From: Clostridia bacterium
GTDB lineage: Bacteria; Bacillota; Clostridia; Oscillospirales; CAG-272
Reading direction: 5' to 3'
Assembly: GCA_017457465.1 (NCBI GenBank)
Contig: JAFTHJ010000253.1
Location: 1 to 40,145 of the forward strand
DNA length: 40,145 bases
Shown here: one piece after another, positions 1 to 40,145 of the stretch
Layout: every line of letters begins with the position of its first letter
Position numbering within the stretch: position 1 is the stretch's first letter
Translations under genes and position numbers: made by a program
Notes under the pieces: model-generated
Databases searched by the model: none
Told to the model about the DNA's origin: nothing
What the model saw: only the letters and a program-made list of their open reading frames with translations

Positions 1-343
1 CGCCGCAAAATCTCCAGTTACTCGCCTTCGGCGAGTTCATTCCTCAACCCGCAAAAGTTCGACTACGGGCTATCGCCCTGCGCTCAGGATGACACGCTGA
101 ATCAAATGAAGCGCGTCATGGTATGAAAAGGCTGACGGTGGAGAAGCGCACAAATTTGTAGGGCGGGGGTTTACTCCCGCCGAAAACAAAGACCTTTGGC
201 TACAACAGGGCGGCAGCAAGCCACCGCCCTGCAAAACATCGCGCATCCGCGACCAACGGTCGGACAATGCGCCAACCGAACCGAGGTCCTTGACTGTCGC
301 GTGTGCGGCGAGGCAGCCTGATCCGTTTTTGGCGAGAACGGCT

Positions 344-371
344 TGACTTCGGCATTTAAAAATGATATAAT
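344..371 (+). promoter_or_regulatory. sigma-70-type promoter for the HAD hydrolase gene
   Basis: TTGACT (344-349), 16-nt spacer containing TG at 363-364, TATAAT (366-371). GAGGAG RBS at 395-400, ATG at 409. Confidence 0.55.
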
Positions 372-408
372 AAAATAGGTAATTTTGCGTGCGTGAGGAG
401 ATTTTATC

Positions 409-1020
409 ATGAAAAACATCGTGTTCGATTTCGGTCAGGTGTTGGTGCATTTTGAGCCCGCTTACATGGTCGGGCGATACGTTTCGGCCCCCGACGACGC
501 AAGACTGCTGGAAACGGTCGTGTTTGACCGTCTGTATTGGGATCGCCTGGATGCGGGTACGATGTCCGACGGCGAGCTGATCTCGGCGGTACGGGAGCGA
601 CTGCCCGAGCGCCTTTGGGATGTGGCAAGCAGGATCTATTACGAATGGATCTATAACATTCCCGAAACGGAGGGGATGCGCGAGCTGATCGCTGAGCTAA
701 AGGAAAACTATAACGTGGCGGTGCTTTTGCTGTCTAACATATCGCTGTATTTCGCAAGGCACGCACACGAGATCCCGATCCTGAAACAGATCGACAAATG
801 TATCTTTTCCTCGGTGTGCGGTATGGTCAAGCCCAACGCCGATATTTTTCGGCATCTGTGTATTTCGTGCGGTATTGATCCGCATGAAACGCTGTTCGTG
901 GATGACCGCGCGGAAAACATCGAGGGCGCGCGAAGCGTGGGGATCGATGGTTATTGCTTTGACGGAAACACGGCAAGGCTGCGCGCGTATTTGCGGGAAA
1001 GGCTTGAAAAAAGGGCGTGA
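409..1020 (+). CDS. HAD-superfamily hydrolase (subfamily IA-like)
   Basis: 203-aa ORF with RBS 8 nt upstream. N-terminal IVFDFGQVLV (HAD motif I-like loop), LLLSNIS (motif II), and K..(x)..LFVDDRAENIEGA (Lys plus DD motifs III/IV). Confidence 0.8.
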   Translation: MKNIVFDFGQVLVHFEPAYMVGRYVSAPDDARLLETVVFDRLYWDRLDAGTMSDGELISAVRERLPERLWDVASRIYYEWIYNIPETEGMRELIAELKENYNVAVLLLSNISLYFARHAHEIPILKQIDKCIFSSVCGMVKPNADIFRHLCISCGIDPHETLFVDDRAENIEGARSVGIDGYCFDGNTARLRAYLRERLEKRA

Positions 1021-1099
1021 TCGGCGGTCGTGCTTAAAAGAGAAAAAGTTTGATAAAAGTCGAAAATATAGGGAAAAGTCAAGGGGTTTCTGCAAAAAA

Positions 1100-2200
1100 G
1101 TTAAAAAAAGTGCAAAAATTTTTTCAATTCAGGGGTTTTAAGCGGTCAAAAGGCGGTCAATATGGGCTTGGAACAGGTCTGCGGAGGAATACCAATCAAA
1201 GATTTGCCTCGGGTAATTGTTTATCCATTTCTCCAATTTTCGTATCTCGGCAGGGGTAACAGGATCGAAATTACATCCTTTCGGGTAATGCCTGCGCACC
1301 ATCTTGTTTTGATTTTCGTTAGATCCTCGCTCCCAGGATGAGTACGGATGGCAGTAGTAAGTCTTTGTACGCGCTTTCTTGCCTCGCATACTCATCTCGA
1401 TACCTACAACGTCTGAAAACTCCGTGCCGTTATCTACCGTGATCGTTTGGAAAAGCACGCGGAAAAGAGCCGAGCCGTATTCTCTCTCTATACTGTTCAG
1501 CGCCTTTACCACACTATCTGCGGTCTTATCCTTCATTTTCCTTATTATCTCATATCGCGTAAGGCGCTCTGTTAAAACAAGCAGAGTGCCTTTCGTGCCT
1601 TTTGCGCCCTCTACGCAATCCATCTCCCAATGACCGAAAGAGATCCGGGCAGAGATCTCGGGCGGTCTTTTCTCGATGCTCGTGCCGCGCTGCGCCTTTT
1701 TCGCCTTTACTGTTCTATACTTAGTATCCCTCTTGTTTCTCTTTACGGGTAGGTTTTCATTTGTAATAGTGAGGAATACCCCTTGTTCTATGTATCTATA
1801 CAGAGTGGGCTTCGTTACGGTGGTAGCAAATTCAAGCCCCTTGCGCTTTATCTCACCGAGCACCGCGCCGGGAGAATATTTGTGCTCTCTAATCATATAC
1901 TCAATGTATTCCGCGTATGCCATATCGTTGCCGATCTTCAAGCCCGCGCCCTTTGCCCGCAAGAAGTCCTGCTTTTTCTTCTCCGAAATATCAGGGCTAT
2001 ACCTCATTTCTCTTGTATAGTCGCTATTCAGATGCTCGTACTGACCTCTTTTAAGCTCACGGTATATGGTAGAATAGTGAACGCCAAGCAGCTCCGCAAT
2101 CTTCTTTATCGGGATGCCGACCTTCCGCCACGCCGCAATATTAAGTCTGTCGCTCCAGGTAAGTGTTTTGTAATGCCTCATAATATCATCCTCCTAAAAT
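1100..2200 (-). mobile_element. IS30-family insertion sequence (boundaries approximate, inverted repeats not resolved)
   Basis: Single transposase ORF 1138-2181. I could not identify convincing terminal inverted repeats or a target duplication by eye. Confidence 0.45.
1138..2181 (-). CDS. IS30-family transposase
   Basis: 347 aa with an AGGAGG RBS. N-terminal HTH IKKIAELLGVHYSTIYRELKRGQ. DDE-type core motifs FGHWEMDCVEG, ITVDNGTEFSD and CHPYSSWERGSNEN are typical of IS30 transposases. Confidence 0.85.
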   Translation of the reverse strand: MRHYKTLTWSDRLNIAAWRKVGIPIKKIAELLGVHYSTIYRELKRGQYEHLNSDYTREMRYSPDISEKKKQDFLRAKGAGLKIGNDMAYAEYIEYMIREHKYSPGAVLGEIKRKGLEFATTVTKPTLYRYIEQGVFLTITNENLPVKRNKRDTKYRTVKAKKAQRGTSIEKRPPEISARISFGHWEMDCVEGAKGTKGTLLVLTERLTRYEIIRKMKDKTADSVVKALNSIEREYGSALFRVLFQTITVDNGTEFSDVVGIEMSMRGKKARTKTYYCHPYSSWERGSNENQNKMVRRHYPKGCNFDPVTPAEIRKLEKWINNYPRQIFDWYSSADLFQAHIDRLLTA

Positions 2201-2205
2201 ACAAG

Positions 2206-2237
2206 AGAGGGCTTACCCTATCAGAGTATAGCCCTCT
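2206..2237 (-). terminator. hairpin terminator downstream of the RHH gene
   Basis: Perfect 8-bp stem AGAGGGCT (2206-2213) / AGCCCTCT (2230-2237), starting 5 nt after the stop at 2242-2244. U-rich sequence follows on both strands. Confidence 0.45.
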
Positions 2238-2241
2238 TTTC

Positions 2242-2436
2242 TTAGTCTGCCAAAAAATTCTCTATTGCCTTCTTGATGATCTGCGCCTGCGGAATCCCCA
2301 GCTCAGCGCACTTTGCCTTGAAAGCTTCTCCCATCTCTTTAGGAACGGCGCATTTTACCTCCGCATAAGTCTTTTTGTTATATCGCGCCTTCACCGCAGA
2401 GGAGGTTTTAGTTTTTCTTTTGGTTTCCATAGCCAT
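2242..2436 (-). CDS. small ribbon-helix-helix (Arc/CopG-like) DNA-binding protein
   Basis: 64 aa. Basic N-terminus, then a beta-strand-like YAEVKCAVPKEM followed by two short helices (GEAFKAKCAELGIPQAQIIKKAIENFL). GAGGGAG RBS and consensus promoter upstream. Confidence 0.6.
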   Translation of the reverse strand: MAMETKRKTKTSSAVKARYNKKTYAEVKCAVPKEMGEAFKAKCAELGIPQAQIIKKAIENFLAD

Positions 2437-2456
2437 ACTCCCTCTCGTTTTTTCAC

Positions 2457-2485
2457 ATTATAACATACTACGCCAAGTATGTCAA
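2457..2485 (-). promoter_or_regulatory. consensus sigma-70 promoter driving the RHH gene
   Basis: On the minus strand: TTGACA (2485-2480), exactly 17-nt spacer, TATAAT (2462-2457). The RHH ATG lies ~20 nt downstream. Confidence 0.65.
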
Positions 2486-2528
2486 GGGGTTTCGGCAACA
2501 TTTTTTGCAGTTTTTTGCGCTTAAAATA

Positions 2529-2557
2529 TTGAATTATTTTAATAATTATGATATACT
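2529..2557 (+). promoter_or_regulatory. candidate extended -10 promoter, divergent from the RHH promoter
   Basis: TTGAAT (2529-2534), 17-nt spacer ending in TGa, TATACT (2552-2557). Confidence 0.45.
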
Positions 2558-2703
2558 ATTAGCACCACACAAAATTTTATATTTTAGCGCTATTGGAAGT
2601 GCCTATATCTTTTTTACTCTCGGTAAAAATGTAGGCTCTCTTTTTCGCATTTCTGATAGTGCTGAAATTTTGTGTGGTAGCAAAACAGAGCTTGCGTTTT
2701 TCG

Positions 2704-2740
2704 GTGCGTGTAGCTTTGTGTTGCACGCACTTTTTATTTT
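2704..2740 (+). terminator. intrinsic-terminator-like hairpin abutting the RBS of ORF 2753-3289
   Basis: Stem GTGCGTG (2704-2710) / CACGCAC (2724-2730), followed by TTTTTATTTT (2731-2740). GGAGAG RBS at 2741-2746. Confidence 0.5.
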
Positions 2741-2752
2741 GGAGAGTAGCCT

Positions 2753-3289
2753 ATGGATTACGCCGCTATAATATTTATTACCGGGCTTGTTGTAGCTGTT
2801 ATCACTTGGCGCTATATGGATAGAAAACTCGATCAAGAAACCGCGCAACTATCGAAGGCTCTTGACGAAGCCAGGCAAAATAACGCAGCCGCATACGCCG
2901 AGAGGCAAGAGGAAAAGGCATTGATGCTTAGAGAAGCATTAAAAAATGCCGTTGTATTTACTTATAACACAGACGGGCGCATACCTGGTCTATCGGTAGA
3001 AAAAGCGGTTGACCTTATATATGTTTACCGTTTTTCACTTGGAATATGCACTATTTCCGATATTGATATTGCAGGAATCCGCGATATTATTAAAAAGGCT
3101 CTTGCAGCAGAAAAAGACAAAGAGGCAATTTTCAACTACTTGGCTCAACACAATATAAGCTGGAACGCAGAATACTCTTACGAGCTTGTGTTTGGAGATT
3201 TTCTTCCTCTTACGAACAGAAAAGAGGAAACCGTTAAGGCGGTTATAGAGAAGGCTCGTGCCTCCCATCCTATACCGTTTTCAACATAA
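2753..3289 (+). CDS. hypothetical membrane-anchored protein
   Basis: 178 aa with a GGAGAG RBS. N-terminal hydrophobic helix AAIIFITGLVVAVITW. It is the only convincing plus-strand gene inside the phage-like region. No family recognised. Confidence 0.55.
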   Translation: MDYAAIIFITGLVVAVITWRYMDRKLDQETAQLSKALDEARQNNAAAYAERQEEKALMLREALKNAVVFTYNTDGRIPGLSVEKAVDLIYVYRFSLGICTISDIDIAGIRDIIKKALAAEKDKEAIFNYLAQHNISWNAEYSYELVFGDFLPLTNRKEETVKAVIEKARASHPIPFST

Positions 3290-3394
3290 TTTTCTCTCTG
3301 AACGGACCAACCTTGCGCGCGGGCGCGTGCGGTCAGACCAACAAACAAATTTTATATTTGTATTTTATATTTAGTTTTGTTTTGTTTAGTTTTA

Positions 3395-3490
3395 TTTGCA
3401 TAATTTTGCATAGCATTTGCATAGCATAAGCAGTGCATTTGGATTGCAATTCCTTTGCATTTGCATAGCATTTGCATAGCATTTGCATAA
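3395..3490. repeat. iteron-like array of TTTGCAT(AGCA) repeats
   Basis: At least 7 copies of (T)TTGCAT starting at 3395, 3405, 3416, 3454, 3461, 3471 and 3482, mostly 10-11 bp apart (GCATAGCATTT tandem units). Flanked by the AT-rich tract 3340-3394. Confidence 0.65.
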
Positions 3491-3690
3491 GCAAAAAGCC
3501 TTGATTTTCAAGGGGTTTTAGGGTGCAACCTATTTTCAGTAACAAATCACCAATTATTATTTTTGTGAGCAGGCGCAACGCAGAATTAAATATTAACAAC
3601 TATTAACAAAAAATGAATAAAAGTTCATAAATGTTTTTGATGCAAGTGCTTCACTTACCGATTTTTACCATTTTTGAGTTTTCAACAATG

Positions 3691-3727
3691 AAAAAGGCAA
3701 GGATTTTTAACGATCCCTGCCTTTTTA
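3691..3727. terminator. bidirectional rho-independent terminator
   Basis: Stem AGGCAAGGAT (3695-3704) / ATCCCTGCCT (3713-3722) with one mismatch. AAAAA lies on one side and TTTTTAT on the other. It sits immediately after the stop of ORF 3730-4704. Confidence 0.7.
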
Positions 3728-3729
3728 TA

Positions 3730-4704
3730 TTATGATAAGGAAGCTTTTTCCTCTGTTTCCTCCACTTCAGGAGGCGCTTTTTCAGGCTCTACAAGGGGCG
3801 TATCGTCCATATACTGAATAGCCTGCCGCATCAGATCTACCTGGTCGCTCATATAGTTTACGGTGTCAAAAACGATATTCTCATAGCCGAATTTATATCC
3901 GCCAAAGCCGTTCATTACTACCGCAAGAAGCTTGAGCATCACCGAGGCGAAGATTACCCAGGTAGGCTCAATAACTACATCGAGCACGATCATACTCATA
4001 ACGAGCGCTACAAGGAACGTTGTAACAAATTTCACACCAAAATTGAGATACTTCTTAGATTCAGGCTTCCAGCCGAGAGGAGAGCGCCTGTAAGAGCCTC
4101 TGCCTCGCTTCATTATCATTTCAGGTGTGAGCTTGATAGGCTTTACTGCGTTTGCCTTTTTAATGGCATCGCGCTGCGGCTTGGAAAGATCTGCCCGGGC
4201 ATCTACATCCTCCTCGCTCAGTGAGATATATTCCTTCAGATAATGCTCGTAGGATATACCTACAACGGCGAGAATTTCAAGACGGGAATTGCGCAGCTCC
4301 TCCTTTACAAAGTGCCGGCAAAATTCAGGCAAGCGAGCCTGCAATTTACGGTCCACAATGTTCTTTTTATAGGTTTCAAAGGTATTCAGCGCATCGGTAT
4401 ATAGTTTGCTCGCTAAGCCTGTTCTCATACCGCTATCAGAGCAGTTGATATACATAGAGTAGGAGCAGAAAAGGAGCAGGAAGAAATCAAGCCCCAGCGC
4501 CGCCATCTCCTCAAAGGAAGTAAGGCTTATATCGGTGGTAACGATAACTACCACTGCAAACATAAGGAATACACCTACAAAGATGCCTGCGTAATTAAGA
4601 AAGCCCTTTTTGAGCTTATTCTTTACCTGGTTTTCAGCAACAACGCTCTCCTCAAATTTAGATATTGCGGGCTGAGGAGAGATGCCCGAAGAAATCTTTT
4701 CCAT
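3730..4704 (-). CDS. hypothetical polytopic membrane protein
   Basis: 324 aa with four hydrophobic segments: YAGIFVGVFLMFAVVVIVTT, LGLDFFLLLFCSYSMY, FVTTFLVALVMSMIVLDVV and WVIFASVMLKLLAVVMNGF. Last gene of the minus-strand operon. Confidence 0.6.
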   Translation of the reverse strand: MEKISSGISPQPAISKFEESVVAENQVKNKLKKGFLNYAGIFVGVFLMFAVVVIVTTDISLTSFEEMAALGLDFFLLLFCSYSMYINCSDSGMRTGLASKLYTDALNTFETYKKNIVDRKLQARLPEFCRHFVKEELRNSRLEILAVVGISYEHYLKEYISLSEEDVDARADLSKPQRDAIKKANAVKPIKLTPEMIMKRGRGSYRRSPLGWKPESKKYLNFGVKFVTTFLVALVMSMIVLDVVIEPTWVIFASVMLKLLAVVMNGFGGYKFGYENIVFDTVNYMSDQVDLMRQAIQYMDDTPLVEPEKAPPEVEETEEKASLS

Positions 4705-4719
4705 AACGCTTTACCTCCC

Positions 4720-5079
4720 TTATGGCTTCATACTTATTGTTTTACCGATCTTATAAAGAATAGCGCCTATACAGTTCGCTATAAGCCCCACGAAGCACAC
4801 TATAAGCATCTCGTTTATAATGTTGCTTAGGGCAAAGAGAAAGACGAACAGAACGAGCCATACTACCCATACCGCAGGCGAGCGAAAATACGCCTTGATA
4901 TATTTAAGGAACGGCAGGCAGGAGATAAACGCGAATAGCAGAAAGATGCCCGAGAAGGTTGCCTCGGAGGATCTGTCTATCCATACAGGAAATTGCGTAA
5001 GAGTAGCCGTCAAGGGCGCTCCAACGTCAATTACTATGGCAATAGTCTTGAGGATATTGCCCTTAGTGGTGTTTTTCAT
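4720..5079 (-). CDS. small multi-pass membrane protein (holin-like by size and position only)
   Basis: 119 aa with about four hydrophobic helices. Tightly packed between the neighbouring genes. Confidence 0.5.
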   Translation of the reverse strand: MKNTTKGNILKTIAIVIDVGAPLTATLTQFPVWIDRSSEATFSGIFLLFAFISCLPFLKYIKAYFRSPAVWVVWLVLFVFLFALSNIINEMLIVCFVGLIANCIGAILYKIGKTISMKP

Positions 5080-5082
5080 AAA

Positions 5083-5778
5083 TTACACCTCCGTATCTTC
5101 GGGCTTATCCTCTGCGCTTTCTGTAACCTCGCCCGTGCCGATAGCAGCGCGGACCGCTTTTACAACGGAAGCAAGCTCGCCGTCATTCTCAAGCGCCTTC
5201 AGGCAGTTCGCGTATTTGATATTCACGAGATCCTTTACGCCCTGGGGCAAATTCTTGTTGTTGACGTACACGGTGGAAAGAATATCGAGCACGGTAGCAA
5301 CCTGGGCGGCAAGAGCGCCGATAACCTTGTTTCTGTCAAGCTCGGTAGCTCCGTACTTCTCGTAGGCTTCTTTTAGCCGCACGTATTCTGCCGCCTGCGC
5401 GTTGTAAGAATCAATCAAGTTATTTATTACTTTCACAACGCTATCCTGGTTAGTGAGGTTTAGTCCGGTTTCCTCTTTGATCTTATTGAGGGTGGCGTTG
5501 ATCTCTTTCGTGCCCTTGCCGTTTCTAAGCTTCATATAGAGCGCGATAATGATGAGCGCAACATCACCGATAAGAGTGAGCACTTCACCTTTGTATTGGT
5601 TTACAAACTCCCATAGGCGCGTAAACACGGTGTGGGTTTCTGCATCATCCGTTACGGTGTCGGTGGCAGCGGGCGGCGCTCCGGGTGCAACATCCTCAGC
5701 CTCAGCCGCAAAGCACGGCACAGAGAGGCAAAGGAGAAGCGCCATAATGATACAAAGAACAGTAAAAATCTTTTTCAT
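5083..5778 (-). CDS. secreted or membrane-anchored hypothetical protein
   Basis: 231 aa. Signal-peptide-like MKKIFTVLCIIMALLLCLSVPCFA followed by AEA, plus a second hydrophobic helix LTLIGDVALIIIALYM. Confidence 0.6.
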   Translation of the reverse strand: MKKIFTVLCIIMALLLCLSVPCFAAEAEDVAPGAPPAATDTVTDDAETHTVFTRLWEFVNQYKGEVLTLIGDVALIIIALYMKLRNGKGTKEINATLNKIKEETGLNLTNQDSVVKVINNLIDSYNAQAAEYVRLKEAYEKYGATELDRNKVIGALAAQVATVLDILSTVYVNNKNLPQGVKDLVNIKYANCLKALENDGELASVVKAVRAAIGTGEVTESAEDKPEDTEV

Positions 5779-5790
5779 AGTTCCTTCTCC

Positions 5791-6246
5791 TTATGTAAAA
5801 TCGTAGGCTTCCATAATTTCATCAAGGCGCTTTTTGATAGCCGCAAGCTCGCCCTTGATAGTGGCGTTTTCCTCGCGGATCTCCTGATTTTCAATCCTCA
5901 AATCGACTATGGTTTGCGGCAAATTCAGATCGTTAGGGCAAACGAGGATGCCGCCATCTTTCAGCGCTTCCGCTTTCAATTCCTCGCACGTCCATCTCTT
6001 AGGGGGCGTAGTTCCATCCAGGATAGCAACCGTTATTTTAACCTCTCCGCGCAGCTTGTTGGCAGGCGCGGCGCACGTACCTTCAGAGAGCTTGCGGTAG
6101 AGCGAATCGCCCGAGGTTTCAATAATAGCGGTGGCATCCGATGGAGCGCCCGAGAAGGTGATATAAAGCTCGTCATATACGATCTCGGGCTGCCTGGTAA
6201 GGATAACGGCACTGCCGTTTCCGAGAAGCTTGTACTCCATCTTCAT
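5791..6246 (-). CDS. hypothetical protein with C-terminal coiled coil (tail-fibre-associated by position)
   Basis: 151 aa, GGAGTGAGG RBS. C-terminal heptad-like NQEIREENATIKGELAAIKKRLDEIMEAY. Confidence 0.5.
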   Translation of the reverse strand: MKMEYKLLGNGSAVILTRQPEIVYDELYITFSGAPSDATAIIETSGDSLYRKLSEGTCAAPANKLRGEVKITVAILDGTTPPKRWTCEELKAEALKDGGILVCPNDLNLPQTIVDLRIENQEIREENATIKGELAAIKKRLDEIMEAYDFT

Positions 6247-6257
6247 AGCCTCACTCC

Positions 6258-6386
6258 TTACGAATACTTGATGCCCGTAATTTCAAGAAATTCCGCAGCA
6301 GTGATCTTGCGCTTCTTAACGGCGTTTCTCACCATATCGAGCGTCCAAAAACCCTGCTCGTAATACTTTTTGATCTTATCAAACAT
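6258..6386 (-). CDS. XkdX-like small phage protein
   Basis: 42-aa ORF not in the supplied track: MFDKIKKYYEQGFWTLDMVRNAVKKRKITAAEFLEITGIKYS. It matches the XkdX pattern (KxYY..G.W....V...V.K..IT..EY.EITG). Translationally coupled on both sides. Confidence 0.6.
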   Translation of the reverse strand: MFDKIKKYYEQGFWTLDMVRNAVKKRKITAAEFLEITGIKYS

Positions 6387-6543
6387 TTTCTCCGCCCTCC
6401 GTCATTTCTTCGTTTTCAGGCTCAGGGATTTCAACATCACACATCATAGCAAGGTAGTCAGTGTGTGCCTTGTTCTTCGCGGATTCTGCTCTGAGGTTGT
6501 CAAGCTCGCGGCGCTCCGCAGGCGTTAAATTGCTTTTTGCCAT
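6382..6543 (-). CDS. small hypothetical protein
   Basis: 53-aa ORF (MAKSNLTPAERRELDNLRAES...). Starts 7 nt after the RT stop, and its stop overlaps the XkdX-like ATG (ATGTTTGA). Confidence 0.4.
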
Positions 6544-6549
6544 TTTTCT

Positions 6550-7623
6550 TTACCTCCATAGACTTTTGTAATAGGCGCAATAGCGCTGAAGTAGCTTAAA
6601 GGAATTGCCTTTGCGCAGGTGATCTAACTGACACTTAAAGCACTCATCAACCTTAGATCTCGGCATCTCGCCGCGCTTGACCTTCTGCACCATACGAAAG
6701 AGCTTCTTTCTGTTCCGCTTTACTGCTTCCGAAGAAACGAGCATTACGACCTTACCCGTAGAGGTAAGCAGATAATCGAAGCCCAGGAAGGTGAGCTTGT
6801 CTGTAACGTGTTGTATGCGTGTTTTACGCGGGTGTAGCTCAAAGCCGCCTTTGGCAAGGAATTTTTGAATTTCCGCCCGGCAATACTCCAAGTAGTTCTG
6901 ATCCTCGTGTATCATAATAAAATCATCCATATAGCGCAGATAGAATTTTATTCTGAGCTTTTCCTTTATAAAGTGGTCGAGTGGACTTAGCACGGAGATC
7001 CCTGCTATCTGAATGAGCTGGCTACCGGGGTTATAGCCGACCTCTCCCTTGTACTGCTCCCGAAGCACCCTCTCCGTTCTCTCATAGATTTCGGGCGGAA
7101 GCCTCTTAGCAAAACAAGCCTCGGCAACATCGTGCCGCATATTAGGGTAATATCCGTGTATATCGCACTTCAAAACATAGCCATTCGTGCCGTGCTTGCG
7201 GTAGAATTTTTGTAAAAACTCTTTCAAGCGGGTGCGGGCTAAGTCTGTGCCTTTGCCTTCCTGGCAGGCAAGATTATCGAAGATGAATTGCTTTGACATA
7301 AGCGGGTATATAACGTTGTCGTTCATACTGCGCTGATATACGCGATCCCGAAACGATATACTCACTGCCTCGCGCTTCTTCGGATAGGTTATAGTAAATT
7401 CCTTTGGAGGTCTTGCGGTATATGTACCGTCTTTTAATTCCTTCTCAAGCTTTAGCGTTTGCTCAATGCCGTTAAGGTGAAAGTGAGCAACAGAATCCTT
7501 CCATATAACGTTTTTCTTGCATTTTAGCATAGATTCGTAAAGCGCCTCAAAGCCTATAACACTCTCCAGGAGAGCAGCACCTTCGTAATTATAATTAGTT
7601 TCCACGATGTATATAGCTCCCAA
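6550..7623 (-). CDS. DGR reverse transcriptase
   Basis: 357 aa. Catalytic YLRYMDDFIMI box and NPGSQLIQIAGISVL (the SQ motif characteristic of DGR RTs). No maturase X, endonuclease or RNase H extension. Sits 128 nt downstream of the TR. The start codon is uncertain (TTG at 7623 or GTG a few codons in). Confidence 0.9.
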   Translation of the reverse strand: MGAIYIVETNYNYEGAALLESVIGFEALYESMLKCKKNVIWKDSVAHFHLNGIEQTLKLEKELKDGTYTARPPKEFTITYPKKREAVSISFRDRVYQRSMNDNVIYPLMSKQFIFDNLACQEGKGTDLARTRLKEFLQKFYRKHGTNGYVLKCDIHGYYPNMRHDVAEACFAKRLPPEIYERTERVLREQYKGEVGYNPGSQLIQIAGISVLSPLDHFIKEKLRIKFYLRYMDDFIMIHEDQNYLEYCRAEIQKFLAKGGFELHPRKTRIQHVTDKLTFLGFDYLLTSTGKVVMLVSSEAVKRNRKKLFRMVQKVKRGEMPRSKVDECFKCQLDHLRKGNSFKLLQRYCAYYKSLWR

Positions 7624-7751
7624 ATTCTCATAAAGAAGTTGCTTGCATCACCATAGTATTGTTCGCCCACACGGGCAGGGATTTCGGCTCTTTGTATTAT
7701 ATATTTCGGAGCACCACTCTTACAGAGCAGCCTTTTCGTCCTACGATATAA

Positions 7752-7875
7752 ACAAACGGGGGCAAAGCGATTCGCGTTGTTCGCGTTGTTGTTGTTGAGG
7801 TAGCCTGTCGTGTTCACATTCCAAGTGTTGTACGAGTTGTTGCGATTCGCACTCCGCAGGCGCACGTTCTGCGTT
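7752..7875 (-). repeat. DGR template repeat (TR)
   Basis: 124 bp aligning without gaps to 8391-8514. All 18 differences are at TR adenines on the minus (coding) strand. It translates to an Asn-rich AAY tract: RLRSANRNNSYNTWNVNTTGYLNNNNANNANRFAPVC. Confidence 0.9.
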
Positions 7876-7899
7876 CAGCCTACATCCCTATTACGAGCA

Positions 7900-8313
7900 C
7901 TACGGCAATTTTGCGTAGCGCTTATAATCAGATTCTTTCCACGCGCGGAGGAGGTTTCTGACACCGATAGTCATTTCTCCCCAATACTTTACTCTCGTAA
8001 GCTTGAGATGAAATACCTTCTGCGCCATCTGCATCAGCGCCAAGAGATTATTACAATTCCTTGCCGCCTTTTCCTGCAAGCGCCGCCTCTCCGCAAAATC
8101 TTCGGCATTTCTCACGAGAATATTGTTTGCGGTCCAGGCATCCATATAGATAGCGAGGGCTGCGCCGTTGATTTTGTCGGTCAACGAGCCTTGATACTCG
8201 GGAAGAAATATCTTTTTATTTGCGGTGATGGTTATGGTATATGTTGCAAGGTTAAGGGCTTTCTCAAATACTTCAAGCTTGCCCGTTCCTCTTAGTCCTT
8301 CGGGTACTGCCAT
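7900..8313 (-). CDS. avd: DGR accessory variability determinant (Avd, four-helix-bundle family)
   Basis: 137 aa, all-helical and basic, with C-terminal YWGEMTIGVRNLLRAWKESDYKRY. Strong AGGAGG RBS. Positioned between the target gene and the TR, as in BPP-1. Confidence 0.8.
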   Translation of the reverse strand: MAVPEGLRGTGKLEVFEKALNLATYTITITANKKIFLPEYQGSLTDKINGAALAIYMDAWTANNILVRNAEDFAERRRLQEKAARNCNNLLALMQMAQKVFHLKLTRVKYWGEMTIGVRNLLRAWKESDYKRYAKLP

Positions 8314-8344
8314 TTCGGCATATCCTCCTTCTTTAGTTCTTTTT

Positions 8345-8371
8345 ATCTCCTGCCGCGTGGCAGCAGGAGAT
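8345..8371 (-). promoter_or_regulatory. hairpin/cruciform-forming inverted repeat just 3' of the VR
   Basis: Perfect 9-bp arms ATCTCCTGC (8345-8353) / GCAGGAGAT (8363-8371). Lies ~20 nt past the VR end and 8 nt past the stop codon. No U-tract follows on the transcribed strand. Confidence 0.5.
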
Positions 8372-8378
8372 TATCAGA

Positions 8379-9473
8379 TTAGCAAATGACACAAACGGGG
8401 GCAAAGCGATTCGCGAAGTACGCGGTGTAGTTGCTGAGGGAGCCCGTCGCGTTCACATTCCAAGCGCTGGACGAGTAGTAGCGATACGCACTCCGCAGGC
8501 GCACGCTCTGCGCCGAGGTTTTTGCGTTGATAGCGTAGTGGATATACTCATTGTAAATAGAAGGGTGATAGGATGCCGGGGATGTCAACCCGAGCGCACG
8601 CTTCCAATACTCAAAGTATTCGCCCTCTGCACCTTTGAGCTGCGGCACTCCGTACATCTGCTCAAGGGAAGGAAGGAAGAACGTATCATACGTATCCTCT
8701 CTATCTCCAAGATCCTTATCGGTAACGGTGTTGAGCGCCGTAGTAACCTTTACAGGCTGGATGATGGAAAGGAAGTCCTCTCCGAAGCCCGTCATAAAGC
8801 CTGCCTTAGTAGCAAGCTGCTCAGGGGGCATATCGCCAAGATGCTGAGCTTCCCACCATTCATTTACACCCTTCTTGCTATTGAGGTACTGACGGAGAGC
8901 AGAGTGCGACCATCTGTTATAGCCGTATCTGACTACGTTGCCGCTGGTATCCTTTATAGCAGTGTGGTAGTAGGTATCGTTGGTAGGAATAGCCGCGCCT
9001 ACGGTGTAATCCGTGCCCTCTACGAGAAGCTTGTACGCGGTTTCGCCCTTATCGTTGGTGTATGCGGTGTAATACGAGTAATCGCTTCCAAAGATGCCCT
9101 CGGTTGCTACCTCGTTCTCCTTAGCATCAAACTGCACTCCGAAGGGGGAGCAGTAATGCCACTGAAGATACATACCCGGAACGACAGAGCCATCTTTCAG
9201 GGTAACGTTTCCGAAGTGTACCACATTAAGCGGTACATCGTAGGTAATATCCGCTGCAACATCCTTCCAGGGAACGATGATCTGATCTCCGATATTGAAA
9301 AGCTTAGGAGCAAGCCCCTTTCTCACAATATCGTGAATGTAGCCAAGATCGGTGATATTTGCATCAACATCACCCTTAGCCATAGCCGACAGAAGCGCGT
9401 TGCCGAGGTCCAGCGCATCTGCAATTCTTTTGCCCGTTTCATCGAGCATCATAGGTTTTGTAACCTGGCTCAT
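8379..9473 (-). CDS. DGR target protein, putative receptor-binding tail-fibre protein with C-terminal variable region
   Basis: 364 aa from ATG 9473 (GAGGAGG RBS; the track's upstream start at 9491 lacks one). The VR occupies the last ~40 codons: ...VRLRSAYRYYSSSAWNVNATGSLSNYTAYFANRFAPVCVIC. Sits at the end of the tail-fibre module. Confidence 0.85.
   Translation of the reverse strand: MSQVTKPMMLDETGKRIADALDLGNALLSAMAKGDVDANITDLGYIHDIVRKGLAPKLFNIGDQIIVPWKDVAADITYDVPLNVVHFGNVTLKDGSVVPGMYLQWHYCSPFGVQFDAKENEVATEGIFGSDYSYYTAYTNDKGETAYKLLVEGTDYTVGAAIPTNDTYYHTAIKDTSGNVVRYGYNRWSHSALRQYLNSKKGVNEWWEAQHLGDMPPEQLATKAGFMTGFGEDFLSIIQPVKVTTALNTVTDKDLGDREDTYDTFFLPSLEQMYGVPQLKGAEGEYFEYWKRALGLTSPASYHPSIYNEYIHYAINAKTSAQSVRLRSAYRYYSSSAWNVNATGSLSNYTAYFANRFAPVCVIC
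8391..8514 (-). repeat. DGR variable repeat (VR)
   Basis: Cognate of TR 7752-7875. Mismatches at plus-strand positions 8416, 8417, 8420, 8425, 8429, 8434, 8440, 8445, 8450, 8465, 8467, 8470, 8477, 8480, 8486, 8506, 8513 and 8514. In every case TR has T on the plus strand, i.e. A on the coding strand. Confidence 0.9.
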
Positions 9474-9474
9474 T

Positions 9475-9837
9475 TTAGGTATCCTCCTCAAATGTAATAC
9501 AAAGTTCGCCGTTTACTACGGTGATGCCAATATCGAGAGAGGCTACCGCAGCCTCCGCGCCTGCCTTTGCGGCTTCCGCTGCCGCGCGTGCATCTTCTGC
9601 AAGTTTCTTAGCGTTCTCCGCAGCAGTTTTGAGCGCGGCAATATCGCCGTAATTAACGACATAAGGCAAATCGGCAAGCGGTGTCTTGCCATCACCTATT
9701 TTGATAGCATATCTGCCATCATTCTGCTTGACGTAAACAACCTCGTGCTCGTAAGGGGTAACTGCGCCATAGGCTGCCATTTCCTCAAGAGTGCACGCAA
9801 GTTCTTTACGCCTGGTATAGCCGGGATTTACTGCCAT
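9475..9837 (-). CDS. tail-fibre protein with Mtd-N / hyaluronidase-N-like motif
   Basis: 120 aa. The pattern RRKELACTLEEMAAYGAVTPYEHEVVYVKQNDGRYAIKIGDGKTPLADLPYV resembles the ...KIGDG.T.W..LPY N-terminal fibre motif. Ala-rich coiled coil follows. Its stop lies 1 nt before the target ATG. Confidence 0.45.
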   Translation of the reverse strand: MAVNPGYTRRKELACTLEEMAAYGAVTPYEHEVVYVKQNDGRYAIKIGDGKTPLADLPYVVNYGDIAALKTAAENAKKLAEDARAAAEAAKAGAEAAVASLDIGITVVNGELCITFEEDT

Positions 9838-9850
9838 TGTTTTAACCTCC

Positions 9851-11068
9851 TTAGCTTAATCCTGCGATCTGTGCGAGTGTTGGAGTGGTGAGAAGAAGCG
9901 CATCCGCAAGAGAAGAAATGGGCGGAGCTTCCTGGAGGTCAAACATCCTCTCACGGATTCCGTTCATATATTCCACAAGCCTTGAAGTCATACTGTCAAT
10001 AGGGATGCGGATCTCTCCTCCGTTTGCAAGAACGAGCACCGCCGCCTCAGCTCCCGGTGTATCGTCAAAATAAGAGTTTTCAGATACAATAAGCTCAAGC
10101 GGAAGGTCAACACTATCGGTAGAGCCGTCCGTTGCCGTGAAGGTGAGCACGCCCGTTTCTGCGTTGTAGCTGATAGAGGTAAACGCCTTCTCCTCCAGCG
10201 CTCTTAGTCTGTTGGAGAGCACAAGCGCAAGCTTTTCTTCGGATACAGATCCTGCTGCGAGCTTTGCGCCCGTTACGGCTGCATCGGCAAGCTTCTCGGT
10301 GGTAATGTTCTGATCCGCGATCTTCTCCGTAGAAACGGCGGCAGGGGCAATTTTTTCGTTTGTAACGGCACTTCCTGCTATCTTAGGCGTTGTAACACTA
10401 ACCGGGGCAAGCTTCGCCGTTGTAACGGCTTCCTGCGCAAGCTTAGGGGTAGTAACGTTCTCATCCGCAAGCTTAGGGGTGGTAACGGCTGCATCGTGAA
10501 TTTTAGGCGTTGTTACCGCGCCGTCAACTATGCGAGAGGTATTAACGTTGAGGTCAATGCTCTGTGCGCTCAGGACCTCTCCCGCCTCGTTGTAGAGGCG
10601 GAGGGTTACAATATGCGTAGAGGCATCCGTTTCAACCTTCATTGTAGCGCCGCAAGTCTGCCATATATCCTCAATGCTTTCGTAGTGCTCGGCAATAGCC
10701 TGGGCTATATTGTTGATAATAGCCTGCAACGTTTGCGTTGTAGTGATAGAGGCAGAAGGGTTGAGGCGCAGGATTTTGTTTGCAAAATCACCGCTTCTAA
10801 AGCTATCCACAAGATCCTTGAGGCTTCCCACTCCGTAATAGTCCAAAGGGATGCGGATATAGTCTGCCGCTTCGTTAGAAGCAAGCACGCTCTGTAATTC
10901 GTTGATTTTCTCCGCAAGGAAGGATGCAAGCTTATCAAACCACAGTTTCAACTGCGTTGAAGAAAGACCTCCTACGCCATACTGAGCGTTGGCGTTTGGT
11001 CTATCCGCGAGGGATTGCACTCCCTTTGAGGAGATCTGATTTTTTGAAATATTTACAAGCTTCTGCAT
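9851..11068 (-). CDS. tail fibre protein with decapeptide repeats
   Basis: 405 aa. Residues 181-280 are ten tandem copies of x-x-x-A-V-T-T-P-K-[IL]. Confidence 0.65.
   Translation of the reverse strand: MQKLVNISKNQISSKGVQSLADRPNANAQYGVGGLSSTQLKLWFDKLASFLAEKINELQSVLASNEAADYIRIPLDYYGVGSLKDLVDSFRSGDFANKILRLNPSASITTTQTLQAIINNIAQAIAEHYESIEDIWQTCGATMKVETDASTHIVTLRLYNEAGEVLSAQSIDLNVNTSRIVDGAVTTPKIHDAAVTTPKLADENVTTPKLAQEAVTTAKLAPVSVTTPKIAGSAVTNEKIAPAAVSTEKIADQNITTEKLADAAVTGAKLAAGSVSEEKLALVLSNRLRALEEKAFTSISYNAETGVLTFTATDGSTDSVDLPLELIVSENSYFDDTPGAEAAVLVLANGGEIRIPIDSMTSRLVEYMNGIRERMFDLQEAPPISSLADALLLTTPTLAQIAGLS
10229..10528 (-). repeat. 10 x 30-bp in-frame tandem repeat inside the fibre gene
   Basis: Encodes VDGAVTTPKI HDAAVTTPKL ADENVTTPKL AQEAVTTAKL APVSVTTPKI AGSAVTNEKI APAAVSTEKI ADQNITTEKL ADAAVTGAKL AAGSVSEEKL. 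Confidence 0.75.
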
Positions 11069-11077
11069 ATAACCTCC

Positions 11078-13675
11078 TTACTCCTTATACCTTCCTGCTA
11101 TGTTGTATCGGAAGGAGATGTAGTACAGGGCGAAAGGCTTGAGGTATTCATCTGAATAGATATAATACTGCTTTTCTACCCATTGTTTCTCTTTCTCTTT
11201 TACTGAAAACAGGCTCTGCTCGGTAGTGATGAAAGAATAGTCCGAGAAATCCATATTTTCAAAAGAAAAGAGGCTACTGTTGATACGCGCAATTTGGTTA
11301 TAAGGTTTTTTGTTGGTACGTACTTTAATTTTTGCAGCGGATGCCTGGAGGGATTTTGTCTTTACGACAGTGGACTTTTTCACCGTGTTTTTTGTCAGGT
11401 GCGGCACTCCGCAGCAGTCCATTTTTGTAGCACAACCGCAGTGAATAGTCCTCTCATCAAAAGAGTAAAACTGCAGGGGAATTTCGCCCATTTCGTTCCT
11501 CTTGTCGAAGTTGAACGAGCATACGATTCCGTTCACCGTGCCGAAGAAAAGATTATTTTCAAGGCTTTTGACTATGCAAGCCTCGTTAAATGTTCCGCCC
11601 GTATAGTTTCCTTTGCCCTCGCAGAGATACGCCTCGTAGCGCACAAACTCATTCGTCAGCTCATCGTAAACCTCGTGTATCGCGTAATATACGCCGATGC
11701 TATAAGAGGTATCGTCAATGATAACGTTTACAAGCTCGTCAAAGATTTCAGCGGATGCAGTGCCGTCAGCGCCCGGGGCGTTGGCGATAGTGCCGGTGAG
11801 ATCCTTTGTTTCTCCCGTATCGTGATAGAACACGGTATTTGCAAGGGATATGGGTATTTCTATATGGTGCTCGGTATTGCCGCAGGTGCACTGCTTCGCT
11901 CCCTTCTTGCATTTGGTGCAATAGTGAACGTTTACGCCCTCAAACTCTGAATAGAGGCGCGTAGCATAGCGGTATTCGAGGTATTGATTTTTGAAAATAC
12001 CAATGTCCTCAAGGTAATACCACTCGTATTGTACTACTCCTGTATCGTGAGCATATCTCTGCCGGCTATCAGCCATAAAGATTTTGCCATCCACAAGAGC
12101 TATCAGGTAGCCGTTCCACTCCTCCAAAGAGGCGTTTTTCAGCTCCATATTGACGAGCTTTGCATCAATAAGGCTGGATCTGTGCTCAATAGCCCTCTCG
12201 TATCTCACGGAGAGCTGACCTACCGCCTCTACTCCAAGCCTGGAGATAAAAACGGGATCGTCAAGGAAGTTGATGCAAGCGCCGAGGCATCCGATGCCCG
12301 CAAGACCTCTTGTAGAGGGATAGTCCTTCGGGTGCAGATCATCTCCCGTAGCGTATGCAGTATGGAAATAAACAGAACCGTCCTGCTGCGTATCACCCTT
12401 CAATACCATAAGTGTATCAGCCACAACGAGCATACCCGTTATAGCAGCCATTCCTACGCCGTCAGCTACATAGTTTGTAGCCGGGAAGTAAGAAGGATCT
12501 GTGCGCCCGGTGATGTTGTTTCGCCCGCAGTAGTAGATGTTGTTAGGGTAATCAGGGTTGCCCGAAAGGAAAACGCGCTCGTCAAAAATTGCCGAGAGGG
12601 TGCAGCCTGTTATTTGCTCACTCTCGTAGGCTTTTTCTGCCGTAATTTCAACGCCTGCGTGCGTTTCGGGTAAATTCTTATCCGCAGGCTTTGCGGGGGC
12701 TTCCGTAAGCTCTATCTTGCCTTCAAGAAGGTTTACGGTGTATCCCTCTCCCTCTGTCAGCGTTTCCCCATATACCTTTACTTCTGCAATAGCATCAAGC
12801 TCGTTTTCGTTCATATAGAAAACCTTGTTTTCGCCATCTCCGAAAAAGGTGTGCTTGAATTTCGGTTGAAGCAAATTCCTATGCTCGTATTCCGCGCCAG
12901 CATCGGCGTTCTCACCTGAAGGGATGATGTTTTTGTAGGTGGTTGGAATGTAGGCATTGTCAAGCACGGAGGACACCTTGCTACCGTCATAGAGGAGGTA
13001 GTTTACGCCGTCAACGATATAAAGGCGGTTATTAAAAATAAAAGATGCGCTTTTGCGGGTGTTCATCCCGGCAAAAAGGGCATCCTCGGTTTTTATAGCC
13101 CCTTCATAATAGGATAAATACAAAACATCCTCAGCGGCAAGATCGCTGCGCTGGATAGTCAGCGTATGCGTATCTGCTTTATAAGAGGCGTTTAGTGTAA
13201 TGTCCTCGCCATCGGGCATATATACTCCTACAATTTCAGCAACATTTTCTCCCAAAAAAATGTTGAAGGTATGCACACCGCCGCTTGTCGTTTCAGATGC
13301 TTCGGGAAGCGTTACAGTTTCCTTCATAACGACACCGATGGTATCAGGGTAATTGTGCCAAAGGTAAAGCTTATTACCTGCGTGAATAAGTATTTTTGTT
13401 TGAATAGCGCCGCCTTCAGCTTTGTGCTGAAAATGGTGTATTCCATAGATCTCCGCTTCTTCGGGGAGCACGATGCGGCGGCGGAAGCCCGCAATCGTTT
13501 CAAGGGCTTTGCCTTGCCCGGATTGATAGTCTTTATACATATTTACGGCGTAGGCAAGGCGTTGCTCAATGACTTGTGTATGGTCGCTTGAAAAATCAAC
13601 GCCTCTAAAATCGCCGTAGTATCTGTTGTAAACATCTCTGCTTTTCAAGAGATTTTTTGTCTTAGAGTAAGCCAT
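11078..13675 (-). CDS. large tail structural protein (function unresolved)
   Basis: 865-aa ORF between the head genes and the fibres, tightly packed. Contains a C-x2-C-x6-C-T-C knuckle. No family recognised by eye. Confidence 0.5.
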   Translation of the reverse strand: MAYSKTKNLLKSRDVYNRYYGDFRGVDFSSDHTQVIEQRLAYAVNMYKDYQSGQGKALETIAGFRRRIVLPEEAEIYGIHHFQHKAEGGAIQTKILIHAGNKLYLWHNYPDTIGVVMKETVTLPEASETTSGGVHTFNIFLGENVAEIVGVYMPDGEDITLNASYKADTHTLTIQRSDLAAEDVLYLSYYEGAIKTEDALFAGMNTRKSASFIFNNRLYIVDGVNYLLYDGSKVSSVLDNAYIPTTYKNIIPSGENADAGAEYEHRNLLQPKFKHTFFGDGENKVFYMNENELDAIAEVKVYGETLTEGEGYTVNLLEGKIELTEAPAKPADKNLPETHAGVEITAEKAYESEQITGCTLSAIFDERVFLSGNPDYPNNIYYCGRNNITGRTDPSYFPATNYVADGVGMAAITGMLVVADTLMVLKGDTQQDGSVYFHTAYATGDDLHPKDYPSTRGLAGIGCLGACINFLDDPVFISRLGVEAVGQLSVRYERAIEHRSSLIDAKLVNMELKNASLEEWNGYLIALVDGKIFMADSRQRYAHDTGVVQYEWYYLEDIGIFKNQYLEYRYATRLYSEFEGVNVHYCTKCKKGAKQCTCGNTEHHIEIPISLANTVFYHDTGETKDLTGTIANAPGADGTASAEIFDELVNVIIDDTSYSIGVYYAIHEVYDELTNEFVRYEAYLCEGKGNYTGGTFNEACIVKSLENNLFFGTVNGIVCSFNFDKRNEMGEIPLQFYSFDERTIHCGCATKMDCCGVPHLTKNTVKKSTVVKTKSLQASAAKIKVRTNKKPYNQIARINSSLFSFENMDFSDYSFITTEQSLFSVKEKEKQWVEKQYYIYSDEYLKPFALYYISFRYNIAGRYKE

Positions 13676-13681
13676 AGTAAT

Positions 13682-14596
13682 TTACCACCCGTTTGAACTT
13701 TTGATAGGAACAGGTGTAGCATTGTAGATGCGCCTCTCTATATCAATCGCCCTCTCTCTGTAAAGCATAAGGTAATACTGCGCCTTTTCAGGCTCATCAT
13801 CCATCCAAACATAAGAGGCTACGAGAATGGGAAGGAGCGCACAAAGATCTTCGTCAAGGTCGATAACCGTGCTATCCTCGGATACTTCGCCCGTGTTTTC
13901 AATGCTTTTAGGCTTTCTGTTGTAGATAACCTTAAAAAGCCCCTTCATATCATAGGGAAGCAGGATAATTCTTCCGTTCTCAACGTTGTAGCCCTGGTTT
14001 AGATGCGTGATACCGTCTGCCTCTACAATGGGAGGAGAAGCGAGAGTGAGAAAATCGGGTGCGAGTGCGCTTATGTCATACCTGGTAAAAGGCTCGTATG
14101 CAGGAATATCCGCCTCGTTTGCGCTATACAAGTATTCGTACATAGCAACACATCTTACGGAGTAGAGATATTCGCCGTCAAAGTGCAATCTGATAGGAGC
14201 ATTTACAAAAGCTCCGTCTTGCTTGATAAAGCCGCGATACGCAGTAAAGCCCTGCGTGCCGGTAAGCTCTACCATACCGATCTTTACCCAGGTATCCGCG
14301 CTTGCCTCGTATTTTTCAATATAGAGTGTACCGTTACCATCTGCTTCAAAATAATATGACTTAACATTTTCTGCGTAGAAGAAAAGCTCATCGGTTTTCT
14401 CAAGGGGATCGAAAATCGCATCACTGACCTTGTTTACCATAGGCTTGTGATTGATAACATAAGCACTTGTTACAGGTCTGATAGCATTGACCTGTAACAA
14501 GGCTCTGTTTGCTGCGAATATAAAACGATCATCTTCCTCAAGAGAATCCTCAAACCCTAACTGCGCCACAGAATTGTAGAGCTGAGATACGGTCAT
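13682..14596 (-). CDS. virion structural protein (adaptor/connector candidate by position)
   Basis: 304-aa ORF immediately downstream of the capsid gene. No motif recognised. Confidence 0.4.
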   Translation of the reverse strand: MTVSQLYNSVAQLGFEDSLEEDDRFIFAANRALLQVNAIRPVTSAYVINHKPMVNKVSDAIFDPLEKTDELFFYAENVKSYYFEADGNGTLYIEKYEASADTWVKIGMVELTGTQGFTAYRGFIKQDGAFVNAPIRLHFDGEYLYSVRCVAMYEYLYSANEADIPAYEPFTRYDISALAPDFLTLASPPIVEADGITHLNQGYNVENGRIILLPYDMKGLFKVIYNRKPKSIENTGEVSEDSTVIDLDEDLCALLPILVASYVWMDDEPEKAQYYLMLYRERAIDIERRIYNATPVPIKSSNGW

Positions 14597-14621
14597 ATTA
14601 CCCTCCTGTCAGATAGACGAT

Positions 14622-15662
14622 TTACGCAAGCTTCGTTGCACCCGATACCGTGCCTTCGCTATGTACTGCGAGAGCAATATGCTTCCAGGTATTGAAGCCT
14701 ACACCGAAACGGCAGTAGCCGTTCCAATAGTAGTTACGAGTATGATCGTCAATATTGGAGCGAATATCGAGGGGAACACGGTTATAGAACATATTGCCGT
14801 AAAGATTCTCGTTTGCCTCGCTCGACATAATCATAAGGCGATCATCGGCGGTTTCCCAGCCGGGAAGGACAACAACGGTCCAATTACCGTACTGAGTGTT
14901 AATATCGTTGTTGTTGCTGCCTACTGTTCTCTCAGAGCCTACAACCTTCTTTACCATAGCCTCAAGCTTAGGACGGTTGCAGGGAACGATGATAATATCA
15001 GCAACGTACTCCATAACTTCGCCGTTTTCGTCCTTGAAGTTGCGGAGCTTGTTTGCGAGCACGCCAAGTGCTTCCTCAAGCTTCTGAGAATCAGAAGCAA
15101 TATCGCCGTAGAAGTAGTTGGACTGCGTGCCCTTCATCTCAGGCTTGTAATACTTGTGCGCGCTGTGGAAAAGGGAAAGACCGTCAGCAGTGGTAAGGTC
15201 AACGGTTGCCTTATTGAAAACGCCCGTGGTCTTAGTGCCGTTGATGAGCGCCCAGGAAGCAAGCTTGTTTCTCGTCTTGTAGTACGCACGCACGAACTTC
15301 TTAGGCTTGGACTTAATATCGGCAGAAATGCCGGATTTCGCATCGTCAGCCATCTCCTTAGTGATGGTAAACTCCTTCATAAAGGCGATATGCTCGATGG
15401 TCTTTTTGAAGGTCATCTCAACGGAATCGTTCTCTGCGCCCTGACCTTCCTTAGCGTGCTGGAAGGTATCAAAATCGGATTCGCCGATGATGGTTTCAGC
15501 GTATCTGTTAGACTTCTCAACGTTAAAGAGAACGTCCACAATACCCTTGTGCTTCTCCTGGGCGTTGGATTCTGCCTCGATGAGCATTTTGATCGGGTGC
15601 TCAAACTTGCCGTACATAGCATCGTTCTTACCCGACATCTTGCTATAAATGAAATTAGACAT
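14622..15662 (-). CDS. major capsid protein (candidate, HK97-fold expected)
   Basis: 346 aa. Follows the scaffold and a small decoration-like gene, and its size and composition are typical. The call rests on gene order. Confidence 0.6.
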   Translation of the reverse strand: MSNFIYSKMSGKNDAMYGKFEHPIKMLIEAESNAQEKHKGIVDVLFNVEKSNRYAETIIGESDFDTFQHAKEGQGAENDSVEMTFKKTIEHIAFMKEFTITKEMADDAKSGISADIKSKPKKFVRAYYKTRNKLASWALINGTKTTGVFNKATVDLTTADGLSLFHSAHKYYKPEMKGTQSNYFYGDIASDSQKLEEALGVLANKLRNFKDENGEVMEYVADIIIVPCNRPKLEAMVKKVVGSERTVGSNNNDINTQYGNWTVVVLPGWETADDRLMIMSSEANENLYGNMFYNRVPLDIRSNIDDHTRNYYWNGYCRFGVGFNTWKHIALAVHSEGTVSGATKLA

Positions 15663-15677
15663 TTGTACTTCCTCCTA

Positions 15678-16076
15678 TTAGAATCTGACGGTGATCTTAT
15701 CACCTGCTGCGGCTGCGCCGTTGAGAGCAACAACCTTTGCTACGCCGCTATCCTTAGTAGCGGTAACGCCGAGTGCATCAGTGGTAAGAGTAACCTTATC
15801 ACCGGGCACGAGAGCTGCGGGAACTGCACTGCACTCTACCTCGTAAACCTGGTTGGATTCTACGCGGCAGGCTGCAATATTGCGCTTGGTGGCGCTTGCG
15901 GATACTTCACCCATAGAGATATGGGTAGGGGTTGCGGTAGCACCGCACTTAGTAAGCTTTCCGGCAGTGAGCACGAGAGCTTCACCGATAGCAACCGCCT
16001 CGGAGGCGGCTACGTCAAGGTATTCAGGCTCGGGCACGTTCTGTCTGCCGTTCTCGATCTTAATGAGCTTGAACAT
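15678..16076 (-). CDS. head decoration/cement-like protein (DUF2190-like)
   Basis: 132 aa from ATG 16076 (GAGGAT RBS). Small, Ala/Val/Thr-rich and beta-type, located between scaffold and capsid genes as in BPP-1-type heads. Confidence 0.4.
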   Translation of the reverse strand: MFKLIKIENGRQNVPEPEYLDVAASEAVAIGEALVLTAGKLTKCGATATPTHISMGEVSASATKRNIAACRVESNQVYEVECSAVPAALVPGDKVTLTTDALGVTATKDSGVAKVVALNGAAAAGDKITVRF

Positions 16077-16087
16077 AGATTTTATCC

Positions 16088-17020
16088 TCACTTTTTCATA
16101 GTTTGTTTGTGGAGAGCGACAATTTCTTTATCGCTCATACCGGGGAAAAGATCTCTGTACTCCGCCATCTGCTTTTTGGTAATCGTGATAGATTTATCCT
16201 TTGAGCCTACGGGAACGTTGGAGCGCAAATGATCTTTGGTGCTGCTGAGGTTACGCGCCTGCTGCTGAGCAGCGCCGGCTACGCTTGTCATAACACCCTG
16301 GGGGTTGGCGGCGATATAGGCTTCCTCGGGAGAAAGCCCTGCATCCCTGAACTTGCTGAATTTTGCAAAGTTGGGGAACTCAAAAACGGATTTGTACTGC
16401 TTTGTGTTGGGGTAAGCCTTCTGAACTGCTGCAAGGTCGGCGCGGATCTTCTCGTCAAATTTCTGCTTCTGAACGAGGCGCATAGCTTCTTCCTGTTGCA
16501 ACTTCTCAGCCTTTCTTCTGCGGTATTCCTCAACGGGAATTTCCGCAGCCTCGGCGGCAAGCCTCTCAAGACCTGCAATACCTTCGTTTTCATCCGCACC
16601 TAAGCTTTTCAGGGTGTCGCGGATCTGCGCATCTCTTTCGGCAATCTGCTTGTCTTTCGCGGCAATCTGCCTGCGGAGATTTGCAAGCTCAACATCCTTT
16701 GCATCGGGGGCGGTGGCAGGCTCTACTACTTCCGGCTTTTCGGTGGAGGGTGCTTCCTCAGCACCGCCGTTTTCATCCTGCCCTTTGTCAGCATCATCGT
16801 TACCTTCCGCATCTGCACCCTCGGAAGCCTCATCCGCTTCCTCCTCGGAATCGTTATCCTCGGAATCATCGGGAATAACAATGTTGCCTTCTTCGTCATA
16901 GTCAAACTCAATATCGCCTTCGTCTTTACCCTCGTCAGAGGTATCGTTCAGATCCTCATCGTCAAAACCGAGGTCAAGATCTTCTTCGTTGAGTTCGTCA
17001 TTGATCTGATTATCATTCAT
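16088..17020 (-). CDS. scaffolding protein (candidate)
   Basis: 310 aa. Extremely acidic N-terminal third (DELNEEDLDLGFDDEDL..., EEADEASEGADAEGNDDAD), then a charged helical region. Directly upstream of the capsid genes. Confidence 0.55.
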   Translation of the reverse strand: MNDNQINDELNEEDLDLGFDDEDLNDTSDEGKDEGDIEFDYDEEGNIVIPDDSEDNDSEEEADEASEGADAEGNDDADKGQDENGGAEEAPSTEKPEVVEPATAPDAKDVELANLRRQIAAKDKQIAERDAQIRDTLKSLGADENEGIAGLERLAAEAAEIPVEEYRRRKAEKLQQEEAMRLVQKQKFDEKIRADLAAVQKAYPNTKQYKSVFEFPNFAKFSKFRDAGLSPEEAYIAANPQGVMTSVAGAAQQQARNLSSTKDHLRSNVPVGSKDKSITITKKQMAEYRDLFPGMSDKEIVALHKQTMKK

Positions 17021-17054
17021 AATCGTTTCTCCTTCTGCCTCTATGGGCTATTTT

Positions 17055-17192
17055 TTACTTAGACTTCTTGCCGTTGCGCAGGTCGTTGCCCTTTACTGTG
17101 GTGGACTTGGGAGAATCCTTAACAGTGTTAGGAGCTTTGATTACGCCGCCCTGGTTGGTGGCGTAGCGGTTACCCTTTTTAGTATCCTTCAT
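17055..17192 (-). CDS. small highly basic protein
   Basis: 45 aa: MKDTKKGNRYATNQGGVIKAPNTVKDSPKSTTVKGNDLRNGKKSK. AGGAGG RBS 9 nt upstream. The longer track ORF (to 17294) would run through a terminator hairpin. Confidence 0.4.
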   Translation of the reverse strand: MKDTKKGNRYATNQGGVIKAPNTVKDSPKSTTVKGNDLRNGKKSK

Positions 17193-17231
17193 AGCGCGTT
17201 TCCTCCTTTTTCTGATGTTTTGCTTTGAGAT

Positions 17232-17273
17232 AGAAAAAGAGCCACATACACCTATATCGGTGCAGGTGGCTCT
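17232..17273 (-). terminator. rho-independent terminator after the zinc-ribbon ORF
   Basis: Stem AGAGCCAC (17238-17245) / GTGGCTCT (17266-17273) with extra inner pairs. On the minus strand it is followed by UUUUUC (plus-strand GAAAAA, 17232-17237). Confidence 0.6.
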
Positions 17274-17304
17274 CATCTCATTGGATTTTGGCACGATTTG
17301 TTTG

Positions 17305-17472
17305 CTATTCGCTTTTTACGGTCCAAAGCTTGCCGCATCTCTTGCATTTGAAAGTAAGACCTTCGATCTTGCTCTCTTTCAAAAGACCGACCTGGCGGAC
17401 CTTTTCTTTGCAATCAGGACAAACGATTTTCGTGATCTCCTGTTTCTCCGTTGGAGTAATGGTAATTGGCAT
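17305..17472 (-). CDS. zinc-ribbon protein (Com-like architecture)
   Basis: 55-aa ORF not in the track: MPITITPTEKQEITKIVCPDCKEKVRQVGLLKESKIEGLTFKCKRCGKLWTVKSE. CxxC-x21-CxxC, with an AGGAGGG RBS. Confidence 0.5.
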   Translation of the reverse strand: MPITITPTEKQEITKIVCPDCKEKVRQVGLLKESKIEGLTFKCKRCGKLWTVKSE

Positions 17473-17494
17473 AGTTTCATCCCTCCTGCCAATA

Positions 17495-17533
17495 ATTATA
17501 GCATAATAATAACTGCGATTTGTCGCTATTTAT
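17495..17533 (-). promoter_or_regulatory. candidate late promoter (conserved 17-mer plus extended -10)
   Basis: Minus strand: ATAAATAGCGACAAATC (17533-17517), 16 nt ending in TGC, TATAAT (17500-17495). The same 17-mer occurs at the same spacing at 34353-34369. Confidence 0.45.
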
Positions 17534-17538
17534 TCTTG

Positions 17539-20500
17539 TTAAGAGGGTGTTTTTAACATAATTCTGCCGTTTCTTACCTCGAATCCGCACAGGGCGGCAA
17601 GCTCTGCCTTCTGCTGCTTATTCAGTTTACCCATCCTGAGTATGTAACGAAGCAGGAGCTTCTTGGCTCTCTCGGCACTCAATCCGCGCAGATCTCCATC
17701 CTTCAGGGCATAGCCCTTTGCGCATATTAGAAGAAGCTTCTGCTCGCTTGATACGTCAAGCTGGTTGATAGCCGCAACAACCTTTTTCCGTTTACTGCCG
17801 CTTATAGCATTTCCGAGCTTGTCTGTATCTGAGGTCAAGCCCTTTGTAGCAACGTGCAGCATAGCGAGGTTTTCAGCGCCTATAACGGAGGAAATAAGCA
17901 CCGCGTTGCCCCTATCAATACCGAGCGCATCTTCAAGCGCCATATTGTAGTGAAGCTCGTACACGTAGTTTACCGCTTCCGCCTTCATCTCCTCGGAGAG
18001 CTTTTTGTATTTCTCTTTGGTAAAGAGCTTTTCAAGGGAAGCCTGGGAAGCAGAGTAGCTGCCTCTTACGGCTGCCTGTTGTGCCTCGTTCAGCTCGTAC
18101 TCTGCGCCCTCTACCGTTATGGACTTTGGAGCGCTCTTAGGAAGCACTTTGTACCCCTTAGCTGAGAGGGAGTAAAGCTCGTTATGCACGGCTTCGCTCA
18201 TATCCACGCCCATACGCTCATTGTAAAGCAGGCTGAGAATAAAGCTTGCCATCTCCACATCTTCATTCTCGATAGCTTTGTAAAAATCGTTTTTGTAATT
18301 CTTCTCGTAGAAAACATTGTCAATTTTGTACGCGGCTTCCGGGTTGAAGCGTTTTGTCAAACCGTACAGAACGTTATAAACGTTACGCACAGGCAAGCCC
18401 GTAATCTGTCCTACTGCGTAGGAAACCTTTTTAATGCGCGAAGCATAGTCTTGCTGCGTTGCTTTATTCTCGCAGATAAGACCTACAAGATCAACGATGC
18501 TCTTTACGCCGCTTATTAAATCATTAACGGCGGAGTAGGCATAGTTGTCAATATCGTAGCCTTCAGCAAAGGTGGCGTAAATGTCTTTGAAGATAGGCAA
18601 GCCGCCGAAAAGGTTGCCTATTGCATCTACAAGCATCGTCTGCGCTACCGTTTCATCCTCCTTCTGCTCCTTGTCATAAAGCCAGCGGAACAGTTGCGCA
18701 ATACCTGCCATAAATACCGCCGTCAACACAAGCGCCGTTGTAGCCTTGCGGGCATTTCTCTTGGCTACTTTTAGCCTTGCCCTCAGCTCTGCCTTAACAT
18801 CGGGATCTGTTGCTGCTTTGATTTTAGAGTGAAGCACAGAGATTTCACCAAACGCATCAATAACTCTGCCTATAACCTTCATACTATCCGAGGTAAACAT
18901 TGTTACGGTGCGCAGGATCTCGTTGCTCGATCTCATAGCAGCAGAGCGCTCGGTTGCAATAGAGTTTTGCTGGGTTTCCTGAATAACTTTCCTGAGAAGC
19001 TTTCCTGCCTCTATTTTGTTAGCTTCTGTACCCACCTTAGCGCCGCCATTCTTTTCTACCTGGACCTGACAAGCGCCGAATACGCGGCAAACTACAAATC
19101 TATCCATCATACCAATAGGCTGCATAAGCACATCAGAAAATTTACCCACTTTCTGTATAGCTCTGCCTGCCTTGCTACGAGCCTTGCCTTGCTTATCGAG
19201 AACACCCTGTGCCATAGCGGCAGTGTTTTCGTATCTACGAAGCTCTGCGAGGGGGCAGTATTGATCTATTCCCTCAGAGGAGAGGAATACGCCTCGCGTG
19301 ATACTGTCAGCATCCAGGATGCTTGACGAAGCAAAGATAGACGAAAGCTGAGTAAACCATACTTTAGGATTAGCGCCGAGCTGGAATTTTGCATAATTTC
19401 CACGAATAAGCCCCAGCGCTGCCATTCCTTCGCTTGAACCTGCTGGGATACCCTGAATATCAGAGATCAGCTTCATAAAATACTTGTTACCCTTAGCCCA
19501 TACGTTCTCGCTTGCGGTACGCACGCTTATCGGGTGATTTCGGTTGCCCGAGGTATCCATATTGTAAAGGCGGTTAAAGGTTTCTATTGCAGGGGAGAGG
19601 TACGCATACTGACATACCGCGTGAATATGCCGCCTGAATCGTGCATCTGCACTCTCAATAGCGATCTCCTGCTTCGCGCCCTTAACTATATCCTTGTTGA
19701 AAGAGGAATTTGTTACGCGGTCATATTCCGCCTGCGCATCCGAGGTATCAATATTCTGTGCCGTGTATGCACGTCTGATAGGATAGTAATAGTCGGTGCT
19801 GGCGTTGGTAAAGCCGAGCCTCTGCATATCGCGGTCAGCCTTCAGCTTGCGTGCATCCTCGTTGTATCCTTTCTCAAGGATAGCCATATACTGACGGTCC
19901 GCATCGGTGAAGTGCTTTGCGATTTCTGCCTGCTGCGCGGTAATTGCCGCTTCAAGATCCGTTTCGCTGATATGCTCATCGGGCAAGAAGCCAGGCACTC
20001 TCACAACCTTGCCTTCAAGGTTTTTGAACGGGAAGCCGTTTATAGCGATACCCGCCCAGGCGTGCTTACGCTTCATAGTCATATAAAGGTCGATGAGCTG
20101 AATTTTCGGGATCTTCTGCCCTCTGTATTCTATAAGCTCCTCGGAAGCCTTTTCAATGTACTTTTTATTGCTGCGCAAAAACTCATCATATTCGCGCATA
20201 ATACGCATTTCCGCTATCTCGGCATCGGTTGCCGCCTCGCGCAGATCCTCAAACATCTCGGTATAAAATCCGCGCTCGTAGTAATCCATTCTGCGCACAA
20301 GCGTAGCAGGATCGCTGAACATCTCCGCGTACCAAGAGCCTGAGAGCTTTGCGAATAAGCCTACCTTTAAGCCTTCGTTTGCCTGGGCTATGCCTATATA
20401 TCTCTTTGCCTCGGGGAGCGCTTCAATCATTTTGCCGTTGCGGAACACTTTGCCATAATTCTCAACGAATTTCACGAAGTAGGACATAACATCATACATC

Positions 20501-23500
20501 GTAAGTAGCTCCTCTTTGGAGAAGCCCTTTTTACCTTCGGAGAGGGATTCCAGCATATCTGCAACACTCTGCACGTAAAGCCCGGGGTTTTTATCATCGA
20601 CAAACTCAAGCAGCGGGTTGTCTTTGCGATACCACTGCAAAAGCTCGCCCATAATTTTGCGCGTGCCGGATACGTTCAGATTTCCTCTAAACTGTATCTT
20701 AGCAAGCTTTTCTATGGAATTTTTGAAAAGCTCACTGTCAAACTGCGTTGCGTTTGCAAACGTGCCGAGCCTAAGATCTTTCATCTTCTGTGCCTGGCTC
20801 ATAAGCAAACCGAGGATGCGATCCCTGCCTTTGATTCTATCGTGCTCAGCCTTCCAAAATTCTGCTCTTGTGGAGTAGTATTCTATTCTGCCTTCCACAA
20901 GCCTTGAGAACTTGCTTTGCTCGCCCTCAGTTTCAAAGGCTCTCATAATATCAGCTTCAATGCCTGAAACGATTGCAAGCATATCCGCATCGGTTGCTTC
21001 CCAATAAGCAGAGATCCACTTATCTTTTACATCCTCGCGTGCCCTCTCGTACATAGCATCCAGCTCCATAAAGGCTTCTACCGGGTGCATATCTTCAAGC
21101 TCACTCATTCCGGGCATCTCGCGGGCAATATCTACCGCAAACACATCCATAGGAACGCGACTTGTGCCTTTCTTGCCCTTGTATCCCCATCTACCGAGGA
21201 TCTTTTTCAAGCCCGCCTTGTCGGCAATATGGCGTATCTCGGAGAGATATTCAGGGTGAAAAGATATTTTGCCGATATAGGTGCTGAGGTAGGAGAGCCT
21301 TTCCTGCGCTTCCATAACGTCAGGGTTTTCAACCTTTGCCTCCGTAACCATCGTAGCAACAATAAACTCCGCCATATCGTGAGCGAAGGTCTGCCGCGAT
21401 TCCAGGTCAGTGCAATCGTTAAAGCCTTGCCATAGAGCATCTGCCAGCTCCGCCCTCGTCTTTGCAGTGAGGTCCGATGTACCAAACATTCTGCCGATAA
21501 CTTCAAGCGCCTTACCTTTGGAGAACACCTGATAATGCGTATTGTTGGCAATAGTTTTCTTCATCTCGCCTATGGTGAGAGTAGAAGCGCCGGGCTTCCT
21601 CGGTATGCCTCTCTCAAGCACTGCCTCAATATCGAAGCTTGCACCGTCTGCATCCGCGTTCATATCAATATCACCGAAGATAGCATCAAGATCCTCATCA
21701 CCTGTAAGGGCATATCTTGTATCAGGGTTGCTGGAGGGGGCAGTATTGGAGGTAAGCTTTGCCTGCTCGGACCTGAAAATAACAGATTCCGTATCGAGTA
21801 TAAAGCCATCATACTCCGTACCGTTTACCTTGTTGAAAAGCTCTACCGCCTCAACAAGATCGCCTATCGCGGTCAGGGATACATCATAGAGCATAGCAAA
21901 ATCGCTCTTGCCCTCGTACACGCTGCGCAGCACTTCGGCTACATCGTATGTACCGTAGTTTTCAATGCTATAATCCTCGTTTTCCGCCACTGCATTGAGA
22001 AATTTTCTCATCTGCATACGGGAAATTGTCTTTTTCGTAGCAGAGAGGGGATTTGTAATATTGAGATAGTAGCCGCGCACCGTGCCGTAGTGCCGCGCCT
22101 GGTCTGCGCTATTTGTGAAATAAAAGCCCCTGCCGTAGAGATTGGAAGCCTTAGACTTCTTCTTATCGAAGGTGAAGAACTCCTCGGGAGCGCCCTGATA
22201 CATCACCTGAAGCCTGCCCTCGCTATCAAGCTGCTTGGAGGCATCAAAATACTTCCGTTGGTCGCTTGTAAGCTCTGCGCCGGTGCTATCGCTCTCAGGA
22301 AGGGCGTAGCGTATGTCGGGAGAGGCTGAAGGTGTTTTGTTCGATGCAAGCTTTATTTGATTCGCCTCAAACGCTACTATCTCATCTCCCGTAGTGCTCT
22401 GTATAACACCATCGTACCCCCTGCGGCGTAGCTCCTCATTGAATTGCTTTCCTGCACGCTGCATAAAGTATTCAGGAAGATGCTGCTCGATATAGCTATA
22501 TCTTTTGTCTGAAAGATAAGTAATAGCAGCGGAGAGCCTGTATTTTTCTGCCTGTTCCCGCGTTTTGAATCTGCCGCGAGGATAGTAGCTTTCAAAATTG
22601 TGCTCGCCGTATTCCTCCATAGCATCAAGAATACTATCGTACTGCTCCTGAGTGATAGTACCATCTTTCAGGAGATACGAAGCCCACGAAGCTGAGGTAA
22701 TATACTCATCTTTGATAATTTTTTTGATCTCTGATGGTATATCAAGAGCCTCCACGTTGTCAGATACTTTATATCCAAAATATTCTGTATCTCCTTCGTA
22801 AATGCTCTCAACAGTAAGGCGTTCACTGTTGTATATGCTTTCAATTTCATCCGCCAGCTCTATGAAGTTTTTGCTTTGGGAACTTTCTGCATTTCCTTCG
22901 CCGTCAAAGCCTTCCACAACATCTACCGTAAGTGTTTTTGCAATCTCGGGGAACTTCCTTGCCATATTTATTACGAAGCTTGCGAAATCAAAATAAATAT
23001 CGCCGTCTGCAACGCCATCATATTGCCCCATTTCTTCAGAGAAGTTAAATGGGTTTTTGATATTCAAGTAGCATTTGAGCACCCGCCTTCCGTAAGTACC
23101 CGCCTCGTACTCAGAGAACGCAAAGTAGAAGCCCCTGCCATACCAGCCGGCATCGTTTGCTGCGCCTATAAGTTTTTTATCAAACTCATAGAACTCGCCA
23201 CTGTTTGTGCCGTGATATACAGGGAGAAGGCTACCCTCGGGGGATATTTCAGCATATCCATCCTTTTCCACGGCTCTTATTTGGCTTTCGGCAAAAAACT
23301 CTCTCTGCTCGGGGGAGAGGGGGTTGCCTTCGCTATCGGTTTCGGGTAGAGCAAACCTTATATCCCTGCTATATGGGCTAAATCTCTTGCTGAGAGGGAT
23401 AATTTTGCCCGCATCGTCATAGGTGATGGGATCTGCCGATTTTATCTGTTCAGAGTGGAAGGCAACAATTTGTACGCTTTTTTTACCTTCTCCAATAGTA

Positions 23501-26500
23501 TCGGCATCAAACCGGGTATCCTTTATGATTATTCCGTCATACCCTTGCGAAACAAGGCTTTCTTTGTATTTTTTGACAACATCAGCACCATTTTCAAGCC
23601 TCATTCCCAATCCGCCAACGTTTGCATCTTCAGCGGTTTTTCCCGCCAATTTGTATATTTCTGTTTTGAATTGCTCATAGGAATCTGTGAAGATCAAATC
23701 GCCTCGTTTTGCCCGCAAGCTCTCTATCATAACTTTACAAGAAACAAGCTCATCGGCAATTTTCTGTGCTTCCAAAAATGTCTTTTCGTCAACGTTTTGC
23801 GAATTTTTAGGCGCTGTTTTTCCGTTCGTTCTGATGTATTCGCTTACCGACCACCTTGCAAGCAAGCCAAGCTCATTAAGTTCCTCGTACAAAGATTTAT
23901 ACTTTTCTTCGGCATCCGCAATTTCTTCATCGACTTTTTTTATGGCTTCGGAATCCATTTCTGTGGTAGTAAACACTTTCGGGTTTTCAATCTTCAGCCA
24001 GCTTTCATATACTTGTGGATTGTTTTCATCAGTTCCCCAGGTTTCGCTTACCCAATTTTCCGCGCCTTTCCTGGTAGCGCCAAACCAAAAACCGATTTTA
24101 GATTCTATGCCACCATAAAGCCCGGATTTTCCTTCGTCAAAAACAGTGAATGAATTGTGTGAGCCGTGATACCCCTTAACTGTATATCCTGCCTTCTTTG
24201 CCGCTTCATCGACCATAGCCTGCACAGTATCCATATCTCCGCTTTCAACGGCGGCAAGATATGCCTCATCTGTCAGCGCAAAACGCTTTTTCTGAGGTTT
24301 TTTTGAAGAATTTTCGCCAGGGGTATTGCTTTTTTTCTCAGAATGAGTTATAATAAGCTTGTTCTCAGCATCTCCTAACGGAGCCGGGGAGGCGGATTCG
24401 TCCGTCATACTCTGTTGAGGACTTTTTTCTTTTTCGATAAACTTTATCTCATAAAGAAACTGTTTTGATCCCTTATCCCTCACCACCACTTCTATATCAA
24501 AGCCATCATAAGAGCCTTTGAAGCGGTGCATAGCGACAACACCTTTTTTTGCCTCATTCTCCAAGCCGTGTATCTCCGTATTAGATCCTTCGTAGGTGCA
24601 GCTTCTAAGTATCTCGGCAAAATGCGGGATAGCTTTAATTCTCGCATTTACCTCGCGCATATTTCTGCCCTTGTTGGAGAATATGTTTTTATTCTGAGTG
24701 AATTTATCCGTGAGGATTCTAATGCTTTTTCCGCCCGCATCAAGTCTGATGCCGAGCGTGCCAAGCTTAACAAGGTCATTTTTGAGCCTTTCAGCTTTAC
24801 CTTTTGATAAGGCAAACCTTGTATCCGTATCAACATCCGTGTTTGTTACAATGGGTGCTTCCTCGTCATTATCGCCTGTAACGTGCATATAATCGGTTTC
24901 TGTGTTCGTTACGGGCATTTTTTTCGCTCCTGCGCCCTCTAACGCAATCGAAAGAGCGTTGTTACCCTGGTTGCGCTCCGCAAGGCTCTCAAAGAGCGCT
25001 TTGTACTGTCTTACGAATTTACGAGCCTGCGCCGACAAGCCCTGAACAGAGGAATATTCCCGGGCGGATTTACGGAAGAAGGAAAGCACCTTATCTGCGA
25101 AAGAAGGCTCTTTTGAGAGAATATAAGCCCAGGCATCCGCGCTTCTGAAAACTTCCTCTGCGCCCGCTGCGGCAACCTCCTCCTCGGAGATAGCCTGAGC
25201 TACGGAAGAATCCGTGCCAAGCTTCTTATAGAACTTCTTGTATCTCTTGCGCACTTCCTGCGCTTTTTCGGGGTTGCTTCTCTCCAGGAGATCTCTTGCC
25301 TCTCTAAAGAGCTGCAAAGCGCGTTTATCGCCGTCAGCAAAAAGCTTATGGAACATCTCGTGCCCGAGGATAACTTCATACGTTCTCGCTTCGGAGTTGT
25401 TAGGATTTACATAGATAGTATTGCCGCTTATAGCGCCATCTCCAAACGCCCTCTCGGCATCGAAGATAACGTTTAAGCCCGATTTTGCCGCAACCTTTGC
25501 GAACACAAGAGTTTCAGCATCAGCAAGACCGTGCGCACGCGCCTGCCTTACCGTCATTCTGATAGCCGCCTTGTTAGGCTCGCTCAAAGAATTGTAATCG
25601 GGGATATTCTCAGCCGCATACGCATCTATCTCGGTTGTTTCTCTTGCAAGGTTGGTTTCCTCGGTGAACTGCATTGATTTTGCGGTGGTAGTCTGCCCGG
25701 AAGTCCAAAACCTTTTGAGGACCTGGTTTACATCCTGCACCGAGAGGGCGCGGCTAATATTTCCTCCGTCATAGTCATAGAGGCGGTATGTATCGCCTTC
25801 CTTGAAGATAGCCATATTAACTGAGCCGTCCTCGCTGGTATAGCGGTAAACACCGTCCTGCATATTCTTGCGCAGCAGGTGAGGCAGGGGCTTTGCACTC
25901 TCTGCGCCCTGCTCAAGAGCGCGGCGCATACGTTTGGATTGTTCTGCGAACTCGGATATACCGCCGTTAGCATTAAATTCTGCTACTCTCGTTCTCAGCT
26001 CGTCTATCGTTACCTTAGACCAATCCTCGATACCGAGAGCTTGACCGAGCGCCTGCATTTCTTCAGGCTTGCCCTTTTCAATAAGGCGGTTGAGATCTGC
26101 CGTATTCGCAAGATTTTCACCGTTAAGCATAGCCTCAGCCATTCTGCGCGTATCCATCATAATACCGCCTGTTGCCTCTGCTACTGCAAGCGTTGCAAGG
26201 GTGGAGTTTTCGGAGAGGGCTTTTCTGAGCGACTTGGCAAAGGTTTTTGCCTCTGCATCCGTCAGCGTGCCAGCCTTAGCCTTCTCTACAAGGGAAGCAT
26301 CAATGCCTGAAAGAATTTGCTCGGCAGTTACTCTGATAGGCTTGCCGTTGGCATCCGTCATACCGAAAGCAGCATATCTCTGCGCTGCGTTCTCCGCATT
26401 GAATACAAGCCCTCTTGCGCTTCTCTCGATATAGGGATGAAGGTGAGCTATAACGCTCGTTCTCTTGAGCTTACCCAGGTACATCAAGTCTTTTGCCTTG

Positions 26501-27678
26501 AAAGTAACGTTGCCTGCCTTTACGCGCTCAAGTAGCTCCTCAGTGGTAGCAATACCATTATTCTTTTTAAGGCTCTCTGTGAGCTTATTATAGGTATCCT
26601 GCGCCGATTGGAAAGCCTCTATATTCGTATCGTTCTTGCCCTCTGCATCAGCAAGCGCTCTGCCTGCTTCAATAACGCCAGCGTATGTACCACTCTCGGC
26701 GGCTTTTTTGCCCGAGAAATAGTTTACGGTGGTATTCACGCCTGCGTTAATGCCGATAGACGATCCCGACATTACCATACCCGAAAGACCGCCAACCATA
26801 GCGGCATAGAAGATCTCCTGTGCGGAGGCATTTTCTGCATCCGGGTTGTAGGTCATTCTCTGATATACAGGGGAAAGGAACTCCGCAAGACCTTCCTCAA
26901 AGGCTTCCGTTACAAAGTCCTCACCTATCTGCTTAAAGATAGCTTTTGCGCCCGTCTTTGCCACCGTTTCTGCGGTTTCTTTTGCGGCGGTTTTTCCAAG
27001 AGAGCTGATAATTCTACCCGTACCTTTTCCGATACCGGCAGTAGCAAATTCAATGCCCGCTTCGGTGATGCCCGAGAGAGCGCCGTATCCAAACTCTTTG
27101 CCCGTAAGCTGCCCTGTTTCTCTGTATGCTTCCTTTGTTGCATTACCAGCCGCGCCAAAGCCCGCGATACCTGCGGAAATACTGCTGATAATGAGCTTTG
27201 CGCCCACTCCCGACAGAGATCCGCCTGAGAAATAGATAATAGCCGCACCTGCCGCAGCGCCAGCAAGTGCAGGAAGGCTCGTACCGATACCCCCCGCTAC
27301 ATCACCCGCCACCTGCCAGCTTGAAGAAGGGTTAAACCACTCGTCTGCGTGATTATAATTCACCCAATCGCTTGCAAACTGCTGCTCAGCCCAATCGTCA
27401 GCACCAAAGAGCTTAGCTATACCGCCTGCGGTATAATCCCATATACCCTCTATGCCCGAAAGGAAGCCAAGACCTATTTTTTCGCCAAGATAGCCAAGAC
27501 CGCCGAAGAAGCCTCCGCTATTCTGTTCTGCCAGCTCTTGCGCCCTTTTTGCTTCTGCCTCTTTTGCCGCTTGCGCTCTTGCGTAAACGTTTGAGGCATT
27601 CATTTTTCCGAGTGTACCCAGCCCCGTAGGAGAGCTGAGCACACTATTTTTTTGTCCTAATGTGGTTATATTTGCCAT
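17539..27678 (-). CDS. giant polyvalent virion-associated protein (zincin metallopeptidase plus three ART-like modules plus large uncharacterised C-terminal half)
   Basis: Uninterrupted 3,379-codon ORF. Gly/Ala-rich hydrophobic N-terminus. ILGHEMFHKL (HExxH at aa 773-777, nt 25348-25362). Three paralogous modules carry YHG[ST]/YQG ... G(R)GFYF[AT]. Located between the portal-proximal gene and the scaffold. Confidence 0.85.
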   Translation of the reverse strand: MANITTLGQKNSVLSSPTGLGTLGKMNASNVYARAQAAKEAEAKRAQELAEQNSGGFFGGLGYLGEKIGLGFLSGIEGIWDYTAGGIAKLFGADDWAEQQFASDWVNYNHADEWFNPSSSWQVAGDVAGGIGTSLPALAGAAAGAAIIYFSGGSLSGVGAKLIISSISAGIAGFGAAGNATKEAYRETGQLTGKEFGYGALSGITEAGIEFATAGIGKGTGRIISSLGKTAAKETAETVAKTGAKAIFKQIGEDFVTEAFEEGLAEFLSPVYQRMTYNPDAENASAQEIFYAAMVGGLSGMVMSGSSIGINAGVNTTVNYFSGKKAAESGTYAGVIEAGRALADAEGKNDTNIEAFQSAQDTYNKLTESLKKNNGIATTEELLERVKAGNVTFKAKDLMYLGKLKRTSVIAHLHPYIERSARGLVFNAENAAQRYAAFGMTDANGKPIRVTAEQILSGIDASLVEKAKAGTLTDAEAKTFAKSLRKALSENSTLATLAVAEATGGIMMDTRRMAEAMLNGENLANTADLNRLIEKGKPEEMQALGQALGIEDWSKVTIDELRTRVAEFNANGGISEFAEQSKRMRRALEQGAESAKPLPHLLRKNMQDGVYRYTSEDGSVNMAIFKEGDTYRLYDYDGGNISRALSVQDVNQVLKRFWTSGQTTTAKSMQFTEETNLARETTEIDAYAAENIPDYNSLSEPNKAAIRMTVRQARAHGLADAETLVFAKVAAKSGLNVIFDAERAFGDGAISGNTIYVNPNNSEARTYEVILGHEMFHKLFADGDKRALQLFREARDLLERSNPEKAQEVRKRYKKFYKKLGTDSSVAQAISEEEVAAAGAEEVFRSADAWAYILSKEPSFADKVLSFFRKSAREYSSVQGLSAQARKFVRQYKALFESLAERNQGNNALSIALEGAGAKKMPVTNTETDYMHVTGDNDEEAPIVTNTDVDTDTRFALSKGKAERLKNDLVKLGTLGIRLDAGGKSIRILTDKFTQNKNIFSNKGRNMREVNARIKAIPHFAEILRSCTYEGSNTEIHGLENEAKKGVVAMHRFKGSYDGFDIEVVVRDKGSKQFLYEIKFIEKEKSPQQSMTDESASPAPLGDAENKLIITHSEKKSNTPGENSSKKPQKKRFALTDEAYLAAVESGDMDTVQAMVDEAAKKAGYTVKGYHGSHNSFTVFDEGKSGLYGGIESKIGFWFGATRKGAENWVSETWGTDENNPQVYESWLKIENPKVFTTTEMDSEAIKKVDEEIADAEEKYKSLYEELNELGLLARWSVSEYIRTNGKTAPKNSQNVDEKTFLEAQKIADELVSCKVMIESLRAKRGDLIFTDSYEQFKTEIYKLAGKTAEDANVGGLGMRLENGADVVKKYKESLVSQGYDGIIIKDTRFDADTIGEGKKSVQIVAFHSEQIKSADPITYDDAGKIIPLSKRFSPYSRDIRFALPETDSEGNPLSPEQREFFAESQIRAVEKDGYAEISPEGSLLPVYHGTNSGEFYEFDKKLIGAANDAGWYGRGFYFAFSEYEAGTYGRRVLKCYLNIKNPFNFSEEMGQYDGVADGDIYFDFASFVINMARKFPEIAKTLTVDVVEGFDGEGNAESSQSKNFIELADEIESIYNSERLTVESIYEGDTEYFGYKVSDNVEALDIPSEIKKIIKDEYITSASWASYLLKDGTITQEQYDSILDAMEEYGEHNFESYYPRGRFKTREQAEKYRLSAAITYLSDKRYSYIEQHLPEYFMQRAGKQFNEELRRRGYDGVIQSTTGDEIVAFEANQIKLASNKTPSASPDIRYALPESDSTGAELTSDQRKYFDASKQLDSEGRLQVMYQGAPEEFFTFDKKKSKASNLYGRGFYFTNSADQARHYGTVRGYYLNITNPLSATKKTISRMQMRKFLNAVAENEDYSIENYGTYDVAEVLRSVYEGKSDFAMLYDVSLTAIGDLVEAVELFNKVNGTEYDGFILDTESVIFRSEQAKLTSNTAPSSNPDTRYALTGDEDLDAIFGDIDMNADADGASFDIEAVLERGIPRKPGASTLTIGEMKKTIANNTHYQVFSKGKALEVIGRMFGTSDLTAKTRAELADALWQGFNDCTDLESRQTFAHDMAEFIVATMVTEAKVENPDVMEAQERLSYLSTYIGKISFHPEYLSEIRHIADKAGLKKILGRWGYKGKKGTSRVPMDVFAVDIAREMPGMSELEDMHPVEAFMELDAMYERAREDVKDKWISAYWEATDADMLAIVSGIEADIMRAFETEGEQSKFSRLVEGRIEYYSTRAEFWKAEHDRIKGRDRILGLLMSQAQKMKDLRLGTFANATQFDSELFKNSIEKLAKIQFRGNLNVSGTRKIMGELLQWYRKDNPLLEFVDDKNPGLYVQSVADMLESLSEGKKGFSKEELLTMYDVMSYFVKFVENYGKVFRNGKMIEALPEAKRYIGIAQANEGLKVGLFAKLSGSWYAEMFSDPATLVRRMDYYERGFYTEMFEDLREAATDAEIAEMRIMREYDEFLRSNKKYIEKASEELIEYRGQKIPKIQLIDLYMTMKRKHAWAGIAINGFPFKNLEGKVVRVPGFLPDEHISETDLEAAITAQQAEIAKHFTDADRQYMAILEKGYNEDARKLKADRDMQRLGFTNASTDYYYPIRRAYTAQNIDTSDAQAEYDRVTNSSFNKDIVKGAKQEIAIESADARFRRHIHAVCQYAYLSPAIETFNRLYNMDTSGNRNHPISVRTASENVWAKGNKYFMKLISDIQGIPAGSSEGMAALGLIRGNYAKFQLGANPKVWFTQLSSIFASSSILDADSITRGVFLSSEGIDQYCPLAELRRYENTAAMAQGVLDKQGKARSKAGRAIQKVGKFSDVLMQPIGMMDRFVVCRVFGACQVQVEKNGGAKVGTEANKIEAGKLLRKVIQETQQNSIATERSAAMRSSNEILRTVTMFTSDSMKVIGRVIDAFGEISVLHSKIKAATDPDVKAELRARLKVAKRNARKATTALVLTAVFMAGIAQLFRWLYDKEQKEDETVAQTMLVDAIGNLFGGLPIFKDIYATFAEGYDIDNYAYSAVNDLISGVKSIVDLVGLICENKATQQDYASRIKKVSYAVGQITGLPVRNVYNVLYGLTKRFNPEAAYKIDNVFYEKNYKNDFYKAIENEDVEMASFILSLLYNERMGVDMSEAVHNELYSLSAKGYKVLPKSAPKSITVEGAEYELNEAQQAAVRGSYSASQASLEKLFTKEKYKKLSEEMKAEAVNYVYELHYNMALEDALGIDRGNAVLISSVIGAENLAMLHVATKGLTSDTDKLGNAISGSKRKKVVAAINQLDVSSEQKLLLICAKGYALKDGDLRGLSAERAKKLLLRYILRMGKLNKQQKAELAALCGFEVRNGRIMLKTPS

Positions 27679-27693
27679 AATAACCTCCGTTTG

Positions 27694-30402
27694 TTATTTG
27701 GCATATTTTTCGTACATAGCCTTCAAGTATGCCTGGTATGTTCCGTATTTCTGCTTGTCGCTGTTGTTTCCTCGCGCAAATTCAGTTTTCGTTCTAATGC
27801 CCGGGTTGTATTTCGCAACATCTTCATAAGTTAATGTGCCCGAATCAGCCTTTTGCGCAATCTCACTGTCGGACGGATAGGTTACCGCCGTTTTTCCCTT
27901 TATTTTCGATGAGGGGGCGCTTTCAAGGAACGCCGCTACTGCTTTGTCTATTGTGCCCTGATCGTTATCGGATTTGAGTTTCACCCATCCGTTTTTCTTT
28001 CCGTACAGATAAAGATTGCCGTTATAGCAGACAATCTTTCCGGGCTTATCATCACTGCTGATGGATGTATCCGCGCCAACGCCAAAGAACCAGCCGCTGC
28101 CTTCTCCGTCAATAGAAGGTGTTTTGCTTGCGCTACCCGTAGCAAGTTTATTAAGAGCATTTATAGTAGCCGAATCCGTAACGGTTGCTCCGCAAAGCAA
28201 ATCAAACTCCGTATCTTTATTTCTCGAAGTAGAACCGAGGGTAATATCAACATCGTCATTTTCTCTGCCTGTTCCAAGACCTTCGATAAACCAGCCTCCC
28301 GAAACAGTATTGCTTGATGCCGCACCGATAGATCTCATCTTCTCCACGTACTGCGAAGCAGTGAGCTTGCCCGATTTGTACTGATACGTTACGCCCTGGG
28401 AGCTATTATTGAGTAATGCGGTGATCTCATCGTAAGTTGCCTTGTCGATGTTTCCATCACGATAAAGAGCATCTGCATCCGCAAAAGCGCCTGCGATATT
28501 ATCAACGTTACCCGAGTTAAGCATATCAACAACGCCGTTATAAACGTTCCTGTTCTGCTCAGCCTTAGCCTTTGCGGCATCGTCTGCGGTAAGAACATCG
28601 TTTTTAGCCATATCGTCATAATCTTCCTGCGTGTAGTAGGAAGGATCGTACTGCGAATTAGCAACAACATCCTTGTAATTAACGCTGGAATCGGTTGCCT
28701 TTGCTTCCTCCTTCTTCTGCTCGTAGGCTGCCGCGCTATCAATAAGCGCCTGCTTTTGCTCAGGAGAAAGACCATAGGTATCCGCAAGGCTTGCAAGCTG
28801 ATCCGCGTTATACTCGCCCGTATTAGCGCCACCGAGCAAAACGCCAAACATTTCATCCGCGTAAGCCTTTTCCGCCTTAGCCTCAGCTTCTGCTTCATCA
28901 GCCTTTTTCTGCTGATATACGGCAATATCCTTTTCGTTCTCGGCAAGCCCCGTTTTATACGAAATCTCAGCCTCGTTCCTCTCGCTCGCCGCGTTATAAT
29001 TTGCATCCGCAATTCTTTCATCGGCTTCCTTGTTGGCATCGGCAACACTTGCGTTATAGCTACTGTCAGCAGCGTAGATATTGCCCGCATAGGTCTGATC
29101 CGCCTCGTACTTGGCATCTCTATTTGCGCTATTCGCAGCATAGTCTGCCGCCGCTTTATCCTGATTTGCCTTAGTGAGATTTTCGTTATAGGTCGTATTG
29201 ATAGCATACACCGTATCAGCGTACTTGCTTTCGGCATTAGCTACATTCTCGGCATAGGTTGCATCGGCTTCAAGCTTTTTCTCATCCTCGGCATAACGCG
29301 CAGCTCTCTTAGCCGCTTCCGCATCAGCATTTACCGCCTGGACCTCTCCTCGTTGCGCTGCATAAGCCTGCGCATTAAGGTAATCACTATAACCGCCTCC
29401 TGTAAGCCCCATAGAAGCAAGAGCCTCGGCATTTGCACCATAGGTTGATTTGTTTTGCTCGTAAGCGCTACTTGCATCTACAATGCCTCGCTGCCTTGCA
29501 ATATCAGCCTGTTCGTACTCGCGTACTCTTGCGGCTTCCGCTGCGGCATATACCGCCGCTTTTGTTTCTTCCGAGAGGGAAAGCAGGATCTGCTTTGTTT
29601 CCTCCGCATACTGCATACCCGATTCTTTTGCAGCATTGATGCTTGCAAGAAGCCGATCGTACTGCTCCTGGTTAAATCCAAGAGCTGCCATAAGCGCCTG
29701 ATCTGCGTATGTATATGCGTTATTCTTGATGGTTTCCGCTGCGGCGTAGTCGGATTCTTTTTGCGTTCCTGCCGCCGCAATAGCATCGTTTCTGATGCCG
29801 TTTATCTCGTCAACGAGTTGCTTGTTTTGCGCATCAATTCCCGCAATAGCATCCGTGTAAATATCCTTCAGCTCGTCAGGTACGCCCTGGAGGTATTCAA
29901 GGTAACTATCGGTTGGAGCATTTGCCGTTGCATCTCCGCCAGCAGTTGTATTGGAAGGCGGGCTTGCTTCGGGCGCGGGTGTCGCAGGGGTGGGCGTAGA
30001 AGTGGTTTCCGTAGCAGGTGTATTTGCTTCCGTATTTGCGTTATAGGAAAGATCCACCTTTTGCGGTGCAGGTGCGCTTACAGGCGTTATATTCGCTCCG
30101 TATGAGTTGCCGAAAGTGGAGTTGTTCACGTTAGGGTTGCCAATAACTACGCCCTCATCTGTTACCCCTCCGTAGCTTCCGCCTCCAGCCGCAGCGCCTA
30201 CCTGGACTACATTAGCGGCATAGGAAAGGGTGTTAGGTCCTACAAAATTACTGCCCGTAGGAGAAACGGAAGGAATCGTTACCTGCGAGCCGCCTACAAG
30301 ATTTCCACCCTGGAATGAATACGAGGGAGGCGTTACGGGGGAAGGTCCACCGCCGCCATCATAGAGGCTCACTTGCGCGAGATTGTTTTTATACGTTAGC
30401 AC
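27694..30402 (-). CDS. low-complexity virion protein (internal/ejection protein candidate)
   Basis: 902 aa, GTG start with a GGGAGG RBS, overlapping the portal stop. Gly/Pro/Thr-rich N-terminus and a long Ala/Asp/Asn/Tyr degenerate repeat region (ADATYAENVANAESKYADTVYAINTTYNEN...). Confidence 0.6.
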   Translation of the reverse strand: MLTYKNNLAQVSLYDGGGGPSPVTPPSYSFQGGNLVGGSQVTIPSVSPTGSNFVGPNTLSYAANVVQVGAAAGGGSYGGVTDEGVVIGNPNVNNSTFGNSYGANITPVSAPAPQKVDLSYNANTEANTPATETTSTPTPATPAPEASPPSNTTAGGDATANAPTDSYLEYLQGVPDELKDIYTDAIAGIDAQNKQLVDEINGIRNDAIAAAGTQKESDYAAAETIKNNAYTYADQALMAALGFNQEQYDRLLASINAAKESGMQYAEETKQILLSLSEETKAAVYAAAEAARVREYEQADIARQRGIVDASSAYEQNKSTYGANAEALASMGLTGGGYSDYLNAQAYAAQRGEVQAVNADAEAAKRAARYAEDEKKLEADATYAENVANAESKYADTVYAINTTYNENLTKANQDKAAADYAANSANRDAKYEADQTYAGNIYAADSSYNASVADANKEADERIADANYNAASERNEAEISYKTGLAENEKDIAVYQQKKADEAEAEAKAEKAYADEMFGVLLGGANTGEYNADQLASLADTYGLSPEQKQALIDSAAAYEQKKEEAKATDSSVNYKDVVANSQYDPSYYTQEDYDDMAKNDVLTADDAAKAKAEQNRNVYNGVVDMLNSGNVDNIAGAFADADALYRDGNIDKATYDEITALLNNSSQGVTYQYKSGKLTASQYVEKMRSIGAASSNTVSGGWFIEGLGTGRENDDVDITLGSTSRNKDTEFDLLCGATVTDSATINALNKLATGSASKTPSIDGEGSGWFFGVGADTSISSDDKPGKIVCYNGNLYLYGKKNGWVKLKSDNDQGTIDKAVAAFLESAPSSKIKGKTAVTYPSDSEIAQKADSGTLTYEDVAKYNPGIRTKTEFARGNNSDKQKYGTYQAYLKAMYEKYAK

Positions 30403-32362
30403 TGTTCGTACCTCCCTTTAATGCTTTGATTTGCTGGAGAAGCTTATTCTCGTAACCGGCTCTGTTCTTCACATCCTCGGTAAGCCTTGCAATCTTATCC
30501 TGGTAGCCTGCAATCTCGTTCTGACGGGCAATTTCCGCCTTGATGCGCTCAACGTTATCGTTAGCCCAGGGATAGTGCGCCTTCTCCATATTCTGCCAAA
30601 AGATGAGCTGGGTTTGAGGCAGCGCGGGATCTCCGTATGCTCCGCTTTGGAAGTTCTGCCTATTCTCCTGCCATAAAAGCTCTCTTGATTTCTCAATATC
30701 TATGGTCGCATCGGTGCGGAACAGATACTGATCGTTGTAGTAATACTCGCCAGCCTCATCCCTCTCGATGAAGTCATAGCGGTTAAAGAGATAATTTTGC
30801 AGGTTGCCCTGCGCATCTCTGTATGTAGCGGGGCGCGGCTCGTCTGCGTATGCAAGGTAGTATTGGAAGATGATCTGATCTATCTCGGCATACGCGGCAT
30901 TTTTCATCTGCCGCTTGGAATCCAAACGACCTGCCGCCTGCTGAATTTGGAGCTGCTTAGCTCTACCACTCTGTGCGGAGCTATCATACTGCCCCTGGTA
31001 ACTGTCAGTGATGCCGAGGATGCGCTTTGCGTGGTCGTAAATACGATCTGCTTCCGCAATATCCTTTGAAATATCCACCGACAGATCAAGTCTGCCGTAC
31101 TGCGCGTAGGTGTTAGGGTTAGCCTTAAATACCTTTTGGAAGATGGAATTATCCATATCTCCCGCAAAGTCCTCGGGTACGATAGGATAAACACCGCTTC
31201 CGAGGGTTTTCTGAAGGATGCGGCTCTCAATCTTGTTTACCGCCTGCTGCTGAGGTCTTATAAACTCGCAATCGCTCTGACCGAGCAGCGAATCCTCCTC
31301 AGAGGTATTCTTACGAATAACAACCGGGAGAATGTTAGGCGTATAGAACGGCAGGCGCGTTTTCTCCATCTTAGGCACTTGCACGTCAACCATAAGGGGC
31401 GCGAAGCCACCGCCTGCATCTTCAAGAGCCATACTGCCATCAACCTCAAGCACCTGCTGCTTCTGCGTTTCAAAAACAATTTGACCGTCCTTAATAACCT
31501 CGCTCATAGCGGGAATGATATTGCCATCGGATTGCACAATATCCCTCTCCAGCTCCTCATAATCCTCGTTCTGAAGCTCGTAGAAGCTATCCTTTGCGTT
31601 CTCGCAGGTACAAAGTTCCTCGCGCTTGCCGCAGTGCTTACAGATGCGGCGCTTGCGTGCGTAGTAGTCCTCAATATCAAGCAGCTCGGTTTCGCCACTC
31701 CATACGTACTCGCAAACCTTATCCTCTGCATTTTTGTAGTAGCACACGTAGAGGGTTGCGGTCTTATCATCTGCGTTTTCCTCGCTCTCGGCATCGTCTG
31801 CAACCTCAAGAGATACGCCGTACTTGCGCACTATATCCTCTTTGGTCGTTTCAAAGGTTATGAAGCAATACTCCATATCCTTGACCTCGTAAATATTAGG
31901 CTGCCCTACAAAGCGCGTAGGCGAGAGGCAGGAGATCTTTACATCTCCTACGGTGTTGTGCGTTCTGATGGAATTATCCCACTCAATGAGCCATACAGAG
32001 CCGCCATAAATGTAGGAAAGGCGCTCATCCATATCGTTCATCTTCTCAAATGCCAGCTCATCTCTCTTGTTGCGCAAGAGGGTTTCTACGCTCTTTGCGT
32101 TGCGCTCGTTGCGCTCGCTCTGCATCTTAGGAGAAGTGCAAGGGTTAGGGATATACGTTGTTACCTGGCTTTCAATAAGCTCGTAGGTGATATTCCATAC
32201 GTGAGAGGCTTCTACATTAGAGCCGTCAATCTTGGTGCTTCCTTTGTACTGCTCAGCGTGCTGCGCAAGCTTAGCAAACAACGCCTCAAGCGAGGATCGG
32301 GCTTCTTGGTAGAGGTCCTGGAAAAAGGAGAGCTTTGTGCCTCCGTTTAATTCGATTCTCAT
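30389..32362 (-). CDS. portal protein (candidate)
   Basis: 657 aa. Start overlaps the TerL stop. Size and position are typical. Contains an inserted C-x2-C-x6-C-T-C knuckle. Confidence 0.65.
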   Translation of the reverse strand: MRIELNGGTKLSFFQDLYQEARSSLEALFAKLAQHAEQYKGSTKIDGSNVEASHVWNITYELIESQVTTYIPNPCTSPKMQSERNERNAKSVETLLRNKRDELAFEKMNDMDERLSYIYGGSVWLIEWDNSIRTHNTVGDVKISCLSPTRFVGQPNIYEVKDMEYCFITFETTKEDIVRKYGVSLEVADDAESEENADDKTATLYVCYYKNAEDKVCEYVWSGETELLDIEDYYARKRRICKHCGKREELCTCENAKDSFYELQNEDYEELERDIVQSDGNIIPAMSEVIKDGQIVFETQKQQVLEVDGSMALEDAGGGFAPLMVDVQVPKMEKTRLPFYTPNILPVVIRKNTSEEDSLLGQSDCEFIRPQQQAVNKIESRILQKTLGSGVYPIVPEDFAGDMDNSIFQKVFKANPNTYAQYGRLDLSVDISKDIAEADRIYDHAKRILGITDSYQGQYDSSAQSGRAKQLQIQQAAGRLDSKRQMKNAAYAEIDQIIFQYYLAYADEPRPATYRDAQGNLQNYLFNRYDFIERDEAGEYYYNDQYLFRTDATIDIEKSRELLWQENRQNFQSGAYGDPALPQTQLIFWQNMEKAHYPWANDNVERIKAEIARQNEIAGYQDKIARLTEDVKNRAGYENKLLQQIKALKGGTNSANV

Positions 32363-33729
32363 ATATCGGGTAAACCTCCGTATTTTTGTATAAGTCTATT
32401 TCGCTCCTCGTCTGTTCTCGCGTTACGCCAATCCTCAAGCCAATCCTGGCGGTATTTCACGCGCTTGGAGGAAGCGGATCGTGCCGGGGATACCCAATAG
32501 ATCGCAAAGTAACGCAGCGCATCGGGAGAGTGTGTAATCTCGTGAGGCTCGTTGAGCGTGTCTGTCGGGTGTTTTGGATCTCGCAACAGTTCGGGGAGAT
32601 GTTCAATTAAAGTAGGGCAAGTTGTGAAGATATGTAGGCGGCACTTGCCGTGCTTATCCTTTGTCAAAAGCTCCTTGATGGCAAGCCAGCCTGCCTCTCG
32701 GTCATTATTTGATTTCGTAAGGGATAGCCCCGCCTCATAAAAGAGCGCCGCCTTGCTCTTGCCCGTTTCCTGCGACCTATTCCATAGGTCAGGGGGCGCA
32801 AGCACTGCGTAAATATTTTCGTCTTTGAGCGTGAAGTTGTTTATAGCCTCTGCCGCCTTGCGTATAGGTAAATCGGGCTTGCAAAATTCCTTATACACAT
32901 AGCAGTTATTATTGTTATCTACGGCTATCCAATAGGCTGCAAGCATATCCAAGCCATAGTCAATAGAGATATAGCGCCGCCATTCCTTTGGAATTTGAAA
33001 CGGTGCGCAGGTATGTAGCTCGCGGTCAAACTCGTTGAAGTATTGCCCCTCAGCAACATCCCAAGAGCCGTAGCGCCAGCGCCGCCTCATATCCTCGGGA
33101 AGTGAATCAAGCTGCTTTACATAGTCGGGGTTTTTCTCCATCAGGATTTGGTTATCATCTACCAGGGATTGAATAAACCTAAATTCGCTGGGATCTTCGC
33201 CCTCTTTGTATTTGCGGCTTACAAACAACCTTTTTACCCACAGGAAGCCTATTCCGTCAGGGTTACAGGTCAGATACATTCGTTTAGGGAAGTTATTAGC
33301 ACCACGCAAGCAAGCTTTTAAGACGTTAAATACAAGCTCAGAGAACTGCGTTGCTTCTTCCAAGAAGATAACATCATACTCCTGACCTTGATACTGCAAG
33401 GCATCGGTATCATTATCAAAGAAGGAGCACTTAATTCTTGAGCCATTAGGGAATACAAAGGATTTATCAACCTCTTTGTACGGCACATACCTCTGCGGCA
33501 GATCCGCTTTGAGAGGGAGTATATGGTTGTCGCGCAGGTCAAGGTAGGTTTTACGGATGATAAGGATTTTTATGCCGCCCCACTTCATAGCAAGGCGCTT
33601 TGCCTTCTCTCTTACAGACCAGCTTTTGCCGCCGCCTCTCGCACCGCCAAAAGCCACATATTTCTCCGTAGCAAGCATAAACTCTTTCTGCTTAGGCTGC
33701 GGCTTTCCGAGCGAGATTTTAACGATCAT
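32359..33729 (-). CDS. terL: terminase large subunit
   Basis: 456 aa. Walker A FGGARGGGKS, Walker B-like YDVIFLEEAT, and a C-terminal nuclease-like half. Overlaps the TerS stop. Confidence 0.9.
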   Translation of the reverse strand: MIVKISLGKPQPKQKEFMLATEKYVAFGGARGGGKSWSVREKAKRLAMKWGGIKILIIRKTYLDLRDNHILPLKADLPQRYVPYKEVDKSFVFPNGSRIKCSFFDNDTDALQYQGQEYDVIFLEEATQFSELVFNVLKACLRGANNFPKRMYLTCNPDGIGFLWVKRLFVSRKYKEGEDPSEFRFIQSLVDDNQILMEKNPDYVKQLDSLPEDMRRRWRYGSWDVAEGQYFNEFDRELHTCAPFQIPKEWRRYISIDYGLDMLAAYWIAVDNNNNCYVYKEFCKPDLPIRKAAEAINNFTLKDENIYAVLAPPDLWNRSQETGKSKAALFYEAGLSLTKSNNDREAGWLAIKELLTKDKHGKCRLHIFTTCPTLIEHLPELLRDPKHPTDTLNEPHEITHSPDALRYFAIYWVSPARSASSKRVKYRQDWLEDWRNARTDEERNRLIQKYGGLPDI

Positions 33730-34226
33730 TAGTTGCTTTCCTCGTCTATCTCATCAGAGCCGTAGTCAACACTGAAGGTGATGGTAGTATCGTTGGTTGT
33801 CTTGTCGCTCATACCGTGATCGTTGGAGAGCACAAACTTCGTGAAGTTGCTATCGTAGTGCTTCATTATGCCGCCTGCCTTGCCGATGCCGAGCTGCATA
33901 TTTTTTGCTATCGCGTATGCGGCTGAAAAACGGGGGTGCTTCTCGCACCAATTCAGAAGCGTTTTGTGCGTTACGCCAATGCTTGCCGCAAACAATTCAA
34001 AGGTGGGAAATTTAGGCGGCATCATAATAGGCTCTTCACTTTTGAGAGTTCCATCTTTGTAATAACTTCGCTTATAAACGTACTCAGGGGGGCGCTCCTG
34101 AAAGTAGGCTACAAGCATATCTGCATACTTCTCGCAGTATTTCTCAGCGATCTTGTTTCCAAGCTTAAACCTGGTGCTTTCGCCGGTAGTGTTTCCTTTT
34201 GGAAACTGTCCGTTGTTTTCGCTCAT
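33729..34226 (-). CDS. terS: terminase small subunit
   Basis: 165 aa from ATG 34226 (MSENNGQF..., AAGGAAAGGAG RBS). HTH-like FELFAASIGVTHKTLLNWCEKHPRFSAAYAIAK typical of TerS. The track's upstream start at 34256 would overlap the terminator U-tract. Confidence 0.7.
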   Translation of the reverse strand: MSENNGQFPKGNTTGESTRFKLGNKIAEKYCEKYADMLVAYFQERPPEYVYKRSYYKDGTLKSEEPIMMPPKFPTFELFAASIGVTHKTLLNWCEKHPRFSAAYAIAKNMQLGIGKAGGIMKHYDSNFTKFVLSNDHGMSDKTTNDTTITFSVDYGSDEIDEESN

Positions 34227-34248
34227 TTGCTTTGATCTCCTTTCCTTG

Positions 34249-34293
34249 CAAAACAAAAGAGCCGCGACATTCCATTTTGGAACGTTGTGGCTC
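34249..34293 (-). terminator. terminator-like hairpin in the terS leader
   Basis: Minus-strand RNA: GAGCCACAACGUUCC-AAAAU-GGAAUGUCGCGGCUC (15-bp stem, 2 mismatches, 34293-34259), then UUUUGUUUUG. Lies between the candidate late promoter and the terS RBS. Confidence 0.55.
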
Positions 34294-34330
34294 TGACCTC
34301 ATAGGGTATATGGCACATTATCTGTATCAT

Positions 34331-34369
34331 ATTTTACCATAGTTTTAGGTGTGATTTGTCGCTATTTAT
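34331..34369 (-). promoter_or_regulatory. candidate late promoter (conserved 17-mer plus extended -10)
   Basis: Minus strand: ATAAATAGCGACAAATC (34369-34353), 16 nt ending in TGG, TAAAAT (34336-34331). A 19-bp palindrome TAATAGTTA-A-TAACTATTA at 34413-34431 lies upstream. Confidence 0.45.
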
Positions 34370-34469
34370 CTTGGATTTTTATGTAGCGGCTTTGCTTAGT
34401 ATAGATATATACTAATAGTTAATAACTATTAAAATACTCAATAATAGCTTAGGGAATGGCTTTTATAGT

Positions 34470-34805
34470 TTATATAAGGCTCATTGTTACGGCTATATCG
34501 TGTACGAGCTTTCGCCTGCGCCGATAGTATGCGTTCTTCTCCATTATTACGGAGCACCCGGACCTGTAATAGCCTCTGCCTTCGGCTATATCGCTTATGA
34601 TCTCTTTGCGTATCCCAGGCTCTATATCCTCCAGCGCCTTATCTACGATGGCGTTTAGCTCGATGCTCTTTTCAAGGACCGCGCCTGTTACGGTAGAGTA
34701 TTTAATTATCTTCTCGCGCCTATCGTAGTCAGCGCAGATGGAGTTTACGATCTTTACAACCGTTGAAGGTATCTCCCACTTGAAATATATTCTTTGCCTC
34801 GCCAT
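34470..34805 (-). CDS. putative late-gene transcriptional regulator (position and weak C-terminal HTH-like motif)
   Basis: 111 aa, last gene before the late promoter/terS region. The C-terminal EKNAYYRRRRKLVHDIAVTM resembles the sYYRrk...i..ia tail of RinA/ArpU/sigma-region-4-like phage regulators. Weak evidence. Confidence 0.3.
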   Translation of the reverse strand: MARQRIYFKWEIPSTVVKIVNSICADYDRREKIIKYSTVTGAVLEKSIELNAIVDKALEDIEPGIRKEIISDIAEGRGYYRSGCSVIMEKNAYYRRRRKLVHDIAVTMSLI

Positions 34806-34817
34806 CGTTTTTGCCTC

Positions 34818-35087
34818 CTATTCCTTGTCGCTCGATACGAGCTGATTATATCTGATGATCCAGGACAGATGCACCGGGTTTCCTGTTGCCAACCTCAGCG
34901 CAATTCTGTGCGAGAGGGAAGCAAGCTCTTTGCTTTCAAGTCTGCCGCCGTTTGCTCCCTGGTAATGCGTGGGCTTGCTCAGCTTGCCCGAGGGGCTTGT
35001 TACCTGGTTGCAAAACTCGCATAGCGGCGTATTAACGTTTAGGCAGTTTGCGCACTCATAGGGGCGCACTGTTTCATTCCTTGCCAT
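34818..35087 (-). CDS. small Cys-rich protein
   Basis: 89 aa. CANC-x7-CEFC zinc-knuckle-like N-terminus. Confidence 0.4.
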   Translation of the reverse strand: MARNETVRPYECANCLNVNTPLCEFCNQVTSPSGKLSKPTHYQGANGGRLESKELASLSHRIALRLATGNPVHLSWIIRYNQLVSSDKE

Positions 35088-35460
35088 CGTTTTTAGCTCC
35101 TAACTTATTGTATTTTTCTATCAGCCTTATGGCATCCGCAGCGGTGTAGCATACGGCAGTAGCATATCCCTCTCCCTTGAGAGTGTTAAGCCACTGTATC
35201 TGATCCTTTGTAGGCTTATTATCGCCGTACTTCATCTCGATAGCGAATCCGTGATAGCCTCCCCGCGCCCTTGTGATAAGTAGATCGGGAAAGCCCGGGC
35301 GCAAGCCCATACGTTTCAGCCTCGCACCGTAGGCGGCGCTGCGCTTGCCTTCGTTTGCGGTATGAGTTACGGGAATACCGAGCAGATCACAGTATTGTAT
35401 AACTGCAATCTGCTCATCTTCTTCCGAGGAGGCATATACAGGCTTCTTTGCCTTAGCCAT
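35074..35460 (-). CDS. VRR-NUC domain nuclease
   Basis: 128 aa. EEDEQIAVIQYC..., GLRPGFPDLLI, GFAIEMKYGDNKPTKDQIQWLNTLKGEGY match the PD-(D/E)xK VRR-NUC pattern (PG.PDL ... E.K ... Q..W). Confidence 0.8.
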   Translation of the reverse strand: MAKAKKPVYASSEEDEQIAVIQYCDLLGIPVTHTANEGKRSAAYGARLKRMGLRPGFPDLLITRARGGYHGFAIEMKYGDNKPTKDQIQWLNTLKGEGYATAVCYTAADAIRLIEKYNKLGAKNDGKE

Positions 35461-35614
35461 ATAGCCACCCCAGGTAAAACGCCGTGCCGGTGAGAATTGC
35501 CATAGCGATAGTGCCGCACACTGCTACAACCTTCTTGCCTCTCATAATGCCCGAGGACGTTACGAGGAAGGCTATCAGAGTGCACACATATAAGGCTATC
35601 TCCCAGGGCTTCAT
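35453..35614 (-). CDS. small two-helix membrane protein
   Basis: 53-aa ORF not in the track: MKPWEIALYVCTLIAFLVTSSGIMRGKKVVAVCGTIAMAILTGTAFYLGWLYG. Its start overlaps the upstream stop (ATGA) and its end overlaps the VRR-NUC start. Confidence 0.35.
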   Translation of the reverse strand: MKPWEIALYVCTLIAFLVTSSGIMRGKKVVAVCGTIAMAILTGTAFYLGWLYG

Positions 35615-36039
35615 TTCAGGTCGATACCTTCAATCTGCGCCCTTACCTCCAGGCAATAGAGGTACTGCCCCATAGCCTGCGCCTGATGTCTGAGAAGATC
35701 AAGCGGGCAGGTAGGCTCAAATTCAAGCTTGCCGGCATCCGCCTTTACAAGCATAGCGTGGAGCTTGTCATAGCGGATCTTGGTCTGCTGGTATTCCGCC
35801 TCGAAGCGCTCCTTGTAGTCGGGGCTAAGCATACCCTCTACGGTCTTGTAGAAGGGAGAGGAGAGGCGGGCGCTCTCGTCAGGATCAGGCTCGCGGCAGC
35901 TCTCGCACGCACACTTCTCGGGGCAGGGATCGTAGAGGTCGCAATCGCCGTTCTCGGCAGGTAGCGAAAACTCCTCCAGGTGTTCTGCGCAGTATGCACA
36001 GATAGGCTCGTGGTTACAGGTTTTGCATTTGGTTTCCAT
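35611..36039 (-). CDS. hypothetical protein with Cys-rich N-terminus and helical C-terminal domain
   Basis: 142 aa. CKTC..C..C and C..C.C..C clusters, then KERFEAEYQQTKIRYDKLHAMLVK...LLRHQAQAMGQYLYCLEVRAQIEGI, a helical motif common in phage proteins of unknown function. Confidence 0.5.
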   Translation of the reverse strand: METKCKTCNHEPICAYCAEHLEEFSLPAENGDCDLYDPCPEKCACESCREPDPDESARLSSPFYKTVEGMLSPDYKERFEAEYQQTKIRYDKLHAMLVKADAGKLEFEPTCPLDLLRHQAQAMGQYLYCLEVRAQIEGIDLK

Positions 36040-36069
36040 AGTTTTGGTGCTCCTTTTGAAATATTTTTG

Positions 36070-36660
36070 TTATTTATTATCAGTGTGCTGATAATCTTGG
36101 TCGGGGATGGGCGGCTCAGGGAGCTTCGCCCAAAAACGCACGTGTCTATTGCTGAAGTGCCCGGGAATAATCGCATACTCCGTTGAAGGAATTTTATGCT
36201 CGGGATAGAAATGCGCCGTGCATACCGTGCCGGACTTACCTACAACGAGATACGTGCCATTCTCGGAGGGCAATTCATCCGCAACAGAGTGCCAAACAAC
36301 GCCGCGTGCTTCATTCAGAAGGCGCAGGTTTTTCTCGGCTTCTCGGTGGTAGAAATCCGCAATGGCGCGGAGATCGTCAATGTTTGCATCCTTGTTCTGC
36401 ACGTGCCGCATAAGCGCTTCGCGCATATAAGAGCCAACGTACTGCGAGGCAAGGTCAAATCTTTCGGCAGTGTCGAGGGGATGCAATTTCGTAGCAGCAT
36501 CAAAAGCCCTCAATACATTCAGATAGGCTTCAAGAATATAGGCTGCCTCGTTGAGCTGCTGATTCTTTTTAAGATCTCCCAGCTCAAACATCGTACCCGC
36601 TATCCCTCTCACATTGTTAAGGATTCTCGTCATTTCGTCTAATGGGTGCTGAGGTTGCAT
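36070..36660 (-). CDS. hypothetical protein with DUF551-like C-terminus
   Basis: 196 aa, GGAGAG RBS. The C-terminal WHSVADELPSENGTYLVVGKSG...FWAKLPEPP resembles the DUF551 pattern (W....LP....VLV...). Confidence 0.4.
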   Translation of the reverse strand: MQPQHPLDEMTRILNNVRGIAGTMFELGDLKKNQQLNEAAYILEAYLNVLRAFDAATKLHPLDTAERFDLASQYVGSYMREALMRHVQNKDANIDDLRAIADFYHREAEKNLRLLNEARGVVWHSVADELPSENGTYLVVGKSGTVCTAHFYPEHKIPSTEYAIIPGHFSNRHVRFWAKLPEPPIPDQDYQHTDNK

Positions 36661-36916
36661 AGCTTTCTCTCCTTTGTATTTCGTGCTCTATGGCGGCTCT
36701 GATAAATTCCTCGTCTATGAGCACAAGATCGGTGTAGCCGTTTTCCAGGCAGTATTGCTGAATTGCTTTGATGATCTCCTTGTCAAAGAGATCCACCACT
36801 TTTGCGTGTATAGCTGCCTGAAATCTATACACAAAATCATCATCTAACCCTGACGGAATCCCAGGGGCAACGACTTGCGGCTGAATTTTTATGTATTTAC
36901 CGGGCGGGAGCTTCAT
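36617..36916 (-). CDS. hypothetical protein
   Basis: 99-aa ORF in the operon, overlapping both neighbours. No motif recognised. Confidence 0.35.
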   Translation of the reverse strand: MKLPPGKYIKIQPQVVAPGIPSGLDDDFVYRFQAAIHAKVVDLFDKEIIKAIQQYCLENGYTDLVLIDEEFIRAAIEHEIQRRESYATSAPIRRNDENP

Positions 36917-37305
36917 TCTGCGCCCTCCTTTAATGCTCTTTCCGCTTCTTCTTGGGTGAGAAAGACGATTTTGCCGATGTCTTTAGGCTTGAAACTGCCG
37001 CAGTTGTATGCTTCGTAGTAATCCTCATCGTCCGTGTCGAAATCAGTTCCGAAGCTCCATCCAAAACCACTAATGCACCTTAGTACAGTTACAGTAAGGT
37101 AAGCAATCCCTTTTTGTCCGTTCCACTCCCACGGCATATATAGCAAATCCCCCATTTTTACAGGCAGAGCAATAACGCCGTTAGCCAGGAGAAAATCAGC
37201 CGTGATGCCCTCGGGCGTATCAGATAGGCTTACGCCCGCCTTTCGTACAAAAGAGGCTTTCTCGGGCGTTTTGAGCAATTCTGTGAGGCGTTCTTTTTGT
37301 GTCAT
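36913..37305 (-). CDS. hypothetical protein
   Basis: 130 aa from ATG 37305 (MTQKERL..., AAAGGAG RBS). No motif recognised. Confidence 0.4.
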   Translation of the reverse strand: MTQKERLTELLKTPEKASFVRKAGVSLSDTPEGITADFLLANGVIALPVKMGDLLYMPWEWNGQKGIAYLTVTVLRCISGFGWSFGTDFDTDDEDYYEAYNCGSFKPKDIGKIVFLTQEEAERALKEGAE

Positions 37306-37319
37306 TCGCTTTTCTCCTT

Positions 37320-37502
37320 TCACCATTCGTCAATATCAAATTCGGGATGCTCAGCTTTTTGAAAATCTACATAGCAATCGCAACAAAACCAACCGTTAGG
37401 GGATTTGTTAGTCCTTATCAGAAGCGACTGCTCAAACCTTTTGCCACAATCACCGCATTTTCGGTAATACTTGCGTTTTTTCTTCTCTCGGTTAGGCTTC
37501 AT
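37320..37502 (-). CDS. small zinc-ribbon protein
   Basis: 60 aa from ATG 37502 (GGGAGG RBS): MKPNREKKKRKYYRKCGDCGKRF...WFCCDCYVDF. Confidence 0.45.
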   Translation of the reverse strand: MKPNREKKKRKYYRKCGDCGKRFEQSLLIRTNKSPNGWFCCDCYVDFQKAEHPEFDIDEW

Positions 37503-37654
37503 TTCTGTACCTCCCGTTTCTTGTAGGCTCTTTCTTTGGAATAGTAATGCTTGCATCTGTCGATGCCATCAACGCCCGCAAAATACTCTTGATAAGGGCA
37601 TACACACTTATGGATGCAGTTGCGGCAACGTTGTTTATTCGTCAGTTTCTTCAT
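37499..37654 (-). CDS. small Cys-rich protein
   Basis: 51-aa ORF not in the track: MKKLTNKQRCRNCIHKCVCPYQEYFAGVDGIDRCKHYYSKERAYKKREVQK. Its stop overlaps the next ATG (ATGA). Confidence 0.35.
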   Translation of the reverse strand: MKKLTNKQRCRNCIHKCVCPYQEYFAGVDGIDRCKHYYSKERAYKKREVQK

Positions 37655-37850
37655 TGGAATCGTCCTCGCTTTCCAGGTTGATTATATTAACGATAACTAC
37701 ATTGTCGTAGCAATAAGAATCACGCAGTTTGCGTTCTATTTCCCTTATAGCATCAATACTCAGTTTTTTGGTACTGACAACGATTTCGGCGTTTCCGTAG
37801 CCGTGCCCGTGTTTACTGATAAAATAATAAACAATAAAAAGCTTATTCAT
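37635..37850 (-). CDS. hypothetical protein with acidic tail
   Basis: 71 aa from ATG 37850 (overlaps the ASCH stop). Ends ...ESEDDSNEETDE. Confidence 0.35.
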   Translation of the reverse strand: MNKLFIVYYFISKHGHGYGNAEIVVSTKKLSIDAIREIERKLRDSYCYDNVVIVNIINLESEDDSNEETDE

Positions 37851-38379
37851 TTGATGCCTCCACGTACATCCAGCTCTGCGGCGGTCTTGTGATATATTCG
37901 TTACAATCAAGTCCTGTAAGTGCGCCTATTCCTGCGCGGAAGCCCCAATCGGCACGATATTTAACAAACTCTCTCAATTCCTTCGGCTTATCGTAGATCT
38001 TGAGGTCGGTGATGCGCCAGGCGTAGCCCGTTTTTTCTTTGAGGTATCTATGCGCCTGCGCTTTCGTGAGCTGAGCATCCACAAGAAGCCTTGTTGCGCA
38101 ATATCCCATAGAAGCGAAGTATGCGGGATATGGCACGGAAAACTTCTTGATGCTGCTACAAGTAAACTCTCCGATAACTTTACCAACGGCGTGCTCAAAG
38201 CACTTTCCTTTTTCCCAGCAGTAGCCGAGATTTTCATAATGAGGATCTTTTGTTTCGTAAATGTAAGCCTTAAACGGCGTGGGTAGCAGAGGCATAGTCT
38301 TTCTAACCTCAACCGTCTTTTTGCCCGATGCAATAAGCTCGCACCATCCAGGCTGAATTGATATTAACACTGCTTGCAT
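37843..38379 (-). CDS. ASCH (PUA-like) domain protein
   Basis: 178 aa. The N-terminal AVLISIQPGWCELIASGKKTVEVRK matches the ASCH signature (IS I.P.....I..G.KT.E.R). Confidence 0.7.
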   Translation of the reverse strand: MQAVLISIQPGWCELIASGKKTVEVRKTMPLLPTPFKAYIYETKDPHYENLGYCWEKGKCFEHAVGKVIGEFTCSSIKKFSVPYPAYFASMGYCATRLLVDAQLTKAQAHRYLKEKTGYAWRITDLKIYDKPKELREFVKYRADWGFRAGIGALTGLDCNEYITRPPQSWMYVEASNE

Positions 38380-38612
38380 AACGCAGCCCTCCTTCTTTCG
38401 TGTCGCTCTCTCATTCTCTCTGAGGAGCTTTCTCTATGTAGGCATCCGCAGCTTTTTTGATGGCTAAACTTATAAGCAAAGTGATCCTTGCGGAGCGTTA
38501 CAATTTTTCCGCAATCGCACCTACATACCCAATAACTGCGTTTGCCTACCATATGTGAAAAAGCCTTTACTTCAAGGCGGTTGTATCTTTTGCCGGTAAT
38601 ATCTACAAGCAT
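38364..38612 (-). CDS. small zinc-binding phage protein
   Basis: 82 aa. GKRYNRLEV...YWVCRCDCGKIVTLRKDHF....SCGC is a widespread phage/bacterial Cys motif of unknown function. Confidence 0.45.
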   Translation of the reverse strand: MLVDITGKRYNRLEVKAFSHMVGKRSYWVCRCDCGKIVTLRKDHFAYKFSHQKSCGCLHRESSSERMRERHERRRAALCKQC

Positions 38613-38621
38613 AAATACCTC

Positions 38622-39344
38622 CTAATCAAAAAAACTTAATTGAAGCTGATCTGTGTCAACAAAATACTGATAGTCGCGCAAGGGAAATTCGTTTTTTCTC
38701 CCAACAAGGAGAGGCTTTAGCATTTCTTGCAATCTTATAACCTCGCCTCTCGCTGCGGGATAATCGCTAAACCATATTGCACGCTCAATAGGCTTCGCGT
38801 TTACGCATAGTGCACATCCATCACGCTTACTGTATTGATAGTGAGGAGAATAGGCATCCCTCTCTATGCAAAAACGCGCCGCCATCAACTCTGTAATTTT
38901 CTGCTCCACAAGAATGCTCCGCTTGCTCTCGGATAATTGACCGTGCCGTGCAAATTCATCATAAGCGATTCCAATGTCTTGAAAATCATAGTATCCTACA
39001 TCGGTGTTATCGCACGCCGCGATTTTGCTATCACGCCTAAATCCGCAAGCGTTTACATAAGGATAGCCTTTTACTTGACCTGCATTTATTCCGCTTTTGC
39101 AAATGGAGAGGCAGTAATCCCAAAACGTGATACCTTCCGCAAAAAACACCGCCGCCCCTTGTGCCCTAAAAATATCAGCTTGCCGCAAGATAAATTCGTG
39201 ATGCGCTTTATTTATGAGGGGAATATCTTTCGTGAAATAGGGAACGTAGCAAACCGCTTTGACGGTATCTCCGTTTTCAAGCCGTTTGTACGTGGCGCAG
39301 GTTGAATCCTTGCCGCCCGACCATTTAATTTTTACAATAGCCAT
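38622..39344 (-). CDS. PP-loop ATP pyrophosphatase / PAPS-reductase-like protein
   Basis: 240 aa. N-terminal KWSGGKDST is the SGGxDS PP-loop motif. Adjacent to the DNA methyltransferase. Confidence 0.65.
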   Translation of the reverse strand: MAIVKIKWSGGKDSTCATYKRLENGDTVKAVCYVPYFTKDIPLINKAHHEFILRQADIFRAQGAAVFFAEGITFWDYCLSICKSGINAGQVKGYPYVNACGFRRDSKIAACDNTDVGYYDFQDIGIAYDEFARHGQLSESKRSILVEQKITELMAARFCIERDAYSPHYQYSKRDGCALCVNAKPIERAIWFSDYPAARGEVIRLQEMLKPLLVGRKNEFPLRDYQYFVDTDQLQLSFFD

Positions 39345-39350
39345 ATTGCT

Positions 39351-40145
39351 TTACGCGCCGCTTATAGCACGTTCAAGCTCTGCAACCGTCCTAAGCGGCT
39401 TCTTATATGCCATATCTGCGCAATTCGCTCTGATAAGCGCCGTAGCAACGGGAGGGCATACTGCGTTACCCAGGCGTGCTATCTGCTTTGCCTCAGAGTA
39501 TTTCTTGCCAATATGGCGCTCAATGTCGATTATGTAATCCACCGGGAAGCCCTGCGCAAGCTTCAGCTCCTCAGCCTTCAGCATACGCATACCAATATCA
39601 CCGATGAAATAAGGGATGCCTGCTATCTCAATTATCAGGATCTCGTTCTCTTTAATGGAATAATCCGCGTACTCGTTTAGGAGCTTGCGTACCTCGTTCC
39701 AATGATAAAGATCCTGCGTACTATCCACCGGGAGTAGATACGTTCTGATTTCCGCAAAATGACCTGCCGAGGTTGTGAGAGTAGGCATAGGCTCGTCAAG
39801 GCTCTTACCGTCCATATTCTTGCGCAGCACGCAAAGGTTGCTCGCACAGAGGTAATGCCTGGGAAGCGTTGTTACAGTAGGGATAGGCGCATCACTCTTG
39901 CTGGCGTGATCTGCGCCGCCATAGTAATGCACGATATTTGCGGCAATAGTCGCGTACCTGGGCGAGCCGTCAACCGTCATAATAGGCTCGGTGATTTTCT
40001 GCCCGCGTACCTCGCCCTTGCTCTGCTCAGAGTGATACTGCAAGAGAGCAGGAGCAGTGAGGTATTGCTTGCAGGACGAAACAACCGTAGAAACAGGCTC
40101 ATTCACGCTATTTACGCGGGGAGCTTGCTTCTTGTGCTCTCCATA
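39351..40145 (-). CDS. DNA (cytosine-5) methyltransferase, C-terminal part (5' end beyond the window)
   Basis: The frame stays open to the window edge, and the track's 'M' at 40106 is a GTG inside it. C-terminal GNAVCPPVATALI is C5-MTase motif X. PIPTVTT / PMPTLTT are TRD-like repeats. The N-terminal motifs (FxGxG, PCQ) are not in the window. Confidence 0.75.
   Translation of the reverse strand, partial: YGEHKKQAPRVNSVNEPVSTVVSSCKQYLTAPALLQYHSEQSKGEVRGQKITEPIMTVDGSPRYATIAANIVHYYGGADHASKSDAPIPTVTTLPRHYLCASNLCVLRKNMDGKSLDEPMPTLTTSAGHFAEIRTYLLPVDSTQDLYHWNEVRKLLNEYADYSIKENEILIIEIAGIPYFIGDIGMRMLKAEELKLAQGFPVDYIIDIERHIGKKYSEAKQIARLGNAVCPPVATALIRANCADMAYKKPLRTVAELERAISGA

Follow-up and report, generated by a model that had tools for sequence, protein, structure and literature searches.

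The minus-strand interval 6550-9473 of the window, by which is meant the whole 40,145-nucleotide stretch of DNA analysed here, very probably represents a complete and naturally active diversity-generating retroelement (DGR) of a gut phage that has not been cultivated and that probably infects a member of the Clostridia. The cassette is compact, with a single target within about 2.9 kb, and runs in the order target gene with its variable region (VR), hairpin, avd, template region (TR), spacer and reverse transcriptase (RT) gene (Table 1). A sequence-only reading of the window had already proposed the order target-avd-TR-RT and likened it to that of phage BPP-1; this is upheld by the ORF list, by profile matches and by synteny with BPP-1. 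Moreover, each of the DGR components that had been named was found, with independent support for the RT, Avd, the TR/VR pair and the target.

Gut phages are rich in DGRs, which are, to our knowledge, the only natural form of targeted protein hypermutation outside vertebrate immunity. The system is already well known and the locus offers no new principle. It does provide a clean and complete example with population evidence of activity across human samples, drawn from assemblies, and its RNA elements align with the BPP-1 structure across a phylum-level distance between the hosts.

Table 1. Features of the DGR cassette and its surroundings (positions in the window)
Feature	Position	Strand	Remarks
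RT of the DGR	6550..7623	-	357 aa from TTG 7623, or 351 aa from GTG 7605
Spacer (Sp) of the DGR RNA	7606..7751	-	TR to RT; 146 nt to GTG 7605, 128 nt to TTG 7623
Priming core of the spacer	7660..7695	-	predicted from the BPP-1 motif and TR:Sp pairing
Conserved stem-loop	7708..7741	-	about 20 nt downstream of the TR
Template region (TR)	7752..7873	-	non-coding, 36 adenines
avd, accessory variability determinant	7900..8313	-	137 aa, basic, pI 9.8
Hairpin or cruciform	8345..8371	-	downstream of the VR by about 20 nt and of the stop codon by 8 nt
Variable region (VR)	8391..8512	-	122-nt core; the earlier 8391-8514 takes in two invariant edge bases
DGR target gene	8379..9473	-	364 aa; ATG 9473, GAGGAGG ribosome-binding site upstream
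120-aa ORF	9475-9837	-	between target and tail-fibre gene; the tail fibre is two genes upstream of the target
Tail-fibre protein	9851..11068	-	phrog_28766 'tail fiber protein' 1.1e-32; context for placement in the tail module

The TR/VR repeat pair

The TR (7752-7875) and VR (8391-8514) had been described as an ungapped alignment of 124 bp with 18 mismatches, found only at TR adenines, and recomputation gave the same result. On the coding (minus) strand all 18 differences lie at TR adenines, comprising eight A>G, seven A>T and three A>C changes, and the probability that 18 random positions would all fall on A is about 1.6e-11. The 124-nt TR contains 38 A, 38 C, 28 G and 20 T, in agreement with the earlier figure of about 38 adenines, and the translations that had been quoted for the TR and the VR are likewise correct.

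A repeat search returned a core of 122 nt (7752-7873 and 8391-8512) with 87% identity. The outermost two mismatches (AA at 7875/7874 against GG at 8514/8513) are constant in all seven VR alleles and in 15 of 15 cluster proteins, and therefore probably lie outside the real repeat, which would then be 122 nt long with 16 mismatches, all of them among its 36 adenines. The VR codes for the C-terminal ~40 residues of the target and ends 12 nt before the stop codon. When the TR is read in the frame of the VR, there are 21 variable codons, 15 of which are AAY, and a stop codon can be reached from none of them by adenine mutagenesis; the number of variants that can be encoded for this C-terminal stretch is about 5e20 at most. 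A single VR is present, with no second copy within the 40-kb window. The ORF at 7554-7865, which runs across the TR, is spurious.

Natural alleles and activity

Near-identical contigs from other samples reveal seven VR alleles and an almost invariant TR. The window and contigs L081, L083-L087, L170 and L171 have one and the same TR, with differing VRs among them, and a few TR changes are seen in other lineages. Between L083 and the window there are 26 differences in 1892 bases, 23 of them located in the VR and three outside, and such near-identical backbones with unrelated VR alleles point to very recent diversification. Each of the seven alleles equals its own TR except at adenines, barring two single-base exceptions; one allele has a non-adenine mismatch to its TR. 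Where the TRs of different lineages differ at non-adenine positions, the difference is copied in the cognate VR in all three informative cases. Transfer is one-way, from TR to VR, as seen in natural variation between assemblies.

The same pattern is found in the protein. Within the 90% cluster of the target, which holds 108 sequences, variation is concentrated at adenine-containing codons, with an entropy of 1.74 bits at codons with an A as first or second base, against 0.13 bits for the remaining VR codons and 0.09 bits over the rest of the protein. The sequence-only reading had suggested testing whether polymorphism is confined to TR-adenine positions, and across independent samples, represented by assemblies and not by reads, the outcome was positive. 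These differences between assemblies argue that the DGR is naturally active, and the locus may serve as a marker for strain-level phage-host dynamics in gut metagenomes.

The VR of L087 is 3 nt longer than its TR, which is that of the window, and the extra codon lies inside an (AAC)4 run. It is doubtful that this lineage generates length variation besides substitutions, as the extra codon might suggest. Were it so, the codon would have arisen by slippage of the RT within the AAC repeat while it made the mutagenic cDNA, and DGRs could vary the length of a loop in the binding site; the property may be linked to the atypical motif 4 of the RT, which reads GxxxIQ and has a proline where bRT has I181. 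Simpler explanations would be that the allele is a mosaic derived from a lineage whose TR carries (AAC)5, or that it is an artefact of assembly.

Reverse transcriptase and Avd

The RT is more likely to start at GTG 7605, which has GGGAG upstream, than at TTG 7623, and gene calls give either 351 or 357 aa. The protein matches RVT_1 in Pfam (1.7e-14) and phrog_1423 (3.9e-72), its best solved relative is 8ub7 (1.2e-15), the BPP-1 bRT, the sequence of which matches Brt, and BLASTP against BPP-1 Brt returns 26% identity (8e-20). The YMDD that had been noticed in the RT is present at aa 231-234 (6922-6933). The 'DGR-type GSQ motif' of the same reading is out of register, as the canonical (I/L/V)GxxxSQ of motif 4 aligns with PGSQLIQ (7009-7029), in which IQ takes the place of SQ. 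In this RT lineage motif 4 reads GxxxIQ, with the Q invariant in 82 of 82 related RTs and the S replaced by I or V. Among 80 IMG/VR loci whose RTs are related to this one at 35-66% identity, a crude detector identified adenine-specific TR/VR pairs in 40. Homology to Brt, the motifs and the adenine-specific repeats at the loci of relatives suggest that the RT belongs to the DGR clade.

The description of Avd as a basic protein of 137 aa stands, with a match to phrog_3206 'Avd protein of DGR' (3.9e-9). All 19 of its homologues match the same PHROG family (best 1.4e-28), nine match the Pfam family bAvd (PF22296) and seven match PF05635. A profile comparison with BPP-1 Avd gave no similarity and a search of the Avd profile against the PDB gave nothing, so that the homology of Avd is a transitive one only, running through these homologues.

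The target protein and its phage context

The VR is located at the 3' end of a gene that, by the ORF list and PHROG matches, adjoins the tail-fibre gene; the target stands two genes downstream of the latter and upstream of XkdX. A further 12 PHROG families match the tail-fibre protein, most of them annotated as tail or tail fibre. The target length of 364 aa given earlier is confirmed, with the start codon preceded by a ribosome-binding site (Table 1). In an AlphaFold model (pLDDT 91) the N-terminus is helical, with low model confidence, and is followed by a beta-sandwich at approximately aa 60-170 and then by a C-terminal DUF6273 domain, which ends in the VR. The Pfam match to DUF6273 (PF19789) covers residues 187-360 with an E-value of 1.4e-12 and 48.2 bits against a gathering cut-off of 23.5. 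The target family comprises 1929 proteins, and nearly all homologues were already annotated with PF19789. In phages of gut Clostridia, DUF6273 has been published as a target domain of DGRs (PMC10743442, PMC11792537, bioRxiv 10.1101/2024.10.15.618418). The C-type-lectin-like fold that had been expected at the C-terminus was not recovered in Foldseek searches with the target.

The phage backbone encodes a 3379-aa ART-PolyVal protein, and matches of the terminase among GenBank phages do not exceed 54% identity.

RNA elements and the hairpin downstream of the VR

No Rfam family matches the region 6300-9600 at E-values up to 1. The spacer nevertheless contains a stem-loop with an inner 8-bp stem (7724-7731/7713-7720) and an outer helix (7739-7741/7708-7710), in which 93% of alignment cells are paired and seven of eight pairs show compensatory changes; none of 500 shuffles attains this level and slid controls score far below it. 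Stem-loops that bind Avd downstream of the TR have been described for 207 DGRs (bioRxiv 10.1101/2023.10.23.563531), and the stem-loop at 7708-7741 is a candidate for such an element.

In BPP-1, cDNA synthesis is primed at Sp A56 (PMC6182149). The motif AGCCG-N3-CCCTG-hairpin(7664-7677)-CGAACA is found at 7660-7689, with its first A, at 7689, corresponding to this adenosine. There is one match in the window against 0.04 expected, and the one match in the BPP-1 locus starts exactly at Sp position 56. Moreover, ACAAA (7691-7695) is able to pair with the 3' end of the TR, TTTGT (7752-7756). Pairing of TR with Sp amounts to 68.5% against 57% in shuffles, with 0 of 500 reaching it, and one slid control (-2) nearly equals the covariation score, so that support for the TR:Sp duplex is moderate. 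The predicted duplex is positioned 2 nt from the A that the motif predicts. By analogy with BPP-1, priming is predicted at or near A7689. The priming motif, which is shared with BPP-1, and the stem-loop downstream of the TR lend support to the idea of a conserved cis-priming mechanism.

The hairpin downstream of the VR has a 12-bp stem with one G.T pair and a CAC loop, with no T-run after it; it folds with -11.9 kcal/mol (z -2.2) and was also detected as an inverted repeat. GC-rich hairpins, unrelated in sequence, occupy the same place in 11 of 14 relatives, and an obvious hairpin is absent from the three closest IMG/VR relatives (L001-L003). The consensus for DGR hairpins or cruciforms is a stem of 7-10 bp with a 4-nt GRNA loop, 4-34 bp from the VR, and in BPP-1 the function of the hairpin is established (PMC3240598). 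The stem here is 12 bp long and the 3-nt CAC loop departs from the 4-nt GRNA of the consensus. The element is a candidate for target recognition by the DGR.

From these parts a mechanism can be proposed. A transcript that takes in the 3' part of avd along with the TR and the spacer would fold around a complex of RT and Avd, and the spacer would prime cDNA synthesis in cis. The start is predicted at A7689 or close to it, facing the TR 3' end. The RT would copy C, G and U faithfully and misincorporate opposite adenines. The mutagenised cDNA would then replace the VR at 8391-8512, guided by the identical, GC-rich stretch at the 3' end of the VR and, putatively, by the hairpin at 8345-8371.

Alternative explanations

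It is scarcely credible that the RT comes from a different kind of retroelement, be it a group II intron, a retron or a defence-type system, and that the 122-nt repeat is an ordinary duplication or gene-conversion tract. Weak NCBIfam matches do exist to a group II intron RT/maturase, Drt3a, Drt5 and retron St85, and some public records name relatives 'retron-type RNA-directed DNA polymerase', but the scores fall far below the curated cut-offs (72.9 bits against 300 for the group II family TIGR04416, 39 against 200, and 27 against 235 for retron St85). In a search of 6300-9600, Rfam gave no intron, msr/msd or other RNA family, and this alternative is effectively refuted. The best solved relative is the BPP-1 bRT and an avd gene is adjacent, whilst an ordinary duplication is opposed by the adenine-only mismatches (P 1.6e-11), a pattern that recurs in relatives. 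It is also very improbable, though somewhat less so, that the DGR is genuine and its copy in the window is now inactive, with the diversity consisting of relics of past activity or of recombination between lineages. The VR allele of the window is shared with L081 and L082, which come from other samples, and in L082 the TR has drifted by one base while the VR has not; phages that keep their targets after loss of the DGR have been noted (bioRxiv 10.1101/2024.10.15.618418). However, none of the components (RT, Avd, TR, spacer motifs, hairpin) is damaged and there are no frameshifts, unrelated VR alleles sit in almost identical backbones (three differences outside against 23 inside), and differences from the cognate TR that are confined to adenines cannot come from recombination.

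A more substantial question concerns what an active DGR would diversify here. Variation in the VR is likely to change what the virion binds, and the position of the gene together with the analogy to BPP-1 suggests that the target binds a host receptor, with tropism switching as the consequence. There is some chance, though the lesser one, that the DUF6273 protein binds another ligand, such as mucus, host glycans or immunoglobulin, and that no switch of tropism follows. Ligands of this kind have been proposed for Hoc-like or 'tentaclin' DGR targets, and the target domain matches the PHROG 'Hoc-like head decoration' (2.4e-13); its sole solved structural match is the DUF6273 domain, without an assigned function, of a secreted gut-bacterial IgA peptidase. 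Against this, the place of the target relative to the tail fibre and XkdX is that of mtd in BPP-1, neither the Pfam search nor the AlphaFold model shows Ig-like repeats in it, and its structural matches in BFVD are DUF6273 proteins, some of which are annotated as tail-collar fibre or receptor-binding protein.

Comparison with known systems

The cassette shares with BPP-1, in the same order, a tail fibre, a target with a 3'-terminal VR, avd, TR, a spacer of ~140 nt (146 or 128 nt here, 144 nt in BPP-1), a homologous RT, small ORFs and genes of the lysis region, together with a hairpin downstream of the VR. The repeats are of similar length, 122 nt here and 134 nt in BPP-1. The spacer motif AGCCG...CCTG-hairpin-GAACA, which starts at Sp A56 in BPP-1, is common to both. 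In contrast, neither sequence nor profile comparison detects a resemblance of Avd to bAvd or of the target to Mtd, the target domain being DUF6273 here and of the Mtd type in BPP-1. Motif 4 of the RT reads GSQLIQ rather than GSLTSQ, with a proline in place of bRT I181, and the hairpin has a 12-bp stem with a CAC loop where that of BPP-1 has 8 bp and GAAA. A Gram-positive gut anaerobe is the probable host, as opposed to Bordetella, and the system may provide a Gram-positive-host model for DGR biochemistry.

A DUF6273 target with a C-terminal VR is also found in the Faecalibacterium phages and prophages Toutatis, Lelie, Roos, Pioen and CP11 (PMC11792537; bioRxiv 10.1101/2024.10.15.618418), and phages nd4 and nd12 carry small single-domain DUF6273 targets, nd4_tgt2 and nd12_tgt2 (PMC10743442); these relatives are likewise human-gut, Bacillota-associated phages. 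The identity of the RT to those of published DUF6273-targeting DGR phages is 27-36% (36% for nd12, 30% for Toutatis and Brigit, 29% for Lelie), which indicates a different RT sub-lineage. Several of the published phages have two targets, unlike the single VR of the 40-kb window, and their backbone differs from the present one with its ART-PolyVal protein. The suggestion that the RT/target pair may be an undescribed lineage thus holds weakly: RT identity does not exceed 54% among GenBank phages and 66% in IMG/VR, but DUF6273-targeting DGRs of gut Clostridia phages have been published. The closest public RTs are those of a human faecal phage contig, MT835491.1 (54%), and of IMG/VR UViG_3300045988_157054 (L001, 66%), both unannotated and with no description in the annotation and literature searched. 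Whilst L001-L003 lack the hairpin downstream of the VR, the layout VR-avd-TR-RT recurs in L001, as does the stem-loop downstream of the TR, and its repeat is likewise adenine-specific.

The TR/VR repeat and natural variation of the VR

The minus-strand cassette at 6550-9473 is a complete DGR and very probably an active one; the observation made in the sequence-only reading is confirmed and its interpretation is supported. DGRs of this kind are well known, and both the target domain and the ecological setting are already in the literature. What makes the locus valuable is that the evidence of its activity in nature is unusually clean and that its RNA elements can be aligned with the mechanism of the prototype DGR of Bordetella phage BPP-1.

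Features of the DGR cassette and of other genes in the window
Feature	Position	Strand	Description
IS30-like transposase	1138-2181	-	phrog_4646 at 1.6e-131; HTH_38 + rve
RT ORF	6550-7623		Pfam RVT_1; phrog_1423 at 3.9e-72
Priming motif	7660-7689		AGCCG-N3-CCCTG-hairpin-CGAACA
Stem-loop	inner stem 7713-7731		In TR-RT spacer, about 20 nt after TR
TR	7752-7875	-	
avd ORF	7900-8313		137 aa; basic, pI 9.8; phrog_3206 'Avd protein of DGR'
Hairpin	8345-8371		About 20 nt after VR; 12-bp stem, 3-nt loop, without T-run
Target gene	8379-9473		364 aa; good ribosome-binding site; Pfam DUF6273 domain with VR as C-terminal end
VR	8391-8514	-	
Giant ORF	17539-27678	-	3379 aa; ART-PolyVal domain (ADP-ribosyltransferase in polyvalent proteins), aa 1818-1979

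The TR and VR align without gaps, and an exact count bears out the earlier statement that all 18 mismatches fall at TR adenines (eight A>G, seven A>T and three A>C). Adenines occupy 38 of the 124 positions, and 18 positions drawn at random would all be adenine with a probability of 1.6e-11. An independent repeat search gave a core of 122 nt (7752-7873 in the TR, 8391-8512 in the VR). The two outermost mismatches, where the TR has AA and the VR has GG, are constant in every VR allele recovered and hence are most likely flanking sequence, leaving 16 mismatches at 36 adenines. Adenine mutagenesis cannot turn any of the 21 variable codons into a stop codon, and in theory about 5e20 proteins could be encoded. 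No second, remote VR was found in the 40-kb window by a search with the TR pattern in which adenine positions were free to vary. Because the TR keeps the reading frame of the VR, a 103-aa minus-strand ORF (7554-7865; MRLRSANRNNSYN...) stays open through it; this ORF is called as a gene in no related contig and is considered spurious.

Looking up the exact sequences of Avd, of the RT and of several target variants recovered contigs that represent the same phage in other samples. Samples carrying the phage include ERZ27256821, ERZ27317171, ERZ28594196 and SRR14556670. One of the contigs, L083, shows 26 differences from the window over 1892 aligned bases, 23 of which are located inside the 124-bp VR. 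Seven distinct VR alleles are found at the DNA level, each of which equals its own TR except at adenines, bar a single base in each of two contigs, L082 and L171; the expectation that polymorphism would be confined to TR adenines held across these assemblies with only those two exceptions. The L082 exception is a TR A>C change (window 7813) that is absent from the VR of the same contig, and that of L171 is a VR T>G mismatch beside a mutated adenine (GGCTAC>GGCGCC). The TR is identical in the window and in contigs L081, L083-L087, L170 and L171. The lineage of L174-176 has a TR unlike that of the window, and three of its three informative non-adenine differences recur in the cognate VR, an agreement that is the natural equivalent of TR-to-VR marker transfer.

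At the protein level, the 90% cluster of the target contains 108 distinct sequences. Across 15 of these, VR codons that have adenine as their first or second base show a mean column entropy of 1.74 bits, as compared to 0.13 bits for the other codons of the VR and 0.09 bits elsewhere in the protein. Very many distinct sequences are held by several 90%-identity clusters of the target family (1424, 174 and 108 in P0082, P0027 and P0002, respectively). Such very large clusters are the expected footprint of DGR hypervariation, and this footprint could act as a signal by which active DGR targets are found in databases. The VR 3' junction had no exact match in a scan of IMG/VR; the phage is absent from this resource, where the closest RT is 66% identical.

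One same-phage contig, L087, differs in length, in that its VR (3106-3233, corresponding to the VR of the window) has 127 nt and its own TR (3748-3872) has 124 nt. The extra codon lies inside an (AAC)4 run, with DTGSV replacing four residues. The contig looks mosaic, and in more distant lineages this spot is occupied by five variable codons. The additional 3 nt may have come from recombination between lineages, consistent with a mosaic origin, from slippage by the RT or at the repeat, or from an assembly artefact.

Reverse transcriptase and Avd

The best solved relative of the RT is 8ub7, whose sequence matches BPP-1 Brt, and a direct BLASTP comparison with Brt gave 26% identity (E 8e-20). Matches to group II, retron and DRT models fell far under the curated cut-offs. 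Among 80 IMG/VR loci encoding RTs that are 35-66% identical to the window RT, a crude detector recovered adenine-specific TR/VR pairs in 40, which points to a clade that is consistently DGR-associated.

The RT had also been assigned a DGR-type GSQ motif, a claim that does not survive alignment of 82 related RTs with that of BPP-1 (bRT). Within this alignment RYMDD is nearly invariant, and motif 4 has glycine in 81 of the 82 related RTs and glutamine in all of them; as the aligned, diagnostic glutamine sits four residues downstream, the GSQ is a coincidental adjacency. Motif 4 itself, at 7009-7029 (RT aa 199-205), is PGSQLIQ. The canonical GxxxSQ is represented by GSQLIQ in the window RT and by GSQMVQ in close relatives, such that SQ has become IQ in the former and VQ in the latter. 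A proline is found at the position of bRT I181, which is reportedly one of two residues that modulate adenine mutagenesis. Natural alleles keep strong adenine mutagenesis although motif 4 reads PGSQLIQ.

All 19 Avd homologues from related loci match phrog_3206 and nine reach Pfam bAvd. Searches of the PDB with the Avd sequence and with an Avd profile returned no match, and hhalign detected no similarity between the Avd profile and BPP-1 Avd, or between the target profile and Mtd, the BPP-1 target protein. Membership therefore rests on the PHROG and Pfam profiles together with context.

RNA elements of the cassette

An Rfam scan of the cassette found no RNA family. In the stem-loop downstream of the TR, 93% of cells pair and compensatory changes are seen at seven of eight pairs, against clean controls. 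An 'Avd-binding stem-loop just downstream of TR' has been described in 207 DGRs (bioRxiv 10.1101/2023.10.23.563531); the window stem-loop matches it and is a candidate for the same element.

The priming motif has one occurrence in the window, where 0.04 would be expected, and one in the BPP-1 locus (L089 2804-2831), inside the spacer (Sp). There its first A is Sp position 56, the nucleotide whose 2'-OH primes cDNA synthesis in BPP-1 (PMC6182149). The form common to the two DGRs is AGCCG-N3-8-CCTG-short hairpin-GAACA; the arms of the short hairpin vary in sequence among relatives. Just upstream of the motif, ACAAA (7691-7695) can pair with the 3' end of the TR, TTTGT (7752-7756), forming a TR:Sp duplex that has moderate covariation support across 12 loci. 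An alternative register, in which Sp CAAAG would pair with TR CTTTG (TR 109-113), is unsupported across relatives, leaving ACAAA:TTTGT as the only supported pairing. Since the motif-predicted A and the ACAAA:TTTGT duplex sit 2 nt apart, the priming nucleotide is predicted to lie within 7689-7691.

In BPP-1, a hairpin/cruciform following the VR is needed for efficient homing, typical examples having 7-10-bp stems and GRNA loops (PMC3240598). The window hairpin agrees with these in where it lies and in its nature, but its loop differs in size. Eleven of 14 relatives carry a GC-rich hairpin at the same place, with an unrelated sequence, and the three closest lack one. In these three (L001-L003, RT 64-66% identical; ~4270-4320) no obvious hairpin is seen between VR and avd; more distant relatives have one. 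Between the target stop codon and the hairpin there is a recurring TAATC...(A)ATC (window 8372-8390), which is found at the equivalent place in the related loci L005, L006, L008, L014, L024, L026 and L034. Many relatives sharing it have unrelated hairpin sequences, and it may be a conserved target-site or regulatory motif.

Target protein

The target is a member of the DUF6273 family. Its AlphaFold models have high confidence, with a pLDDT of 91 for the full-length protein and 89 for the C-terminal domain. A PDB sequence search gave no match. Foldseek gave a single significant PDB match, to 9qa6, the IgA peptidase of Thomasclavelia ramosa, at its N-terminal DUF6273 domain (E 6e-9 over 338 columns; 4e-7 with the C-terminal domain alone), to which the enzyme's paper assigns no function. 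A phage DGR target is thereby connected with a module of a protease that gut bacteria secrete. A C-type-lectin fold had been expected at the C-terminus and was not confirmed: Foldseek searches of the PDB with the full target and the C-terminal domain gave no significant Mtd, TvpA, FGE or C-lectin match, C-lectin domains appearing as non-significant fragments. The BFVD matches are DUF6273 proteins of gut viromes, some annotated as tail-collar fibre or receptor-binding protein. A role in receptor binding and tropism switching can reasonably be inferred from where the gene lies and by analogy.

Genomic setting and probable host

The order in the window is tail fibre, small ORF, target (VR), avd, TR, spacer, RT and small ORFs including XkdX, which mirrors the BPP-1 order of tail fibre, mtd (VR), avd, TR, 144-nt spacer, brt, small ORFs and endolysin. 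The window also encodes a terminase, a portal, a weak major-head match, a tail fibre with 10-residue repeats and an IS30-like transposase. The description of a giant-polyvalent-protein phage is upheld by the giant ORF, which has the portal region on one side and the head genes on the other.

The terminase has at most 54% identity to unannotated faecal phage contigs and 34% to a Bacillus phage, and among species-representative genomes the nearest RTs, found in MAGs of Ruminococcus, Blautia and other Clostridia, are distant (at most 58% identity). On these grounds the phage belongs to an uncultivated gut lineage that probably infects Clostridia, a tentative assignment of the host. In the tail-fibre gene (9851-11068), 30-nt tandem repeats at 10257-10516 encode a 10-residue repeat (xxAVTTPKLA-like), and the repeats have a weak DUF5907 match. 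The transposase, at the edge of the window, adjoins a low-GC stretch (2001-4000; 0.40 versus ~0.48) and may be an insertion sequence within the phage genome.

Follow-up and report, generated by a model that had tools for sequence, protein, structure and literature searches.

The giant open reading frame (ORF) that occupies a quarter of the window, meaning the whole 40,145-nt stretch of DNA analyzed here, is probably the gene for a polyvalent polyprotein delivered in the virion of a gut-Clostridia phage without recognizable long-tail genes, a reading in which we infer both packaging and cleavage. Phages and conjugative elements are believed to inject polyvalent proteins as their opening attack on host defenses; how these proteins are delivered and activated is still conjecture. 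The initial annotation had placed the protein in this class (Iyer et al. 2017), and the assignment holds because the chain carries at least two unrelated effector-type domains (a gluzincin, a PBECR3-like domain, and three ART-PolyVal modules); its gene also lies next to portal and terminase genes. While the polyvalent kind itself is known, the frame formed by the N-module and C-module, together with the motif found at the module junctions, appears to be undescribed. The family is very large, and its constant frame is clearly set off from an exchangeable cassette. Its apparent hosts are Clostridia, and little is known of how phages enter these bacteria.

The gene is located on the minus strand (17539..27678), as are all features described within it, and encodes 3,379 amino acids plus a stop codon. 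It begins with ATG, and a GGAGG ribosome-binding site (minus strand, 27684..27688) lies 5 nt 5' of this start; the preceding gene stops at 27694. The translation contains no internal stops, and with three of 64 codons being stops, the chance probability of 3,380 stop-free codons is approximately e^-160. An independent Logan assembly (contig SRR12529369_206503, designated L009) carries an ORF of identical length, 3379 aa, with 15,127 nt aligned at 19 mismatches and 0 gaps, a nucleotide identity of 99.87%. The single uninterrupted frame proposed initially is thus real, and comparison with other assemblies speaks against a chimera. In a close lineage (L001/L002), the gene is split by a TAG codon and an A-run that is 1 nt shorter, yet the gene persists. 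The run in question is an A7 tract at codons 1043–1045 in the small domain (24544..24550), which is A6 in both L001 and L002 and there yields the heptamer A_AAA_AAG. This disruption is the one point in favor of an assembly chimera or concealed frameshifts, which we consider scarcely credible given the gap-free copy in L009, the co-linear architecture throughout the family, and full-length relatives of 2,500–3,700 aa in more than 100 other assemblies. Among the best 120 of the 750 matches to a C-module profile, most are full-length giants in this size range, many on contigs of 40–47 kb. Stop-codon recoding was considered for the TAG in L001 and rejected as unsupported: other L001 genes also end in TAG, and no suppressor tRNA is found in the window.

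Homologues were gathered by searching the giant protein in halves. The frame is constant, consisting of an N-module (aa 46–660) with a gluzincin (aa 680–905) and a C-module (aa 1988–3379), and a hypervariable cassette lies between them. Across 176 relatives, the four C-module sub-parts were present in 128–135, the two N-module parts in 124–129, and the zincin in 123, while the types of ART1, ART2, and the small domain each occurred in only 11–17. Minimal versions also exist, namely P0047 (N-module and C-module) and P0057. In other relatives, the cassette contains PBECR3, PBECR5, LPD3, LPD23, MuF_C, or a GNAT acetyltransferase. The domain combination had been considered possibly new; the exact set is indeed unique to this strain, but this merely reflects the hypervariability of the middle cassette.

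The N-module begins with a Gly/Ala-rich hydrophobic part (aa 46–330; 26689..27543), supported by hydropathy and a family alignment (A2). As initially described, this N-terminus is hydrophobic, with Kyte-Doolittle peaks at aa 130–180 and 292–310 and a G+A+S fraction of 0.37–0.48. Its invariant residues in A2 are E77, G78, D81, W114, E206, E210, E258, E261, and E262, and AF2 predicts helices with low confidence. The second part (aa 331–660; 25699..26688) is modeled as a helical domain with a small beta-sheet (pLDDT ~73–90) and is conserved jointly with the first in 124 of the 176 relatives. A profile of the N-module matches 1,750 representative clusters, which are mostly metagenomic. The metallopeptidase domain follows (aa 680–905; 24964..25641), supported by HExxH...E conservation and the order of secondary structure in the AF2 model, with the zinc-binding and catalytic motif HEMFH at aa 773–777 (25348..25362). 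HExxH is kept in 224 of 226 segments homologous to the zincin, and among 84 sequences (60% non-redundant), conservation reaches 97% for H773, 100% for E774 and H777, 97% for Y813, and 96% for E834. The modeled order, a helix, three strands (736–757), the HExxH helix (767–781), and a helix with the Glu (824–843), fits an HExxH...E zincin, a fold assignment that rests on the motif and this order. Only weak matches to IrrE, M13, and DUF5700 were found for the region, and IrrE at the HExxH motif (E 0.13) was its sole match among PDB sequences. Foldseek searches of the PDB used whole models of 1,140–1,200 residues as queries, which are probably less sensitive for zincin and BECR domains; the N-terminal AF2 model (pLDDT 60) gave no significant zincin match, and both AF2 models recovered only generic helical proteins, all with E > 0.1. 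The proposed zincin is retained as a conserved gluzincin (H773, E774, H777, E834), whereas its likeness to the metallopeptidase of polyvalent proteins was not matched in Pfam: MPTase-PolyVal (PF18818) gave no match to the giant protein even at E<=10, and none of the ~170 relatives with listed precomputed Pfam domains carries it. We take the domain as a separate gluzincin clade in which HExxH...E is conserved.

The first unit of the cassette is the small domain (aa 955–1131; 24286..24816), which the initial annotation had correctly separated as a unit of ~180 aa. It is predicted to be a divergent PBECR3-like (RNase-fold) domain. A profile of its homologues matches the Pfam-called PBECR3 domains of two relatives, P0064 and P0015 (E ~1e-9, small database), and that of P0031, mainly in their C-terminal half, and in relatives the domain takes the place of PBECR3, MuF_C, or LPD3, aligning by position with the PBECR3 of P0018. 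Pfam PBECR3 (PF18812) did not match the small domain directly. The AF2 model, with low pLDDT, has helices and then four strands, a topology compatible with BECR. Three modules follow that match ART-PolyVal (PF18760), with a whole-protein score of 157.2 bits against a gathering threshold of 31.2. ART1 (aa 1133–1440; 23359..24282) has a helical insert and scores 58.9 bits (E 1.2e-15; Pfam span aa ~1164–1416); ART2 (aa 1442–1789; 22312..23355) has a large insert and scores 72.8 bits (E 6.2e-20; aa ~1481–1567 plus a second piece); and ART3 (aa 1791–1987; 21718..22308), the commonest type of ART module adjoining the C-module in the family, scores 58.0 bits (E 2.3e-15; aa 1818–1980). The active-site triad of ART-PolyVal is H-Y-D (PMC5512222). 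The three tandem ART-like modules first noted are confirmed as a family match, but alignment places the canonical triad in ART2 only (H1489-Y1518-D1756), with H-W-D in ART1 (H1171-W1198-D1381) and Q-Y-D in ART3 (Q1828-Y1853-D1957). ART1 and ART3 may be inactive because the canonical triad is missing; Q-Y-D, and W or F at the Tyr position, recur among ARTs of the family. A search of the ART region against PDB sequences found nothing.

The C-module is an all-alpha region of ~1,390 aa (aa 1988–3379; 17542..21717; AF2 pLDDT 70) with the sub-parts C1 (1990–2200), C2 (2250–2580), C3 (2581–2970), and C4 (2971–3379). The single TM-like helix reported earlier is found at aa 2979–2997 (18688..18744; Kyte-Doolittle 1.83), in a region conserved in alignment A1. 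The suggestion that this half of the protein may be new stands in part. It is uncharacterized, with no match in Pfam or NCBIfam, but it has been seen before: it matches phrog_22978 (E 5e-37), has homologues in 750 database proteins, and is matched by 71 BFVD models. These models are mostly C-terminal chunks (suffix _2/_3) of long viral proteins, many of which are annotated with polyvalent-protein domains. Profiles A1 and A2 found nothing among PDB sequences beyond IrrE at HExxH. One apparent case of a naturally separate C-module gene, P0006, was set aside as uninformative, as the gene begins 63 nt from a contig end.

Each border between modules from the zincin onward is marked by the motif R-[FY]-A-L. 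It reads RFAL between the zincin and the small domain (aa 954–957; 24808..24819), between the small domain and ART1 (aa 1132–1135; 24274..24285), and between ART1 and ART2 (aa 1441–1444; 23347..23358), and RYAL between ART2 and ART3 (aa 1790–1793; 22300..22311) and between ART3 and the C-module (aa 1988–1991; 21706..21717). The motif scan gave these five sites, all at module borders, against 0.57 expected. In a set made up of the window protein and the first 60 relatives, 62 sites were observed compared with 11 +/- 3 in shuffles, and across 152 complete zincin-bearing frames, the middle region accounted for 2.93 sites per protein, against 0.01 for the rest. A Ser/Thr/Asn/Pro-rich linker precedes the motif and acidic residues follow it; the first site, modeled as coil with pLDDT < 50, falls within a linker predicted to be disordered. 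RYAL, RHAL, and related forms occur at the boundary between ART and C-module in relatives, and homology or recombination breakpoints between near-identical phage variants coincide with the motif. The five sites use different codons, and the motif is therefore conserved at the amino-acid level only, which rules out a DNA-level repeat as its origin. Some exceptions count against the proposed cleavage by the zincin: P0047 (one site) and P0299 (five sites) carry the motif without a detected zincin, and P0014 has a zincin and no R-[FY]-A-L. A literature search for the junction motif found nothing relevant.

The gene is located in a block of phage head genes, as first proposed. On the minus strand, TerS, TerL, and portal come first, followed by a 902-aa protein and the giant ORF; next are two tiny ORFs, proteins of 310 and then 137 aa, and a 346-aa major-capsid-like protein (MCP). 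The synteny TerS-TerL-portal-902aa-giant-...-MCP is also found in L001 and L007. The 902-aa protein (minus strand, 27694..30402), directly upstream of the giant gene, is acidic, rich in Ala, Tyr, and Asn, and without a family match. It is homologous, in mosaic fashion, to the gene directly upstream of the giant gene in L001, L007, and L008. In L008, this pair occurs together, and none of seven other structural proteins of the window has a match in the 28 kb of L008 that was compared. The slot between the portal gene and the putative scaffold gene (that of the 310-aa protein) is classically occupied by MuF/SPP1-gp7 and is not one in which T7- or P22-type podoviruses encode ejection proteins. 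The earlier view that the slot is typical of podovirus internal or ejected proteins accordingly needs correction, though similarity to MuF is itself absent: MuF (PF04233) had no Pfam match in the giant or 902-aa protein, and SPP1 gp7 and Mu gpF scored ~0 bits against the 902-aa protein and against both profiles, A1 and A2. No tail-tube, sheath, chaperone, or tape-measure genes were detected in the window. A podovirus morphology is only suggested, from the lack of detectable tail-tube, sheath, and tape-measure genes and from a related published prophage. PDB sequence searches with the 865-, 902-, and 304-aa neighbors gave nothing significant. Nucleotide comparison of the window with cultured phages found no match, and tblastn with the C-terminal half and the relative P0010 returned only uncultured human-fecal phage fragments and one unrelated methyltransferase match; neither search found a cultured relative of the giant gene.

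If the protein is delivered as we propose, it would be synthesized late, together with its conserved 902-aa upstream partner, and a few copies would be enclosed in the procapsid. At infection, it would exit by way of the portal and tail, either before the DNA or along with it, as is thought for the N4 vRNAP and phi24B gp47, and the hydrophobic N-module, perhaps with the C-module helix, would engage the cytoplasmic membrane. The zincin, acting in cis, would then cut at the R-[FY]-A-L junctions to give approximately six fragments (aa 1–953, 954–1131, 1132–1440, 1441–1789, 1790–1987, and 1988–3379), and the released ART and RNase-like domains would modify host targets, with the effect of blunting defense or taking over the cell. 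Exchange of whole modules at the junctions would give a lineage a rapidly changing set of effectors. Our commitment to cleavage is tentative. It is conceivable, though somewhat doubtful, that the gluzincin recognizes and cuts its own chain at R-[FY]-A-L (or, in a broader form, at [FYH]-A-L with acidic residues after it), in a true polyprotein strategy in which phages trade whole effector modules as units with a cleavage site at either end. With the same reserve, in-cis cleavage of the capsid-delivered chain after entry might yield a membrane-anchoring N-fragment with the protease, about four free effectors, and a 155-kDa C-fragment. If true, a processing code would for the first time be defined for polyvalent proteins, and the N-module and C-module would point to an unrecognized conserved delivery frame for phages of Gram-positive gut bacteria. 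The motif at every module border gives a concrete candidate, cheap to test, for the MPTase processing sites predicted long ago, and the family supplies a range of effector modules that are exchangeable in nature (ART, PBECR, GNAT, and LPDs).

One alternative is a mainly structural role without cleavage. The protein would then stay uncut and serve in ejection or as a conduit, as T7 gp15/gp16 or P22 gp7/gp20/gp16 do but in a Gram-positive setting, with R-[FY]-A-L serving as the conserved first element of each module or as a flexible hinge and the zincin attacking the cell wall or host proteins. We regard this as rather unlikely. The known HExxH...E enzymes are mostly proteases with protein substrates, the motif is found in Ser/Thr/Pro-rich linkers predicted to be disordered and not in folded cores, and no structural match to solved ejection proteins turned up in the PDB; sequence and Foldseek searches of the PDB for proteins of the T7 gp14–16 or P22 gp7/gp20/gp16 type gave nothing significant. 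Such a role would nevertheless agree with the hydrophobic helices conserved at both ends of the protein, with a large, all-alpha, and very widely conserved C-module, and with the 17 of 152 zincin-bearing frames from which the strict motif is missing. The N4 vRNAP is packaged unprocessed despite its MPTase (PMC5512222), and the authors of the phi24B study propose peptidoglycan degradation by their metallopeptidase (bioRxiv 10.64898/2026.04.10.717836). The giant protein may still be a functional analogue of podovirus ejection proteins.

Great length, a helical make-up, and hydrophobic segments rich in Gly are features of tape-measure proteins, which may also include peptidase domains, and a small neighboring ORF (5083–5778) has a marginal tape-measure PHROG match (E 8e-4). 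That the giant protein is itself a tape-measure or tail-fiber protein that happens to bear enzymatic domains is very improbable nonetheless: it has no tape-measure or fiber family match, its gene lies between portal and capsid genes and not between tail-tube and baseplate genes, and tail-tube, chaperone, and sheath genes went undetected. At ~0.15 nm of tail length per residue, 3,379 aa would also imply a tail of ~500 nm. A better, though still improbable, proposal is a non-virion protein that acts in the producing cell or lysogen, as a toxin, superinfection-exclusion factor, or defense factor, with the late operon serving only for timing. In Clostridia MAGs, housekeeping genes surround stand-alone chromosomal relatives of the zincin, the PBECR3/LPD domains, and the C1/C2 parts, and these domains therefore need no virion. 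Some family members are also found at a prophage end beside host genes (L008; compare PMC11318856), and Iyer and colleagues note that polyvalent proteins might target incoming elements as well (PMC5512222). Delivery in the virion is better matched by the conserved position between portal and capsid genes in an RBS-coupled operon, by the cost of a quarter of a ~42-kb genome, and by the presence of phi24B gp47 in virions (bioRxiv 10.64898/2026.04.10.717836).

Comparison with known systems sets the family apart in several respects. Like the polyvalent proteins of Iyer and colleagues (PMC5512222), the giant protein joins a zincin, a BECR-fold RNase-like domain, and multiple ART-PolyVal modules in one chain, in hypervariable combinations and encoded near portal and terminase genes, and in both cases processing of the chain by an MPTase is predicted, which those authors foresaw as a division into units. 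Unlike in theirs, no effector here is joined to MuF, a portal, or an N4-type RNAP; the effectors lie between two conserved and partly hydrophobic frame modules that Pfam, NCBIfam, and annotated PHROG families leave uncovered, and the zincin has no Pfam MPTase-PolyVal match. A term search of the main text of PMC5512222 found no junction motif, whereas every module border here is marked by one. N4 gp50 (3,500 aa) is similar in size, and a few copies of it are carried in the capsid and ejected into the host (PMC13434306), with an MPTase in its C-terminal region (PMC5512222). It has an RNA polymerase in the middle in place of ART and RNase-like effectors and is packaged uncleaved, and the host of the giant protein is of the Gram-positive-type Clostridia; phmmer and hmmsearch comparisons of the two gave negative scores. 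The concept of an ADP-ribosyltransferase or other effector packaged in the head and injected with DNA is shared with T4 Alt and the MuF-fused toxins (SPP1 gp7/Mu gpF), and the gene slot straight after the portal is that of MuF. T4 Alt is an R-S-E ART, in contrast to the H-Y-D type here, and the MuF domain of the toxins is not detectable in the giant protein or its 902-aa partner.

Two further parallels come from temperate phages. In the Stx phage phi24B, gp47 (2,811 aa) is abundant in virions by mass spectrometry, invisible in cryo-EM, and a proposed ejection protein (bioRxiv 10.64898/2026.04.10.717836). It is likewise a giant polyvalent protein, and its phage is short-tailed and temperate, but it has LPD5, LPD1, LPD38, and MuF_C domains, has its gene as the last of the tail-gene block, shares no detectable homology with the giant protein, and contains 0 R-[FY]-A-L sites. 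In Clostridium clostridioforme LM41, prophages phi1 and phi4 have an 8-kb LPD3-like ORF, and podovirus-like particles are released spontaneously (PMC11318856). These are possibly a related prophage pair in a cultured strain: they too are temperate phages of gut Clostridia, of ~41 kb, in which a giant ORF takes up ~20% of the genome, a likeness drawn from their published description. Their arrangement also resembles that of family member P0121 in L008. Their 8-kb ORF, mentioned but not dissected in that study, is unlike the giant gene in lying at the prophage 3' end.

The initial annotation had read a single uninterrupted ORF, and both the ORF listing and the translation placed it at exactly 17539..27678 (-), with an ATG start and 3,379 codons. 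Reading of the sequence found GGAGG 5 nt 5' of the ATG and the stop of the upstream gene 15 nt before it. A stop-free stretch of this length cannot have arisen by chance. In the Logan assembly of a separate run, SRR12529369 (locus L009), 15,127 nt aligned with 19 substitutions and no gaps, and an ORF of identical length (3,379 aa) is encoded there. A search with a profile built from the last 1,200 residues matched 750 proteins; the best 120 of these were mostly full-length giants of 2,500–3,700 aa, many on contigs of 40–47 kb and some on Clostridia MAG contigs of 130–394 kb, the latter indicating prophages. Given the gap-free match and these full-length relatives, the giant gene is not an assembly artefact, and the suspicion of a chimera can be set aside.

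The giant protein belongs to a known kind, the polyvalent proteins, more than 9,900 of which were catalogued by Iyer et al., including giant prophage proteins with up to 12 ARTs (PMC5512222). A Pfam search bore out the three tandem ART-like modules that had been proposed, all as ART-PolyVal: ART1 at aa ~1164–1416, ART2 at ~1481–1567 plus a second piece, and ART3 at 1818–1980. The three modules were aligned together with 379 ART segments of the family to place the positions that define ART-PolyVal, H-Y-D (PMC5512222). These are occupied on strands 1, 2 and 5 by H1171, W1198 and D1381 in ART1, by H1489, Y1518 and D1756 in ART2, and by Q1828, Y1853 and D1957 in ART3, so that among the three only ART2 carries the canonical triad. 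Phe or Trp in place of the Tyr, as well as Q-Y-D triads, appear repeatedly among the family segments, so these are maintained variants and not random decay.

The zincin domain spans aa 680–905, with HEMFH at aa 773–777. HExxH is kept in 224 of 226 homologous segments, and H773, E774, H777, Y813 and E834 are 96–100% conserved in the non-redundant set. In the AF2 model, a helix and three strands precede the HExxH helix and a Glu-bearing helix, the layout that Iyer et al. give for zincins (PMC5512222). The domain had been likened to the metallopeptidase of polyvalent proteins; the conserved HExxH and Glu and the modelled layout agree with this, but Pfam MPTase-PolyVal gave no match in the giant protein. 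Its only neighbours were IrrE, M13 and DUF5700, all weak, with a weak DUF6782 match in the relative P0018. The small domain expected after the zincin was recovered as a separate unit at aa 955–1131. In relatives this position is held by PBECR3, MuF_C or LPD3, and a profile built from its homologues matches Pfam-called PBECR3 segments; with moderate confidence, we regard it as PBECR3-like.

The N-module (aa 46–660) matches no family of Pfam, PHROGs or NCBIfam, yet its alignment shows strong conservation, many Gly, Trp and acidic residues being invariant. A profile of aa 1–1140, covering the N-module, zincin and small domain, picked out 1,750 of 1.84 billion representative clusters, and most of these are giants (2,200–4,268 aa). 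The C-module (aa 1988–3379; 1,390 residues) is all-alpha in its AF2 model (pLDDT 70) and had no PDB fold match, both AF2 models being of medium-to-low confidence and the fold searches using whole chains. It contains one strongly hydrophobic helix, aa 2979–2997, in keeping with the TM-like helix reported from the initial annotation. Most of its 71 significant BFVD matches are to C-terminal pieces of long viral proteins, many of which are annotated ART-PolyVal, LPD, MuF_C or “nuclease”; one match, with E 1e-6 and a weak TM-score of 0.26, is to a Flavobacterium podophage protein annotated as structural.

When eleven segments of the giant protein were mapped onto 176 relatives, the N parts, the zincin and the four C sub-parts were each present in 123–135, and ART1, ART2 and the small-domain types in only 11–17. 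We refer to the former as the frame and to the effector modules between as the cassette. Some C-modules are 96–100% identical to that of the window, yet the cassettes differ and total lengths range from 3,181 to 3,471 aa. Across the family, the cassette repertoire comprises ART-PolyVal, PBECR3, PBECR5, LPD3, LPD23, MuF_C, GNAT acetyltransferase and DUF3990. In two minimal members the N-module is fused to the C-module, as N(46–279) in P0057 and directly as N(47–655) in P0047; P0047 retains the synteny of the window, with TerS, TerL and portal genes followed by one for a 775-aa protein, the giant and the capsid genes. Zincins of this clade also occur in stand-alone proteins of 1,310–1,957 aa, together with PBECR3 or LPD domains and C-terminal parts resembling aa 1976–2580. 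The neighbours of these proteins in Clostridia MAGs are dnaX, recR, spo0A, tsaD and a DnaB loader, and no phage or conjugation genes were found within 10 kb of P0014 (L011 10001–15874) or P0018 (L012 10001–13933).

The module borders share a motif, R-[FY]-[AS]-[LIVM], which occurs five times in the giant protein against 0.57 expected. Each site is a border (aa 954, 1132, 1441, 1790 and 1988), with none inside the N-module or C-module. The window protein and the first 60 relatives hold 62 sites versus 11 ± 3 in shuffles, and 152 complete zincin-bearing frames average 2.93 sites within the middle region and 0.01 outside it. Upstream the sequence is Ser/Thr/Asn/Pro-rich with Asp at -2; downstream come Pro, then Glu, then acidic residues. 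The border between cassette and C-module in relatives reads RYAL (32), RHAL (28) or, more rarely, QYAL or KFAL, giving a core of [FYH]-A-L followed by acidic residues. Homology breakpoints between near-identical variants fall on these sites. The codons differ from site to site, so what is conserved is the protein sequence, and an underlying DNA repeat is ruled out. The first site (aa 954) lies in a low-confidence coil of the AF2 model. The motif is absent from the main text of Iyer et al. by term search (PMC5512222), and a literature search for it found nothing.

Taking the domain identities, structural-operon context, frame-and-cassette organisation and border motif as established, we propose that the giant protein would be packaged in the phage head, that the hydrophobic N-module, possibly with the C-module helix, would engage the membrane, that the zincin would cut the polypeptide at the junction sites, and that the freed ART and RNase-like domains might then act on host targets. 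The role suggested for the frame draws solely on its hydrophobicity, its conservation and analogy. We lean towards a delivered polyvalent protein with frame and cassette as the overall reading; a point against it is that the zincin, PBECR3 and C1/C2 parts also have stand-alone relatives amid housekeeping genes of Clostridia MAGs. More tentatively, the motif would be the cleavage site of the zincin, a proposal which we hold to be possible rather than probable. Zincin processing of polyvalent proteins was predicted in general terms by Iyer et al., but the N4 vRNAP is packaged uncut (PMC5512222), and the motif is missing from some zincin-bearing members and present in others with no detected zincin. 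The main value of the family is that the processing hypothesis becomes directly testable.

Unlike the polyvalent proteins of Iyer et al., in which effectors are fused to MuF, portal or RNAP, the effectors here lie between two conserved frame modules that have no family, the zincin forms a clade outside the Pfam model, and the borders carry a motif. C. clostridioforme prophages that release podovirus-like particles have an unusually large 8-kb LPD3-like ORF (PMC11318856). Relative to both sources, the frame insertion, zincin clade and border motif appear new.

The gene order on the minus strand is small terminase (33729–34256), large terminase (32359–33729), portal (30389–32362), a 902-aa protein with no family (27694–30402), the giant gene, 55-aa, 45-aa, 310-aa and 137-aa proteins, and a capsid-like 346-aa protein (14622–15662). 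It continues with 304-aa and 865-aa proteins, both without a family match, a tail-fibre protein (9851–11068), an Ig-like 370-aa protein and a reverse transcriptase. Neither tail-tube nor sheath genes were detected in the window, nor any credible tape-measure gene, and from this gene content a short-tailed virion is plausible. The closest terminase match (54% identity) is from an uncultured human-faecal phage, and a nucleotide search against cultured phages gave no match to the window. Clostridia are assigned as hosts from the source names of the MAG matches.

The 902-aa partner starts with GTG, is strongly acidic (net charge about -50) and Ala/Tyr/Asn-rich, and has a disordered N-terminus rich in Gly, Ser, Pro and Thr as well as long helical repeats rich in Ala, Tyr, Asn and Glu. 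Blocks of homology link it to proteins of 806 aa in L001, 775 aa in L007 and 734 aa in L008, each encoded directly before the giant, a position that the partner always takes. In L008, the pair sits at a prophage end beside host genes, in a gene order unlike that of the window, and seven other structural proteins of the window had no match in 28 kb; the partner and giant genes thus seem to move together.

All 19 differences between the window and L009 fall within the giant gene, as 14 in 67 nt, 4 in 35 nt and one isolated. The clusters, at ~26920–26990 and ~18055–18090 (codons ~230–252 and ~3197–3208), look like short recombination or gene-conversion patches, not scattered point mutations. The coding strand of the giant gene has eight A7 runs (codons 9, 919, 1043, 1115, 1125, 1246, 1399 and 1652), five of them in the cassette region (codons 1043–1652); a rough estimate from base composition predicts ~3. 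In L001, with 92–97% protein identity to the window, the giant gene is broken at two places. Codon 356 is TAG instead of CAG (L001 7932–7934), and TAG serves as an ordinary stop at other L001 genes. The A7 at 24544–24550 is A6 in two independent assemblies, L001 (9985–9995) and, at the same site, L002. The A6 allele makes GCA_AAA_AAG_G, the classical A_AAA_AAG -1 slippery heptamer, and a -1 slip there would bring back the reading frame of the window. This lineage also lacks ART1 and ART2. The split gene in L001 may represent pseudogenisation, a programmed frameshift or phase variation.

Two tiny minus-strand genes, each with its own Shine-Dalgarno, lie between the giant and 310-aa genes: a 55-aa protein with two Cys-x-x-Cys pairs (17305–17472), which looks like a zinc ribbon, and a Lys-rich basic 45-aa protein (17055–17192). 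A hairpin and T-run separate them (~17250–17290), and genes of the same size follow the giant in L001, L007, L009 and L010. The low-coordinate end of the window holds a HAD-family hydrolase (409–1020, +) and a full-length IS-type transposase (1138–2181, -; phrog_4646, E 1.6e-131), near which GC falls to ~0.40 (around 2000–5000); this end may be an insertion or the phage edge. At the high-coordinate end is a DNA methyltransferase-like gene (39351–40106, -; phrog_23072, E 2.5e-34). The window also contains a complete diversity-generating retroelement, consisting of the reverse transcriptase (6550–7623, -; phrog_1423, E 4e-72), a 122-nt template repeat (7752–7873) and a variable repeat (8391–8512) at the C-terminus of the 370-aa Ig/Hoc-like protein (8379–9491, -). 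All 16 mismatches between the repeats are at template adenines, and parts of such an element also occur in L007 (bAvd) and L008 (RVT_1).
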